In this document: piece by piece, positions 1 through 64,000 of the stretch | Position numbering within the stretch: the stretch's first letter is position 1 | How the letters are laid out: each line of letters opens with the position of its first letter | Assembly: GCA_963675495.1 (NCBI GenBank) | Contig: OY776215.1 | Span: 1,760,001 to 1,824,000, forward strand | Length of the DNA stretch: 64,000 bases | Direction: 5' to 3' | Source: an uncultured Methanolobus sp. | GTDB lineage: Archaea > Halobacteriota > Methanosarcinia > Methanosarcinales > Methanosarcinaceae | Position numbers and translations under genes: made by a program | Notes under the pieces: generated by a model | Told to the model about the DNA's origin: nothing | The model's input: only the letters and a program-made list of their open reading frames with translations | The model's database searches: none

Positions 1-976
1 TGAGAGTTCCGGCGGTCAGGGCTATTATTGTGAGCCAGAGAGCTGCCCTATCTGCAAGGTTCTGTGTTTTAGACTTGCTTTGTTGGGCCTGTGTTACAAG
101 ATCAAGCATCTGAGAGAGGAATGAATCTTTTCCTGTCTTCCGGACTTCAACAGTAAGGGAACCTTCTCCATTTATGGCTCCAGCTATGACATCACCCCCC
201 GTTTCCTTTGGAACAGGATTTGATTCACCTGTGAGCATTGCCTCATTTACAGAGCTTTGTCCTTTTACAACCACACCATCAACAGGGATCTTCTCTCCGG
301 GTTTGACAAGTACTATGTCTTCTTTTTTGAGATTATCCACGGGAACATCATCAACATTTCCATCAGATTTTATCAGATGTGCACCAGATGGCATGAGTTT
401 TACAAGTTCCTCCAGAGCCATTGATGCTCCCATAACAGATTTCATCTCCATCCAGTGCCCAAATAGCATGATGTCTATCAAGGTTGCCAGTTCCCAGAAA
501 AAGAGTTTACCCTCAAGCCCGAACACCACAAGACTGCTGTAGCTGTATGCAACGGTGATGGCAACTGCGATAAGTGTCATCATACCAGGGCTTCTCGCTG
601 AGAGTTCGTCCTTTATTCCTTTAAGGAAAGGCCATCCTCCGTAGAAGAAAACCAAAGTGGAAAAAACAAAGAGAAGATATGTCTGTCCTGCAAAAGAGGG
701 GATAATGATACCAAAGCTTGAATCAAGGAATTGACGGATTATAGGAGACAGGAGAAGAATCGGTATGGTCAATACAAGCGATATCCAGAACCTCTTCCTG
801 AAATCCTGAACCATCATAGCATGGTGATTGGAATGCCCTTGATGGTTCTTGTGTCCTTCATGCTCTCCCTCATTTCCATACATTCCATGCTCATCGCTAT
901 GCTGGCCGGTATTTTCATTGTCCATTTTGTTCCCATCCCCACTTTCAGGTTCAGATACCTGCATCAGTTTCCGCAT
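1..976 (-). CDS. Heavy-metal (probably Cu2+) translocating P1B-type ATPase, CopB-like; 5' part only, runs off the window edge
   Basis: Not in the ORF track; translated by hand from ATG at 976 after a GGGGAG RBS. His-rich N-terminus (HEGHKNHQGHSNHHAMMVQDFRKRFW), YGGWPF, PGMMTL, actuator motifs GEKIPVDG and TGES. Confidence 0.88.
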   Translation of the reverse strand, partial: MRKLMQVSEPESGDGNKMDNENTGQHSDEHGMYGNEGEHEGHKNHQGHSNHHAMMVQDFRKRFWISLVLTIPILLLSPIIRQFLDSSFGIIIPSFAGQTYLLFVFSTLVFFYGGWPFLKGIKDELSARSPGMMTLIAVAITVAYSYSSLVVFGLEGKLFFWELATLIDIMLFGHWMEMKSVMGASMALEELVKLMPSGAHLIKSDGNVDDVPVDNLKKEDIVLVKPGEKIPVDGVVVKGQSSVNEAMLTGESNPVPKETGGDVIAGAINGEGSLTVEVRKTGKDSFLSQMLDLVTQAQQSKSKTQNLADRAALWLTIIALTAGTL

Positions 977-1126
977 TAACTCCCCAATACTTTGGCTTGT
1001 GGTTTTAAACCCATTGTATATGTGGGATAGTGGAAGATAAAAACTCTTTGGAAGGTGGTACAAAATAAAAAACACCAACATGCATTAGTAAAAACAAGAT
1101 TATAAAAATATCAAGAAGATGAAATT

Positions 1127-1756
1127 ATGTTAAAGATAACACCATATATGGGACCGCTTGTCATAATCGTTTCAATTGCAGGATTATGGTTCCCGATACT
1201 TGGTTATTTCATGTTGCTGGTGTTTGCCGCTATTTTTCTGATAGCACCATTCAGAGGGCGCTGGTTCTGCGGGAATCTATGTCCAAGAGGAAGTTTCATG
1301 GACTTCTGGGTCGGTCGGGTATCTGAGAAGAAAAAGATACCAAAGGTACTCAAAAGTTATTGGATAAGATTTCCTCTTTTTATGCTGATGATGGTATTCA
1401 TGGGTTACAGGCTGATGAATACTCAGGGGCTTGTGAACCAGATAGGTATGGTTCTTGTTGTTATGTGCCTGACAACATCGTCCATTGCAATTATACTGGG
1501 GGTAACGATTGCTCCGAGAACCTGGTGTACTTTTTGTCCAATGGGAACCCTGCAGAGCATTGTTGGAGTGAACAAATACCCACTACAGGTTGATATCGAT
1601 AAATGTATAAAATGCTACAAATGCGAAAAAGTGTGCCCTATGCATCTGAATATAGTAGAGATAACCAACAATCCGGATTGCATCAAATGCGGGAGATGCA
1701 TCGATATATGCCCGAAGGATGCACTGAGCTTTAAAAGATCGAGTAGAAGATCATAA
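1127..1756 (+). CDS. Membrane 4Fe-4S binding protein (NapH/MauN-like polyferredoxin)
   Basis: TM helices, two CxxxCP motifs (CGNLCP, CTFCP) and two CxxCxxCxxxCP ferredoxin motifs. Confidence 0.85.
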   Translation: MLKITPYMGPLVIIVSIAGLWFPILGYFMLLVFAAIFLIAPFRGRWFCGNLCPRGSFMDFWVGRVSEKKKIPKVLKSYWIRFPLFMLMMVFMGYRLMNTQGLVNQIGMVLVVMCLTTSSIAIILGVTIAPRTWCTFCPMGTLQSIVGVNKYPLQVDIDKCIKCYKCEKVCPMHLNIVEITNNPDCIKCGRCIDICPKDALSFKRSSRRS

Positions 1757-1814
1757 GTTCTTTTTTATTATTGACCTAAAAATACAAAAACAATGACCTA
1801 CTTTCAAATGTAAT

Positions 1815-2600
1815 ATGGACACAATGAACTTTGATGGCTCCTGCGATCCAAATCCGGGAGGAATAATGGGATTTGGATGGGTAATCAACTGGAGCAGTGG
1901 GAAAGTTCCAACTGAAGGAAGCAAGGAAAAAAAGCCCACTCCCTCCAATACCAACAATGTTGCTGAATATACCGCGCTGAAAGAAGGAATACTTAATTAT
2001 CTGAAGCTTGGAGGGAAAGGTCCCCTCCAGGTTTATGGTGATAGTAAGCTTGTGATAAGCCAGATGTCAGGTAAATGGAAGGTTAAGAACCAGAACCTTG
2101 CAGCGATAAAAGAGGAGACAGCATCTATAATCAAAAAGCATGACCTGAAGGTTAAGTTCGATTGGGTTCCAAGGGAACAGAATAGCACCGCTGACAGGCT
2201 GGCAATGCCAAAATCCTCATCAAAGAATACATCCAAGAACTCTTCGAAGACTTCTTCTGTTAAACCGTCAGACAGGAAGTTCATTGCAAATGTTAATTCA
2301 ATGTCTGTTTCTCCTCAGTTAAAACTGGGAATAAATGAATTGAATACCAGTCCCTCTCCTTCCTTTAAATCCTTCGCCCAACTGAAAACAGGTGGGATGG
2401 ATGCTTTTTCCAGAAAAAGACTTGGTGAATTGCAGAAAGAAGCCGGGGAAAAAGTATCATCGATCGTCCAGAAAGAGTTTCCAAAAAACCCCACATATCA
2501 GGCTTCTGCATTGAGATGGATGCTGCGGGGACTGGCAACAGATTTTGCTGTCAGAAAGGTTCAGGTCGATGTTGAGATCAGCAAAAAGAAAAAAAGATAG
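1815..2600 (+). CDS. rnhA: Ribonuclease HI with an extra C-terminal domain
   Basis: FDGS..NPG, TNNVAEY, GDSKLV and WVPREQNSTAD RNase HI motifs in the first ~130 aa. Confidence 0.85.
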   Translation: MDTMNFDGSCDPNPGGIMGFGWVINWSSGKVPTEGSKEKKPTPSNTNNVAEYTALKEGILNYLKLGGKGPLQVYGDSKLVISQMSGKWKVKNQNLAAIKEETASIIKKHDLKVKFDWVPREQNSTADRLAMPKSSSKNTSKNSSKTSSVKPSDRKFIANVNSMSVSPQLKLGINELNTSPSPSFKSFAQLKTGGMDAFSRKRLGELQKEAGEKVSSIVQKEFPKNPTYQASALRWMLRGLATDFAVRKVQVDVEISKKKKR

Positions 2601-2625
2601 CTGTATAGTTTTTATTTAATTCGGT

Positions 2626-4227
2626 TCACAGTGCTTTTTTAACTGTGAACCAGAAAACGCTTCCCCTTCCAAGTGGGTTGTTATCCACACCGATTTCTCC
2701 ATTGTGGAGTTCGACAATTCTTTTGGCAATGGCTAGCCCAAGACCGCTTCCTTTTACGCTTCCTTTGTCTGCCTGCTTGAAACGCTCAAATATCATGGCC
2801 TTGTCCTCATTGCTGATACCCGGACCAACATCATTGACCTTGATTTTCCATTTATCTCCTATATCTGAGATATCAATTGTTATTTTCCCTTTTGGAGGGC
2901 TGAATTTAATGGCATTGGAAATCAGATTCAGGAATACCTCTTCTATCAGAGGATTTATAAGTGAAGGGCATTCTTTTGCAGATTTAAAATCAAGTTCAAT
3001 GTCCATTTTATTCATTTCAGGGCCAAAGTTCCTGATAACTTTCTCCAGAATGGGTACAAAGTCCTGCTCTTCAAATCTGATATCATCGATAGATTCAAGT
3101 TTAATGAACTTTGAAGCCGATTCTATCATATAGATCAACTTTTCGTTGTTCTTGTGTATTCTGTCAAGCAGTTTTTTCTTGTTATCTTCATCTTCAACTA
3201 TAATGAGTTCCTCAGTGAAACCCCTGATAATATTTGCAGGGTTGAGAAGATCATGGGTGAGTATGTCAGTGAACAATACTTTGAGATAATTTGCATCTTC
3301 AAGCTCTTTTGCATACTTTTTGAGGTTCTCTTCAGTTTCCTTTCTGCTCAGAGACTCAGCAAGTACATTGGTCACAGACTGTACAAAGTGCATATCATCG
3401 TTTGTGAACACCCTTTTTTGAGTGGTGTGTACGTTCATAGTTCCGAAAGGTTTCTCCTTGCTTCCGATAACTGAGTCCATTCCACTTAAAATTCCTTGGT
3501 CTTTTAACAAGGATAAACCACTGAATTTTTTCTGCGTCCTATTCTCATGAACTATGGCTCTTTCACCTGAATAAAGAGTGTAGCAAATAATTTCATTTTT
3601 ATTCCTGTCCTTGTTTTCAGACTTAACGTTGTATTCTTTTTCCCATCCTACACCTGCAACCATAATGGAATTCTCATCCTCGTGTTTCATTATTCGGCAA
3701 TATTCAACATCAAGTGTGCTGGCTACAAGTTTGACAGATTCCATCATCAGAGTATCAAGATCCGCCCCGGCAAGTCCTTCCTGTCCAAGTTTAGCAACAG
3801 CAGCCTGCTGTTTTTCCCTCATCTGTAGGACTTTTTCTACGGATTTACGCTCACTGATGTCCTTTGTATGTCGCACGACCATTGTGACATTTTCATTGTC
3901 ATCAAAAACAGGGGATAACTCAACAAGTTTCGTTTTATTATCCAGAGGGTCTTCAATTTCAAATTTCTTGCATACACCGCTTGCAAAAACCTCAATCAAG
4001 TGGCATGGTTCACAGGGTTTGCTTTGCTTCATCAGGCAGCTATAACAAAAAGGATGTCCCTGTTTTTCATTTGCAGGTATTGACTCACAATTCTTCCAGT
4101 TGCTTACTACGATTTTCAGATCACGGTCTATCACGACTATGAGGTCTTGAACTGATGTAAAGGCCTTTTTCAGGAGGTTGAGCTGTTGATTCTTTAGCTC
4201 ATCGTTTTTTGGTTCACAGATTGAAAT
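2626..4227 (-). CDS. PAS/GAF sensor histidine kinase
   Basis: H-box THDLLNP, NLISNAIKF, DVGPGI, GSGLGLAI. The track start is GTG 4134, but the frame stays open upstream and an ATT start at 4227 is proposed. Confidence 0.9.
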   Translation of the reverse strand: MSICEPKNDELKNQQLNLLKKAFTSVQDLIVVIDRDLKIVVSNWKNCESIPANEKQGHPFCYSCLMKQSKPCEPCHLIEVFASGVCKKFEIEDPLDNKTKLVELSPVFDDNENVTMVVRHTKDISERKSVEKVLQMREKQQAAVAKLGQEGLAGADLDTLMMESVKLVASTLDVEYCRIMKHEDENSIMVAGVGWEKEYNVKSENKDRNKNEIICYTLYSGERAIVHENRTQKKFSGLSLLKDQGILSGMDSVIGSKEKPFGTMNVHTTQKRVFTNDDMHFVQSVTNVLAESLSRKETEENLKKYAKELEDANYLKVLFTDILTHDLLNPANIIRGFTEELIIVEDEDNKKKLLDRIHKNNEKLIYMIESASKFIKLESIDDIRFEEQDFVPILEKVIRNFGPEMNKMDIELDFKSAKECPSLINPLIEEVFLNLISNAIKFSPPKGKITIDISDIGDKWKIKVNDVGPGISNEDKAMIFERFKQADKGSVKGSGLGLAIAKRIVELHNGEIGVDNNPLGRGSVFWFTVKKAL

Positions 4228-4518
4228 ATGGATTCCCCGTTTATTGAAGGTAGCAAGATTATTCTGTAAATTGGTTATGCCAATAGTATAATTTTATAGC
4301 ATTCATTTACAAGTGAAAGGTGTCTTGGATTCTCATATTTATATGTATCCGGCATGACTGGATATCATAATGAGAATGATGTTGATATGTAGAAATTTGT
4401 TTTTAGCCGCTTTAATGAAACGAGTCGAAAATCTATATGAAGGGACTTTAAAAAATTATAAAAAAGTTTGAATATCCAATCTCAGATATTCGATGCAAAG
4501 CAATATTTGATATAAAAA

Positions 4519-5373
4519 TTACAATTTTATTCCGCAATGTTTGCAGAATCGGGCATCTATATCATTATTCTGATTGCCGCAATTATTGCAGATGATTTTA
4601 GGTCTTGCCCTATCCCTTGCATCAATAGATGCCAGGCTCATCTCAGCTGTTACAATACCTGTAGGGACAGCAATAATACTGTAACCCATTATCATAACAA
4701 CAGAAGCCAGAGTTCTTCCAAGTGATGTCTGTGGCACAAGGTCACCAAAGCCTACAGTTGTCAGGGTTACAATAGCCCAGTATATGCTCATTGGTATACT
4801 TGAAAATCCGTTCTGCTCTCCTTCTATCAGGTACATGAGTGATCCAAGGATAACGACAAGTGTTAGTACCGCAAAAAGAAAAACAGTAATCTTCCGGCTG
4901 CTGGCCTTCAAGGCATCGATCAGTAATTCAGCTTCATTAAGGTACTTGACCAGTTTGAGAATACGAAATATTCTCAGGACCCTGAGTATCCTTATAACCA
5001 GCAAAAACTGGCTTCCTGGCAGGAACAGGCTCAGATAGGTCGGGACTATTGCCAGCAGATCAACTATTCCAAAAAGACTTGTTGAGTATTGGATCTTGCT
5101 TTTAACGGATATAAGTCGAAGAATGTATTCAATCGTAAAAAGTATCGTGAAAAACCATTCTATATTGTAGAGGAATTCTTCGTTTCCAATCCTAAATGAT
5201 TTGACGCTGTCCAGCATAACTACAAGGACACTCAACAGGATGCTTATTATAAGCAAGAGATCGAAATATCTTCCTATAGGTTTCTCTGCCTCAAATATAA
5301 CATCATATAGGCGGCTTCTCCAGTTATTACCATCGGGTCTGTTGCTAGAATATACATCCTCATATGGAGCCAT
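4519..5373 (-). CDS. Voltage-gated-type potassium channel with C-terminal zinc ribbon
   Basis: S4 helix IRILRVLRIFRILKL, selectivity filter TTVGFGD, CxxC..CxxC tail. Confidence 0.9.
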   Translation of the reverse strand: MAPYEDVYSSNRPDGNNWRSRLYDVIFEAEKPIGRYFDLLLIISILLSVLVVMLDSVKSFRIGNEEFLYNIEWFFTILFTIEYILRLISVKSKIQYSTSLFGIVDLLAIVPTYLSLFLPGSQFLLVIRILRVLRIFRILKLVKYLNEAELLIDALKASSRKITVFLFAVLTLVVILGSLMYLIEGEQNGFSSIPMSIYWAIVTLTTVGFGDLVPQTSLGRTLASVVMIMGYSIIAVPTGIVTAEMSLASIDARDRARPKIICNNCGNQNNDIDARFCKHCGIKL

Positions 5374-5383
5374 TATTTTTTCC

Positions 5384-6472
5384 TCAAAAATCAAACAGGC
5401 TTTTTTGTCCGGTGTTTCCCTGCAGGTTATCTACCCTGACACCTATACGTCTGAAGTTCATTTCACTTTCCTCAAGGAACTGGCTCATCAGTTCTTTTGC
5501 ATTCTCACTGAGAATATCCCTGTCACTTACAACATGATTTAGCGTTTTACTTTTTGTTGAAGTTTTGAAGTTTGAGAATATAACTGTTACTGTTAAGGAA
5601 CGAAAAGACACCTTCCTTGCTTTTACTTTGCCTATGACATCGTCCATGAGTTCATCCAGCAATGAAAATATCATATTCTCATTTCTGCTGTCATGTTTAA
5701 GGGATGCCATTCTACCTATCTGGTCAGTTGCTGTCCTTTCTTTTACAGGAGTTTCATCAACACCTGATGCAGCCTGCTTGAGCCATGTACCTTTGTTCTT
5801 CCCAAAAACAGATATCAGTTCCATGGAATCATAAATTGCAAGGTCCTCAATGTTCATGATGCCCATTTCAGATAATTTATCTTCAGTGACCTTTCCGATT
5901 CCCCATAATTTCTTCACAGGCATGGGTTTAAGGAACCCATGTACCTCTTCTGGTTTGATAACGGTGATTCCATCAGGTTTTTGGAACGAGGATGCCATCT
6001 TAGCGATGAGTTTGTTTGGACCTATGCCCACAGAACATGTTATTCTTTCCTGAGATTTCACTTCCTCTTTAATTCTCAGGCTAATTTCCTTTGCAAGTTC
6101 GTAGTCACCTTTACATGATTCAGTAATATCAAGGAAAGCCTCATCAATGCTGATCTTTTCGAAGGCCTCGTAGCTGTCGGAATTTTTTTTCAATATCTCC
6201 ATCACGTTTGCAGAGACTTCCTCGTAGAAAGGCTTGCGCACCGGCAGAAAAATTGCATCCGGTTTTTTCGATTTTGCCAGTTTGCAGGGCATAGCCGAGC
6301 GTATACCTGCTTTCCTGGCAACATAGTTAGATGTGCTTACAGCTCCACCCGATTCTCCCCTGTTCGAATACATACAGACAACAACGGCTTTACCTTTAAG
6401 AGAAGGGTCCTCCCTTTCTTCTATGGCTGCATAAAAGTAGTCCATGTCCACATGGATTATCACGCGTTCCAT
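5384..6472 (-). CDS. dinB: DNA polymerase IV (Y family)
   Basis: HVDMDYFYA, SIDEAFLD, AKMAS and WGIG motifs. Confidence 0.95.
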   Translation of the reverse strand: MERVIIHVDMDYFYAAIEEREDPSLKGKAVVVCMYSNRGESGGAVSTSNYVARKAGIRSAMPCKLAKSKKPDAIFLPVRKPFYEEVSANVMEILKKNSDSYEAFEKISIDEAFLDITESCKGDYELAKEISLRIKEEVKSQERITCSVGIGPNKLIAKMASSFQKPDGITVIKPEEVHGFLKPMPVKKLWGIGKVTEDKLSEMGIMNIEDLAIYDSMELISVFGKNKGTWLKQAASGVDETPVKERTATDQIGRMASLKHDSRNENMIFSLLDELMDDVIGKVKARKVSFRSLTVTVIFSNFKTSTKSKTLNHVVSDRDILSENAKELMSQFLEESEMNFRRIGVRVDNLQGNTGQKSLFDF

Positions 6473-6526
6473 TAGTAAGTAAGAAGGTCCGGGTGCTTTT
6501 TATTGTTAACTGATGCTTTTGTTTTC

Positions 6527-7585
6527 TTAGAGTATTGGGTCCCTGCAATCCACATAGATACTGCTGAAATCAGGTAGTTTTCCTGAAATTGGTTTTGCGT
6601 AGAGGTACATTTTATCATACAGTGGCTTGAATTTTTTCACAACTTCAAATATCGGATCTTCGGGGTCTGTGTAAATTCCGAAGAACTCACATTTTGTATC
6701 GAACATGAGATTATTGCAGTAGTTCATGATCTCTTCCATTGCAAGAGCATGTTCGGGTTCAAATGCGTGGTCCACTATGGAATGGAATTTGAAGAATTTC
6801 CCTTCAGGTGGTATTCTTGGCATACTGATAAAATGCCTGAGTATTCCGTAGGCATTTGACATGAGCTTCCACATCATTGGTTCTTTTGTGTATGTCATTT
6901 CCATGAGAATCGAAGAATCCCAGAAGCCAGCACAAGCCACTATTTTACCTTTCCACTTTGCCACAATGAAATTTTCAAGTCCATACCCCAATATTCTGTT
7001 TGTACGTTCCTTAAAGATTTCAGTTGTAAATGGTGAAAAGTGAGCTCTTCCATCGTAATAACTATTAATGAGTCTAACAGCTTCAGGAAGGTCTTTTGCT
7101 TCGACTCTCTCAAGATCATAATCTCTTTCAGTATGCTCTCTTTTATATGCAGACATCCCAATCGTCTGTATATCCTTTTCCTTAATGTAACCCAGTTTTT
7201 CGAAAAGCTTTATTGAAGGTACATTTGGTCCGTACACATAAGAGTATATATGTGAAGCTTTTGTTTCCTGTGCGACTTTCTCAGCTTCTCTTACGAGTTT
7301 GACTGCTATTCCCTTTTTTTGGTAGTCAGGATGCACCATAACTTCGGCTATGTAGGCATAATTCTGCTTAGGGGTTTGTTTTATGGTCCAGCCAACCCAA
7401 CCCACAGTTGTACTGTCTTCTTCAGCAACACGAATTTCCCAGTTATCGTAAAGTTCATACCTTGCAGTTATGTCTGGTTCCTTATCAACAACCATTGCAC
7501 ATTCTTCATTTCCCTGAGGACACAGTCTTTCAATATTTAGCAAGGTCTCGTTGTCTTCTTCTTTAAAAGGCCTGATATTTAACAT
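6527..7585 (-). CDS. GNAT family N-acetyltransferase (long, two-domain)
   Basis: VHPDYQKKGIA acetyl-CoA motif and N..SIKLFEKLG. Confidence 0.8.
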   Translation of the reverse strand: MLNIRPFKEEDNETLLNIERLCPQGNEECAMVVDKEPDITARYELYDNWEIRVAEEDSTTVGWVGWTIKQTPKQNYAYIAEVMVHPDYQKKGIAVKLVREAEKVAQETKASHIYSYVYGPNVPSIKLFEKLGYIKEKDIQTIGMSAYKREHTERDYDLERVEAKDLPEAVRLINSYYDGRAHFSPFTTEIFKERTNRILGYGLENFIVAKWKGKIVACAGFWDSSILMEMTYTKEPMMWKLMSNAYGILRHFISMPRIPPEGKFFKFHSIVDHAFEPEHALAMEEIMNYCNNLMFDTKCEFFGIYTDPEDPIFEVVKKFKPLYDKMYLYAKPISGKLPDFSSIYVDCRDPIL

Positions 7586-7829
7586 TTGATCATCCCAAAC
7601 AATCTTGTTTATGTGTTGACTTTCCGATACAAAAATACCTTAAAAGCAAAGCTGTAACTCAATGCCACAAGTTCTCTGTGCTTAAATACTCCCAAATAAA
7701 TCTTGAAGTTGATTGGATATATACGTTTTGGATATAAATGAATCAACAATAATAAAAAAAGCAAAAGGCAGCTGATTAATTATCTACAACAGTGTCTGCC
7801 TTCCTGAGCATTTCAATTCTTAGTAGCGT

Positions 7830-8759
7830 TTAATCTTCAAACTCAGCGAGCGCTGTACTGAGGTATCTCTCACCTGTGTCCGGTAATATCACAACTATGA
7901 GTTTTCCGGCATTTTCTTCTCTTCCTGCCACTTGCAAAGCTGCATGAAGAGCTGCACCGCATGAGATTCCTGCAAGTATTCCTTCCTTTTTTGCAAGTTC
8001 TCTTGCAGTTTCAAAAGCATCGTCATTACTAACTCTCACAACCTCATCGATGATATCCATATTTAGTACATCAGGGATAAAACCGGCACCAATTCCCTGT
8101 ATCTTGTGGGGTCCGGGTTTCCCGCCGGAAAGAACAGGTGAATCATCAGGTTCAACTGCTATTGCTTTAAAACCAGGCTTTCGGGATCTTATTACTTCTG
8201 AGATTCCGGTAATTGTTCCTCCTGTACCGACACCTGCCACGAGATAATCTATTTTCCCATCTGTGTCATTCCATATTTCCTCAGCCGTGGTACGGCGGTG
8301 GATATCAGGATTTGCAGGGTTCATGAATTGGTGAGGAACAAAAGAGTTTGCAGTTTTCTTTGCCAGATCACTGGCTTCGTCTATGGCACCTTTCATGCCT
8401 TTGCTACCAGGGGTGAGTACTATCTCAGCACCTAACAATCTCAGTATTTTCCTTCTTTCCATACTCATTGTATCAGGCATGGTCAAAATGAGACGGTATC
8501 CTTTTGCTGCACAGACAAATGCAAGACCAATACCTGTATTTCCCGAAGTTGGTTCAATAATGACCGTATCTTTATTGAGACAATCATCTTTTTCAGCAGT
8601 CTCTATCATGTTCAGGGCAATACGGTCCTTAACAGAACTTAGAGGGTTGAAAGATTCTACTTTTGCAATCACGGTTGCATAACATCCCTCATTTATTCTG
8701 TTCAAGCGTACAAGTGGTGTATTACCAACGGTTTTAGTGATGTCTTGGTAGATTCGCAT
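7830..8759 (-). CDS. cysK: Cysteine synthase A (O-acetylserine sulfhydrylase)
   Basis: PLP lysine motif [34 protein letters not shown]. Confidence 0.97.
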
Positions 8760-8831
8760 TTTCTCAACTCCCTATATTAGTCAGCTCTTGATATTCCAAA
8801 ATAATATGAAAATACTTTCAAATTTATGTCC

Positions 8832-9797
8832 TCACTTTTTTTCCTTAAAAATGAGCCTTGGTTCCTCAATGACAACCTTCGTATCCGGTGGAACGGATCT
8901 AGTTAACCACACGCTACCACCAATAACCGAACGTGCTCCGATTACAGTTTCTCCGCCAAGTATGGTTGCGTTTGAATAGATTATAACGTTATCTTCTATG
9001 GTAGGGTGTCTCTTTTCTCCACGAATGAGCTTGCCGGTGTCATCTTTTGGGAAACTCAGGGAACCAAGGGTAACACCCTGATAGATACGGACGTTGTTTC
9101 CAATTTCACATGTCTCACCAATGACGACACCTGTTCCATGGTCGATGAAGAATCCATTTCCTATCCTGGCTCCAGGGTGAATATCAATTCCAACGATACT
9201 GTGAGCATATTCTGTCATTATTCGTGGAACTATGGAAATTCCCTGTTTGTGCAGTTCATGGGCTGATCTGTAGACCGTCATGGCAAGTAGGCCAGGGTAA
9301 CTGAAAATGATCTCATCATAATTTTTAGCTGCAGGGTCTCCCTCGTATATGGCAATAATATCCGATGCCAGCATGGACCGTATTTCGGGAATCTTTTTCA
9401 GGAACTTCAATGTTTCCTCATGTCCGCGGTCAATACATTCGGTGCATTCTTCTTCAAAGCGATTGCATTCATGTATGATGCTGTTGGTTATTTGTTTTGA
9501 GAGTTTGCTAAAGAGTTCGGTAATCTCGTTTCCGATGTGATATGAAAGTGTGTTCCTGTCAACAGTCTGATCCCCAAAGTAACCGGGAAAAAGAATGTCC
9601 TTTATCAGATCAATTATTTCTATAAGCGATTCTTTTGATGGTATTACTGCAGCATCAAGATGGTCAAAGCACCCCTTTTCAGAGCAACTGTTTATGACCA
9701 TGTCCACAATTTCAGGGATTTCTGACCGGTATTCGTTATCGATCATAGAATCCAGTATCACGCATCTTTGCTTTTGCGCTGGTGATTTTTTATCCAT
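8832..9797 (-). CDS. cysE: Serine O-acetyltransferase (long EpsC-type)
   Basis: GDPAA, IDIHPGA, FIDHGTGVVIGET, KRHPTI hexapeptide repeats; directly upstream of cysK. Confidence 0.95.
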   Translation of the reverse strand: MDKKSPAQKQRCVILDSMIDNEYRSEIPEIVDMVINSCSEKGCFDHLDAAVIPSKESLIEIIDLIKDILFPGYFGDQTVDRNTLSYHIGNEITELFSKLSKQITNSIIHECNRFEEECTECIDRGHEETLKFLKKIPEIRSMLASDIIAIYEGDPAAKNYDEIIFSYPGLLAMTVYRSAHELHKQGISIVPRIMTEYAHSIVGIDIHPGARIGNGFFIDHGTGVVIGETCEIGNNVRIYQGVTLGSLSFPKDDTGKLIRGEKRHPTIEDNVIIYSNATILGGETVIGARSVIGGSVWLTRSVPPDTKVVIEEPRLIFKEKK

Positions 9798-10098
9798 AGT
9801 TTACCACTACCTGTTTTTGACTAGTTGAATTGTTAACGGTGTGAACGCGTGTTATGCTTTAAAGAATCGGTGAATTATGTAGTACTAATTTTTCCGGCAA
9901 AGTATCTGTCGAAAATCAATTAATGGTCTACTTTCAGCACTCCCATATGATGGTTGAAAGCAATGAGATTTAAAAGCTTTGAAGTTACATAAATACCAGT
10001 CTAAAAATGAGAGTTTAGGATCCAGGAAGGGAACATTTTTCATCTGCTTCTCCGTGAATTTAAACAACTCTTAAATACCAGACAATAATAGACCTTTT

Positions 10099-11256
10099 AT
10101 GAAACTTTCCGGGAGCCTATTGAAGATCATAAGTGAAGACCTGATGCCTGTAACTGAAATTGATATAAGGGCTCTGGCGGAAATCTATGCTGAAAAGGAT
10201 ATTTACCTTTCAGTCTATCTTCCGGTGTCCGGAAGGGAAAACGAACATTTGAATCGCATATTTGTGGATTCAAGAGTGAAGTCGATCAAAAAAGCTTTGT
10301 CTTCTAAGCTCAGGTCTGAATTTGAAAAGACCTTTGATATGGCTGAAAAATCAATATTTGAACCTCCAATTTCCGGTGAGAAAGGCAGGGTTATCTTTGC
10401 CAGTTCATCAGAATCTTTCCTGCACGTTTACAAACTGGCTGTGGAGCCGGAGCAGTCACTGGTTCTTGATACATCACCTTTTTTGCTGCCACTGGCAAAA
10501 CTGAGGGCAGACTATGATGACTATGGCGTACTGCTTGTTGATTCCCAGGAGGCTAAGTTCACATGTGTACGCTCGGATCTCACAGAGGAAAAAAAACACC
10601 TATCTATAGACCTGATGAACAAGCACAAAAAAGGAGGATGGAGTCAGATGCGCTTCAACCACCTGAGAAAAGGGGCGATAAAATCCTTTTTGTCTGAAGT
10701 TGCTGATAACATCAAAGGCACATGTGACCAGCTACAGACAAGAGGTCTGGTAATTGCCGGACCCGGAGAGGCAAAACAACAACTAATGGACTTGCTACCA
10801 CAGGATGTCCGGCAGAGTGTACTGGGTGTTATTGACGTAGCAATGGATATTTCCCTTGATGAACTGGTAGAGGAAAGCTATTCTGTCCTGCACGAAAATG
10901 AACTTTCCATATCAAAGAAAAAAGCGAATGAGTTAAAAAACGCAATCTTAAAGGGTGGACTGGCTGTCCATGGTGTGGAAGATGTCAGAGATGCTCTGGA
11001 GCAGGGAAGAGTAAATGTCCTGCTGATCCTGAAGGGTTCATCAGTTTCCGGGTGGATATGTGAGAGATGCCAGAATCTCCAGGCAAATGTTCAGCCTCCG
11101 AAGGAATGTGACAGGTGCGGGGGTCCAACATCAGTTATTGATGTGGTGGAAGAACTCTATGAACTTGCCCAGCGCACAGGTTCAGAGGTCGAATTCGTGG
11201 AAAAAGAGGATTTTCTGGACTCTGATGATGTGGTGGGTGCGTTACTTAGATACTGA
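10099..11256 (+). CDS. eRF1/aRF1-fold protein of the VLRF1/baeRF type (putative peptidyl-tRNA hydrolase or ribosome rescue factor)
   Basis: KHKKGGWSQMRF loop, eRF1 domain-3-like end (VGALLRY), CxxC..CxxC zinc ribbon. The start may be ATG 10144. Confidence 0.8.
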   Translation: MKLSGSLLKIISEDLMPVTEIDIRALAEIYAEKDIYLSVYLPVSGRENEHLNRIFVDSRVKSIKKALSSKLRSEFEKTFDMAEKSIFEPPISGEKGRVIFASSSESFLHVYKLAVEPEQSLVLDTSPFLLPLAKLRADYDDYGVLLVDSQEAKFTCVRSDLTEEKKHLSIDLMNKHKKGGWSQMRFNHLRKGAIKSFLSEVADNIKGTCDQLQTRGLVIAGPGEAKQQLMDLLPQDVRQSVLGVIDVAMDISLDELVEESYSVLHENELSISKKKANELKNAILKGGLAVHGVEDVRDALEQGRVNVLLILKGSSVSGWICERCQNLQANVQPPKECDRCGGPTSVIDVVEELYELAQRTGSEVEFVEKEDFLDSDDVVGALLRY

Positions 11257-11295
11257 GAGATAATTATCTCTCTGTTTTTCAATGATCCTTGCTGA

Positions 11296-11997
11296 TCATT
11301 TGATGCAGTAAAAACCAGCCTGCATGTAAGAATACCAGAACAATTCTACGGTCCTGAATCCTGTTTTTCTTAGTAGTTCCAGATGTTCTTCAATTGTTAT
11401 GGGAAAATATTCAGTATCAAAACGCTTAAGGTGAGTTTCTATTTCTTCCATGCTTCTTCCATGGGTGGACTGGAACTCTCCCCAGTAACTTTTTCCAACA
11501 TCAACGCCTTTTTCTGTAAGCGGCCTGATGTTTTCAAAAGTGATGAAAATAGCATCTTGTTTTAGTAGTTCATGACATACTTTTACGGCTTTGGTTCTTT
11601 TTTCAGGGCTAAGATAATGATGGCATTGGATGGCAGTAATAACATCCGGCCTTTCATTAAGTTCCTGTGAGAATTCCTGTGTTGATGAAGTTCTCAGAAA
11701 TTCAAGCCTTCTGGGAGTATATGATGAAAGTTTTTCCCTTGCATGTTGCAGCATTCCCTCAGATGGGTCAAGCATAAGAAATTTTGTATCAGGGAACTGT
11801 TCAATTGCTTTTGTAACCAGTGAACCGGTACCACATCCGGTATCCATCCAGACATTCGGGCTATTAGGTAGTGACCTGACAAGGTTGATGGTTTCCTGAT
11901 GGAAAATTGAGTAATAAGGAAGAACTGCAGATATTTTTGTATCGTAATCCTCGGGAGGATGAGGTGTCATATTTTCAGAGGGCTCTGTAGAGGACAT
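11296..11997 (-). CDS. Class I SAM-dependent methyltransferase (CmoA-like fold)
   Basis: MDTGCGTG motif I, DPSEGML. Confidence 0.85.
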   Translation of the reverse strand: MSSTEPSENMTPHPPEDYDTKISAVLPYYSIFHQETINLVRSLPNSPNVWMDTGCGTGSLVTKAIEQFPDTKFLMLDPSEGMLQHAREKLSSYTPRRLEFLRTSSTQEFSQELNERPDVITAIQCHHYLSPEKRTKAVKVCHELLKQDAIFITFENIRPLTEKGVDVGKSYWGEFQSTHGRSMEEIETHLKRFDTEYFPITIEEHLELLRKTGFRTVELFWYSYMQAGFYCIK

Positions 11998-12066
11998 GTA
12001 CAAAGTTGGACTATTTTTTACTTTATATCTCCTTTGGAAGAACACTTATATAATGTAACAATTAAA

Positions 12067-12080
12067 TGACTGATTAGTCA
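12067..12080. promoter_or_regulatory. Palindromic operator candidate TGACT-N4-AGTCA
   Basis: Inverted repeat just downstream of a TTATATAA box (~12046) in the divergent intergenic region before the aldo/keto reductase. Confidence 0.45.
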
Positions 12081-12165
12081 ATTTTAGATATGGACTATAG
12101 AAAAACAAATACTGAAAGAGTGCAATTATAATTACAATTCGTTATTGAATAAGAGGATGAATTCA

Positions 12166-13374
12166 ATGTTATACAGAAAAATGCCAAATAACGGCGATGA
12201 GCTTTCAATACTTGGTTTTGGAGCCATGCGCCTGCCGGTCACAGAAGATGGGAGCATTGATGAGGAAAAAGCTATGCAAATGGTTCGCCACTCAATAGAT
12301 AATGGAGTGAATTATGTGGATACAGCATGGCCTTATCATATGGGTGCAAGTGAGCCTTTCCTTGCACGTGCACTTGCAGATGGATATAGGGAAAAAGTGA
12401 AACTTGCTACTAAACAACCACAATGGATGGTCAAAAAACCAGAGGATATGGACAGGTTCCTCAATGCCCAGCTTGAGAAGCTGAATACGGATCACATTGA
12501 TTACTATCTCATTCACAGCCTTGTGGGCAGTAGCTGGGAGAATATCCGGGATCTTGGTGTGGCTGAATTCCTTGACAGAGCCAAAGCTGACGGACGTATC
12601 ATCAATGCAGGTTTCTCATACCATGGCGATCCTGAGGATTTCGTACCAATTGTGGACGGCTATGACTGGGATTTCTGTCAGATCCAGTATAATTTCCTGG
12701 ATGAGAACGTTCAGGCAGGGACAGAAGGACTTGAGTATGCCGCCTCCAAAGGTCTTGGTGTTGTGGTAATGGAACCTCTGCGTGGTGGAAACCTTGCGAA
12801 TCCTATTCCTGCTGAAGCAATGGATATTTGGAACGAGGCGGGTACCAGTCGCAGTCCTGTAGAGTGGGCATTGCGCTGGGTCTGGAACCATCCAGAAGTC
12901 ACTGTTGTGCTTTCCGGTATGACCGAGCCATCTCATGTAGAAGAGAACCTGAAGATTGCAAAGGAAGGTCTTGCCAATTCACTGACCGAAAAAGAGCTGA
13001 AACTTGTTAGCAGGGTTGCGGAGAAATACGCTGAACTCATGAAGATCAACTGCACTGGTTGCAGATACTGTATGCCATGTCCTGAGGGCGTAGATATCCC
13101 TGCATGTTTTGAGATGTACAATAACCTGTACATGTTTGGTGATAAGAACGGAATGCTGAAAATGATGTATGCTGCGAAGCTTGGCGACGTACTCAGAGGA
13201 GCCGAGACGAATTTCGCTTCACAATGTGTACAATGCGGTCAGTGTCTGGATGCATGTCCTCAACATATACCGATACCTGACATGCTGGAAAAGGTTGCAG
13301 AGGAATTCGAAGGTCCTGGTATGGAAGAGCGAAGGGTTTTTGTCAAGCAGCTGTTTGCTAACGATAGCTGTTAG
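12166..13374 (+). CDS. Aldo/keto reductase with C-terminal 4Fe-4S domain
   Basis: LGFGAMRLP, DTAWPYH, MEPLRGG, CTGCRYCMPCP and CVQCGQCLDACP; GAGGA RBS. Confidence 0.92.
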   Translation: MLYRKMPNNGDELSILGFGAMRLPVTEDGSIDEEKAMQMVRHSIDNGVNYVDTAWPYHMGASEPFLARALADGYREKVKLATKQPQWMVKKPEDMDRFLNAQLEKLNTDHIDYYLIHSLVGSSWENIRDLGVAEFLDRAKADGRIINAGFSYHGDPEDFVPIVDGYDWDFCQIQYNFLDENVQAGTEGLEYAASKGLGVVVMEPLRGGNLANPIPAEAMDIWNEAGTSRSPVEWALRWVWNHPEVTVVLSGMTEPSHVEENLKIAKEGLANSLTEKELKLVSRVAEKYAELMKINCTGCRYCMPCPEGVDIPACFEMYNNLYMFGDKNGMLKMMYAAKLGDVLRGAETNFASQCVQCGQCLDACPQHIPIPDMLEKVAEEFEGPGMEERRVFVKQLFANDSC

Positions 13375-13475
13375 ATCCTTAGAATAATACAATGATTGCA
13401 GATAGGGACATCAGATAACCGTAGAGAACCTTAAAGGATTAGCTGGATTTCAGTTGTAGCGAGGAGGTGCTGAAC

Positions 13476-13592
13476 ATGCTTTTCCTTGCACAACCGAACT
13501 CTTGCCTTGTGCTTGCATCTGTGTTGTTGACACTGGCATCTGCTCTTATACTGAAAAGGAGTTTTGTCAAATGGGGCAAGTACTGTGTATGA
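13476..13592 (+). CDS. Putative 38-aa single-TM microprotein
   Basis: Strong SD GAGGAGGTG before the ATG; MLFLAQPNSCLVLASVLLTLASALILKRSFVKWGKYCV. Confidence 0.4.
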   Translation: MLFLAQPNSCLVLASVLLTLASALILKRSFVKWGKYCV

Positions 13593-13728
13593 TATTTATT
13601 TCAATTGAAATTTTATAAAATACAAATAACAAATTAATTAAATAGTATCATTGAGTTTGTTTATGGTGTAGCTATTCTACATTGTTTTGTAGAGTGTTTT
13701 CTTCTATCAATAAAAAGAGCTGAATTTT

Positions 13729-14514
13729 ATGGGAAAGGCATTACTTGATGTTCTGTTTGCTTCTGAAAAAAGAAAGAATGTGATTCTATTACTGAAAGAT
13801 GGCTCTAAGGAAATGAGTTTTCTACTTGATAGTATCAATACTTCAAGACAGGCATTACTTCCGCAGATGAAGATCTTGAAAGAGCACAATCTCATTTATC
13901 AATCGGATGATAGTTACGGGTTGACAAGTATTGGAAATTTATTAGTTAATGAAATGAAACCCTTTCTGGATACTATTGAAACACTGGATGAAAGTAGTCG
14001 CTATTTCACGCAACACAAACTAGATGCTATTCCAAAACATCTCCTGAAAAGGATAAATGATATTAGGGGTTTAACTCTTGTAGAACCCGGATATGTTAAT
14101 TCAATTGAACTCAATGCAGATTATCTTACAGATTGTCTTGACTCCAAAGCTGTTTACTTTGTTTATACTTTTATGCATCCAGGAGCCCTGCCTGTTTTAG
14201 ACCAGTTGACTGATAAAGGCATAGAGGTTTTTATTATCTTTTCTAAAGAACTTATCTCTAAATTGATCGATGAAATGTATGCTGAATGTAAATCTGCTTT
14301 TGGACTTGAAAATGTTAAGATATATGTGTACGAAAGAGATGTAGAAATTTCATCGCTCACGGTTTCTGACACTGGTTTTCTTTTAAGGCTACTTTCCAAA
14401 GATAATGAATTTAGCAATAAACAGGTTATATGCTCCAGTCCAGAAGGGCGCAAATGGGGTAAGGACCTTTATGATTATTACCTTAAAGATGCAGAGCTGA
14501 TAAGTGAAATATAA
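13729..14514 (+). CDS. Winged-HTH transcriptional regulator (DUF1724-type, methanogen family)
   Basis: ASEKRK..LLLL..G, SRQALLPQMKILKE wHTH, C-terminal W..DLYDYY; paralog of 61795-62580. Confidence 0.85.
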   Translation: MGKALLDVLFASEKRKNVILLLKDGSKEMSFLLDSINTSRQALLPQMKILKEHNLIYQSDDSYGLTSIGNLLVNEMKPFLDTIETLDESSRYFTQHKLDAIPKHLLKRINDIRGLTLVEPGYVNSIELNADYLTDCLDSKAVYFVYTFMHPGALPVLDQLTDKGIEVFIIFSKELISKLIDEMYAECKSAFGLENVKIYVYERDVEISSLTVSDTGFLLRLLSKDNEFSNKQVICSSPEGRKWGKDLYDYYLKDAELISEI

Positions 14515-14627
14515 TTGTTTATGTTTCTTTTTTCTGACAAAAAGAGTAATTTAAACTGTTGTAATAAATTCGATACAATGAAATTAAGATCATATTTATT
14601 GTTTTTATTGCCAAAGTTAGGTTAAAT

Positions 14628-14711
14628 ATGAGCAATTACACAATCGAAGAAAAAATCCTTTTAGTGGAAGAGTACATCCACCTTAGAAAATCTATGTGTT
14701 GTGAGAGATAG
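14628..14711 (+). pseudogene. 5' remnant of a GNAT acetyltransferase paralogous to 15381-15794
   Basis: MSNYTIEEKILLVEEYIHLRKSMCCER* aligns with MIDYTIEEKLPSVEEYIQLRKSVGW. Confidence 0.7.
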
Positions 14712-14821
14712 CTAGTTATATTCAGGATATATAGAGCATTAATCTGCTACCTCTGCAATTACGACTTCAAAGTTCTTGCAGGGTATGGAAAATATATCAT
14801 TGGATTCTGTGGAGAAGTATA

Positions 14822-15268
14822 ATGATAACACATGAACAAATATTCAGGAAGGTAATCCATTTAGTGACGCTTGTCGTCCTATACGTCCTCTTGCTGGGAA
14901 TAATCATAGGATTGTTTAATATTTTCCAGAATATAGGATACGTCTGGCTGACAAAGGGTGGCTTTGGCCAGGTAGTGTACAGTGTTCTGACAATTTTTGT
15001 CCTTATTGATCTCTTCAAGGCATTTTCAGATTACCACGTTCACGAAAGGATCAGGCTTACGTATGTAAGTGATGCCACGATCATGATAGTTTTGCGTGAG
15101 GTCACTGTATTGATATACAGTCATGAATTTGAAACAGAGCTTTTATTGTCATTCTCGGCATTGCTTCTGGTATTGGGCATTATAAGGGCTATAGCTGTCA
15201 GGTTTCCACCAAGTGAAAATTCAGACCCCATTTCACCTATCAAAGAAAAGAATATTGAAGAAGAATAA
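14822..15268 (+). CDS. PsiE-family (phosphate-starvation-inducible) membrane protein
   Basis: Four TM segments with VLTIFVLIDLF and DATIMIVLRE signatures. Confidence 0.8.
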   Translation: MITHEQIFRKVIHLVTLVVLYVLLLGIIIGLFNIFQNIGYVWLTKGGFGQVVYSVLTIFVLIDLFKAFSDYHVHERIRLTYVSDATIMIVLREVTVLIYSHEFETELLLSFSALLLVLGIIRAIAVRFPPSENSDPISPIKEKNIEEE

Positions 15269-15380
15269 GATATAAATCCCTGTTCTGCAGAAGAAATTTG
15301 TAACTAAATTTGAATAATCTGGCATGGAAATGAGAATTGAGTTTGTGAAGCTTTTGTTCGTGGATGTGTGAAGCAATAGT

Positions 15381-15794
15381 ATGATAGATTACACCATAGA
15401 AGAAAAGCTCCCTTCAGTGGAGGAATATATCCAGCTACGAAAATCAGTTGGTTGGCCCTATCCCAACAAAAAATCAATAGAGAAGAGCCTGAACAATTCC
15501 AACTATTGCGTTTGTGCTGTTGAAAAAGGCAGGGTCATAGGCATGTCCCGTGTGGTAGGAGATGACAGTTTCATCTTTTTCATTGCGGATGTCATCGTTC
15601 TGCCGAAATACCAGAACCAAGGTATTGGTACTGCACTCATGGAAAAGATAATGTCATATCTGAAGGAGAATGTGCAGGAATATTCTTATATTACCCTGAT
15701 GTCAGCAAAAGGAAGAGAGGCCTTTTACGAAAAGTTTGGTTTTTTCAAGAGGCCTGTGGGTGAGTATGGGTGTGGGATGATGGTTGAACTTTAA
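15381..15794 (+). CDS. GNAT family N-acetyltransferase
   Basis: DVIVLPKYQNQGIG and FYEKFGF. Confidence 0.9.
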   Translation: MIDYTIEEKLPSVEEYIQLRKSVGWPYPNKKSIEKSLNNSNYCVCAVEKGRVIGMSRVVGDDSFIFFIADVIVLPKYQNQGIGTALMEKIMSYLKENVQEYSYITLMSAKGREAFYEKFGFFKRPVGEYGCGMMVEL

Positions 15795-16104
15795 AATGAG
15801 ATTTTTAAGAGATCTTGTAGTGTAAGATCTATCGGGCAAGTATGCTATCTTCTTGCAAACCATTTTTATTCCATTCAATTTAATATAATTCTTTATGGTT
15901 TCTCCTGATCCTATAATTTGAAAAATCACCCGAAAAATATAAATGCTATTTATGAATTCATGATTTTGAACCATGCTCCATTCAAAGCAGTAATAGACCA
16001 AAATCCAAGATTATATGCGTTTTATTAAATACAAAAATAATCAAATGCGTTTTAATTATTTATAAATTCAGCATCATACGGCTTGTTGTGTTTATGCAAA
16101 TACC

Positions 16105-16267
16105 TTCTGACATAAATTCTTCAACAATATTTAAATATGATAATTCGGAATGTGTTTTACAAAAAATATAAATATGGTTAGTTTGTTTTACCCTCGTGCT
16201 GTACTCCTTAAAAACAGTAATAAAATCAAAATTATCTCGAACTCTCATAAATTAATGAGGTGTAAAA
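16105..16267 (+). promoter_or_regulatory. Promoter/leader copy 1 (TATA 16130, GGAA-N6-TTAC 16147-16160)
   Basis: Aligns by eye with 16825-16986 with the same TATA-to-box spacing. Confidence 0.6.
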
Positions 16268-16432
16268 ATGGAAATCGAAGATCTTGTTCTATCTACTCTT
16301 GCTATTGGTATTCTGGTAAGTTTTTTCATCTACGCTATGACGAACTCTCTTCACTCTAGTCTACCATTGGTTGAAACTCTGGCAATTGGTGGTCTTTGGG
16401 CCTATCTTTTCAATAATCCGAATATTTTATAG
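16268..16432 (+). CDS. 54-aa two-TM microprotein, copy 1
   Basis: GAGGTG RBS; MEIEDLVLSTLAIGILVSFFIYAMTNSLHSSLPLVETLAIGGLWAYLFNNPNIL; paralog at 18673. Confidence 0.8.
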   Translation: MEIEDLVLSTLAIGILVSFFIYAMTNSLHSSLPLVETLAIGGLWAYLFNNPNIL

Positions 16433-16824
16433 AATCTCATATCTTGCTTCAATGTACCTGATGTGAGTATGTGTTATGGAATGCTGGTTGGGATTTGAGA
16501 TAAGTCAGCAAATCTTATTTTTGGATTCATAAAGACAAAGACAATCTTTTTTTTATATAGTTAGTGAGTTTAAATTGGGCATTAGATTTTGATTTGATTA
16601 AATGACTTGTAGCATAGTTTTACGGGAATTTTAAATAATGTAGTTTAAAGTTCAGTGCCATACATTTTATATATTTATTGAATTGCCTTTTTATTTCATG
16701 TTCATTCAAAACATAAAAAAAATCAAATTCAAGGACATATGCCGTTTTGTTACTCCAGGTACGTTCAAATGTCCGTTTAAGATTTCTAAATAAAAATCAA
16801 TAGCAATGAATTTTTTCTGATTGT

Positions 16825-16986
16825 TTTCTAACAAAAGTTAAACAATCTTTATATATAGGAATAAGGAATCTGTTTTCCGAAAAATATAAGTAGTATGTAT
16901 TACTTTTTGATTTTACATCATAATTTCTTCAAAACAGAATATGGTTAAAATTGTATGCAACTATCAAAAATATATGGGATGTACGA
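16825..16986 (+). promoter_or_regulatory. Promoter/leader copy 2 (TATA 16848, NrpR-like GGAA-N6-TTCC 16865-16878)
   Basis: TTTATATA followed by GGAATCTGTTTTCC; homologous to copy 1. Confidence 0.6.
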
Positions 16987-18528
16987 ATGAACGATAAAAC
17001 AGATGGTACACAGGCCGGTATAGACTGGGAGCATGGTGCCCAGTGTAGTAAAGTGATATGTGATCCACAGGAACTTGAAAGGACAATCGACTGGAAACAG
17101 GGACTTGCAATAGCATTGGGTGTTCCTTTATTGATCCTGCCTTCAATAGGATATCTGACGAGTTATGTCTGGTCTTTTGCAATAGTTATTTGGGGAGCTA
17201 CGGTTCTCCTCGGGTTCCTGCAAAACCTGGCATTCGGGGAACTTGCAACAGTATTTCCAAAAGCTTCCGGTTTGCCAGGATATACACAGACCGTATTTGG
17301 GTCGAATAAAGATAAGAACAACAAAGGCAAGTTCAAACTAGGAAAATTCATTGGTGGTTTCAGTGCCTGGAGTTACTGGTTCGGATGGAGTCCTGTCCTT
17401 GCTATCTATGCTATTTTAATATCAAGTTACCTTCAGGGTATGGTTCCGGCACTTGGCGGAATTAATTCAACTCTCCTTGCATTGATAGTTGGAGGAGTGA
17501 TCTTTGGTTCTCTTTCTATAATTAATTCAAAAGGACTTAAGAACGGAGCTGCAGCCGGATTTATCCTGGCTCTTATATCACTGGTTCCTCTTCTGGTCAT
17601 CACTATTGCACCATTCTTTACAGGGGACTTCCATATGACTAACATAACAAGCTCATGGTTCCCTACGGACTGGAGCTGGGATGTGAAGCACATATTGATA
17701 CTTCTTGGTCTCTTAGCAATGGCTGAATGGAGTGCTGCTGCCTGGGAAACTGCTGCTATCTATGGTCCTGAGTACAAGAAGCCAAGTAGCGATGTTCCAA
17801 AAGCCCTACTGGTCTGTGGAGCTATCTGTCTTGTCCTCTATGTATTGGTACAGACATCTGTGATCGGTGCTCTTGGCGTTGATGGAGTTCTGGCAGAACC
17901 TATTTCCCCAATGCTTCCACTTGCCAATATGTCCCTTGGTCCTATCGGTGCTTCAATTTCAATAGTAATGTTGATAGGAGCAATGCTTCTTATCATCCAG
18001 ACTGCTTTCCTCTCATCTGCACGTTCTATATACTCAATGTCAGTTGAAGGCAACCTCCCTTCAGTTTTCAGCAAGTTGAACTCACATGGTCATCCTTCAA
18101 ATGCAATGATAGCCGATGCTCTTTTCAACATGGTCCTAATTCTCCTTGGAACACCCACAGCAATTATTGCTGCCTCTGCAATCGGGTACATATGTGCTAA
18201 TGGTATCAGTCTGTACACTTATGTCAAGGTCAGGAACGATCCTGAGATGTCAAAACTGGAAAGGCCTTTCAAAGCTCCAAAAGGATGGAAGCATGTGGCA
18301 CTGGCAACTACTTTCCTGAACACTCCACTATTTCTGATAGGCATAATCTACCTTAATAGCCTTGAACTTGGCTGGGCTGCAACAGGAGTTGGTTTTGCAA
18401 TGCTCTGTCTCTTCATTCCTCTCTGGATGTATTCCCAGCGGGAGTCCAGGAGCAAGATGCCTGCAGCTCATGTAACACATAAAGAACGTGACCTTTTACA
18501 TGAAACGGAACCTGTGCCTCTGGAATAA
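16987..18528 (+). CDS. APC-family permease, methylamine permease (MtmP/MtbP)-like
   Basis: About 12 TM; LERTIDWKQGLAIALGVPLLILPSIG, WSAAAWETAAIYGPEYK and RPFKAP resemble methanogen methylamine permeases as I recall them. Confidence 0.85.
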   Translation: MNDKTDGTQAGIDWEHGAQCSKVICDPQELERTIDWKQGLAIALGVPLLILPSIGYLTSYVWSFAIVIWGATVLLGFLQNLAFGELATVFPKASGLPGYTQTVFGSNKDKNNKGKFKLGKFIGGFSAWSYWFGWSPVLAIYAILISSYLQGMVPALGGINSTLLALIVGGVIFGSLSIINSKGLKNGAAAGFILALISLVPLLVITIAPFFTGDFHMTNITSSWFPTDWSWDVKHILILLGLLAMAEWSAAAWETAAIYGPEYKKPSSDVPKALLVCGAICLVLYVLVQTSVIGALGVDGVLAEPISPMLPLANMSLGPIGASISIVMLIGAMLLIIQTAFLSSARSIYSMSVEGNLPSVFSKLNSHGHPSNAMIADALFNMVLILLGTPTAIIAASAIGYICANGISLYTYVKVRNDPEMSKLERPFKAPKGWKHVALATTFLNTPLFLIGIIYLNSLELGWAATGVGFAMLCLFIPLWMYSQRESRSKMPAAHVTHKERDLLHETEPVPLE

Positions 18529-18554
18529 TAGAATAAGAATACGAGTGCTACACC

Positions 18555-18591
18555 TGGGTCCTGATCTATGAAAATATCAGGATCCATTTTT
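18555..18591 (+). terminator. Hairpin plus T-tract after the permease
   Basis: TGGGTCCTGAT / ATCAGGATCCA stem followed by TTTTT. Confidence 0.5.
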
Positions 18592-18672
18592 AGATTCGGG
18601 TGTATCACTCAAGAACTGAAAAAATAGAAAATTAAAAAACTGGCTTTATTACCTATTTTCACTGGTGTAAAA

Positions 18673-18837
18673 ATGGAAATTGAAAATCTCATTATTGCTA
18701 ATTTTGCTATTGCTATTCTGGCAAGTTTTTTCATCTACTCAGCGACTAATCCTCTCCCGTCAGGAATCACGGTGCTTGAAACTCTGGCAATTGGTGGTTT
18801 ATGGGCCTACCTTTTCAATAATCCAAATATTTTATAG
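18673..18837 (+). CDS. 54-aa two-TM microprotein, copy 2
   Basis: GGTG RBS; MEIENLIIANFAIAILASFFIYSATNPLPSGITVLETLAIGGLWAYLFNNPNIL; same length as copy 1 and identical last 19 aa. Confidence 0.8.
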   Translation: MEIENLIIANFAIAILASFFIYSATNPLPSGITVLETLAIGGLWAYLFNNPNIL

Positions 18838-18886
18838 AAAATCAGATTCCAAGACCAAAAATCTCTTTTCTGATTTTCTAATTTTT

Positions 18887-20533
18887 TCAGTTCTCCTTCT
18901 TCAAGTAAGCCAGAGCTTCCTGCGTGCTATCACAGATATGCACATGCTGCTTTTCCATTAGTTCAGTGAGTTCCCTGTCGCTTTTCATCCTTCTCATGAC
19001 TTCGGGCTGTATTGAGGTTAGGTAGACTTTCTGGTGGAGTTTTTTACTTGACTTGATGAAACTCTTAAGTCGCTCGATTCCTGTTGTATCTATGAAGGGA
19101 ACATAACGCATACGCAAGATAATATGCGGTTTGCTGATGGCTATGTGTTCGTTTATTTTGCCCTCGAAAACGTTCATGGCTCCAAAGAAGAAGGGGCCGT
19201 TGATGGTGTAGACCGAGACGTTCTTTTCAAGGTAGGGGTCGGCAAAGATGGTTGCGTTGATGCCTTTTGTCTTGTCGTAGTTTTCCATTGTCTGAACGTC
19301 TATTACATTTGTCAGCCTGATGAAGAGCAGGATAATTGAAAGGAACATACCCATCTGTACGGCGAACACGAGGTCAGTGAGCACTGTGAGCAGGAAAGTG
19401 GCAAGCAGGACAGCAGTGTCCATCTTGCTGATATGCAGTGTGGTTTTGAGTTCTGTTAGATTGATCATCCTCACAGAAACGAGAATGAGCACACCTGCGA
19501 GGTAAGCTTTGGGGATGAAAGCAGCGATCGGACCCAGGAAGAGCAGTATGATGAGCAGTATCAAGGCGTGGAATATACCTGACATCTGTGTCTTTGCACC
19601 TTCCCTGATGTTTACAGCACTTCTTGCAATAGCTGCTGTGCAGGGAATTCCTGAGAAGAATGGTAGAACCATGTTTGCAATTCCATGACCAATAAGCTCC
19701 TTGTTGCTGTTGTGTTTTGTGTTGGTCATACCATCACAGACCACGGCACAGAGTAGTGATTCAATGGTTCCCAGCAGTGCGATTGTAAGGGCGGCTGGCA
19801 AGATTGCCATGAGTAGTCCAAGGTTGAAGTTCAACATCTGTATCTGTGGAAGTCCGGCAGGGATGCTGCCAACGATAGGGATGTTGATATTGTAGTAAAA
19901 GACAAGTATGACCGATAGTATCAGTGCGATAATGGAAGCCGGAAGGCTGTTGATATATTTGATTTTTGCCAGTATTCCCGGCAGATATAACAGAAGCATA
20001 ATGGTGGCAATACATATCGTTATAGCAGTTGTGTCAAGGAGGTTCATATTGGAGACGATGGCATACAGCGTTTCCCATACGTGTTCCTTTGCAGGAATTG
20101 TAATTCCAAGAGCATTTGGTATCTGGCCGATAAGAATGATGGCACCGATACCACTCGTGAATCCTGATATGACGGGTAGGGGGATGTATTTAACGACCTT
20201 ACCAAGTTTCAGGATCCCGAATAGTATCTGAAATGCACCGGCAAGGAAGCCCGCAAGGAATAGTCCTTCAAGCCCGAAGCCGTGCAGTGTTGAAAGAATG
20301 ATGACTGTCATTGCTCCGGTGGGTCCGGAAATAGAGTATTTTGATCCACCGGTTGCTGAGACCAGCATACCTGCAATTATAGCCGTGTACAACCCCATCT
20401 GAGGCTCCACACCAGAAGCGATAGCAAAAGCAATAGCAAGCGGCAATGCCACAATGGCTGTGATGAATCCAGCCTTTAGGTCGCTCGCTAACGATTCTTT
20501 GAAATATTGTGAAACTTTATTTTGTTTTTCCAT
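18887..20533 (-). CDS. SulP-family anion transporter with STAS domain
   Basis: DLKAG...ALPLAIAFAIASG, ISGPTGAM, GPFFFGA, DTTG. Confidence 0.93.
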   Translation of the reverse strand: MEKQNKVSQYFKESLASDLKAGFITAIVALPLAIAFAIASGVEPQMGLYTAIIAGMLVSATGGSKYSISGPTGAMTVIILSTLHGFGLEGLFLAGFLAGAFQILFGILKLGKVVKYIPLPVISGFTSGIGAIILIGQIPNALGITIPAKEHVWETLYAIVSNMNLLDTTAITICIATIMLLLYLPGILAKIKYINSLPASIIALILSVILVFYYNINIPIVGSIPAGLPQIQMLNFNLGLLMAILPAALTIALLGTIESLLCAVVCDGMTNTKHNSNKELIGHGIANMVLPFFSGIPCTAAIARSAVNIREGAKTQMSGIFHALILLIILLFLGPIAAFIPKAYLAGVLILVSVRMINLTELKTTLHISKMDTAVLLATFLLTVLTDLVFAVQMGMFLSIILLFIRLTNVIDVQTMENYDKTKGINATIFADPYLEKNVSVYTINGPFFFGAMNVFEGKINEHIAISKPHIILRMRYVPFIDTTGIERLKSFIKSSKKLHQKVYLTSIQPEVMRRMKSDRELTELMEKQHVHICDSTQEALAYLKKEN

Positions 20534-20716
20534 GTTACAAGCCAGCTGACCCGCGTCGAAAATTGTTCTAATAGGGGGTAGAACAGTGGTTAAATATATA
20601 AAATAAATTGATAATGAAAAAAAGTTACAAATGTTATGAGAGTTTATGAGAATAAATATTGGAATTAAGTGTTTTTTGGATTAATTTTATCTCTTAATTC
20701 CTCCAATAAAATCTTA

Positions 20717-21424
20717 ATGACTGTTATTATCTCTCAAATTAGAAGAGACCTGGAACAAAATGCTGATGAAAAAACCAAGATAAGTTCAAATCGTTTCTTC
20801 AAAGAAGAGATCAAGTCCCACGGTCTGAAATCCGCCGCCGTCAGAAAAATAGCAAAGGACTATTTCAAGACTATATCCAACAAAAGCAAGCCGGAGATAT
20901 TCTCACTTTGCGAGGAACTCCTGAGTTCTGATTACATGGAAGAAGCAGTTATTGCATTCGAATGGTCATACTATCTGAAAAAACAGTACGAACCTGAGGA
21001 TTTTGTTATTTTTGAGAAATGGGTCGGGGATTATGTCAACAACTGGGCAAAATGTGATACTCTCTGCAATCATACAATAGGGACGTTTATCGAAATGTAT
21101 CCTCAATACATTGAATCATTGAAGACATGGACAACTTCGGACAATCGGTGGTACAGGCGTGCTGCTGCTGTTGCGCTTATTTTGCCTGCTCGTAGAGGTG
21201 AGTTTCTGGATGATATTTTTGAGATCGCTGATATGCTGCTAATGGATGAGGATGATTTAGTGCAGAAAGGGTACGGGTGGATGCTCAAGGAAGCCAGTAA
21301 GCAGCATCAGCAGGAGATATTCGATTACGTCATGCGGAATAAGGAAGTTATGCCTAGAACTGCGTTGAGGTATGCTATTGAGAAATTCCCCGAGGAGTTG
21401 AGGAAGAAGGCTATGGAAAAATGA
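20717..21424 (+). CDS. DNA alkylation repair protein (AlkD-like HEAT repeat)
   Basis: NNWAKCD, WYRRAA, LVQKGYGWMLKE, PRTALRYAIEK. Confidence 0.88.
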   Translation: MTVIISQIRRDLEQNADEKTKISSNRFFKEEIKSHGLKSAAVRKIAKDYFKTISNKSKPEIFSLCEELLSSDYMEEAVIAFEWSYYLKKQYEPEDFVIFEKWVGDYVNNWAKCDTLCNHTIGTFIEMYPQYIESLKTWTTSDNRWYRRAAAVALILPARRGEFLDDIFEIADMLLMDEDDLVQKGYGWMLKEASKQHQQEIFDYVMRNKEVMPRTALRYAIEKFPEELRKKAMEK

Positions 21425-21491
21425 AAAATAGGATGAAAAAATAAAGTTTCTGACGTATTGGTCAGAAAATCCAATCCAATTTTAATTTAGT

Positions 21492-21776
21492 TCAAGCCTT
21501 TGCCATTTCTGCTTCCATCTTTTCACCGATCTCAATTGCTTTTTTGATATCCATTACAGGAATGGTCTCAAGCTTTGAGATATCTTTCCATGGGAAAGTA
21601 GCTCTGGCATATGCTTCTTCATTGTCAAGGTCGTAAATGATGAAGATCCTGCATGAGGATACATCAATCCACTCTGATATTACGTTGTAGCCTTCCGGGT
21701 ATTCCCATGACATATATCGCTCATTTATCTCCACGTTGTCTTTTGGTTCCCACGTCATTATATCCATGAACCGCAT
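21492..21776 (-). CDS. DUF3303-like small protein
   Basis: MRFM..MTWEP, PEG..VISEW.D, PW......PVM pattern; GGAGGGTG RBS. Confidence 0.7.
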   Translation of the reverse strand: MRFMDIMTWEPKDNVEINERYMSWEYPEGYNVISEWIDVSSCRIFIIYDLDNEEAYARATFPWKDISKLETIPVMDIKKAIEIGEKMEAEMAKA

Positions 21777-22114
21777 TTTCCACCCTCCATTAACTTTTAA
21801 TTTGTTTTTCTTAATAATATATTATGTTAAATAGCTGTATTTATTTATTACTCAAAAAAACTTTTTTAATATAATGATTTTTAGCAAATATTACCGAATA
21901 GCAGCAAAAAATAGAGTTTTAAGTTTTGTTTGATTTCAATGAAAAATATTAAATCGGTATAGGTAATTTTTATTAATGGGGTATATTTCATTGGTGTGCA
22001 GTTCATCTGGATAGACCAGTTGAGTTGATTGTATTTTTTGAGGTAATAACGCTTTTTCCATTATTTGCCATATTTCCCAACAAAGGACAATCGAAGTTCA
22101 GAGGAGGAAAAGAA

Positions 22115-22837
22115 ATGAAAGTTTTAGCAATAAATTCAAGTCCCAGAATGGAAAAGGGCAATACCGCTATGATATTGAACCCGTTTCTTGATGGCATGAG
22201 GGAATCAGGAGCAGAAGTAGACCTCTTCTATACGGCGAAACTTAATATCAATCCCTGCACAGGAGAGTTCAATTGCTGGTTTAAAACACCGGGAGAGTGT
22301 TATCAGGATGATGATATGCAACTGCTCTACCCGAAAATAAACGAAGCTGATGTGTTTGTATTTGCCTCCCCTCTTTATGTAGATGGGGTAAACGGTCCCA
22401 TGAAGAATCTGATTGACAGGATGCTTCCAAGAATTGAGCCTTTTGTAGAGCTGCGTGATGACCGCTGTCGTCATCCTATATGTGGGGAAGCTAAAGACCG
22501 CAAGATGGTATTGGTTTCTAACTGTGGTTTCTGGGAGATGGAGAACTTCGATCCCCTTATAGCTCATATGCAGGCATTTTGTAACAATGCATCATTCGAG
22601 TTTGCAGGAACACTGCTGCGTTCGCACGGTATGGCAATGCCGGATATGATCAAGATGGGTGCACCGATAGGTGATATATTCGAAGCTGCAAAAGATGCAG
22701 GCCGCCAGCTAGTAAATGATGGGAGTATGTCACAGGAAACTCTTGACAAGGTCGGTCGCGAACTTCTGCCACGGGACATGTATCTGCAGGCAGCGAATGA
22801 GAGCACTCAACAAGTTCTGGATGCGCTGAGAAAATAG
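22115..22837 (+). CDS. Flavodoxin-fold iron-sulfur flavoprotein / FMN reductase
   Basis: NSSPRMEKGNT, PCTGEFNCW..C.QDDDM, ASPLYVDG; GAGGAGG RBS. Confidence 0.88.
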   Translation: MKVLAINSSPRMEKGNTAMILNPFLDGMRESGAEVDLFYTAKLNINPCTGEFNCWFKTPGECYQDDDMQLLYPKINEADVFVFASPLYVDGVNGPMKNLIDRMLPRIEPFVELRDDRCRHPICGEAKDRKMVLVSNCGFWEMENFDPLIAHMQAFCNNASFEFAGTLLRSHGMAMPDMIKMGAPIGDIFEAAKDAGRQLVNDGSMSQETLDKVGRELLPRDMYLQAANESTQQVLDALRK

Positions 22838-22910
22838 CTGTATTGTAGACCTCTTTAAAATCGAGTTTCTTTACTTCATGTAAAGAGGCTCTTCTTTTTC
22901 TCATTGTATT

Positions 22911-23564
22911 TCAAACTTCACTCGAAGGACACAACTCGTTCACAACACATTCCCCGCATTTCGGTCTCCTTGCAATACACACGTTGCGACCATGCAGTAT
23001 CAGTGTCATGGACAGGTTTTCAAGGTCCTTTTTCTCTGCAAGTGCCATTAGGTCTATCTCTATCTTTTTGGGGTCACTGTTCTGAGTGAAGCCAAGTTTT
23101 TGTGACAGCCGGGTTACATGCGTGTCTACTGCAATGCCCTCAAGAATACCAAAACCTCTTGCCAGAACGATGTTGGCTGTTTTTCTTCCCACGCCTGGCA
23201 GTTTCAGCAGGTCTTCCATGGTGTCAGGGACTTTGCCATCAAATTCAGTGAGGATGAGCTGTGCACTTCCGATGATGTGTTTTGCTTTCTGGTGATAGAA
23301 ACCTGTTGTGTAAATGTCCTTTCCTAGTTCGGCCAGACTTGCGTTGGCAAAATCTTCTACATTGAGATATTTTTTGAACAAAACCTGTGTGACCTTGTTG
23401 ACCTGTTTATCTGTACACTGGGCGGAAAGAATTGTTGCAACCATCAGTTCCAGTGGATTCTTGAAATGAAGCATAGGCTCAGCGTTAGGATACTCATTCT
23501 GAAGTAGTTTGAAGATTTGGTTAAAAGTTTTACTATTATCAGGTACTTTAGATTGCGTTGTCAT
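22911..23564 (-). CDS. nth: Endonuclease III
   Basis: LSAQCTD, HhH LPGVGRKTAN, AVDTHV, C-x6-C-xx-C-x5-C cluster. Confidence 0.96.
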   Translation of the reverse strand: MTTQSKVPDNSKTFNQIFKLLQNEYPNAEPMLHFKNPLELMVATILSAQCTDKQVNKVTQVLFKKYLNVEDFANASLAELGKDIYTTGFYHQKAKHIIGSAQLILTEFDGKVPDTMEDLLKLPGVGRKTANIVLARGFGILEGIAVDTHVTRLSQKLGFTQNSDPKKIEIDLMALAEKKDLENLSMTLILHGRNVCIARRPKCGECVVNELCPSSEV

Positions 23565-23813
23565 GAGGATAAATAGGCACCTGATACTTCTTATGTTTAT
23601 TCAGTACCCCATGGTTTCGACTAGAACTAAAAATAATATAATAAACAATATTTTTTTAACAATAATTAGTTCATAATATTGTGTTATAAATACAATTTAA
23701 TAATTATAATGCTTGAAGCAAGTATAGTGGAGACTCAGGAAAGTGAGTATTGGAATATAAGAGTAACGAATGAAAAAAGTCCTGAAAAGAATAAAAGAGT
23801 AAAGTATACGGGT

Positions 23814-24689
23814 TTAGAGCCCGTAAACTTCAATGTTCTTGTCAGCTAGTGCCTGTATCTTTGCGATCTCTTCATCTCCACCTTCCATCTTGAAAAGGTG
23901 GCTGAAACGACGCTGCATTTTGAGGTAATCTTCAACAGGCTTAACGTTCTTTCCGATCTTCCTTACCTTGGTGACTTCGCCGTCTTCAACTTCGTACAGT
24001 GGCCAGAGACCTGTCTGTACAGCCATCTTTGCTACCTCTACGGTCTTGGAAGTATCGAATCCCCATCCTGTGGTACATGGAGCATGTGCGTGAATGTAGG
24101 TTGGACCTTCGACGTCTACAGCCTTCTTCACCTTATTGATCATGTCCTTTGGATATCCGATGGATGTGGTTGCCACATATGGTGCACCGTGTGCAACCAT
24201 AATAGCAGGCATGTTCTTTTTTGGTCTGTCGTTTCCGAAGGATACCTTTCCTGCAGGGCTTGTGGTGGTTGATGCATTGAATGGTGTTGCACCACTTCTC
24301 TGCACACCGGTATTCATGTAAGCCTCATTGTCAATACAGACATATGTGAGGTCATGTCCTCTCTCAAATGCTCCGGAAATGGAACGCATACCTATGTCAA
24401 GTGTTGCACCGTCTCCACCCATAACAACGACCTTGGTATTACCTTTCTTTCCAAGTGCCTTAAGGGCGGCTTCGATACCAGATCCTACAGCGGCTGCATT
24501 CTCAAAAAGTGAGTGTACCCATGGTACGTCCCATGCAGTCTCAGGGTAAGGTGTGGTCATAACTTCAAGACAACCGGTTGGATTGATAACTATACAGTCC
24601 TCGCCGGCGCCCATAAGTGTGAACTTTGCAGCCATTGCGTCACAGCAACCTGCACATCCTCTGTGTCCCGGGGCTAACAATGATTTCAT
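23814..24689 (-). CDS. porB: Pyruvate:ferredoxin oxidoreductase beta subunit
   Basis: [11 protein letters not shown] motif [13 protein letters not shown]. Confidence 0.95.
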
Positions 24690-25900
24690 AGTAGTTCCTC
24701 CTTCACGTCGGTAAACTGGCTTTCTATCTTGATACCAGTCTTCATGATCTCCTTTGCATCATCGACTATTTTCTCGATCAGGTCTACCTTGATGTCACGT
24801 CCACCGTGGCCTACCATGTAGCCGACAATAGGTACGTCGATCTTGGTATTATAAAGTGAGGACTTTGTTTCGGTGAAAAGTGCACCTTCATTCAGTCCAA
24901 GTGAGATGTTCTTGTCAAGTACAACAACAACTTTTGAATCCTTCAGAACGTTTTTGATAGCTTCTACAGGGAATGGCCTGAATGACCTGACCTTCAGAAG
25001 ACCAACTTTCACATTCCTGTCTCTGAGCTTATCAATGACGTCCTTAATGGTTCCGATAATGGATCCCATTGCCATGATGATGATGTCTGCGTCATCTGTT
25101 CGATACTCGTCAATAAGTCCTCCGTAGTATCTTCCGTATACGTCGTAGAATTCATTTGCTACATCCTCTATTTTCTTAAGAGATCTCTGCATTGCCTGTT
25201 CCTGTAGATATCTGAATTCGGTGTAGTAGTTAGGGTCTGCAAATGCTCCGAAACTCAGTGGGTTCTTCGGATCAAGAACATGTTCTGGTTCAAATGCAGG
25301 CAAGAATTCATCTGTTAAGTCCTGTTCAAGAAGCACAATAGGTTCGTAAACGTGTGACAGGATAAAACCGTCCATACAGACCATTGATGGCATGAGGATA
25401 TCCTTGTCCTCTGATATCTTGAAAGCCTGAGCGGTCATATCAGAGATTTCCTGTGTGTTCTCAGCGTAGAGCTGTAACCATCCGGTATCTCTTTGGGAGA
25501 TAGCATCCTGGTGGTCGTTCCATATACTGATAGGGGCACTGACAGCCCTGTTTGCAATGGTCATCACGACAGGCAGCCTCATACCTGAGATATTGAACAG
25601 TACCTCATGCATGAGTTCAAGACCCTGTGATGTTGTAGCTGAGTAACACCTTGCACCTGCAGCGGATGCGCCGACCAGTGCCGAGAGTGCTGAGAACTCT
25701 GATTCTACATTGATGTATTCGCAGTTTGGTATTTCACCATCTGCCATAAATTGTGAAAGATCTTCAACTATATGGGTCTGTGGTGTGATAGGATATGCTG
25801 AAATTACGTTTGGTCTGCAGACCTTAGTAGCATGTGCAACAGCATATGATCCTTCAACAACGACCATTTTACTCTTGTCAATTTTGTTTTCAGGTGCCAT
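24686..25900 (-). CDS. porA: Pyruvate:ferredoxin oxidoreductase alpha subunit
   Basis: [21 protein letters not shown]. Confidence 0.95.
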
Positions 25901-26161
25901 TTATTTCTCCTCCAGAACCATGTCTATTGCGTCCTTTGGACATTCGTTTGCACAGATTCCGCAACCTTTGCAGAAATCATAATCAAACTCGAAGAATCCG
26001 TCATCTCTTGGGTTTATCGAACTGTCAGGGCACAGAAGTTCACACAACTTGCATTTAATGCATTTATCGTAGTTGTAAACTGGCTTGAAAGTTCTCCATC
26101 CCCCAGTCTTGTTGATTCTTGTGGTACCTGCTTCGCAGATCCCTCCTGGAAGAATTTTCAT
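25901..26161 (-). CDS. porD: Pyruvate:ferredoxin oxidoreductase delta subunit
   Basis: [10 protein letters not shown] and two 4Fe-4S motifs. Confidence 0.95.
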
Positions 26162-26706
26162 TTCTTAGCCTCCGTCATCATATTGTATGCTTCCTGGATA
26201 GCTTCAGCGTTCCTGTCTCCTACCTTACCAGGGAACCTTTCCTTGACAGCCTCTTTGATGGACTCAGGTTCTATCTCGCCTGTTGCACCTGCAAAGGCAC
26301 CCAAAAGTACAGTGTTAACAATAGGTCTGCCGATAATATCCAGTGCGATCTTTGTTGCATTCACTGTCATTATCTTTGCCTTTGTGTCGATATTGAACGT
26401 GTCAGCATCGAAGTCACTGTTGATAATAAGTATTCCATCTTCTTTGAGACCACTTGCAACATCTACAACCTCAAGAAGTGTAGGATCCTGTACAATAACA
26501 TAGTCAGGTTCGTAGATCTGGCTTCTGAGCCTTATGGTCTCATTATTGATCCTGGTGAACGCCTGGACCGGTGCACCCCTTCTTTCCACTCCGAATGCAG
26601 GGAAGGCCTGGCTGAATTTCCCGTCTGCAAAAGCAGCAACAGCCAACAGTTCAGCGGCTGTGACAGAGCCCTGCCCACCCCGGCCGTGTATTCGTATTTC
26701 TTTCAT
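26158..26706 (-). CDS. porC: Pyruvate:ferredoxin oxidoreductase gamma subunit
   Basis: [17 protein letters not shown]; first gene of the coupled operon. Confidence 0.95.
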
Positions 26707-26980
26707 CTAGAATTCTCCATAAACCATGTGTAATAATAGATATAACAACTTATTTCGGTATTCGATCAAACGTTTTTAGTCGGGTAACATTGCGTATGCC
26801 ATGTGTCGAACTTGATGCCGAAAAAGCATCATATATTTCGTCAACTGACGTTAAATGCAATGGTTAATTGTGTAGAATCTATTAATTACTATTTAGTCTT
26901 TTGGTAATTTACACCGTTAATTCACTGGATTTTTATACTATTATATAAAATTAAAAAAGAAAACAATAAGAAAAACAGCA

Positions 26981-27937
26981 TCAATTGGCATTCTTACACA
27001 TTTCATCCAAACTTTGAAGTATCTCATCAATGTTCTTTGCAACATCAATACTCTTTCTTACATGCCTGCCATTCTTCATCCCGCGGGTGAACCACTGTGC
27101 TTGCGCCTTTATGTGAACCGTATGCATCAGTTCATATTCCTCAAGAAGAGTAAAATACTCCCGAATATCTTCAACTCTCTGGGTACAATGCTTGTACTCA
27201 AGCAGTTCTCCTGTTTCAAGATAGTGCGATATCCGTTTGAAAAGGAAAGGATTACCCATTGCAGCTCTTCCTATCATTATCCCATCACATTTGGTATAGT
27301 CCAGAGTGCTCTGCGCGGATATCTCATCAACTATATCACCATTAGCAATAACCGGAATACTCAATTCCTGCTTTATTTTCCGTACATAGTCATGATTAGC
27401 TTTTCCCGAATACTGTTGTTGCCTTGTCCTGCCATGCACCGTTATCGCAGATGCCCCGGCACTTTCTATCAGGTGTGCTATCTCAAGGGTGTTTTCCATA
27501 TCCTGTAAAATGCGTATTTTGGCAGTAACAGGGGTGGAGAGATTATCTGAGAGTTCTTTCATTATCTCATGAATAAGCTCAGGTGAGCTGAGAAGGGCGG
27601 ATCCGCAACCATCCTTTGTCAGGGTTTTTGCAGGGCAGCCAAAATTAATGTCAATGATCTCAGGTTTGTATATTTCTTCGATTCTAAGAGCTGCTTTTGT
27701 CATTGTTTCAGGCGAGTTCCCGAATATCTGTATGCCAAGAGGTCTCTCATCTTCACAACTTATCCCACGGTTAATGGTCTTCTTGTTTTCGTATATGACA
27801 GCGTCTGCACTTATCATTTCAGAGTAAGTAAGAGAAGCTCCGTACTTCCTGCACATAAGGCGAAAAGGCAGGTTCGTCACATTGGACATGGGGGCAAGCA
27901 GGATATTACCGGGAATTTTCAGATCTGCAATCTTCAT
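26981..27937 (-). CDS. dusB: tRNA-dihydrouridine synthase (DusB-like)
   Basis: LAPM, DINFGCP, VHGRT, ANGDI, MIGRAA. Confidence 0.92.
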   Translation of the reverse strand: MKIADLKIPGNILLAPMSNVTNLPFRLMCRKYGASLTYSEMISADAVIYENKKTINRGISCEDERPLGIQIFGNSPETMTKAALRIEEIYKPEIIDINFGCPAKTLTKDGCGSALLSSPELIHEIMKELSDNLSTPVTAKIRILQDMENTLEIAHLIESAGASAITVHGRTRQQQYSGKANHDYVRKIKQELSIPVIANGDIVDEISAQSTLDYTKCDGIMIGRAAMGNPFLFKRISHYLETGELLEYKHCTQRVEDIREYFTLLEEYELMHTVHIKAQAQWFTRGMKNGRHVRKSIDVAKNIDEILQSLDEMCKNAN

Positions 27938-28129
27938 GTTGATCGTTTTGTTGGTGGTAGTGGAAGTTTAATACCGCCTGATTTGTGTCATCTTGTGAAT
28001 ATAAACTTATGAAAGTGTGATTTGAAGTATTCTATCGAAGGGTATGCTAATATATAAGTAGGATGTATGGAAAAATCTATTGAAATAATTCTTATTTACT
28101 AAATTTTACAAAATATAACAGGTTCATCT

Positions 28130-28666
28130 ATGACAAAGATCTTAGCTTTTGTTGGAATGCCGGCTTCTGGTAAATCAGAAGCAGCATCAGTCCTGCGCCA
28201 AAAAGGTGTCACGGTTATCAATATGGGAGATGTCATCAGGGAAGAGGTCGTCCGCAGAGGACTGGAACCTACTGATGCTAACACAGGTGGTGTAGGCACC
28301 GACCTGCGTGAGAAGGAAGGAAGAAATGCCGTTGCAAAGCGATGTATTCCTAAGATCAGGGATGCAAATGAAGACTTCATCGGTATCGATGGCGTGCGTA
28401 GTGTTCCTGAGGTCGAGCTCTTTAAAGAGGCATTCGGAAACGACTTTACCCTGGTGTCTGTTGATTCCCCACTTGAACTGAGATTTTCACGTGTCCTGGC
28501 ACGTAAAAGAAGTGATGATATGCAGGATATCAGTGCTTTGAAGGCCAGGGATGAGCGTGAACTCGGATGGGGTATGGGGGAGGCAATGGAAGTTGCCGAT
28601 CTGGTTATCGATAATAATGGCACCCTTGAAGAGTTCAATGATAAGATAACAGCACTTATGGAATAG
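28130..28666 (+). CDS. UPF0200 P-loop kinase (dephospho-CoA kinase-like)
   Basis: GMPASGKS, MGDVIREE, IDGVRS, RDERE. Confidence 0.85.
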   Translation: MTKILAFVGMPASGKSEAASVLRQKGVTVINMGDVIREEVVRRGLEPTDANTGGVGTDLREKEGRNAVAKRCIPKIRDANEDFIGIDGVRSVPEVELFKEAFGNDFTLVSVDSPLELRFSRVLARKRSDDMQDISALKARDERELGWGMGEAMEVADLVIDNNGTLEEFNDKITALME

Positions 28667-28671
28667 TTATC

Positions 28672-29115
28672 ATGATAAAAGTCGAAGTTTCAGCGATTGT
28701 GAATCCAACAGAGAGTAAGGATAAAGTACACTCTGCACTGGTACAGATTTTCCCTGACAATGATTTTGAATATGAGGAGCTGTCGGAGCACAGTGGTAGA
28801 TTCTCAGCTGAAGGTGACGTCTATACTCTCGAACATCTCCACTACTTAATCAGGGATGAGCAGATCATAGACACCTCACGCACAAGGTTGAATGTGGGAT
28901 TGACAGAGGATGAGATGTCTACTTCTTTTATCATAAGCAAACAGGTCGCCACAGTTGGGCGTCTGAACTATCCTGCACAGGCAGAACCTCTCGGTTCGAT
29001 CAACATTAATGTCAGTGCGGATTCCGTAGAAGAATTTGAAAGATTTTATGACTGGCTGACCCCACCTACCGAGGACGGAGTCCCTGATTTTGAAATGGAT
29101 ATAAAGGATGTTTAA
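28672..29115 (+). CDS. UPF0201/DUF54 putative RNA-binding protein
   Basis: VNPTES..KV, I.DT.R, KQVA..G, PLGSI; usual neighbour of UPF0200. Confidence 0.82.
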   Translation: MIKVEVSAIVNPTESKDKVHSALVQIFPDNDFEYEELSEHSGRFSAEGDVYTLEHLHYLIRDEQIIDTSRTRLNVGLTEDEMSTSFIISKQVATVGRLNYPAQAEPLGSININVSADSVEEFERFYDWLTPPTEDGVPDFEMDIKDV

Positions 29116-29890
29116 AATGAATATCAAGAACCTTAGTTTCTCATCACGTGCTGTTATCGACGATCCCTTTGAGTGGGCTTACGGTATTGAAGATATCGGA
29201 TACACCGGTTGGGAGATAGTTCAGGAAGGTTCACAGTGCCTGACAGAAGAAAATCTGTCCAAATTTACTGAGGTCAGGGAAACCACGGACCTCAAGTTAA
29301 GTATGCATCTTCCTTTTTCCGATATGAATCTTGCAGGCCTGAACCCAGGTATACACGGTGAGGTTATGCGACAGATGAAGTATTATCTCGATATGGCATC
29401 TGAGCTTGTTGAAGTAGCTGTGCTGCATCCTGGTTACCTATCTCCATACGGTTCCAAGTTACCTGAGAAGTCATGGGATACATGTATAGAGTCCATTCAG
29501 ATACTGTGTGACCACTCAGCTGATATGGGTATTACAATAGCTGTTGAGAACATGCCAAATTTCCACAAGATATTTGGCCGGTATCCGAGTGAGATGCTGG
29601 ATATACTAAAACAGGTGGGCAGGGATAACGTGGGTATGACCCTTGATGTGGGACACGCCAACACAATGGGGCTTCTGGATGAGTTCGTAGTAAAGTGCAA
29701 AAACAAACTCTCACACATGCATATCCATGACAACAACGGGGCACGTGACGAGCACCTTCCTCTCGGACAGGGCAATATCGACTGGAAAAAACTCATGGGA
29801 AGCCTGTCTGGCTACAAAGGCAGAATGGTCACTGAAATGGGCAGCCTTGATGAAGGCAGGCATTGTGTTGAGTTCCTGAAGAACCTTTAG
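29108..29890 (+). CDS. Sugar phosphate isomerase/epimerase (xylose-isomerase-like TIM barrel)
   Basis: HLPFSD, HPG, ENMP, LDVGHA, HIHDN, DEHLPLG. Confidence 0.88.
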   Translation: MFKMNIKNLSFSSRAVIDDPFEWAYGIEDIGYTGWEIVQEGSQCLTEENLSKFTEVRETTDLKLSMHLPFSDMNLAGLNPGIHGEVMRQMKYYLDMASELVEVAVLHPGYLSPYGSKLPEKSWDTCIESIQILCDHSADMGITIAVENMPNFHKIFGRYPSEMLDILKQVGRDNVGMTLDVGHANTMGLLDEFVVKCKNKLSHMHIHDNNGARDEHLPLGQGNIDWKKLMGSLSGYKGRMVTEMGSLDEGRHCVEFLKNL

Positions 29891-29949
29891 TTCATCAGAA
29901 AACCAGAAAGTCTGAACTAATCACAAAACAAAAACAAGTTTTTCTCTTT

Positions 29950-30120
29950 CTATTCTTCAAGCCTGCCGTGTCTGCGGTCTATATCATCCATCTGGTCCAG
30001 TAGTTTGCGGATGGCTGCCCTTATGGCATCAGCCTGTGTAATGAACTTCTTGTTGTCTCCAACATGGCTGTTAAGGTCATTTAGGAGTTCCTGGGGAATG
30101 TCAACACTCACTTTTGGCAT
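29950..30120 (-). CDS. Ribbon-helix-helix (CopG-like) protein, 56 aa
   Basis: Not in the track; GGTGA RBS; MPKVSVDIPQELLNDLNSHVGDNKKFITQADAIRAAIRKLLDQMDDIDRRHGRLEE. Confidence 0.88.
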   Translation of the reverse strand: MPKVSVDIPQELLNDLNSHVGDNKKFITQADAIRAAIRKLLDQMDDIDRRHGRLEE

Positions 30121-30236
30121 GTTTTCACCTTTTTTAAGAGCATAAAGGGCGAAGATAGATAAGGCTAATGGAATATCGGTTTCAGTTCAAAAAAGGAAAT
30201 GGGAATGTTTTTCTGAAAAATAAGGGTTTGGATTTA

Positions 30237-31064
30237 TTACCGAGGTCTGAAGATCAACATTAGTGAGATAATCATCAGAAGGGTCAGGGCTGAGAAGCCA
30301 GGGGTGGTGTTAGATGACTGGCTCTCAGTGTCATCCACCGCTAAACCTTCTTTTATAAATGCAACGGGCACTTCTTTGCCTGATATTTTCATTGAATTTT
30401 TGTTGATTAGTTCATAGATTTCGTCTATTTGGGAATTTGTGATTTCCACATCCTGACGCAGCATTACACTGTAACATCCTTCAATATTCCAGCCGTTGCC
30501 AATTACCGGTCCATTAGGATACCTGTAGGTTTTAATGTCTTCACGGGTAGCCTTGTGTATGGCATCGAGATTGGAATAACATTCCTGTTTCTGTTCTTCA
30601 GAGGTAAATACTGGCAAATCCCCTCTTATTTCTATCAGATGAGGATCTTTTTCGATGCTGTATGTATTAGCAGGACTCGTGGCTTCCATCTCTGGTATCC
30701 ATTCATCTCCCTGTCCTTTTGCAGCTTTTTCCTTTTCGGCAACAGCTACTGAAATATCAAGTGCTTTTTTTGCCGCATTAAGGTCATCTTCATTATTATC
30801 GGGATATCTTTCCCAGGCATCTATCAGGCCTTGTTTCAGTTCGGTCTTTTCATTCTCTGACAGATCAGACTCCTCGACCCACACCAGCATAAGCTCTTTA
30901 TCATTTTCTTCGAGATTCAACATCATACCTGCCATTACATAGTAGCCTTTTTCCTGATCAGGTCCGTTCTCAGTGGCTGTACCGCCTACTATACATGCAG
31001 CTATAGTAGCAATAAGCAGAATTGATACAATGATCGTGTTTATGGTTCCCCTGTGATCTTTCAT
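30237..31064 (-). CDS. Secreted surface protein with PGF-CTERM archaeosortase signal
   Basis: N-terminal hydrophobic signal; C-terminal TPGF + TM + RPR. Confidence 0.82.
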   Translation of the reverse strand: MKDHRGTINTIIVSILLIATIAACIVGGTATENGPDQEKGYYVMAGMMLNLEENDKELMLVWVEESDLSENEKTELKQGLIDAWERYPDNNEDDLNAAKKALDISVAVAEKEKAAKGQGDEWIPEMEATSPANTYSIEKDPHLIEIRGDLPVFTSEEQKQECYSNLDAIHKATREDIKTYRYPNGPVIGNGWNIEGCYSVMLRQDVEITNSQIDEIYELINKNSMKISGKEVPVAFIKEGLAVDDTESQSSNTTPGFSALTLLMIISLMLIFRPR

Positions 31065-31292
31065 TCTCCCACCTTTTAAAGGGTCATAGGGTATGTATAG
31101 TTTCAGGTTTGGAAGCTTAGCTACCCCGTCCCAGCATGTTGAATTATACTTAGAATACAAGAACTGATGTATAGCAAGTTATAATGTTAAGAAACATTGT
31201 TCTGAACCTATGATCTGGGACTTTTTGGTAGGATATGAATACAGCAAATGCTAGTAAACAATGATATTCTCAAAAAAAGTGATTATAAGATG

Positions 31293-31366
31293 CGAGCCGG
31301 AAGGGAGTTGAACCCCTGGCCTACGGATTAAGAGTCCGTCGCTCTGCCTGGCTAAGCTACCGGCCC
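31293..31366 (-). tRNA. tRNA-Lys (anticodon CTT), intron-less, no encoded CCA
   Basis: GGGCCGG/CCGGCTC acceptor stem, ACGGA-CT-CTT-AA-TCCGT anticodon arm, GGTTCAA T-loop. Confidence 0.96.
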
Positions 31367-31439
31367 GCGCTGATTGAGCGAGATGTCCATACGTATTAGC
31401 CTGATATATACGTTTCGGTTAAAGGTGTTTGAGGGGAAC

Positions 31440-33284
31440 TCAAACATGCTTCACAACACATCTTGAAAGTCCCATGATCTCAACCATATCACTGTTATCA
31501 GGACTCTGAACTATCATCTGGCCTTTTTTCAGGTATGGGATACGTTTCTCGAATTCTTTTTTGACCTTCATTGTATTGATGGCCGCATCATTGCTCAGGT
31601 TAAGGATGATGCGTGTGTTTATCTGCTTGAATATTGTCTCATCGATGTCCTGAGGGTCCTGTGTTATCAAAAAGAGTCCGAGTCCTTCCTTTCTTCCCTG
31701 ACGTGCAGCATCTGCGAACTTGGAGATGAGCCGCCTTGAATGCTCTCCACCTGCCTTTGCAAGATAGCGGTGTGCCTCATCAAGTCCTAGGATGATGGGT
31801 GTTTCCTTCACCGCAGTCTCGCCGGAAGTGTTCAGTTTGTTATCCACTATCAGGCTCATCAAAGTGAGGGTTATGATGTCACGTATACGTGAATTTGTTA
31901 TATACTCTGTAGGGAAAACACTGACCTGTCCTGGTTTGAATATCTGTCCAAGTACCTCGCTTATGGGTCTTGCCGGCTGGTCGAACACTTTTGCAAGGGC
32001 CCGGTTCTTTACACGGCGCGCGATACCGTCATAGGACGCTTCGTGTATCTTGCCACTTTCCACATAATAGTCTCTTGTGACATCATCACCAATGAAGTCT
32101 ATGAAACCGCCGTATGTGTGCTGAGTGCTCTTCTTGAAGAAATCATCAAGCAGCAGGTCAACTCCCACATATTGCAGCTCTGTCATGCCCACAGGTGCGA
32201 TGAGCCATGAATTGTTGCGTACCATCTCAAAAGGAATGGTGAACTCGATCTGCTCAGCCCTTGACCTGCCTGTGTAGCCCTCACCATCAACCTTTGCCAC
32301 AAAGGTCTTCGTGTTCTTACATGCGCCGAAATTGACCTTTTCAGCACTGAACCTGAAGTCATCATCGTCTGTGATCTCAGGATTATCCTCAAATATCTGT
32401 GAATACTCGTCCTGCGGGTCCATTATTACAAGACAGGGATTTCTCTTCTCTTCAGAACCACGAAGGTTGTAACGGTTGTTCTCACTCATGAACTGGCGCA
32501 GGATGTTCTTTGTAAGGAAGGTCTTTCCAGTACCTGTGCTGCCGCAGACCAGCATATGCCTGAATATCAGTGGGTCTCCCATGGAATAATCATTCCTCAG
32601 GTAGTAAGGAACCGTGGGTGGTACTGCATGTGTCTTGACAAGTTCGCCGCCAACACTCAGGTGTCCCATGAAGATACCCTCTTCAGGAATATTGAGACCT
32701 GTCTGTATCTTCTTCTTCTCGGTCACAGGCAGTATTGGAGTGTTAGGTCGGGGTATCCTGTCGCTCATTCTCCTGGCAAGTATTCCTTCCTTGTCATTTG
32801 GTTCATAGAGGATGCATATTGGATCGAGGAAAGCCAGAAACTTGTAATCCACCTCATCAGTAGTATTGGACTGAAGCATCCTGCGGGAATGTATCTCAGT
32901 GGCATCATCAACCGCAAACTCTTGCAGGTACTGGAGTTTCCATATCCTTGCGAAAAGGTCCTCATCTCCGTATGGTACGATGACGTATGTTCCAAGTCTC
33001 ACTTTCTGGCGGTGGGATGTAGTGATGTAGCCTGTTATTCTCGCTCCGGCTTCTGTGATCTCCAGAGGGTCTATGCCTGTGGTTATTATCCCAAAAGCCC
33101 CATCTGAAACACCGTTCTTCTTATTCTGCAGGACCGTTGTCTCAGGTTCGAAGTCCTCAAACAATTCATCTGTTCCGTCTCCGGCAAGAGAAATCTCAGT
33201 TTTGATTTCTTCATTGATCCTGTCTGTTTCATCGTTCCTGTCTTTTGCAAAAGAAAGTATGTCCTCATCTCTCATCCTGTTCAT
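31440..33284 (-). CDS. HerA-like helicase/ATPase (DUF87)
   Basis: Walker A GSTGTGKT, MDPQDEY, Walker B LGLDEAH, RQGRKEG, TQDPQD; N-terminal HAS-barrel-like region. Confidence 0.9.
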   Translation of the reverse strand: MNRMRDEDILSFAKDRNDETDRINEEIKTEISLAGDGTDELFEDFEPETTVLQNKKNGVSDGAFGIITTGIDPLEITEAGARITGYITTSHRQKVRLGTYVIVPYGDEDLFARIWKLQYLQEFAVDDATEIHSRRMLQSNTTDEVDYKFLAFLDPICILYEPNDKEGILARRMSDRIPRPNTPILPVTEKKKIQTGLNIPEEGIFMGHLSVGGELVKTHAVPPTVPYYLRNDYSMGDPLIFRHMLVCGSTGTGKTFLTKNILRQFMSENNRYNLRGSEEKRNPCLVIMDPQDEYSQIFEDNPEITDDDDFRFSAEKVNFGACKNTKTFVAKVDGEGYTGRSRAEQIEFTIPFEMVRNNSWLIAPVGMTELQYVGVDLLLDDFFKKSTQHTYGGFIDFIGDDVTRDYYVESGKIHEASYDGIARRVKNRALAKVFDQPARPISEVLGQIFKPGQVSVFPTEYITNSRIRDIITLTLMSLIVDNKLNTSGETAVKETPIILGLDEAHRYLAKAGGEHSRRLISKFADAARQGRKEGLGLFLITQDPQDIDETIFKQINTRIILNLSNDAAINTMKVKKEFEKRIPYLKKGQMIVQSPDNSDMVEIMGLSRCVVKHV

Positions 33285-34548
33285 CCCACCTTGTGTCATT
33301 ATATGTAGTATCTATTTTTGAATTCCTGAACCTGTCTATGATATGTCGTCTTTCAGACACCGGTATCTTTGCTATGGAATCTGCTTTTGACAGGGTCTTT
33401 GGTATTCCGCCCAGTGCCAGGTCGTAGAGCACTTTTCTTGTTATTCGGTTCCGCAGTTCTTCGTTCTTTATCAGTCCGTAAGGGGATTCTATCTTAAAAA
33501 TTGTGCTCAGTTTTGGGACATATGCCATGAAGAAACAGAGAGCATAATCTTCCGCCTCAAATTTCCCGCTGGCCAGCTCTGCAACCAGGGGAGAAGTTGA
33601 TTTGAGCATTTTTTCGTAGAACTGGTTTGGCTGTGCGAACCAGTTGGTGTAAGTGATATACTTATTTGCCTCTTTTTTCTTCATTCCCGATCTTTCAAGG
33701 GACAGTGCATTCTTGAAGAACTGGGCATCCACAAGCCAGGGAAGGTCAAGTTCAGGATCCTGTTTTTTAAGTGCCAGCATTATCTGCATATCCTCGGGGT
33801 TCTTGACAAAACCTACAAGAGGTTTCATGTTCTCGATATGATGGTCCACTATGTCAACATAGTTTTGAATTATTTTGATGCTGCTTTCATCAATGCGTAT
33901 GTTCACATCCCCGGAATCAACGACCATCCAGTACATGACCCTTTTTGGATAGATAGGACCATCCATTATGAAAAAATCCTCATTTTCAATACTGTCAAGC
34001 ATCCAGAGTATATGCTCGGATTCACAAAGATAAAGGGCTACATCGTGCAGTATATCCGTGACCTTCTTATTTAGCAAACCGGGCTGGATACGGATTATTT
34101 TTTTCCGTCCCATATCATTGTCAAATGATTCCCAACCGTTGCTGGTACTCAGGTATATTTTTTTGCTTGCCGTGTAAGCTGCTGCCACTATGGTTCGTTT
34201 GCTGTGTATATCAAGGTTAGTAGGAGTGCTTGCCATTGCACAGTGGCAGAGGTCAACATAAAGTCCGTTATCGAATGTTTTTGCAGTTGTACTGCCGCTA
34301 TCACATGAGTATGTTTTCGGGAAAGGGTCCTCTGATCGTATCATCCTTTCAATGTTTGCTTTTCCACGCCTGACAGGTCCTATTGATCTTAGGACTATCT
34401 TCCCGTTGTATTCCAGTTTTCTGAGATGCTCAAAGATATTCTTTACATTTTCAGCGTCATCACATTCATTTTCATCTTTTTTGAAACAGTTGTCAATACG
34501 GTCAACTATCTCGTGTATCTCTTTTATGTGAATAGGCTCAAGGGTCAT
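33265..34548 (-). CDS. NurA-like nuclease
   Basis: CDSGS, E..H, MDGPIYP, GFVKN, LSKAD; overlaps the start of the HerA gene. Confidence 0.85.
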   Translation of the reverse strand: MTLEPIHIKEIHEIVDRIDNCFKKDENECDDAENVKNIFEHLRKLEYNGKIVLRSIGPVRRGKANIERMIRSEDPFPKTYSCDSGSTTAKTFDNGLYVDLCHCAMASTPTNLDIHSKRTIVAAAYTASKKIYLSTSNGWESFDNDMGRKKIIRIQPGLLNKKVTDILHDVALYLCESEHILWMLDSIENEDFFIMDGPIYPKRVMYWMVVDSGDVNIRIDESSIKIIQNYVDIVDHHIENMKPLVGFVKNPEDMQIMLALKKQDPELDLPWLVDAQFFKNALSLERSGMKKKEANKYITYTNWFAQPNQFYEKMLKSTSPLVAELASGKFEAEDYALCFFMAYVPKLSTIFKIESPYGLIKNEELRNRITRKVLYDLALGGIPKTLSKADSIAKIPVSERRHIIDRFRNSKIDTTYNDTRWDEQDER

Positions 34549-34839
34549 GGAGTAGAATAGTATCTGAATGATAATATTATTTTGTATTGGATTCTGATTA
34601 TTTTGAATCTTCTTATTTGTAAAAATCAATCTAATTTTGCCTTTCAAATTATATCCAAAACAATATATATGCTGGATGAAAGTGGTTCAAATATTTAAAT
34701 TAAATTAAATTGATTACAACTAAAGACAATTTTTTAAAAACCCTTAAATAGTAGCCATAATAAGAACTATGCACATATATAAAGGTCTTCAGCAGTTATT
34801 GCTGAAGTCATGTTGTTATTTATTTAAGAGGTTGTAGTT

Positions 34840-36777
34840 ATGGAAGGTTATGAAATATTCTTGTTATTAATGGCAGTCTACGTACTCGGACTGATTGGTG
34901 TAGGATTGTATTTTACAAAACGTCAGAAATCCGTAACTGATTTCTGGCTTGGAGGTCGCAAGACCAGTGCATTGGGTGTTGGCTTTTCAGCAGCATCTTC
35001 GTGGATGACCGCTGGAGGCATCCTGGCAGTTATTGGATTTTATATGCTGCTGGGAATGGGTTCTATATGGGGTTTTGTAGCTCCTAATATCCTTGCTTTG
35101 CTGCTTATTGCTTTGCTTGTGGGTAAGATAAAACATCTTCCTGCTATTACTCAGCCGGAATTGCTGGAACAGAGATACAGCGGTGCTCTGCGTGGGCCGA
35201 TAGCATTGATCATTGCTATTGTTATGATTCTCTTTGCAGTGGCTGATATTAAAGGTCTGTCACTTGTACTTGAGATATTCTTTGGCCTTCCTCCAATATA
35301 TGCTGCAGCTATTGTAGCCATTGCAATTTCTTTATATGTTACTCTTGGTGGTTTCTCTGCTGTTGTATGGACCGATATGATCCAGTTTGTCCTGCTGGCA
35401 ACATTCTCTATTGCCATGGCACTCATCGTTGTGAGCGCTGCAACTGCAGGAACTGATGAAATTGTCTCTGTTAGCTCATCTGACCTTTTTGGAAGTGTTC
35501 CGTCTGAATGGTGGAACCCGATGATCATAGGTCTTCCTGCTATACTGATCTTCATCTTCGCGATCATACCCGGCTGGGTAACGGAACAGGACCCTTGGCA
35601 GAGGGTCTGGGCTGCAAAGGATGAGAAGTCTGCAAGGAACGGTATGATTCTCGGTTCTTTCCTTATTTTCCTTATTTTTGGTATTGCATGTACCATTATA
35701 GCAATAGGCCTGAACCATCTCTACCCTGAGATACCCGCCTCTTTTGCCGATATAGGTATGGGTGCAATGGCTATGGCTGAGCCGGCATTGCTGGTCTTCA
35801 TAGTAGAAAATCTATCGCCTCTGGGACTTGGTCTGGCAGGTGTCGGTCTTGCTGCAGCTGCTATGTCTTCTGCAGATACCTTTGCAACATCCGGTGGTTC
35901 CTGTCTTTCAAGGGACATCTACCAGAGATACATAAAACCTGATGCTACCATGAAGGAAATGCTGGCTATAAACAGGATCAGCGTTCTAATCATTGTAGCT
36001 GGTGCAACCTTCTTTTCCTTCTACATCCAGGGGATTATCGATGCCATCCATATTGCAACTTTTATTGCAAGTGCATCCTACTTCTTCCCTCTGATGGGAG
36101 GTCTGTTCTGGAAGCGTGCAACCAAGGAAGGTGCATTGGCAGGACTCATTGTCGGTGCTGTTGTACAGATAGGACTTACTATCATCGATGTTACCAATAC
36201 TCCTCAGTTCGCACCTGCATACCTTGATGGTATTCACCCATTGCTTTCAAACCACGGAGTTATCGTGGGAATGCTGCTCAGCGGAATAGCTTTCTTCGGT
36301 GTATCCTTTGCAACAAAACCATCCAGCACTGTAAATCTTGCTCCGTTCTTTGCAGATGAAGCAGAGAAACTTAAGGAAGAGGCTATGGTGGTTGATGAAT
36401 CCGATCCAGATTACAAAAAGCTTCTTACAACTATCGAAAAAGAGGTTAATGGAGACCGTGCAATTGTAAAACTGAATCTGGAGGCATCTGCAACTATCAA
36501 CTGGGCCAAGTTTGTAAATGAGCTCAAATCCACTCACCCTTCCTGGGTAACACCAACTGGTAGAGATTCTGTTTACAGGTTGACAAAAGCGGATATGCTT
36601 GCCTGTGTATCACTTACCAGAGGAAACAATGAGAGAGAGATATGGTTTGCATCAGAGCCATTGGCAGCTGATCTTGACCTGAGCACAAAGGAGTTCCTGG
36701 TAGCTTTCAAACAGGTTTCAGAAGCACTTGGTAACATTGGATTGCTGATGACCCTGCCATCCGGGGACAACTACTAA
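34840..36777 (+). CDS. Sodium:solute symporter with soluble C-terminal domain
   Basis: DFWLGGR, YVTLGGFSAVVWTD.IQ, QRVWAAK, AAAMSSAD. Confidence 0.92.
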   Translation: MEGYEIFLLLMAVYVLGLIGVGLYFTKRQKSVTDFWLGGRKTSALGVGFSAASSWMTAGGILAVIGFYMLLGMGSIWGFVAPNILALLLIALLVGKIKHLPAITQPELLEQRYSGALRGPIALIIAIVMILFAVADIKGLSLVLEIFFGLPPIYAAAIVAIAISLYVTLGGFSAVVWTDMIQFVLLATFSIAMALIVVSAATAGTDEIVSVSSSDLFGSVPSEWWNPMIIGLPAILIFIFAIIPGWVTEQDPWQRVWAAKDEKSARNGMILGSFLIFLIFGIACTIIAIGLNHLYPEIPASFADIGMGAMAMAEPALLVFIVENLSPLGLGLAGVGLAAAAMSSADTFATSGGSCLSRDIYQRYIKPDATMKEMLAINRISVLIIVAGATFFSFYIQGIIDAIHIATFIASASYFFPLMGGLFWKRATKEGALAGLIVGAVVQIGLTIIDVTNTPQFAPAYLDGIHPLLSNHGVIVGMLLSGIAFFGVSFATKPSSTVNLAPFFADEAEKLKEEAMVVDESDPDYKKLLTTIEKEVNGDRAIVKLNLEASATINWAKFVNELKSTHPSWVTPTGRDSVYRLTKADMLACVSLTRGNNEREIWFASEPLAADLDLSTKEFLVAFKQVSEALGNIGLLMTLPSGDNY

Positions 36778-36790
36778 GTATATATGTCTT

Positions 36791-36832
36791 CTCTGGAGTA
36801 AAATCCAGAGCAACTTCTTTTTATTTATTTTT
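36791..36832 (+). terminator. Hairpin plus T-rich tract after the symporter
   Basis: CTCTGGA-GTAAAA-TCCAGAG then long T runs. Confidence 0.6.
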
Positions 36833-36946
36833 TACTCTCATTTTTGTATTAATAGAATCTCAATTTTTACATATTTATTCATTTTTTACATATTATACAA
36901 ATATAATTTTCAGAAACTATATCTATTCTAAAATCCATGTATACTT

Positions 36947-37261
36947 GTGGTACGTATGGAATTGAAAAACCCTATTTTAGACATTGACGTTAATGAAGAG
37001 AATAGGGCAAAAATTCAACCTTTAAAGGATGGTTTTGAAGAACTGACCCCTGAAGAAAGGTTTGATGTTGTGGAACTTCAGAACATAATGCTTCAAAAAG
37101 TTTCCAACCACCGTGAGAAGTATGGGATGCCAAAGACCGGGCAGAAAGCTGAAAGGGATGCAAATGAGATAATCTCCCACATGTCATCAAAGTCTCTTGA
37201 TTATTCCCAGGCATGCATTAATTATTATGTTTCAAAGATCTCTTCTGCTATGAAGAAATAG
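36947..37261 (+). CDS. Hypothetical protein (~100 aa)
   Basis: Charged, helical-looking ORF filling the intergenic gap; no motif recognised. Confidence 0.65.
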   Translation: MVRMELKNPILDIDVNEENRAKIQPLKDGFEELTPEERFDVVELQNIMLQKVSNHREKYGMPKTGQKAERDANEIISHMSSKSLDYSQACINYYVSKISSAMKK

Positions 37262-37384
37262 AATCGGTACTTTTGCCAGTTATTTTTATTTCATTTTCAT
37301 ATTTTATTCATTTAGGTTTTGGATAAATTCACATCCTGTCATCACTCAAAACTTATAAGTGAAATACAGGACAATAATGCTGGC

Positions 37385-38419
37385 ATGGCAGAGATAATCT
37401 TTGATGATATTGGCAGTTTTCCTCTTCCGGCAGGAACATCCAAAGACTGGATGCTTGGGAAATTTTTCGAAAAGAAGAATGATACGGAACTATTTAAGGT
37501 CATAAATGATGCTTTCATGAAGAAAGTAGAGGCTGGTGTGGAAGTACCTACCTATCCGCAATATCAGGATATGAACGAGCAGTTCCTGTCCATCATCAGA
37601 GATCCTAATTGTACCGAAGAACCATTCAAGGTAAAAGTCTCCGATGCTCGTATCATTGAACTCGAAGCCATTGAAACCGTTGCCAAAGCCTACAGGGAAG
37701 AGAACGATGAAAAGCTTGATGTGCGTGTTTGTGTTACCGGACCCCTTGAGCTTTATCTCAAGGAATTTGGCGGAACCGAGTATGTTGATATACTGAATCT
37801 GTTTGGAGAAAGTGTTGATCGTTTCGTGAAGAACTCACTTTCAGGTGCAAAGAACTTTAACATAAGGACCGTTTCCATTGATGAACCAAGCATAGGCATT
37901 AATCCACAGGTAATGTTCTCAGACAACGACCTCATAAAAGCCATGGACATTGCATGCAGCTCCGCAAAAAAAGCTGGTTGCGATGTGGAAATTCATCTTC
38001 ATTCACCCCTTCATTACACACTTGCATGCCAGACTGAGAATATCAGTGTCATTGGTGTTGAATCCGCAGCAACTCCCTCCTACCTTGACCTGATTGACAA
38101 AAAAATCCTTGAAGATGCCGATTCTTATCTCAGGGTTGGAATTGCAAGGACAGATGTCTTCAACCTTGTCGCTGTGCTCAACGACAAATACAACACCAAT
38201 GTCTGGAAAGAAACCCAATATTTCCCTGAGATTATAAATGATATGGAAACTCCGGCAGTCATCTCAAAGAGACTTTCAAAGGCATATTCCATGTTCGGAG
38301 AGACCGTCAAATATGCAGGTCCTGACTGTGGTCTGGGTTCATGGCCATCCCAGGAGATAGCAGCGCAATTACTGAGTAATGTTGCAGAGGGTATAGCTGA
38401 TTTCAAGAAAGGTCTTTAA
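37385..38419 (+). CDS. Core (single-barrel, folate-independent) methionine synthase
   Basis: DDIGSFP, VTGPL, SIDEPS, HLHS, GPDCGLGSW. Confidence 0.85.
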   Translation: MAEIIFDDIGSFPLPAGTSKDWMLGKFFEKKNDTELFKVINDAFMKKVEAGVEVPTYPQYQDMNEQFLSIIRDPNCTEEPFKVKVSDARIIELEAIETVAKAYREENDEKLDVRVCVTGPLELYLKEFGGTEYVDILNLFGESVDRFVKNSLSGAKNFNIRTVSIDEPSIGINPQVMFSDNDLIKAMDIACSSAKKAGCDVEIHLHSPLHYTLACQTENISVIGVESAATPSYLDLIDKKILEDADSYLRVGIARTDVFNLVAVLNDKYNTNVWKETQYFPEIINDMETPAVISKRLSKAYSMFGETVKYAGPDCGLGSWPSQEIAAQLLSNVAEGIADFKKGL

Positions 38420-38443
38420 GACCACCACCTTTCTTTTTTTTAT

Positions 38444-39478
38444 TTATAATTCCAGATCTATGATTGACGGCAAACTATCGTCAAGCACCTGCATAACTCT
38501 GTCAACAATACCCAATGTCACATAAGTTTCAATATATGCCGCAACAAGCAGAGTCAGAATAATAATCCCTAACATTTTCCAGATATATCCTGACCGGATG
38601 TAATCCTTTGTCGTACTAAATATATATGCAGCATCTTTTTTTAGGCTCTGAATGTCATTCCCATTGAATAGTTCTTTATCGACTACATCGTGGGCCTGGA
38701 TGTATGCGAAGCGGTATCCAAGAGCTACTGCCACAAGGATTGCAGGAATTTCGATGATACCATGAGGAACTATGGAAATAAAGAAGTAGATCACATTGTA
38801 GAATAGGCCAATGAGGATACCTTTCATTCCAAACAACTGGGATCCAGTCATAGCCCCGTTAAAAGTGAAGAATGCAAGAAGAATACCCATTAAAAAACCA
38901 TTTACCATCAGTATCATAAGCGGCAAAGTATATGGAATCATGTAGGCAAACATTCTGTACTCATCTTTTCCGTAACCACAATACTGCCAGATAGTGTTTT
39001 TTTTCTCTTGATTCTCTTTTTCTATGGAAGAGAAATTCCTGTCTACTATTGTTGTTATTTTAATCAGTAAACGGTTCAATGGCATTAGAAGTCTCTCAAA
39101 GAAGATAGAAAAACGGGCATAATGTTTGTGTTCTGACCGGATGTCTATGTCACTTATCAGCATTTGGTGTACCAGCATGAAAAGTCCTGTGCCAATTACA
39201 GCACAGGAAACTGCAATGCTGTTAAAGATAAAAATAGCCCACATTGGGTTTATGTAATTTGAAGTAACAGCTACTTTGGCTGTTGCCGCAGAAGCTGTGC
39301 TGATAATTACCTCACTCACAGGTTCTGGTTCTGCGAATACTAGCATCAGTATATAGGCAAATATGCCTATAATAAATGCAGAAGCCACTGATAACATGAA
39401 TACTCTGGCAGACCATTTCAAATCATTGGCGCTGATATTGAATCTAGTTCTATCTTTTATATTGTTCATTTGAAGCAC
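38444..39478 (-). CDS. SpoIIM/DUF95-family membrane protein
   Basis: IFIFNS, NG...G, PHGIIEIPA, AAYIETYVT. Confidence 0.85.
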   Translation of the reverse strand: MLQMNNIKDRTRFNISANDLKWSARVFMLSVASAFIIGIFAYILMLVFAEPEPVSEVIISTASAATAKVAVTSNYINPMWAIFIFNSIAVSCAVIGTGLFMLVHQMLISDIDIRSEHKHYARFSIFFERLLMPLNRLLIKITTIVDRNFSSIEKENQEKKNTIWQYCGYGKDEYRMFAYMIPYTLPLMILMVNGFLMGILLAFFTFNGAMTGSQLFGMKGILIGLFYNVIYFFISIVPHGIIEIPAILVAVALGYRFAYIQAHDVVDKELFNGNDIQSLKKDAAYIFSTTKDYIRSGYIWKMLGIIILTLLVAAYIETYVTLGIVDRVMQVLDDSLPSIIDLEL

Positions 39479-39578
39479 ACGTTTGGTTAGTTTTTATACG
39501 TCGATGCATTGAAATACTTTAGATGTAGTATAATTATAATACTATATTACTGTTCATTATTTATGGGAAGTATTATCA

Positions 39579-40322
39579 ATGCGAATACCTACAGGGATTG
39601 AGGGATTTGACGATTTGGTCCAGGGCGGCTTTCTTTCAGAGAGAGTTTATGTACTGAGCGGTCCACCGGGAAGTGGAAAAACAACATTTGGAGTTCAGTT
39701 TCTCGCACAAGGGGCTGCAATAGGAGAAGTGGGATTATACGTAACTTTACTTGAATGCCCACAGAACATTATCAATGACATGTCTAACTATGCTATGAAT
39801 GTCATCACACTGATAAAAATGAAGAAACTTTTGTTTGCAGATCTTGGCCCACGTATGGAATATGGGTATATGGATGAGATCAATGAGTTTATAACAACGG
39901 ATTATAATATTAGCAAAAGTTCGACTGAAAGTGAGGCTCCATCTCCTTCAGTTGTTTTTAAGGAAATAGCCGCTTATGTTTCAGAGTATGATGTAAAACG
40001 TCTGGTCATTGATTCGGTATCTGCAATTCGGTTCACTTCTAAAGATCTGTCCCTGCAGGAAAAAGAGATGAGCAGGTTCATACGTAATCTTAAGAAATTA
40101 GGATGTACAACAGTATTGCTATCCGAAATGACAGACCCAGGTGCTTATTCTACAGAGCAGTTTGCTGCTCATGGTGTAGTTTTCATGCATAATTTCCTTT
40201 ATGATAAGTCCATGACCCGTGCTATTCAGGTTATTAAGATGCGTGGTACAAAACATGATTGTAACATGCATAGCGTTTCATTCACTGAAAAAGGGTTGAA
40301 AGTAGAGGGCTATCTTGAATGA
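39579..40322 (+). CDS. Single-domain KaiC/RAD55-like ATPase
   Basis: RIPTGIEGFD, GPPGSGKT, RLVIDS, VIKMRG. Confidence 0.9.
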   Translation: MRIPTGIEGFDDLVQGGFLSERVYVLSGPPGSGKTTFGVQFLAQGAAIGEVGLYVTLLECPQNIINDMSNYAMNVITLIKMKKLLFADLGPRMEYGYMDEINEFITTDYNISKSSTESEAPSPSVVFKEIAAYVSEYDVKRLVIDSVSAIRFTSKDLSLQEKEMSRFIRNLKKLGCTTVLLSEMTDPGAYSTEQFAAHGVVFMHNFLYDKSMTRAIQVIKMRGTKHDCNMHSVSFTEKGLKVEGYLE

Positions 40323-40334
40323 TGGTTGTTTTTT

Positions 40335-40844
40335 ATGGTAAAGATCTTTAAGAAAAAAGAAGAGAAAAAAACTCTTCCTGAAGAAGGCAAGGTCCAGCTT
40401 GCAGACGCATCCCGCAGGTTGGGTTTTGAAGTAGGTTACCATCATCACTCTGAAATTGGCTGGGTCCAGGAAAAACTATCACAAATATACAGGTTCGCTG
40501 AAGAATACGACCTCAATGATTTTGTAAAAGAACAATACAATAGTGGTAAAGAGGAAGGTTCCAAAGCAAAGGAAAGGGTTACTAAATCAGAACTTTCCAG
40601 AAAAAGCGTATCAAATAAAGTTGAACAACTTTCTGCTATTTCAATTGACAGAACAAAAAAAGACCATAGGAATTCAAATATTGGTTCAGGCTATAAAAGA
40701 TTCAATGTTGCACTTTCCGGTTCTTCTGATATGATTCGCCAACCAGGTCTTGTAGACCTGCCAGACAATATAGAGCGCCCAAAATCTATAGATAGGCCTT
40801 CTTTTTTAGATGGTGCCAGACATCTGACACCTAAAAAGAAATAG
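40335..40844 (+). CDS. Hypothetical protein co-transcribed with the KaiC-like ATPase
   Basis: Starts 12 nt after the ATPase stop; conserved-looking LGFEVGYHHHSEIGWV segment. Confidence 0.75.
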   Translation: MVKIFKKKEEKKTLPEEGKVQLADASRRLGFEVGYHHHSEIGWVQEKLSQIYRFAEEYDLNDFVKEQYNSGKEEGSKAKERVTKSELSRKSVSNKVEQLSAISIDRTKKDHRNSNIGSGYKRFNVALSGSSDMIRQPGLVDLPDNIERPKSIDRPSFLDGARHLTPKKK

Positions 40845-40864
40845 GAGTATTTATTGAAAAGGTA

Positions 40865-41902
40865 TTATTGTTCATAGCCAAAAGCAATGAACCTCTGTTT
40901 TTCATCAAGATTTGCAAAGATAAATCTGTCATCTTTGCTGTAGGCAACTTCCTTTGACCCGGATAATTTCAAGGTATATTCTTTTCCCGGACTTGCCTTT
41001 TCAACTTTATTTTCACCTTCAGTTATTTCCATAACTTTTACAGGTGAAGACTGGAGTCCAACATAAAGATGTAGCATATCACCAAGATTGAATTCTTTTG
41101 CCAGTGGTGAAAGAGTACATTTCAATATGAAATCTGTTGCAACAGTTTCTTCCTGTGAAACTATAAAGCCCCGGTCAATGTCCTTTGATTGTATACCTTT
41201 GAGGGCAAGCCCTACTCTTGCACCTGCAGGAGCAGATTTGACATCTACATCATGCATCTGTATGGATCTGATCTCCAGTTCCTTTTTGGTTGGGTATGCT
41301 ATCATCTTGTCCTTTGCGTTAATGGTTCCCTGTGTCGTAACTCCAAGCACAACACATCCGATACCGGTAACATTGAAGGACTGGTCTATTATTATACGTG
41401 GGCGCAGGCTGTCAAGTTCTTTCAGGTCTTCGGCTGCCCTGTCACCAACTGTGAATATGAGTTCTTTTAGCTCTTCCATGCCTTCAAAAGAAGTAGTGGA
41501 TATGGAAATGTAATCCCAGTTCTCAAGTGCAGTTCCTGTTGTAATTTTCTGTAACTTGGCCTGAAGCTCTTCCTGTGCAAGAGGATATGAAGTATCAGAT
41601 TTTGTGAGAACAACAATACCATGTTTATATTTCATCAGGTCAAGTGCAATGATACATTCTGCAGCCAGTGGATCAAGTCCTGTTGGAGGTATGCATAAAA
41701 GAGCGACATCAGAAAGGTTAAGTGCTGTAACCAATGCTTTTACAGACGCCGGATAACCGGTAGCATCAATGGTTGTGAGTATCCTGTCGTTCTTGGCATA
41801 ATCATACATTGTGACATCTGTAACGTTACTTCTCTTTCCAAGTTTTCCGGCAAGCGTGGTCTTACCGCTTTGCTCACTTCCGATGATAGTAATCTTTGTC
41901 AT
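40865..41902 (-). CDS. SelB-like/EF-Tu-family translational GTPase (aSelBL)
   Basis: G1 GSEQSGKT, G4 TKSD, IDQSFNVTGIGCVVLG, IRSIQMHD; no SelB C-terminal SECIS domain. Confidence 0.88.
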   Translation of the reverse strand: MTKITIIGSEQSGKTTLAGKLGKRSNVTDVTMYDYAKNDRILTTIDATGYPASVKALVTALNLSDVALLCIPPTGLDPLAAECIIALDLMKYKHGIVVLTKSDTSYPLAQEELQAKLQKITTGTALENWDYISISTTSFEGMEELKELIFTVGDRAAEDLKELDSLRPRIIIDQSFNVTGIGCVVLGVTTQGTINAKDKMIAYPTKKELEIRSIQMHDVDVKSAPAGARVGLALKGIQSKDIDRGFIVSQEETVATDFILKCTLSPLAKEFNLGDMLHLYVGLQSSPVKVMEITEGENKVEKASPGKEYTLKLSGSKEVAYSKDDRFIFANLDEKQRFIAFGYEQ

Positions 41903-41955
41903 ATAGGCACCCTTTTTGTGGTTTACGAATTAATCTATTCAGATATATGTCTTTT

Positions 41956-43125
41956 TCACGACCACAACTGTCCCTCTAACATTGCAAGGGTCTTATCATT
42001 TGTGCTCTTGTTTACCTTCCGGATGTTGATGACATACTCATCACCATTTTTCTCAGATACCTCAAAGGCAACATAAAGACCGAACCTTTGAAGGTATGAA
42101 CTGAATTTGTGGATAGTTTCCCTGTCTCCTACTCTTATCTTGAAATCATCGGAGATCCGCTGACCTGCCTGAACCTGAGCTATCGTCTTTTTCATCGGGG
42201 TGAGTAAACTTTCCCCAAGCCTGAGGCATCTTTTCTGGAAATTTTCCTCATTTTCTTCCCATTCGTAAGACTGGAACCCCTCACGTACAACTCTGGAGAA
42301 GAGGAAATCCCGCCCTGTTTCATTATAAAATTTGAATGCATGGTGCAGGTCAGAACAATTACTTTCTGAACATGTGTATTTTATTGGTTGCAATACCATC
42401 TCCGGATCTTTGATAACGACGCCTTCATGTCCCTTTTTTCCAAGTTCTTTGATAATTTCTGTTATCTTTTCAGGTGCTTCACTGATGCTGAATTCACCAA
42501 ATAAAATAACTTGATCAAAATCATATTCCTCTGCCAATTCTCTCCTCTTGTGGACTGGCAAGGCTTCTCCTGAATCCTTATACCTCATGTCAAAAACAAA
42601 AAATTTCAGGGATTCGATATTGTAGACATATTTTTGTACATATGGATTTTCAGGGCCCACCATTTCTCCATATACGATGATATCAGGGTGATCTAAGAAG
42701 AAATCCCTTTTGAGGAATTTCTGTACCCTTTCCGTAGAATAAGGGCAAACATGGCCGCTACGGGTAAAAGCAATGAGCTTGCTTTTGTAGTCGATAACAC
42801 GGACATTATACCCGTTCATTTTCTCTTCAACAGCTACAGAATCGATTTCACCGAACTTTTTCTTTACTGCAGGTCCAAGGAGCATTGCTCTATTAATCTT
42901 GGGAAAACCCCTTATGAGTTCAAAGGAGCCAGATTTATCAATTAACACGGTTCCGTCTTCAAGATTTGGTACGTGTCCTTCAAATCTATAAATATTGTTG
43001 TATTCATCCCAATTTTGTTGCAGGTTCCTCTTTTCAACAAGTTCTTGAAGTCTGGAAGGCGGAAGCTCCAAAAAGTCTGCCGCCTTCTCGATATCAAGTT
43101 CTATCTTTGGGTAAGATTTCATCAC
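41956..43125 (-). CDS. ATP-dependent RNA ligase (Pab1020/Rnl3 family)
   Basis: RGFPKI, motif I EEKMNGYNVR, GEMVG, FFVFD, EGVVIK, KYT. Confidence 0.92.
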   Translation of the reverse strand: MMKSYPKIELDIEKAADFLELPPSRLQELVEKRNLQQNWDEYNNIYRFEGHVPNLEDGTVLIDKSGSFELIRGFPKINRAMLLGPAVKKKFGEIDSVAVEEKMNGYNVRVIDYKSKLIAFTRSGHVCPYSTERVQKFLKRDFFLDHPDIIVYGEMVGPENPYVQKYVYNIESLKFFVFDMRYKDSGEALPVHKRRELAEEYDFDQVILFGEFSISEAPEKITEIIKELGKKGHEGVVIKDPEMVLQPIKYTCSESNCSDLHHAFKFYNETGRDFLFSRVVREGFQSYEWEENEENFQKRCLRLGESLLTPMKKTIAQVQAGQRISDDFKIRVGDRETIHKFSSYLQRFGLYVAFEVSEKNGDEYVINIRKVNKSTNDKTLAMLEGQLWS

Positions 43126-43140
43126 CAGACACCTGGTTCT

Positions 43141-43923
43141 TTACTGTGCCATTCCTCTGATAATGCTCCTTCTGGTTATTAGCCCAACCATCTGACCTTC
43201 AAGGTTGATAACGGGCAGCCCTCCAAGATTCTCTTCAAGCATCATTTTTGCTGCATCGGTTGTCGAGGTGTTTGTGTAAACTGTTTTTACACTCATCTTT
43301 ATAATATCTTCGACAATGAGATTCTTTATACGGGAGTCCTGTTTACTACCTTCGACCAGGTCACGGAAAGAGCGCATGGCTGTTGCAATATCCGTTTCTG
43401 TTACAATTCCAACAAGTTTGTCACCTTCGATGATAGGTATTCTTCCAACGTTGTTGTCAAGCATAAGCCGTCTTACATGGCTGACACGGTCCGCAGGACT
43501 TGCTACAATAGGATTCTGTTGCATTATCTCTCCGGCATACCCGGTGAAATTGTTGTTCTTGAGTATCTCGTTAGGAGTTACCCAACCAAGAATCTTGTCA
43601 TTCTCCATAACAACTATCACTCCTCCGTTTTTTATCATCAGCGTGATAGCATCGGCTGCTTTCGTATCCGGCAGTACTTTTGTGAAATTATCTGATATTG
43701 CCGTTGCAACATGCAGGGAAGAAGCAGGCTTACTTCCTTTTTTACGAGTTCCGAGTTCCCTTGTAATATTTCTCATGGTAAGTACGCCAAGCAGCTTATC
43801 ATCGTGTCTTACCAGAAGACGCCTTGTACCTTTCTTGTCCATAATGTCAAGTGCATGGGAAATGGTGTCTGATTTATCTACTACCAGTGGTTGTGCCATT
43901 ATATCCTTTACTTCCATTGTCAT
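43141..43923 (-). CDS. CBS domain protein (4 CBS)
   Basis: Repeated IM..P, GRIPII..LVGIVT..DI. Confidence 0.9.
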
Positions 43924-43962
43924 TCCTCTGATCTTTGTTTCGCTTTTCTGGTTATTCGATGT

Positions 43963-44802
43963 TTACTGTACTGCTTTAAGTATCTCTCTCCTGCTGATAA
44001 GGCCAATGATTTTCCCATCATTAACAACCGGCAGGGCAATAGTGTGCTCTGAGAGCATCATCTTTGCTGCATACACCGCCTTGTTTTTGATATCTACAGA
44101 TGGTGGAAGTTCTGACATTATATCTTCAGAAACAAGAGGAACTTCTTTCACGTAGCGATATTCCTTCTGACCGGCAGGAGTTGAACGCCTGGTCATCTTT
44201 ATGCTCTTTGATGGAAGTTTTCCTTCGTTGTCAGCCATGATATTGAATGCTACATTGCTTGTTGTTATCATGCCAACAGCTTCATCAGCGTCATCTGTAA
44301 CGATAACACGGTTTGTCTTGTTCTCCTCCATTTCATGGATCACATGGTTGATGGTGTGATGTCTGTGGACAAACACGATATCTTCTGTCATTATTTCAGA
44401 AATTTTAGTTTTCACATCCTGCTCAGAGAAGTATTTTATAATGTCAGTTCCAGTTACTATGCCAACTACTTCCCTGTTCACTACGGCCAGTGAGTTTATA
44501 CCATTCTCTATCATCAGGTCGATTGCCTGGGTCACAGAAGCACCCGGGTATATTGTGATAGGGTTTTCATGCATAACCATGCTTACAGGAATTTTATCTA
44601 TTGGTCTTCTCCTCCACATGGGTTCAGCTTGAGCAAGCCTTTTTCCAAGGTCTGTCTTTGTAAGAATACCAATCATTTCTTCATTCTGAGCAACCACCAG
44701 GGTGCTGATCTTGTGCTTAAGCATCAGGTTTCTTGCATGCGCTACGGTTTCTTCCGGTGCTATGGTAAAGACCGGTGAACTCATAATGTCTTTCACATTC
44801 AT
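43963..44802 (-). CDS. CBS domain protein
   Basis: Tandem CBS motifs; GGAGG RBS. Confidence 0.9.
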   Translation of the reverse strand: MNVKDIMSSPVFTIAPEETVAHARNLMLKHKISTLVVAQNEEMIGILTKTDLGKRLAQAEPMWRRRPIDKIPVSMVMHENPITIYPGASVTQAIDLMIENGINSLAVVNREVVGIVTGTDIIKYFSEQDVKTKISEIMTEDIVFVHRHHTINHVIHEMEENKTNRVIVTDDADEAVGMITTSNVAFNIMADNEGKLPSKSIKMTRRSTPAGQKEYRYVKEVPLVSEDIMSELPPSVDIKNKAVYAAKMMLSEHTIALPVVNDGKIIGLISRREILKAVQ

Positions 44803-44829
44803 GTTGTTCCTCCTTTTTGGAAGCTTGAC

Positions 44830-45476
44830 CTTTCATCAGGACAAGCCTGCAGGACATCTTTAATCTATTATCCATCAAAGAACTCATCATTACCAGTTTT
44901 AGTGGATCGATGTGCTCTTTTCGTTTCTACTCATATACGTGTCTGTGAATCTGTTCATGTTTTCTGAAAACAGACCCATCTATCATTTTTTCATGAAAGT
45001 CACATTTGTGACAATTCCCGCTTGCAATCGGGTTTTCTTTTCCACCTCCTAATTAACTTATAATATCAGCTGATATGGTTATACCATCTGATTTGATCAT
45101 AGTAAGCACTGAAGTTGTAAGCAATCCAGGGTCTTTTTTCTGGAATCCCATTATCTTTATTTCCAGTTCATTGACCTGATATTTTATTATCAATTTAAAC
45201 CACTATATTCCACAACATCACAAAATTACAGAGAATATGTTCTTAGAATCTCCATAAGTCTTGTGAACGATATCCATGCCTCATGGTAAACCACACTACG
45301 CCTGCAAGTGCAAGATCGCACTTTCAAAACCCTGATAATGTGCAATGCCTGTTTGTAGCAACAGTAGATCCAGCAAACACAAAACCCCGGTTTTTAATCA
45401 CTGTTCCCAGCTTTAATCCAGGCGTTGCTTTGAAAGTCGATACATTTCTTTTTTTAAGATATATCGGGACAGACAT
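44830..45476 (-). pseudogene. Decayed CBS-domain gene
   Basis: GGTGA RBS plus ATG at 45476, no long ORF, residual DGITISADIIS*LGGGKE (stop 45053-45055) and terminal DVLQAC. Confidence 0.55.
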
Positions 45477-45524
45477 TTATTTCACCAACTTGAAGCGTTC
45501 TTAATAAGATGACAAGTCAAAGGA

Positions 45525-46133
45525 CTAGTCATAGTAACCTTCTTCCTCTTTACAATCTTCACACAGAATCAATTCGTTAACATTCGTCAGGCTGTCGACA
45601 AAAGCTCCACAACGTTGACATATACCACGTTCAAGCTCCGGTTCCTGACTATATTTTTTCTCATGATGCAGTTCGATCAGACCTTCCAGAATAGTGTTCA
45701 GACCTGGAGCAATAGCTATTATGTCCCTGTCAGTTACCATTCCCACTATTTGGTCGCCTTCCATCACAGCAAGCCTGCGAATATTGGATCTCACCATCAT
45801 TTCAGCAGCTTCGATTATATTTGTAGGGGTTTTTGTTGCTATGATCGGAGTTGACATTATCTCTCTGGCAGTCATTTCTGCCGGAAGTACATTTTTGACA
45901 ACAGTCTTGGTTATTATGTCACGTTCAGTTATGATGCCAGTACTATCACCGTCTTCAATTACGATGATGCTACCTGTGTTGCTTCTCGTCATTTCCTTTG
46001 CAACATCAAGAACACTAGCATTGACATCAATGTCAAAAATTTCCTTTGACATTATTTCCTTGACCGACATCTCATTCTGAATCTCCATTATGGAGACATC
46101 GGTTTCCATATCATCCTGAACTTTCAAGACCAT
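45525..46133 (-). CDS. CBS domain protein with C-terminal zinc ribbon
   Basis: GIITERDI, IRRLAV, GICQRCG..LCEDC. Confidence 0.9.
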   Translation of the reverse strand: MVLKVQDDMETDVSIMEIQNEMSVKEIMSKEIFDIDVNASVLDVAKEMTRSNTGSIIVIEDGDSTGIITERDIITKTVVKNVLPAEMTAREIMSTPIIATKTPTNIIEAAEMMVRSNIRRLAVMEGDQIVGMVTDRDIIAIAPGLNTILEGLIELHHEKKYSQEPELERGICQRCGAFVDSLTNVNELILCEDCKEEEGYYD

Positions 46134-46330
46134 AAGATGTACCTCAGAATCCTGGATTAAAGGAATCGATTACCCATAGTCCACTAAATAAAATGTTACT
46201 TTTATTGTATAAATAGGTGTTCGTAGATTTTTTAATATGATTTGCATGCTACTGATAATAGCATCAGGCAAGTCATTATAATAAAAAAGAAAAGATTCCG
46301 GAACAATTCAAAGTGAATTTGCCGGACATC

Positions 46331-46357
46331 TAATGAAAGTATTAATGAAAGTATTAA
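46331..46357. repeat. 12-bp tandem duplication TAATGAAAGTAT x2
   Basis: Directly visible just after the RPA stop codon. Confidence 0.8.
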
Positions 46358-46361
46358 CTAT

Positions 46362-47489
46362 TCACCGAACTATGATTCTTGTCCTGTTTCCTGCACTAAG
46401 TTCTATTTCATCATTGAATCCGGATTTAGAGAATGCATCAATTATTTCTACAGCCATATCGATATCAAGCTCTTCTACAAGGAGAGCATGGTCACCCCAT
46501 AATGCAATACGTATCCTTCCGCTGTCATCTGAGACATAGATGTTTGAAACCATATTCACAGTCCCATCGTCACGATCGAATTCCCTTAGTTCCCCAAGGC
46601 CTGACACCTGTCCTGATATGGAGTATGATTCTCCTGGTATGATATCAGCTATTGATGTGAAATCTTCCTTAAACTCGACTTCATCCTCTATTTTTCTGAT
46701 AGTACTGCGATTTCCAACCTGCATTTCTACCTGCTGGTTGAAGTTGTTCTCCTTTGCGTACCCATTGATTATTTCTACCGAATCATCTGTCTGGAGTTCT
46801 TTTGTAAGGTCTGCAGTTTCATCCCAGAGTGTTACTCTTATTTTGCCGGTTTCATCACCGATCATAATGTTTGCGACTTTTCCGACAGTACCATCTTTTT
46901 TGTTGAATGTCCTTATATCAGCTATATCAAGGATCCTGCCGCGAATGTTGAGGTCACCCATTCCACTTTTGATATCTTCTATCTTTTTTGAATCGATGCG
47001 GGCTTCTACTTTTTCATCTGTTTCACAAAGAACACCGTTGTTGCCTATATTCACTTCAATGCCGGAATACCCTTCCTTGACGTAGCCAGCTACCTGGTAA
47101 TTCTGGCCAACTTCAATATTTCCTGTCTTCACAAGATCTGCCCTGTCATCCCATAGTGTCAGGCGTATTGATCCGGTTTCGTCTGCAACAATGATGTTTG
47201 CAACTCTGCCGACGGTGCCGTCATTTCGGTTGAATTCCTTTGCAGGGAAAACAGACATGACCTTTGCAATGAACTTGACATTACCACTGCTTGGAGTTAT
47301 ACCTGATATTTTCTGTAACTGGTTCTCTCCGGTGTCACTGGCTCCATGGTCGTGAGCCACAAGCATGGCGGCGGTCCTGACGTCACAGAGTCCGCTCATT
47401 TGTTCTACTTTCTCTTCAACTTCACGCGTAAAATCTTCTTTACTGATGACGCCGCCGAGCTTTTCATATATGTCATTTATCTCATCCAT
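46362..47489 (-). CDS. rpa: Replication protein A (three OB folds)
   Basis: Three repeats of F.R.DG..G.V....DETG.IR.TLW. Confidence 0.92.
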   Translation of the reverse strand: MDEINDIYEKLGGVISKEDFTREVEEKVEQMSGLCDVRTAAMLVAHDHGASDTGENQLQKISGITPSSGNVKFIAKVMSVFPAKEFNRNDGTVGRVANIIVADETGSIRLTLWDDRADLVKTGNIEVGQNYQVAGYVKEGYSGIEVNIGNNGVLCETDEKVEARIDSKKIEDIKSGMGDLNIRGRILDIADIRTFNKKDGTVGKVANIMIGDETGKIRVTLWDETADLTKELQTDDSVEIINGYAKENNFNQQVEMQVGNRSTIRKIEDEVEFKEDFTSIADIIPGESYSISGQVSGLGELREFDRDDGTVNMVSNIYVSDDSGRIRIALWGDHALLVEELDIDMAVEIIDAFSKSGFNDEIELSAGNRTRIIVR

Positions 47490-47686
47490 GATAATACCCT
47501 GAAAACTGAATTGAATATATTAAAATCATCCATCTACTTTTCAACTAGTCTAGTATTCTCTTAGATAATTAATCTAACGAAGATGTTTATAAAAATCCTG
47601 ATATTTTGATATTTTAGAAATTATATTGTAATTATTCCGTTATTTTAATAAGATATATTAATTATAAGATGTATTTGCAAGATATC

Positions 47687-48322
47687 ATGATCCGTAAATG
47701 TAAAGAGCATGGCTATTTCAGGGGAGAGATCTGCCCTGATTGTGGAGAAGAAGGACGTTATGTGCTGGATGATGATCGGGAAGAGAGACTTGGAAGGTTT
47801 GTTTCCGGTGCATTGAGACACTTCCCTGGAGATGTGGGTATTGAAATGGACTCTCTGGGTTGGGTAGAGCTGGGTCAACTCTGCGATGTCATGAAAAAAC
47901 GCTACAAATGGGGAACAATGGAACGTCTGATCTCACTTGTTGAATCTGACAGGAAAGGGCGGTATGAGATAGAGGACAATTTCATAAGGGCAAGATATGG
48001 ACACTCTGTAGATGTGGACCTAATATCTGATTACCCTGAAAATGATTTGCCTTACCTCTACTATGGTGTCAGTCAGGAAGAGACGGATATGTTGCTTGAC
48101 AATGGTATTTTCCCTATCAGGCAGTGCTATGTACACCTTAGTACCTCATTTGAAAAATCAAAGGAAGCCGCTTCGGTTCACACGGATAACCCTGTTATTA
48201 TCGAAGTGGATGCTAATGCTGCGCAGCAGGATGGGGTCGATATTGTTACCGTAAATACTGACATTGTCCTTGCAAGGGGAATTCCGCCGGAATATCTCAG
48301 TGTTGTAGAATCTGAGGATTGA
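47687..48322 (+). CDS. kptA: RNA 2'-phosphotransferase (Tpt1)
   Basis: SGALRH, KGRYE, IRARYGHS, VHLS; N-terminal Zn knuckle. Confidence 0.93.
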   Translation: MIRKCKEHGYFRGEICPDCGEEGRYVLDDDREERLGRFVSGALRHFPGDVGIEMDSLGWVELGQLCDVMKKRYKWGTMERLISLVESDRKGRYEIEDNFIRARYGHSVDVDLISDYPENDLPYLYYGVSQEETDMLLDNGIFPIRQCYVHLSTSFEKSKEAASVHTDNPVIIEVDANAAQQDGVDIVTVNTDIVLARGIPPEYLSVVESED

Positions 48323-48325
48323 TCC

Positions 48326-49321
48326 TCATTCTACGGACATTTCTATCAGGCCTTTGTTTTCATTGATTATGAAGTGTACATCAAGCAACTGTTCGGTCAC
48401 ATGGATGTTTGTCAGGCAATGCGGTGTAAGCTTTCTTGTTGTGAATGACCCGCTTTTGGCAAGCCCCATGTAAGGTATTAGCTGATCAGCCAGATGAATA
48501 TCAACAGCTGCCTGGGAGTTCAGTTCATCAAGCAACATACGGGCAGCTAGGCTACCTACTTTTTCTGCAGGTGTTCCTTTTTTCCCCGTGTTTACCGATC
48601 CCATGAGTCCTGACCATAATGTGATTCCACTTCCAGTTGAGTGATAATTTTCTGTTTCAATGTCTATATGTGCGCTTGTTCTATGCTCTTCCAGAACTTT
48701 CTGCGCAGAATCAGCCTGCTTTTTTGCGACATGTTCAGGGAGGTTAGAACAATGAGATCTACCTTGTATGTTCCTTTTAAGTGCTTTAAAATCATATCCT
48801 TTCAATTTGGAAGGGTTGATCTCTATTTCTGCCACTCCTTTGCCTTTCGGGTAATACCCACGTTCAATAAGTCTTATATTTGCTTTGTACCCCATTTTTG
48901 ACAGAGCCTTTAATGTCAGTTCTTTCAAGTAGTCTATTGATGGCGACCATGCAACATCGGTTCCCCCGGTTATTCTCAGTTTTGTCCTTTCAGGAGAATA
49001 AGCGGCTATTGGCATGATGGACTGCATGAGCAATGGAATACTTCCTGCAGTTCCAATATGTATGTCAGTTTCAACCTCCCTTATTTCCGATGGAGAAAAG
49101 TATATCTGGGTGGAGCCCGGAAAAAGTCCCTTGATGTTGGCATCGCACATCATGGCAACAGTTTCAATTGATTTGAGATGCTGGGGTTTTAGTCCTTTTT
49201 TTGGACGATTATGGCGTATGTTCTTTATCACGATATCTTCTTTGATGATAGTTGACAGGGCAACTGCTGTCCTGAGTATCTGCCCACCGCCTTCTCCGTA
49301 GGAACCATCTATTTCTATCAT
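48326..49321 (-). CDS. rtcA: RNA 3'-terminal phosphate cyclase
   Basis: DGSYGEGGGQILR, GTAGSI, GGTDV, RGYYPKG, HLADQL. Confidence 0.95.
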   Translation of the reverse strand: MIEIDGSYGEGGGQILRTAVALSTIIKEDIVIKNIRHNRPKKGLKPQHLKSIETVAMMCDANIKGLFPGSTQIYFSPSEIREVETDIHIGTAGSIPLLMQSIMPIAAYSPERTKLRITGGTDVAWSPSIDYLKELTLKALSKMGYKANIRLIERGYYPKGKGVAEIEINPSKLKGYDFKALKRNIQGRSHCSNLPEHVAKKQADSAQKVLEEHRTSAHIDIETENYHSTGSGITLWSGLMGSVNTGKKGTPAEKVGSLAARMLLDELNSQAAVDIHLADQLIPYMGLAKSGSFTTRKLTPHCLTNIHVTEQLLDVHFIINENKGLIEMSVE

Positions 49322-50688
49322 TTTCTTATTTTACGCATCTTTTTCAATGATCCCTTTGCAGCAAAACTAACGGGGTCTATAAGCATTGATACAGGTGGAG
49401 CGTAGCAGGTCTCAATGTTTGCCAGTTCATCAACAGTTGTTCTTTTTTTGATGGCAAGTGTGAGTGCATCAATACGTTCTTTTACTCCTTCTCCACCAAC
49501 CACCTGGGCACCAACGAGACATCTTTCACTGAATATGAGTTTGATGAAAAGTTTGGTCCCACCAGGGTAATAATCTGCTCGTGTGGATCCAGTTGCCAGT
49601 CCTGTTACTATTTTAATGTTATTTTCCATTGCATCTTTTGATGTGATACCTGTAGTTCCAACTTGTAATTCTCCTATGACAGCTATCCAGGGGTTAAGAA
49701 TGGGGCCAAATTCACCGGGACTTGAAGTAAGATTGTTCGTTATGACTCCTGCCATTCTTCTCGCAGTACTTGCAACCTGGCTTAGCATCGCTTTTCCTGT
49801 GACTAATTCATGGACCTCGACGCATTCACCCCCGCAAAAGATATCCTGGTGGTATTTACCTCCAACAGATGGGTGCAAATACTTGTCCACAATTATTCCT
49901 CCGGTGTCTCCTATGTCAATTCCTGCATTTGAAGCCAGTTCATTCTCTGGTTCAACTCCTGTGGATAATATTACAAGATCTGCCGGAAATTTGGTAGAAG
50001 CAATTGTAACGGACTCTACATATGTTTCCCCATTTATTGATTCAGGTATATTTGCTGTTATGACTTTAACTCCCAAAAGCTCAAGATGTTCCTTCACTGA
50101 TTCCGCCATGTCCGGGTCAATGTTATGTGAGAGGATCGATGAACTTCTGTTGAGAAGAATGGTGTTTATGTTCCTCTGGGAAATGGCTGCTGCGAGTTCT
50201 GCACCAATGGAGCCTCCTCCAATTATCACAACACTTGATGCCTCAGCAAGTTTTTCTTCTATTTTCATGGCATCAGATAGTGTTCTTAGGGTGAAAACAT
50301 TTTTAAGTGAGGTTCCCTGGATGTTCTCGGGGATCCTTGGTTTGCTGCCTGTAGCAATAACAAGTTTGTCGAAGTGATATTCCTGCCCGTTGGAGCTAAT
50401 GGTATATCCTTCAATGTCAATAGAGTCTACTTTGCTTTCAAGTAGAAGGTCTATTCCCATATCTTTAAAGAACTTATTATCTCTCAGGATCAACGATTTG
50501 AAACCCTTGATCTGTTTCCCAATTACAAAAGGCATTCCACATTGGCTATATGCTGTGTGTTTATCTTTGGAGAACACAGTTACAGAATAGCTGCTGTGGC
50601 GGGTAAGGCTTGTAGCCACAGCCATTCCTACTGCACCACCGCCTATTATGATCACATTTTTGTCATCGTTCATCTTTTTTTCTCGCAT
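49318..50688 (-). CDS. FAD-dependent NADH oxidase / CoA-disulfide reductase family protein
   Basis: GGGAVG, YSQCGMP active-site Cys, IATGS, GGGSIGAE, CYAPP. Confidence 0.88.
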   Translation of the reverse strand: MREKKMNDDKNVIIIGGGAVGMAVATSLTRHSSYSVTVFSKDKHTAYSQCGMPFVIGKQIKGFKSLILRDNKFFKDMGIDLLLESKVDSIDIEGYTISSNGQEYHFDKLVIATGSKPRIPENIQGTSLKNVFTLRTLSDAMKIEEKLAEASSVVIIGGGSIGAELAAAISQRNINTILLNRSSSILSHNIDPDMAESVKEHLELLGVKVITANIPESINGETYVESVTIASTKFPADLVILSTGVEPENELASNAGIDIGDTGGIIVDKYLHPSVGGKYHQDIFCGGECVEVHELVTGKAMLSQVASTARRMAGVITNNLTSSPGEFGPILNPWIAVIGELQVGTTGITSKDAMENNIKIVTGLATGSTRADYYPGGTKLFIKLIFSERCLVGAQVVGGEGVKERIDALTLAIKKRTTVDELANIETCYAPPVSMLIDPVSFAAKGSLKKMRKIRK

Positions 50689-51288
50689 ATTCCTCTAAAA
50701 GCTTATCTGGATATTAATCCTATTCCCCGGGTAGTTTATGCCTAAATCAAATTTACTTGTTTTATTACTTTTAACTACCTGGCTCAATATCAACCCATAA
50801 GTTTATAAAACTTTGAATTATATTACTTAACGTAATCATCATTATGATTACATTAATACTTGAAAACAAGATAATACAGATACTACGAACAAAGGTATCT
50901 TTCAACAATACAAATTTAGTTATTCGTAATCACTACAGATTCAATAGGAATCATCTACCGATTAGGTATTCGTTAACCACTAAAAAGTGCTTAACAGGTC
51001 AAAAGCTACAAGTATTCAATGAGGGATTTGGAAATAATGCTTATTGACCACTGTCAGCAACAGCTTGAGTAGCATGCTTGCATTGTATGCAAAGTGTATA
51101 GTTACTGCTGTGCTTAGCTTGGCGTTGGTTTGGATTAAGTGAAATTCTTCATGTTTATTCATTGAATTTTTAGTTTTATATTTCAGGCCTTTCGACAAGA
51201 TGATGAAGTCTTGCTAGTTGTTGCCTATTTTCTATTTTTGTGTTCCGAATTGTTCTGGTATCATCATACAAAAATTCGGAGAATCATC

Positions 51289-52698
51289 ATGCAAAATGCA
51301 GATACTACTAAATATATAATTCATTCAAAGATAGTCGCAGATGGAATAATAGAACGTCCTGATATAGTCGGAGCTATTTTTGGCCAGACTGAGGGTTTGC
51401 TCGGTTCTGACCTTGACCTTCGTGATCTTCAGAAAACAGGGCGAATAGGAAGGATCGAGGTTGTTGTCAATGCAAAAGGAGGTAAGACCAGAGGAACTAT
51501 TCTTATCCCATCAAGCCTCGATAAAGTTGAGACCTCTATCCTTGCAGCATCTCTGGAAACCATAGACAGGGTCGGACCTTGCAGTGCGAAGATCGAGATA
51601 ACTCATATTGAGGATGTTAGGGCAACAAAACGCCAGCAGATAATTGAAAGGGCAAAGTTCATTTTCACCGGTATGTTCGACGAGAATCTCCCTGAATCTC
51701 AGGAGATAGCTGATGAGGTACGTCAGTCCGTAAGGGTTGAAGAAATGCAGTATTTCGGTAAAAACAAAGTTCCATGCGGTCCTGCAGTTTTTGAATCTGA
51801 TGCAATTGTCGTTGTTGAGGGTCGTGCAGATGTTCTTAACCTGTTGAAATACGGTATTAAGAACACTATTTGCGTAGGTGGTACCAATGTTCCTCCTGAG
51901 GTTGCAGAGCTTACTAAGAAAAAGGAGACAGTGACAGCTTTCACAGATGGTGACCGAGGAGGAGAACTTATCATCAAGGAACTGGTCCAGGTCGCAAACA
52001 TCGACTACATTGCAAGGGCACCAGATGGTAAGGGTGTAGAGGAACTGGTGCAAAAAGAGATTGTAAGGTCTCTAAGGCAAAAAGTTCCAGTTGAGCAGGT
52101 AATTGACAAATATGTTGTCAAGGACCAGGTACCTCTGAATGAGAATGCTCGTGGTCCACGTCTTCCACAACGTAAGGAAAGAAGACCTGCTCCTGAGGTC
52201 AAACGCGTTGGTGCCTCAAAAGTCCAGAGAACGCCCAGGGAACCACGTGAAAGAGACACACGTGAAAAAAGTACACGCGAAAGAGACACACGTGTCAGAG
52301 ACGCACGTAGCAGAGACACACGTGGCAGGGATACGAGAACAAAAGAACCACAGCAGGAACCAAAGAAGGAGCCAGTTGCTGTTCAGAAATCAAAAGTTCC
52401 GGTGTCTCCTGAAAACAAAAGATTCAAGTCTCACGCAGATGATCTTCTAGGCACATTCAGTGCACGTTTCCTTGATGGAGGGGATAATGTTGTTAATGAA
52501 ACAGCAGTTCGTGATCTTGTCAGTACTCTCAAGGATTACAAGGACGAAGTGAAAACAGTCGTTTTTGATGGTGTTATCACTCAGAGGATCCTTGATATTG
52601 CTGTAGATAAAGGCATAGAGCGTTTGATAGGTGCAAAAGTAGGTAGTGTGACCAAGAGACCTGCTTCTGTTAAAGTGCTCACAGCTGGGTCTTTATAA
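51289..52698 (+). CDS. dnaG: Archaeal DnaG (primase-like, exosome-associated)
   Basis: [28 protein letters not shown] and [14 protein letters not shown]. Confidence 0.95.
52246..52335 (+). repeat. In-frame 15-bp minisatellite x6 in the dnaG linker (R-x-R-D-T)
   Basis: CGTGAAAGAGACACA-like units at 52246, 52261, 52276, 52291, 52306 and 52321. Confidence 0.9.
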
Positions 52699-52705
52699 TT
52701 TTGTG

Positions 52706-52737
52706 TACTGTGCTTGCGCACAGTATATTTATTTTTG
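52706..52737 (+). terminator. Hairpin plus T-tract after dnaG
   Basis: TACTGTGC-TTGC-GCACAGTA followed by T-rich sequence. Confidence 0.6.
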
Positions 52738-52968
52738 ATTCAATATTGATTTTCTATTAGTATGTTCTTTTTTTATTTACTCGTGACCATGGTTATTTAT
52801 CATGGTTAATCATTGAAATTAAACAGCAAAGTTTATATGCTTAACTCACGGAAATGACTTCCGTGGGAAATGCCTTTATTTTGAAATTAACCAAATAGCA
52901 TTAGTGCATTATTTAAACAGTGCACAAAATAGCAAAAACAATTTAATTTTAGGTATAGGTTGGTTGGT

Positions 52969-53253
52969 ATGCACAAAGATGAATTGATACAATTGCACAC
53001 ATTGATGGCTCAAATAAAAAGACACTTTGAACACATGGGAATAAATGAATCGTTTGACGGATATGATTCGTTATCTATAAGTCCCCTGCATGTTCACAGG
53101 AGCAAGGCTGAACACAAACATGCTATCTTTGTCCTTGGGAACGATATAGCAGCTTCACTATCACAGGATGATATATCTGGTATAGGGAGAACTTCAGAGC
53201 GAATGCATGAACTTGCTATACGTGCAAGTGGGCACGTAGCCAATACGAATTAA
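52969..53253 (+). CDS. UPF0058 family protein
   Basis: MHKDELIQLH, P.HVHRSKAEHKHAIFVLG. Confidence 0.9.
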   Translation: MHKDELIQLHTLMAQIKRHFEHMGINESFDGYDSLSISPLHVHRSKAEHKHAIFVLGNDIAASLSQDDISGIGRTSERMHELAIRASGHVANTN

Positions 53254-53768
53254 ATATAGTCTTGAAGCCTGAAAGCATGTTTCTTTCCTGATAACGCAGG
53301 TTCATTTGTGTTATTCAGGAAAGTAGCATTAAATGGAGTAAGACGTTTTTTCATTATTATTCCGTCCTCTCCATCAGAGTAGTACCCATGCTCTATCCAG
53401 CAGGGAATGAACTCCATACGTTTGTAAAATTTCTGGGCCCTGATATTTGTGATCCTTACTTCCAGACTTGCATAATGCAGGAACTTCCTCATAAAAACAG
53501 GAAGAATGGCGTTCATGAGCTTAGCTCCAATGCCCATGCTTCTGAATCCATCTCTCACAGCGAGTGAAAATATTCTTCCCTCGCTGGCTGACAGTTTATA
53601 TCCTACTATAAAGCCCACTATATAGCCATTATATTCGGCAACAAGGAATCCTTCACTGTTCATCTCATAGAAGTTCATGTAAAGGAATGGATTATGTTCC
53701 GAGAAAGCCTCTGATTCTATTTCGAGAACCTCTTCAAAATCAGAAGGTTCAAAGTTTCTTACTATCAT
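53250..53768 (-). CDS. rimI: RimI-like N-terminal acetyltransferase
   Basis: SLAV...FRSMGIG, LEVRITN..AQKFY, YYSDGED. Confidence 0.88.
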   Translation of the reverse strand: MIVRNFEPSDFEEVLEIESEAFSEHNPFLYMNFYEMNSEGFLVAEYNGYIVGFIVGYKLSASEGRIFSLAVRDGFRSMGIGAKLMNAILPVFMRKFLHYASLEVRITNIRAQKFYKRMEFIPCWIEHGYYSDGEDGIIMKKRLTPFNATFLNNTNEPALSGKKHAFRLQDYI

Positions 53769-53794
53769 TTTCCTTAAAGCACAATGTATGTGCC

Positions 53795-55636
53795 TTATTT
53801 AATTTTTTCAACATGACGCAGGTCTACCGCAACCCCGCGGCTGGCTTTCTTCATCTCATCTCCGCTCATGGCTGCTCTTCCAACCGCGATTGCGTCCTTG
53901 CCGCAGACAAGTACTTCATCGGTAGGCCTTATCAATGGATCAGCATCCATTACTCCGGGTGCAAGAAGTGAGCCACGTGGGACGAAGTCATCTATCTTCA
54001 CGATATATTTGCCCTGTTCCATCATAGCTTTCACGCCTTCAATGGTAATTGCGAGGGTGCCGTATTGGGGGATCAATGTGGTTAGCTGCTTCTTTCCCAT
54101 GAATACCTGGTGTTTAGGGAAGGGGCCTTTGATAATTGAACCCTCGGGCACGAGTATTTGTCCAAATCCTTTTCCAAACTGGTAATCTGCAACAGCTTTC
54201 ATAAGGTCTTTTTGTGTCTGCTCATGGCCTCTTTTTCTTCCGGTGCAAAGTCCTGACATCGTTTCACTGAGGTTTTTCAGTGATTCAGGTGATGTCACAT
54301 TACCACTACTGGTGTAGATGATATCTATACCAAGTTTTTCCGCCACCATTTCGCATATATGGCGGTATGCATCCTCAACATGTGCAACGATCGATGTATA
54401 TTGATGCTGTGACAGGTATTCTTCGAGACATGATGCTACCCACTGTTTTTCTTCAGCATCCCAGTACCCGGTCACTGTCGTGTCATAGTGTGATGCAGGG
54501 TATGTCAGTTCAAGTTCCCTTGGTACGATTCCAAGCGGTGATGTGATAATGACCTCATGAACGTATTTGCGGCTCTTTCCAAGTGCATTGATGAATCTCC
54601 AGTGAGAATTGGATGTGGAATATGGTTTCTTGGCAGAGCATGGCAGGAGCAGAAGTACATCTTTTTCCGGTGGTGTGTATCTTTCCTGTATCCTTCTGGC
54701 AAATCGGACAATTTCTACTCTGTTCTGCGATTCACCACAAGTTGCGATAAGCGAGTTTTTCCTGGCAATGGTGCTCTGACTTTCCATATAGTTATACTCT
54801 GCATCCGTGAGTCGCATAAGGGCGGTAAGCCAAGGTCTCACTCTGCATTGTCCTTCTATATACTCACGTAGCATTCCTGAGCGTATCTTCTCCCTGACAA
54901 GGGCCGCTTCAGCTTCCATAGCATTGATGTTGTGCTTTTCTATAATTGAAGCACGGCTCTTCTTATCCATTTTGACGAGGTTGGCTAAATCAGTTGATGA
55001 ACATGCACTGCATCTGCAGGGTAGTTCTGCCAGTGAATCGAGATAGAATTGCCCTGCGTTAGTGAAATATATGTCATTGTGTGCAGCAACTATGGCTTTT
55101 GTATTGTCAAAGATATCAATACCAAGATAGGCTAGCATTGCAAGGTTTTCAGGGGTGCATATATTGGGTGTGTAGACAGCTGTATCAGGTGCTATCTCAC
55201 TTTTCATCTCAACAAGCGTGTTGATCATACGTCTTGCATTGTTCTCAAAACACCCTGCTCCCTCCATTACATAGAGGTCACTTTTCTTTACCTTTTGTCC
55301 GGGTATGTAAATGCTTCCTGTGGCACCGCTAGCTTCAATTTCTGATTTTTCTGCAAGTTTTAATGCAAGGTCATGCGGTGCATCAGGTGTGAGATCCTGG
55401 TGAGGAAGTATTATCAGGACATCTTCTCCATAATCCTGTCTTATTTTCTGGTAATATTCTTTACTTTCTTCCAGATCGCTGTATTTCCAGAGAGAGCCAC
55501 CATCTATTATCAGACTTTCAGGGGAACCAAGGCTTATTGTATCTATTATGAAAGGTGTTCGGATGGTTTCCTTCAGGAGAAGTTTTCCTATCCTTGCAGC
55601 ACCATCTCGCTGCTGTACCTCAAAGTATCGTGTCAT
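53795..55636 (-). CDS. arcS: Archaeosine synthase alpha subunit (TgtA2)
   Basis: RDGAARIG, CRCSAC, PCSAKKPYSTSNSH, C-terminal PUA domain. Confidence 0.92.
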   Translation of the reverse strand: MTRYFEVQQRDGAARIGKLLLKETIRTPFIIDTISLGSPESLIIDGGSLWKYSDLEESKEYYQKIRQDYGEDVLIILPHQDLTPDAPHDLALKLAEKSEIEASGATGSIYIPGQKVKKSDLYVMEGAGCFENNARRMINTLVEMKSEIAPDTAVYTPNICTPENLAMLAYLGIDIFDNTKAIVAAHNDIYFTNAGQFYLDSLAELPCRCSACSSTDLANLVKMDKKSRASIIEKHNINAMEAEAALVREKIRSGMLREYIEGQCRVRPWLTALMRLTDAEYNYMESQSTIARKNSLIATCGESQNRVEIVRFARRIQERYTPPEKDVLLLLPCSAKKPYSTSNSHWRFINALGKSRKYVHEVIITSPLGIVPRELELTYPASHYDTTVTGYWDAEEKQWVASCLEEYLSQHQYTSIVAHVEDAYRHICEMVAEKLGIDIIYTSSGNVTSPESLKNLSETMSGLCTGRKRGHEQTQKDLMKAVADYQFGKGFGQILVPEGSIIKGPFPKHQVFMGKKQLTTLIPQYGTLAITIEGVKAMMEQGKYIVKIDDFVPRGSLLAPGVMDADPLIRPTDEVLVCGKDAIAVGRAAMSGDEMKKASRGVAVDLRHVEKIK

Positions 55637-55722
55637 TGCTGTCTAATAGGTGTAGTCAGATGTAAATGTTTGCCTTTACCAAAAAGTATAAATCTTACTA
55701 TCTCAGTTAAAAAATCGATTCA

Positions 55723-57105
55723 ATGCAAAAATCCGATTTACTTAAAAATCTGCAGGAAATAGTTGGGAACGAAAGAGTTTCCGCGTCGTCTGCAGAGCTT
55801 TACTGTTATTCATGCGATGCCTCTCAGGTAAGGGGTATGCCTGATTTTGTTGTCAGGCCAGTAAGTACTGAACAGGTTTCAAAGATAGTCAGGCTTGCAA
55901 ACAAAGAAGAAATTCCTGTAACCTCACGAGGTGCAGGTACGGGGATGGCCGGTGGAGCTGTGCCACTCGAGGGTGGCATTGTGCTTGATATGTCATCTAT
56001 GGACAGAATTCTGGAAATGGACCTCGGTAACCTTCAGGTTACAATTGAACCTGGTATTATTCAGGAGAAGTTGAATGAAGCGCTTGAACCATATGGTTTC
56101 TTTTTTCCTCCTGATCCGGGAAGTTCTGCAATGTGCACACTTGGTGGCCTAATAGCCAATAATGGAAGTGGAATGCGTTCGGTTAAATACGGTACCACCA
56201 AAACCTATGTGCTTGGGCTTGAGGTCGTAATGGCAGACGGTACAGTCATCAATACCGGTTCCAAAGTGACAAAATCAGTTGCTGGTTATTCATTGAACGA
56301 TCTTTTCATAGGGTCTGAAGGAACTCTTGGGGTCATAACAAAAGCGACGTTGAAAGTCAGGGCGCTGCCAAAAGAACGTTCTGTTCTGCTTGCATCCTTC
56401 GATGACCCGGAACATGCAGGTCAGGCAGTTGTCAAGGTTCTATCTTCCGGCTTAATTCCTTCCGCATGCGAGATACTGGACAGGAACATAATCGAGGCTA
56501 TAAACACCTATGACCCTCATATAGGACTTCCAAAGGCAGGTGCCATTCTTATGTTCGAAGTAGATGGTACTGATAATAGTGTTCGTGAAGGTATTGAGAT
56601 GATAAGGGACATATGCAGTTCCCTTGCAACCAGTATAAGGGCAGCTTCGGATAAGAAGGAAAGAGATGAGATATGGGCTGCTAGAAGACTTGTCGGTGCT
56701 GCAGTTTCCAGGCTTGATCCGCTTCGCACTCGTGTTTATCTTGGCGAGGACATTGGAGTCCCTATTAAAGAGTTGCCTGGAATGTTGCATAAGATACGCG
56801 AGATATCCGAAGAGTTCGATCTGCCGATAATGACCTATGGGCACATCGGTGACGGCAACCTCCACACTGGTATGTGTATTGATATGCTTGACGAAAAGCA
56901 ATGGGATAAACTAAGCAAGGTCGCAGACAAGATACACCGCACAGCCATTGGTATTGGTGGAACTGTCACTGCTGAGCATGGAGTTGGCAGTGCAAGGGCA
57001 GAGTACCTTGAACTTGAGCTTGGTAATGCCCTTGATGTAATGATATTGATAAAGAAAGCTCTTGATCCCAAAGGAATACTTAATCCAGGGAAGATGGGGG
57101 TCTGA
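55723..57105 (+). CDS. FAD-binding 2-hydroxyacid dehydrogenase (GlcD/D-lactate dehydrogenase-like)
   Basis: RGAGTG.AGG, PDPGS, GSEGTLG, GHIGDGNLH, EHGVG, ILNPGK. Confidence 0.92.
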   Translation: MQKSDLLKNLQEIVGNERVSASSAELYCYSCDASQVRGMPDFVVRPVSTEQVSKIVRLANKEEIPVTSRGAGTGMAGGAVPLEGGIVLDMSSMDRILEMDLGNLQVTIEPGIIQEKLNEALEPYGFFFPPDPGSSAMCTLGGLIANNGSGMRSVKYGTTKTYVLGLEVVMADGTVINTGSKVTKSVAGYSLNDLFIGSEGTLGVITKATLKVRALPKERSVLLASFDDPEHAGQAVVKVLSSGLIPSACEILDRNIIEAINTYDPHIGLPKAGAILMFEVDGTDNSVREGIEMIRDICSSLATSIRAASDKKERDEIWAARRLVGAAVSRLDPLRTRVYLGEDIGVPIKELPGMLHKIREISEEFDLPIMTYGHIGDGNLHTGMCIDMLDEKQWDKLSKVADKIHRTAIGIGGTVTAEHGVGSARAEYLELELGNALDVMILIKKALDPKGILNPGKMGV

Positions 57106-57107
57106 AA

Positions 57108-58166
57108 ATGAGCGAATCTGATATGCGTTCAATACTAAAATGTATCCGTTGCGGTACATGTCGTTCAATATGTCCTGTTTTTGATGTTATTGGCTGGGAA
57201 TCAGCCAGTTCCCGCGGACGCATGCTTGTAGCCCATGGTATTTCTCAGGGAATGGAAGTTGACGAGAGTGTTTTAGATAGTCTTAATACCTGTACTACAT
57301 GCGGACTCTGTGAGCAGATGTGTCCTTCCGGAGCGTCTCCTGTCAAGGTTGTAGAAAACTTCAGGCACCAGCTTGTGCTTCAGGGTAAGATGACCGATGC
57401 ACAGAAGAAACTGCGCTTTGAGGCTCTGGATAAGGGCAATCCTCTTGGTGAAGCAAAAGATAGGATGGCATGGCTTGGAGACTCTAAAAATGATGTGACA
57501 GAAAAGGCAGATTATGTCTTCTTTGCAGGCTGTTTGGCTTCATACAGGTATCCTGAACTCACAAAGAGGACCTTTGATATTCTGAAAAAGTACGGTGTTA
57601 CTGTATTGCAGGAAGAAGTATGTTGTGGCTCTCCGCTTCTGAGGACAGGTTCTGATCCATCTGAACTGGTATCAAAGAACCTGGAGCAGATCAAAAAGAT
57701 AGGTGCCCATACAATAATCACTGGTTGTGCAGGATGTTTCACAACACTGAAAAATGATTATCCGGGTGATGTGAAAGTTGTTCATGTTGTCGAGTTCCTT
57801 GCAGACCGTCTTGCAGAGCTGGATCTGAAGAAATTGGATCTGAAAGTTACCTATCATGACCCCTGCCACCTTGGAAGATGTAATGGGGTGTTTGATGCTC
57901 CAAGGCAGATAATAGAATCCATTTGTGACCTTGAAGAAATGAAGAGCAACAGGGAAAAGTCCAAATGTTGTGGTGCAGGTGGCGGAGTACTCAAAGGTTA
58001 TCCTGAACTTTCACTTGAGATCTCAAAGAACAGGGTCGAGGAAATTCCAGAAGACGTGGACTATCTGGTGACTGCATGTCCCCTTTGCCGTACAAATCTC
58101 AAACGTGGCGGTCCAAGGGTCGATGTGCTGGACATAATCGACTTGCTGGAAATGGCTATGGAATAG
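57108..58166 (+). CDS. GlcF/HdrD-like Fe-S protein (2x 4Fe-4S plus two CCG domains)
   Basis: CIRCGTC..CP, CTTCGLC..CP, CCGSP, YHDPCHL, CCGAGGG. Confidence 0.92.
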   Translation: MSESDMRSILKCIRCGTCRSICPVFDVIGWESASSRGRMLVAHGISQGMEVDESVLDSLNTCTTCGLCEQMCPSGASPVKVVENFRHQLVLQGKMTDAQKKLRFEALDKGNPLGEAKDRMAWLGDSKNDVTEKADYVFFAGCLASYRYPELTKRTFDILKKYGVTVLQEEVCCGSPLLRTGSDPSELVSKNLEQIKKIGAHTIITGCAGCFTTLKNDYPGDVKVVHVVEFLADRLAELDLKKLDLKVTYHDPCHLGRCNGVFDAPRQIIESICDLEEMKSNREKSKCCGAGGGVLKGYPELSLEISKNRVEEIPEDVDYLVTACPLCRTNLKRGGPRVDVLDIIDLLEMAME

Positions 58167-58179
58167 CCATTTTAGTTTT

Positions 58180-58670
58180 TATTTTTTGAATTTTTTAAAA
58201 CGGAGGGCATATTTTGATACCTTTTGCAGTTTTCTGTTCAAAGCCAAAGCAACTACTACACCGATCCCTCCAAATCCTGGTATTGGAAAGTTAGGAACAG
58301 CATCTGAGTTTCTCCAGTATCATCCTGCGTGCTTTTTAGATCAGGCTCTTCATATCCGTTCATTTTCCTCAGTTCAGCGTAGTTAATGTTAAGCCTCTTG
58401 CTTACAAGATCCGTTGGATATCTTCCACCATCAATATCTGCTCACATGGCTTCGCAGACAATTGAAGAGCCATACTCCTGGCAGTATATTTTGTAGATTG
58501 ATGAACTGTTCAATTTATCAGAGAGTATACTTCATGTTCTTCTGTAGAAAGCAAGAAATTATTGTTTTTTGATTGTTGTTCAGTCCAATCGTGAATGTTG
58601 AGCCATGGTAAATGATTTTGTTCTTGCTCCATCTCAGTGTCCTGGGTGTTATTTGATGCGTATGGTATCG
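58180..58670 (-). pseudogene. Degenerate PGF-CTERM surface protein remnant
   Basis: Minus strand reads ..PNFPIPGFGGIGVVVALALNRKLQK.. (PGF at 58272-58280), out of frame with upstream protein-like sequence; the 5' boundary is approximate. Confidence 0.5.
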
Positions 58671-58790
58671 TTATTTTGAAAGCATTAAAAAAATAAACAG
58701 GATACTAATATAAGGAATCAATTGAATATTATGTTGTTACCGATGTACATCTTGTTTTGTCAGTATTTCGACAATTGAAGATTCTAAGGG

Positions 58791-61700
58791 GTGAGCATTA
58801 TAGTCACGAATGAGAATAGTGCAAGCAAAGAGCAAACACAATCGTCAAAAAAGAAAAATATCCCTGCTAAGGCAGATGAGTCTTCAAATGTCTTCTATCA
58901 TGGCAAATTTCCTGTTGTAGGTATTGGTGCGTCAGCTGGCGGGCTAATTGCATTGGAGGATTTCTTTTCAGCGATGCCTGCAGATACCATCCAGGGGATT
59001 GCCTTTGTTGTAGTACAGCACATGTCACCCAACCACAAAAGCATGCTTTCCGAAATTATCAGGCGTTTTACAAAGATGCAGATATATGATGTCAAGGACG
59101 GAATGGGTGTCATGCCTGACTGCATATATATTATCCCCCCCAATCAGGATATGATCATTATGGACGGCATATTGCACTTATTGGAGCCGTCTGAGGCGCA
59201 TGGACATCGTATGCCAATCGATTCCTTCTTCCATTCTCTGGCATCAGATCAACAGGAGTGGGGCATTGGTATAGTGCTCTCGGGTACCGGTAGTGATGGT
59301 ACAGCCGGAGTGAGATACATCAAGGCAGAAGGTGGTATGGTAATGGCACAGAGTCCGCAGTCCAGCGAGTATAATGGCATGCCTCTCAGTGCTATTGACA
59401 CAGGTCTGGTGGACTATGTACTGGAGTCGGCAGAGATGCCAGCTCAACTCCGCGATTATGTATCCCAGATCGATGTGTCCAACTCATCTGAAGAAAAGCC
59501 ACGCACAACTCATAAAATTGAAGAAACAATGCAAATTATCTTCAATGAACTGCTCGTCCAGACAGGTCATGACTTCTCGCAATATAAACAGAAGACATTG
59601 GACCGTCGTATAAAGCGTCGCATGGTCGTCAACAACATCAGGCGTGTGGAAGGGTACGCACACTACCTACAGCAAAAACCGGAGGAAGTGCAGGCACTTT
59701 TTCGTGATATTCTGATAAATGTCACAAATTTCTTCCGCAATCCCGGGGTCTTTGAGGTATTTCAGGAGCAAGTAGTTCCGAAACTCTTTGAGGGCAAATC
59801 CCCCGGCACACCGGTGCGTATCTGGGTTGTAGGTTGCTCCACTGGTGAAGAGGCATATTCTATCGCTATCCTGATCCATGAACATATGGAAAAGTTAAAG
59901 CAGATTTTTGAAATACAGATATTCGCCACCGACATTGACAGTAGAACGATTGAGCATGCTCGTAAAGGCGTTTATCCTGGCAACATTTCTTCCGATATCT
60001 CCCCTGAAAGACTAGAGCATTTTTTTACTCATAATTCCGAGGCGAATACTTACTCCATCCAGAAAAATATCCGTGACATGATTATTTTTTCCGAACAGGA
60101 TGTAATCCAGGATCCGCCGTTCTCCAAACTTGACCTCATCAGTTGTCGTAACCTGTTAATCTATATGAATAAGGAAATGCAGAAAAGTCTTATTCCTATG
60201 TTCCATTATGCACTGAATCCTGCCGGATTTCTTTTGCTTGGTTCTTCCGAAAGCATTGGGGAATTCTCAATGTTCTTTGATACCTTGGATAGAAAATCTA
60301 AATTGTATCAAAGCAAGGCTGAAATTGGTGAATATGGCCATTCGCTAGGTAAATTTTTTCCGTTCCCTGTAGGAATCGAAACACCTCTTCGTTCTTCCGA
60401 TAAATATGCCGGTGAAAAAAAATTCAAGATGCGTGAACTGGCTGAAAAGAAATTGCTGCAACAATATGCTCCGGCAGGTGTGCTTATCAACGAACGCGGT
60501 GATATCCTCTATCTTCATGGGCGTACAGGTCTGTATATTGAAATGCCCCCTGGTGAACCTGCTTACAACATTCTGAAGATGGCTCGTGAAGGGCTGCGTT
60601 CGCCACTGAGCGCTGCCTTGAGTAAAGCAATAGTAAGCAAAGAGCAGGTAACACGTTCCGGAGTCAGAGTCAAGACCAATGGCAACTTTACGACAATCAA
60701 TCTGACGATTCGACCTGTGGAAGAGTCTACTGATCAAAATTTGCTCATGGTTACTTTTGATGTCCCGCCAGAATCCGAACAGAAAGCAGGTCAGGTGACT
60801 GGAGATTATATTGTTGGGGATACATCAGATGATGAAGAAAGCGTTTCATCTCTCAAAGAAGAACTGAGGACCATGGAAGAATATCTCAGGGCTTCTAATG
60901 AAGAACTGGAAGTTTCCAATGAAGAGCTGAGATCCTCTAATGAAGAAATGCAGTCAATGAACGAGGAACTGCAATCCACCAACGAAGAACTGGAAACTTC
61001 CAGAGAAGAATTACAATCTGTCAACGAGGAACTATCCACTGTAAATAATGAACTTCAGGCCAAGGTTGCAGAACTTTCCGAGACCAATGACGATATGAAC
61101 AACTTGCTGGCTTCTACGGGTGTGGGAATTGTATTTGTGGACAATCAGTTACGTATCCAGCGCTTTACCCCTGCCGTCACAAAAGTTATGAACCTGATTC
61201 CTTCGGATGTGGGAAGGCCTATAGAGCATACCGTTTCCAATTTTTCAGGGTATAATCGCCTGATAGCGGATATACAGTCTGTACTTGACAACCTGGTTCC
61301 TCTGGAGACAGAAGTCCATACAAACAGTGGCGAGTGGTACACTATAAGGATGCGTCCCTACCGAACAATGAAAAACACTATTGAAGGTGTAGTTGTTACA
61401 TTCCAGAAGCAGACAGATCTTTTACGTCGCCTGGCTGCGGTGGTACGTGACTCACTTGATGCTATAGCCTTGCAGGATAAGGATGGTCATATCCTCGCGT
61501 GGAATCCTATGGCTGAGAAAATGTATGGTTGGAGCGAAGCCGATGCGTTGAATATGAATGCCAGCAGTATGGTCCCAGAAGATAGAATAGAAGAATCCAT
61601 GGACATTATGAAAGAACTTGTTAAGGGTGAGGTCCCTGAACCTTACCAGACACAGAGAATCACCAAAGAAGGGCGCATCCTGAATGTATGGGTGATAGCA

Positions 61701-61808
61701 ACTCCCCTGGTTAACGAAGATGGTGAAGTGTATTCGATCGCGACTACTGAGCGGGAGATTAAATCAGGAAACACTCATAAAGAGAACAATAGAACTAAAT
61801 TTCAATAA
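58791..61808 (+). CDS. CheB methylesterase - CheR methyltransferase - coiled coil - PAS fusion
   Basis: GASAGG/VQH/SGTGSDG (CheB); NVTNFFR, GCSTGEEAYS, ATDID, CRNLLIY (CheR); NEEL heptads; C-terminal PAS. Confidence 0.93.
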   Translation: MSIIVTNENSASKEQTQSSKKKNIPAKADESSNVFYHGKFPVVGIGASAGGLIALEDFFSAMPADTIQGIAFVVVQHMSPNHKSMLSEIIRRFTKMQIYDVKDGMGVMPDCIYIIPPNQDMIIMDGILHLLEPSEAHGHRMPIDSFFHSLASDQQEWGIGIVLSGTGSDGTAGVRYIKAEGGMVMAQSPQSSEYNGMPLSAIDTGLVDYVLESAEMPAQLRDYVSQIDVSNSSEEKPRTTHKIEETMQIIFNELLVQTGHDFSQYKQKTLDRRIKRRMVVNNIRRVEGYAHYLQQKPEEVQALFRDILINVTNFFRNPGVFEVFQEQVVPKLFEGKSPGTPVRIWVVGCSTGEEAYSIAILIHEHMEKLKQIFEIQIFATDIDSRTIEHARKGVYPGNISSDISPERLEHFFTHNSEANTYSIQKNIRDMIIFSEQDVIQDPPFSKLDLISCRNLLIYMNKEMQKSLIPMFHYALNPAGFLLLGSSESIGEFSMFFDTLDRKSKLYQSKAEIGEYGHSLGKFFPFPVGIETPLRSSDKYAGEKKFKMRELAEKKLLQQYAPAGVLINERGDILYLHGRTGLYIEMPPGEPAYNILKMAREGLRSPLSAALSKAIVSKEQVTRSGVRVKTNGNFTTINLTIRPVEESTDQNLLMVTFDVPPESEQKAGQVTGDYIVGDTSDDEESVSSLKEELRTMEEYLRASNEELEVSNEELRSSNEEMQSMNEELQSTNEELETSREELQSVNEELSTVNNELQAKVAELSETNDDMNNLLASTGVGIVFVDNQLRIQRFTPAVTKVMNLIPSDVGRPIEHTVSNFSGYNRLIADIQSVLDNLVPLETEVHTNSGEWYTIRMRPYRTMKNTIEGVVVTFQKQTDLLRRLAAVVRDSLDAIALQDKDGHILAWNPMAEKMYGWSEADALNMNASSMVPEDRIEESMDIMKELVKGEVPEPYQTQRITKEGRILNVWVIATPLVNEDGEVYSIATTEREIKSGNTHKENNRTKFQ
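60894..61058 (+). repeat. 21-bp heptad repeats encoding (xNEELxx)n coiled coil
   Basis: About 8 units: SNEELEV, SNEELRS, SNEEMQS, MNEELQS, TNEELET, SREELQS, VNEELST, VNNELQ. Confidence 0.85.
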
Positions 61809-62580
61809 TAGGCACTGACTGCCGCCTATAATAATCGAATAATTCTTTGCCCCACTCAAGAGCAGCAGGACCTGAAAAGGATATACTTTTGTTATCAGAC
61901 ACATTTTCCAGTGTAAATAATCTGAATTTAATGGATTGGCCGGCTACAGTAAAAGAAGTGAACCCAGGACTTTCAGGATACAGGTATAGGGAGATAAGGT
62001 CCAGGTTTATTAGTTCTTTAAAGTCATCATAGTATTCCTGTTTAGCCTTTTTATAAACTTCTTGAGTCATAATGACTGATACCTCTGTAACATGATCTGT
62101 CATCTGCACATAGAAATCGTTAAATCCAGGATGGAGGGCTGATGTGATCTCTAACCACACATGTGATTCCAGGGCTTTTCCAAAAAAATCCTTATCTGTG
62201 TCATAGAAATCCTCCATAGGCATATCAATAATTTCACATTTCCCGATGTTTGATAGTTTATTTAAAAGTAATGGAGGAATGAAATTTATAAAATGTGTCC
62301 CAAAATATTCATAATTTCCACCAAACATATCGGCAGTAGCCAGAAAAGATACCATTTGCTCAACGATCAACTTTCCGATTTGTGTCAATTCATAAGTATC
62401 CTGGGACTTAGATATAAGATGATTTTCTCTAAGTATCTTTATCTGGGGAAGCAACGCTGGTCTGCTAGTATCCAGTAACTCAAGGAGCGCTTTCATTTCC
62501 ATTTGACCTTCCTGCAATAGCAAAAGTACGTTTTTCCTCTTGTCGGATGCAAGTAGTACATCAGTAATTTTTTTCCCCAT
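61795..62580 (-). CDS. Winged-HTH transcriptional regulator (DUF1724-type)
   Basis: ASDKRKNVLLLL, SRPALLPQIKIL, WGKELFDYY; paralog of 13729. Confidence 0.85.
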   Translation of the reverse strand: MGKKITDVLLASDKRKNVLLLLQEGQMEMKALLELLDTSRPALLPQIKILRENHLISKSQDTYELTQIGKLIVEQMVSFLATADMFGGNYEYFGTHFINFIPPLLLNKLSNIGKCEIIDMPMEDFYDTDKDFFGKALESHVWLEITSALHPGFNDFYVQMTDHVTEVSVIMTQEVYKKAKQEYYDDFKELINLDLISLYLYPESPGFTSFTVAGQSIKFRLFTLENVSDNKSISFSGPAALEWGKELFDYYRRQSVPIIEI

Positions 62581-63005
62581 TAAGTTAATCCCCACGATAA
62601 GAAAGGCGAGATTAGATGACATTCCCAATAAATATTGTTAGGGTATGCTGTATAAGTATATAGTATATTATAGGTCAATTTTCAGTTAGCTTTTTAGAGC
62701 AGAATCTTTTTGCCTGAAACGATGATGGAAGTTTTTCTGTTTTTGATTAAACATCTTTCATCCATTTTGTAACAGGCCTGCCAAACATTCTCATTTATGC
62801 TGAGAACAGAATTTACCAATTCAGTAGGTACATAAAAAACAAAAAGCAAGCTGACAAAACTCGCTTTGAATATTATTTGTACCTTCTACTGATGTACGGT
62901 ACTAAATGTACACAATAATTATGCGAACGAATTAAAAAATAAAGATTTTGCCTCACTCTATCCTCTTAATGTTTGAGGATTGCATGAGACAGTTCCAAGT
63001 GTTCT

Positions 63006-64000
63006 TTACCATCCATTATTTCCTTGCTTCTTCTTACCTATAAGGCAATTCCATGAGTTACCAACAAGATCAAGCCTATTGGCACGTTTCAGTCCTTCAT
63101 ATACAAGATTATAGTTTCCAGGCTCCTTGTAATGTAACATTGCTCTCTGGATACTCTTTTCTTTTTGAGAGGTAGCCACATATATTTTCTTCCCGGTGAA
63201 AGGGTTCAGCCCTGTGTGGAACATACATGTTGCAGAAGTCATGGGGGTAGGTGTGAAATCCTGTACCTGTCTGGTATATCGTCCTGTGTCTCTTATGTAT
63301 TCTGCAGTTTCGATCATATCATCAAGAGTACACCCAGGGTGACTTGACATAAGGAAAGCCACAAGGTATTGGTCTTTTCCAATCTTCTTATTTACTTCCT
63401 TATACTTTTGCTCAAACCTCTCAAAGACTTCCCTGGCAGGTTTCTTCATTACAGTGGTCACACTGTCGCAATAATGCTCGGGTGCAACCTTTAACTGCCC
63501 GCTGACGTGGTGAGCACAGAGCTCTTCCATGTACTGCTCATCAAGCAACGCAAGATCATAGCGTACGCCGTAACCCACAAAGACTTTTTTGATACCTTGT
63601 AGGTTCCTGAGCCTGCGCATTAACTCTATGAGTTTCTTGTGGCTGGTGTTAAGCGATGGGCAGGCTTTAGGGTGAATGCATACTTTGTCCTTGCATACTC
63701 CCTTCTCTTCCCAGTTCTTACAATCCATTCCATACATGTTGGCAGACGGACCGCCAAGCCCGTTGATAATGCCCTTGAATCCTTTTATGTTTTTGAAACC
63801 TTCCGCTTCCCTTAGTATGGACTCAATACTTCGGCTTCGTATCATTCGGCCCTGGTGCAGAGCAATGGCACAGAATGAGCATGCTCCAAAACAACCTCTA
63901 TGTGTGGTGATGGAAAATTTAACCAGATCACTGGCAGGAATAATTTCCTTATATGAAGGATGTGTTTCACGTGTGAATGGAAGTTCATATACATGGTCAA
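63006..64000 (-). CDS. YgiQ/UPF0313-family radical SAM protein, 3' part (start outside the window)
   Basis: HRGCFGACSFC at ~63870-63903, GGPSANMYG, LKVAPEH, QVQDFTPTPMT. Confidence 0.92.
   Translation of the reverse strand, partial: DHVYELPFTRETHPSYKEIIPASDLVKFSITTHRGCFGACSFCAIALHQGRMIRSRSIESILREAEGFKNIKGFKGIINGLGGPSANMYGMDCKNWEEKGVCKDKVCIHPKACPSLNTSHKKLIELMRRLRNLQGIKKVFVGYGVRYDLALLDEQYMEELCAHHVSGQLKVAPEHYCDSVTTVMKKPAREVFERFEQKYKEVNKKIGKDQYLVAFLMSSHPGCTLDDMIETAEYIRDTGRYTRQVQDFTPTPMTSATCMFHTGLNPFTGKKIYVATSQKEKSIQRAMLHYKEPGNYNLVYEGLKRANRLDLVGNSWNCLIGKKKQGNNGW

Follow-up and report, generated by a model that had tools for sequence, protein, structure and literature searches.

Two 54-codon open reading frames (ORFs) that flank a permease gene in an uncultured Methanolobus sp. 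are genuine protein genes under selection, and they belong to a small, lineage-restricted family of microproteins that gene order ties, in four genera, to the dimethylamine cluster mtbC-mtbB-mtbP. This linkage suggests, without proving, a new small transporter partner, and we regard the chances as evenly balanced that the microprotein is a dispensable accessory or modulatory subunit of MtbP-type permeases in the membrane.

Methylamines rank among the major precursors of methane in marine and saline sediments, yet no biochemical characterisation of the APC-type permeases MtbP and MtmP is known to us. According to the available text of a preprint, MttPQS is the sole methanogen methylamine transporter with demonstrated function, and it depends on microprotein subunits (bioRxiv 10.64898/2025.12.02.691841). 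If the role proposed here is true, a second, unrelated microprotein family would act on a dimethylamine permease, which would suggest that methylamine uptake generally involves small subunits, and a gene of only 54 codons would offer a cheap target for testing what sets the affinity and specificity with which Methanolobus, Methanococcoides and Methanohalophilus take up dimethylamine. Natural material is at hand in the form of genomes with and without the microprotein and of natural permease paralogues.

Twin ORFs flank an MtbP-like permease

The window, by which we mean the whole 64,000-nucleotide stretch of DNA analysed (contig OY776215.1, positions 1,760,001 to 1,824,000), contains the following features around the permease:

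16259..16267, + strand: GGTGTAAAA abutting the ATG of copy A; the GGTG inside it is a likely Shine-Dalgarno element
16268..16432, + strand: microprotein gene A, 54 aa, A-type, apparent resident gene of a GNAT-SulP-AlkD locus
16987..18528, + strand: APC-family permease, an MtbP-like paralogue with a match to PF13520
18673..18837, + strand: microprotein gene B, 54 aa, B-type, the copy that appears to travel with the permease

The original prediction had described two 54-aa ORFs at 16268-16432 and 18673-18837, each following GGTGTAAAA-ATG and lying up- and downstream of an APC permease on the same strand, and the coordinates, + strand and lengths were all confirmed. All three genes share one strand, with 554 nt from the end of A to the likely permease start and 144 nt from the permease stop (18528) to the start of B. 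Exact copies of GGTGTAAAA precede 12 of the 20 listed family members and single-base variants precede two more (G196 and G075_dn); its GGTG presumably pairs with the 3' end of 16S rRNA. BLASTP aligned A and B without gaps at 37/54 identical residues (E 2e-26). In the DNA alignment, similarity sets in at GGTGTAAAA-ATG and fades a few bases past the TAG stop, so the conserved unit is the ORF itself. As had been predicted, the final 19 residues are identical although the DNA differs at four bases in three codons, every change being synonymous. Recent gene conversion was considered as the source of these identical tails and rejected, since synonymous divergence in the last 19 codons (pS ~0.23-0.30) is comparable to that in the first 35 (0.43); conservation of the tail in distant single copies also disfavours it. 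Relatives elsewhere are annotated as 'hypothetical protein' or 'uncharacterized membrane protein'.

The permease between the two ORFs matched PF13520 (AA_permease_2) over residues 74-474 with 149.2 bits, well over its cut-off of 27. NCBIfam has no curated MtbP model, and the best match there, the TMAO permease model NF053774, scored 230.7 bits, below its cut-off of 690. The protein is 61% identical to a paralogue found in mtbC-mtbB-mtbP dimethylamine operons, where that paralogue occupies the position after mtbC-mtbB (pyrrolysine-type mtbB) in the source genome (L057) and others, and an 87% identical orthologue holds the mtbP position in G112 (L054). By sequence, the methylamine-type permease originally predicted thus appears to be an MtbP-like APC permease. 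The permease gene in the window is an orphan that adjoins none of the mtb genes. The mechanically called ORF runs from TTG 16951; orthologues begin at ATG 16987, which is the likely start. Among solved structures, the closest chain is 9eyd_A (E 3.7e-7), which belongs to a lysine-specific permease.

The ORFs are protein genes under purifying selection

Two matches with internal stops (G061, G137) and one lying inside a 549-aa frame (G075:1434211) were set aside as spurious, and 28 intact Methanolobus copies were compared. All 28 are exactly 54 aa long without indels, and this frame alone is open in every copy, other frames being open in at most five. Pairwise differences per site were 0.36, 0.21 and 0.51 at codon positions 1, 2 and 3. 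The dN/dS was 0.37 between A and B, with a median of 0.25 over 160 pairs, a maximum of 0.66 and no value above 1, which bears out the purifying selection that had been read from the synonymous differences. Short ORFs that match no known domain could be chance ORFs or non-coding conserved DNA, but the 54 codons are invariant across the 28 copies in the sole shared frame, the substitutions are rich in third positions at a dN/dS of ~0.25, the start context is conserved and AlphaFold2 returns a confident hairpin, so that we give this explanation a practically negligible probability. The dN/dS, length and frame data effectively refute it already. We also considered an extension by read-through of the TAG stop and found no support for it, the sequence beyond the stop not being conserved.

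AlphaFold2 modelled the microprotein as a two-helix hairpin (helices 3-25 and 29-49, mean pLDDT 83.1), in agreement with a hydropathy profile showing two hydrophobic stretches and with the two hydrophobic segments noted in the original prediction. The protein has an acidic N-terminus (M-E-I-E-D), a conserved Tyr and a Pro-rich turn, and helix 2 carries a conserved Glu at its start and a G-G packing motif. The model is that of a membrane hairpin, which presumably inserts into the bilayer. A and B have 3-4 acidic residues and no Lys or Arg at all; because of this, the microprotein is probably invisible to standard tryptic proteomics, and this may help to explain why it has escaped study.

The family is small and lineage-restricted

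Pfam returned no family for A, B, one copy from a RimK context or the Methanococcoides and g12 members, and NCBIfam returned none above cut-off, its best match being TcpD_dom, with 11.8 bits where 24 are required. The prediction of an undescribed family therefore agrees with these searches, in which nothing exceeded a curated cut-off. One Methanohalophilus member gave a sub-threshold match to Phage_holin_5_2 (E 0.095, 13.4 bits versus a cut-off of 29.2). A type I toxin or holin-like peptide, with a single helix and a basic tail, was nevertheless rejected on the absence of Lys and Arg, the two helices and the lack of a significant holin match, and is also countered by stable chromosomal synteny. 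Rfam gave no match in region 15800-19000 at E <= 0.1, and the ESM Atlas gave a best feature score of 0.84 and clusters without a name, hence no usable lead. Four sequencing runs, all from one study, contain region 16100-18950 as DNA, and no RNA data set was listed for it. In the literature we found no described microprotein partner of MtbP; the supplements of the two M. mazei papers might list more small ORFs close to genes for methylamine permeases.

Thirteen matching clusters were found among 5.8 billion proteins, and 15 matches among 1.84 billion representatives. Twelve of the latter are 54-68 aa long; the other three (164, 589 and 1675 aa) were set aside as spurious, as were matches in the source genome at 366624 and 1897748 (E 0.1-0.5) and one at L057:14544-14624, which lies inside a permease gene on the opposite strand. 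At E <= 0.001, 45 of 177 Methanosarcinaceae genomes, G000 included, contain a match: 23 of 35 in genus g1 plus G000, 13 of 13 in g6, 7 of 11 in g3 and the single g12 genome. The largest genus searched, g4, has no member in 59 genomes, and 11 further Methanosarcinaceae genera among the 177 genomes have none. The Methanolobus members of the family are 54 aa long, whereas those of Methanococcoides, Methanohalophilus and one further genus have 58-61 aa.

Copy B appears to have arrived with the permease

Further features of the window are:

13729-14514: FilR1-type regulator
16436..18890, + strand: inserted or deleted module of spacer, permease and microprotein B, ~2.45 kb versus 287 nt in the syntenic G039 locus
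18555..18591, + strand: terminator-like hairpin of 11 bp with a T5 run behind it, 27 nt past the permease stop
18594..18672, + strand: conserved 5' flank of B-type genes, ending in GGTGTAAAA (blastn, alignment A6)

When the window was aligned to L033 by blastn, the alignment ended at 16435 and restarted at 18891, so that the permease and B look like a 2.45-kb insertion right behind the stop codon of A. The G039 orthologue of A is 94% identical and lies in a syntenic locus without the permease, and A is present in a GNAT-SulP-AlkD locus lacking any permease in G039, G196, G201 and G211. In the phylogenetic tree A groups with G039, in another subclade than B, and B falls in a B-type clade (98/99 support) of which 9 of 10 rows adjoin this permease. 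By synteny and tree, then, A is probably a resident gene and B a later arrival with the permease, and the two would not form one unit. The functional pair bracketing a transporter that had been proposed does not survive this comparison: its members belong to different subclades, one of them is at home without a permease, and the twin appearance results from the placement of the permease and B directly behind the resident gene's stop.

The hairpin behind the permease has a fold energy of -15.5 kcal/mol (z -2.6), and its TCCTGAT...ATCAGGA inverted repeat with the T-run recurs in six of the seven permease-downstream rows of alignment A6. A simple terminator scan had missed it because its loop exceeds 8 nt; counts from the sigma-70 promoter and terminator scan, a method ill-suited to archaea, were at chance level. 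By blastn, the 5' flank at 18594..18672 shares 82-86% identity with that of the upstream copies in G075, G099 and G177, and it is possibly the promoter and leader of the B-type genes themselves. Together, the hairpin and the conserved flank between the permease and B suggest that the two are transcribed separately.

The layout raises the question whether the copies matter mainly as DNA and the peptide is secondary: they could be direct repeats through which homologous recombination inserts, excises or duplicates the permease module. Relative to G039 the insertion starts 3 nt past the stop of A and ends just past B, the two flanking copies in each of G099, G075 and G177 share ~100 nt of 5' flank, and exchange is suggested by a dS of only 0.14 between the G099 copies and by the clustering of G177_up with downstream copies. 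Yet the peptide is under purifying selection wherever it occurs, single copies far from a permease included, the DNA of A and B is only ~72-78% identical with no hybrid pattern at the 3' ends, and recombination would explain at most the origin of the twin layout and not the existence of the gene. We therefore consider a role mainly as repeats to be very improbable.

The family is linked to the dimethylamine system

Across genera, the oldest and most constant address of the family appears to be the 3' end of the mtbC-mtbB-mtbP cluster. In Methanococcoides the order mtbC-mtbB-mtbP-PAS/GAF-receiver-microprotein is found on one strand in 12 of 13 loci, the thirteenth being cut by a contig end, and the single g12 genome has the same cluster. 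In Methanohalophilus the microprotein lies ~250-265 nt 3' of mtbP in 7/7 loci. In Methanolobus it lies directly 3' of the permease in all seven genomes where the permease is an orphan (G000, G099, G075, G177, G122, G168 and G204). Among 36 Methanolobus genomes, a permease of the window's type is present in 22 of 24 with the microprotein and 7 of 12 without it (Fisher p 0.03, a value that overstates the association, the genomes being related).

The original prediction had counted homologues unlinked to permeases as evidence against it, and part of the family is of this kind, for 17 of the 28 intact Methanolobus copies adjoin no permease: 11 are beside a gene for a RimK-type ATP-grasp protein and/or a TPR gene, five are in a GNAT/AKR-SulP-AlkD locus and one is on a 2.5-kb contig. 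Conversely, G090, G055, G043, G112 and G083 keep an 87-91% identical permease without any family member (E <= 0.001), from which it follows that the permease does not need the microprotein. Two genomes (G158 and G202) have the microprotein and no permease match at E <= 1e-50.

These exceptions can be read as those of a small membrane protein of general function that takes no part in methylamine use, whose position after mtbP is historical hitch-hiking and which Methanolobus rearrangements have carried along or left behind. The copies in RimK/TPR and GNAT-SulP-AlkD surroundings, which are still under purifying selection, fit such a history, as do the permease-only genomes and the hairpin and separate 5' flank that part the microprotein from the permease. 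The post-mtbP position is nevertheless kept in three further genera despite other rearrangements, every one of the seven orphan permeases has kept its copy directly downstream, and the family is found only in four genera, each with mtb clusters in the examined loci. We consider hitch-hiking rather unlikely on this evidence.

The PAS/GAF and receiver genes between mtbP and the microprotein in Methanococcoides make another partner possible. The microprotein might act in methylamine metabolism other than as a permease subunit, for example by giving the PAS/GAF sensor and the receiver, or FilR1/Msr-type regulators, an anchor in the membrane or an input from it. A PAS/GAF protein and a stand-alone receiver are its immediate upstream neighbours in 13/13 Methanococcoides loci and in g12, and FilR1-type regulators lie a few kb from several Methanolobus copies, including those in RimK/TPR contexts at L039 and L042, and in the window one lies at 13729-14514. 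However, no PAS/GAF-receiver pair separates mtbP from the microprotein in Methanohalophilus (7/7), the Methanolobus orphan permease modules lack sensor genes, and FilR1-type genes abound in these genomes, which makes their proximity weak evidence. A sensor or anchor role is accordingly an unlikely one in our judgement.

Proposed function

As an accessory subunit, the microprotein would insert into the membrane, associate with MtbP-type permeases and tune the uptake of dimethylamine (or of methylamines more generally), by analogy with MttS and MttQ acting on the unrelated MttP. Counted in favour of this role were the coding status, the narrow range of the family, the linkage in four genera and the MttS/MttQ precedent; counted against it were the unlinked copies, the five permease-only genomes, the two genomes with the microprotein alone, the absence from g4, the two genes that intervene in Methanococcoides, and the hairpin and 5' flank. 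A more elaborate version is conceivable, though we hold it to be doubtful: the microproteins would be a previously undescribed small-subunit family for APC-type MtbP that evolved independently of MttS/MttQ, so that different methylamine transporters would have separate dedicated microproteins, with the conserved membrane-edge Glu and helix-2 Trp/Tyr taking part in amine recognition or gating, and with A- and B-type copies pairing different permease paralogues with different microproteins.

Comparison with known small transporter partners

Hydrophobic-helix proteins of ~30-60 aa that lie packed on a large transporter and alter its stability, specificity or activity, and that are often dispensable, are well known from the pairs AcrZ-AcrB, KdpF-KdpABC and MgtS-MgtA/PitA. 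Unlike the microprotein these are mostly single-helix proteins, all are bacterial, and none is homologous to it; we know of no partner of this type for archaeal methylamine or APC permeases. Small membrane subunits also accompany secondary transporters, as in DUF485/YjcH-ActP, DUF997/YhdT-PanF and DUF4212 with sodium:solute symporters, and in the SLC3-SLC7 heteromeric amino-acid transporters an APC-family protein (SLC7) needs a single-helix partner. The DUF485, DUF997 and DUF4212 genes resemble the microprotein gene in adjoining a gene for a LeuT-fold/APC-superfamily transporter. The microprotein gave no Pfam match to them or to SLC3 partners, and such partners usually co-occur strictly with their transporter, whereas the microprotein is often unlinked or absent.

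Among archaeal proteins, sP36 of Methanosarcina mazei regulates the ammonium transporter AmtB1, according to the available texts (PMC10714827; PMC11456600). Like the microprotein in its proposed role, it modulates a membrane transporter that takes up a nitrogen compound, but it reportedly acts on the cytoplasmic side with GlnK1, forms no two-helix membrane hairpin, has an unrelated sequence context and is not encoded beside an APC permease.

The closest precedent, unrelated in sequence, is MttS/MttQ with MttP. In M. mazei, MttS (49 aa) and MttQ (98 aa) are small subunits that bind the trimethylamine transporter MttP and are needed for it, as given in the available preprint text (bioRxiv 10.64898/2025.12.02.691841), and MttS was earlier listed as sORF_05 (PMC11456600, likewise from the available text). 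That part of the preprint makes no mention of MtbP, APC or permeases. The source genome has its own MttS homologue (L086:4124-4270(-), 49 aa), identified by its position and 49-aa length, which follows an EamA-type mttP and mttQ downstream of mttB/mttC. Homology of the microprotein to this protein was examined with a 34-row family alignment and rejected (hhalign probability 0.3%, E 0.22). No mttQ-like gene adjoins A, B or the permease in the window; the neighbours elsewhere are mtbP or PAS/GAF and receiver genes. The preprint text describes MttS as a single transmembrane helix accompanied by a short extracellular one, whereas AlphaFold2 predicts two long helices for the microprotein, and MttP is a 10-helix DME/EamA transporter whereas the proposed partner here has the APC/LeuT fold. 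The mttS gene reportedly begins 18 bp past mttQ on one transcript, in contrast to the gaps of 144-554 nt, with a hairpin, seen here. Binding and function have been demonstrated for MttS, again by the available text, while the present family is known from genes and a predicted fold. In the features described there, MttS and MttQ are nonetheless like the microprotein: they are confined to methylotrophic methanogens, their genes adjoin one for a methylamine transporter within or near methyltransferase clusters, annotation had missed them, and they are short and hydrophobic with aromatic (Trp/Tyr) and acidic residues.

Two conserved microprotein genes flank the permease

As the original prediction had it, the window carries two plus-strand ORFs of 54 codons, A and B, on either side of an APC permease gene:

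16268-16432, + strand, microprotein ORF A, 54 codons
16951 (TTG, mechanical start, 525 codons; likely start ATG 16987, 513 aa), permease ORF between A and B
18555-18591, terminator-like hairpin just 3' of the permease stop, 11 bp plus a T5 tail, -15.5 kcal/mol, z -2.6
18673-18837, + strand, microprotein ORF B, 54 codons

The two peptides are identical at 37 of 54 residues without a gap (E 2e-26), and their DNA is similar from the GGTGTAAAA-ATG, said to precede both, to the TAG stop, beyond which the similarity disappears in a few bases. Their last 19 residues are the same despite four base changes in three codons, all silent, as had been claimed. Since synonymous divergence (pS) in these 19 codons (~0.23-0.30) is close to that in the first 35 (0.43), recent gene conversion was ruled out as the source of the identical tails. 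A and B are the only copies in their genome (2.87 Mb, one contig). Both lack Lys and Arg, contain 3-4 acidic residues and have a GRAVY of ~1.0; AlphaFold2, run on a 34-row alignment, returned two helices (3-25 and 29-49; mean pLDDT 83.1), consistent with the two hydrophobic segments described initially.

Intact copies were collected from 23 Methanolobus genomes, namely G000, which contains the window, and 22 others; a 24th, G206, has a broken copy only. All 28 intact copies are 54 codons long without an indel, and only the proposed frame is open throughout, the other five being open in 0-5 copies. Pairwise differences per site were 0.36, 0.21 and 0.51 at codon positions 1, 2 and 3. Nei-Gojobori dN/dS was 0.37 for A versus B; dS was usable in 160 of the 190 pairs among the first 20 copies, and over these the median dN/dS was 0.25 and the maximum 0.66, with none above 1, which bears out the proposed purifying selection on the peptide. 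GGTGTAAAA is exact 5' of the ATG in 12 of these 20 copies and has one mismatch in two more. On the evidence of length, frame, codon position, dN/dS, start context and AlphaFold2, chance ORFs and purely non-coding conservation were dismissed; A and B are real genes.

TAG ends 16 of the 28 Methanolobus copies, A and B included, versus 10 of 48 long ORFs of the window; the copies are not independent. Past the stop the sequence shows no conservation, which makes an extension by pyrrolysine read-through seem unlikely. The G206 copy (L083, contig C29, 8875-8970, at a SulP-AlkD locus) matches positions 17-51 only, contains an in-frame TAA and is probably a pseudogene.

The family is apparently undescribed and narrowly distributed

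The microprotein has no Pfam-A or NCBIfam match, and a literature search of papers, supplementary files excepted, returned no description of the family, in keeping with the word 'undescribed'. A collection of 5.8 billion proteins holds 13 clusters, labelled 'hypothetical protein' or 'uncharacterized membrane protein'. When 1.84 billion representatives were searched with a profile (E <= 0.001), 15 proteins matched, twelve of 54-68 aa and three long ones that look spurious, matching in several short stretches only. With a two-row profile, strong matches among 201 genomes of the order were confined to Methanolobus. A 24-row profile searched against 177 genomes of the family (E <= 0.001) found members in 23 of 35 Methanolobus genomes plus G000, 13/13 of Methanococcoides, 7/11 of Methanohalophilus and 1/1 of a further genus, g12, the Methanococcoides and g12 matches being partly by construction because three rows of the profile come from these genera; it found none in 59 genomes of genus g4 or in eleven further genera. 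The distant members (58-61 aa) still begin with acidic I-E-D, followed by a hydrophobic helix that ends in Tyr, a short turn and a second helix.

The bracketed permease resembles MtbP

The permease matches AA_permease_2. All ten of the close orthologues begin to align at residues 8-13, most of them starting at the equivalent of ATG 16987, which is probably the true start. Its best NCBIfam match, a TMAO-permease equivalog, scored 230.7 bits against a cut-off of 690, which makes the protein a relative of that family rather than a member. In L057 of the same genome, and in other genomes, a 61% identical paralogue lies directly 3' of mtbC (NF041607) and mtbB (TIGR02368, pyrrolysine-type, its ORF broken at the amber codon), the position of mtbP, the permease gene of the dimethylamine cluster; an 87% identical orthologue occupies the same position in G112. 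These placements mark the window's gene as an orphan MtbP-like paralogue, a putative methylamine permease, for which 'methylamine-permease-like' is a fair description.

The inverted repeat of the hairpin is kept in 6 of 7 permease-downstream rows of alignment A6 (five other Methanolobus genomes), and a conserved flank stands 5' of B, so B may be transcribed on its own. In G204 the permease orthologue (L056, G204:C2:193000-211000, 5271-6805) is disrupted by a frame change near residue 435 and an internal TGA; the microprotein gene 3' of it (L056, 7031-7192) is intact.

Linkage to the dimethylamine genes is recurrent and not obligate

All 13 Methanococcoides loci end in the order PAS/GAF protein, receiver domain, microprotein. 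In 12 loci mtbP, on the same strand, comes immediately before the PAS/GAF gene, the other locus (L061) stopping at a contig end, and mtbC and mtbB precede mtbP in all 11 loci that extend so far upstream. The single g12 locus reads mtbC, mtbB, mtbP, PAS/GAF, receiver, microprotein, U32. An action together with such neighbouring sensor or regulator proteins is the first of three alternatives to which we jointly give substantial weight; in Methanohalophilus (7/7 loci) a 59-aa microprotein gene lies ~250-265 nt 3' of mtbP and 5' of a U32 peptidase gene. Many copies of the microprotein gene have a FilR1-type regulator nearby; in the window, the interval 13729-15268, 1-2.5 kb upstream of A, encodes a regulator of the FilR1/Msr type (PF08350) and a membrane protein of the PsiE family. 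Nearly every Methanococcoides mtb locus (L058-L068) has a second PAS/GAF-like and receiver pair, 36-47% identical, beyond a FilR1-type regulator, and the dimethylamine cluster of this genus is therefore framed by two such pairs.

In twelve Methanolobus genomes the window's permease has an orthologue at 87% identity or more. Where this orthologue is an orphan (G000, G099, G075, G177, G122, G168 and G204) a microprotein gene follows in 7/7, and the first four have a second copy 5' of it. In G090, G055, G043, G112 and G083 it adjoins a FilR1-type regulator, with mtbC-mtbB upstream in G112 only, and no family member was found anywhere in these five genomes (E <= 0.001). Across 36 Methanolobus genomes this permease type occurs in 22/24 with the microprotein versus 7/12 without it, with a nominal p of 0.03 that overstates the association because the genomes are kin. 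The expectation that homologues would be linked to permeases held for mtbP in Methanococcoides, Methanohalophilus and g12, and failed for 17 of the 28 intact Methanolobus copies: eleven of these lie beside a RimK-type ATP-grasp and/or 880-aa TPR gene, five in a GNAT/AKR-SulP-AlkD context and one on a 2.5-kb contig. G158 and G202 have the microprotein and no permease match at E <= 1e-50. The unlinked copies, the five microprotein-free permease genomes, G158/G202, and the hairpin and flank ahead of B argue against an obligate partnership. The unlinked copies and the five genomes also favour the second alternative, a general membrane role with inherited linkage, against which the mtbP neighbourhoods in three genera speak.

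The twin arrangement probably arose by insertion

In a tree built from the DNA of the 28 copies, B fell in a clade (support 98/99) together with nine copies next to a permease and one further copy (G079), A grouped with the G039 copy, and the RimK/TPR-context copies formed separate clades. The syntenic locus of G039 reads AKR, FilR1, GNAT, microprotein (94% identical to A), SulP, AlkD, with neither a permease nor a second microprotein copy; loci in G196, G201 and G211 resemble it, and in G206 the TAA-broken copy lies there. Alignment of the window to G039 by blastn runs to 16435, 3 nt past the stop of A, and resumes at 18891, 2,455 nt in the window (spacer, permease, hairpin, flank and B) corresponding to 287 nt in G039. 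The tree, the permease-free syntenic loci and the blastn gap argue that A is the resident gene and that B came with the permease. The proposal that the two copies form a functional pair bracketing the transporter was not supported by these results, A and B falling in different clades and the locus of A lacking a permease in G039; the twin layout is best read as an accident in which a permease-plus-B module landed beside resident A. At this G039 locus (L033, G039:C1:1638000-1654000, 8909-13641), the FilR1-type regulator and GNAT orthologues are each found in two tblastn pieces, with gaps of ~1.1 kb and ~2.35 kb, which suggests that both genes carry insertions, possibly IS elements.

In G099, G075 and G177, a microprotein-permease-microprotein module stands between mtbA and mtbC; both copies are B-type and have ~100 nt of 5' flank in common. 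The G099 pair differs by a dS of only 0.14 and the upstream G177 copy clusters with downstream copies, which points to exchange between the direct repeats. Movement of the module may have been aided by these repeats, and a mainly recombinational role for them is our third alternative; no hybrid junction was found.

Comparison with the trimethylamine transporter MttPQS

The reading that we favour, at about even odds, links the microprotein to dimethylamine uptake: it would sit in the membrane as an accessory or modulatory partner of MtbP-type permeases, and one that they can do without. This reading is directly testable by the assays established for MttPQS. In M. mazei, MttP is a DME-family trimethylamine transporter that co-purifies with two small proteins, the one-helix MttS of 49 aa and the soluble MttQ of 98 aa, and deletion of mttS impairs growth on trimethylamine, according to a December 2025 preprint (10.64898/2025.12.02.691841), which does not mention MtbP, APC or permeases. 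The window's genome has its own homologues outside the window (L086, G000:C1:1697000-1707000, 4121-5625, minus strand), located by position: an EamA-type mttP of 348 aa, a 100-aa mttQ-like gene and a 49-aa mttS-like ORF, downstream of mttB/mttC, a layout that matches that of M. mazei as far as the preprint describes it. This MttS homologue is unrelated to the microprotein family (hhalign probability 0.3%). A precedent for a methylamine transporter with a microprotein partner thus exists in the preprint's account of MttS/MttQ-MttP, but there is none for the family itself, for its fold of two helices or for its neighbour of the APC type.
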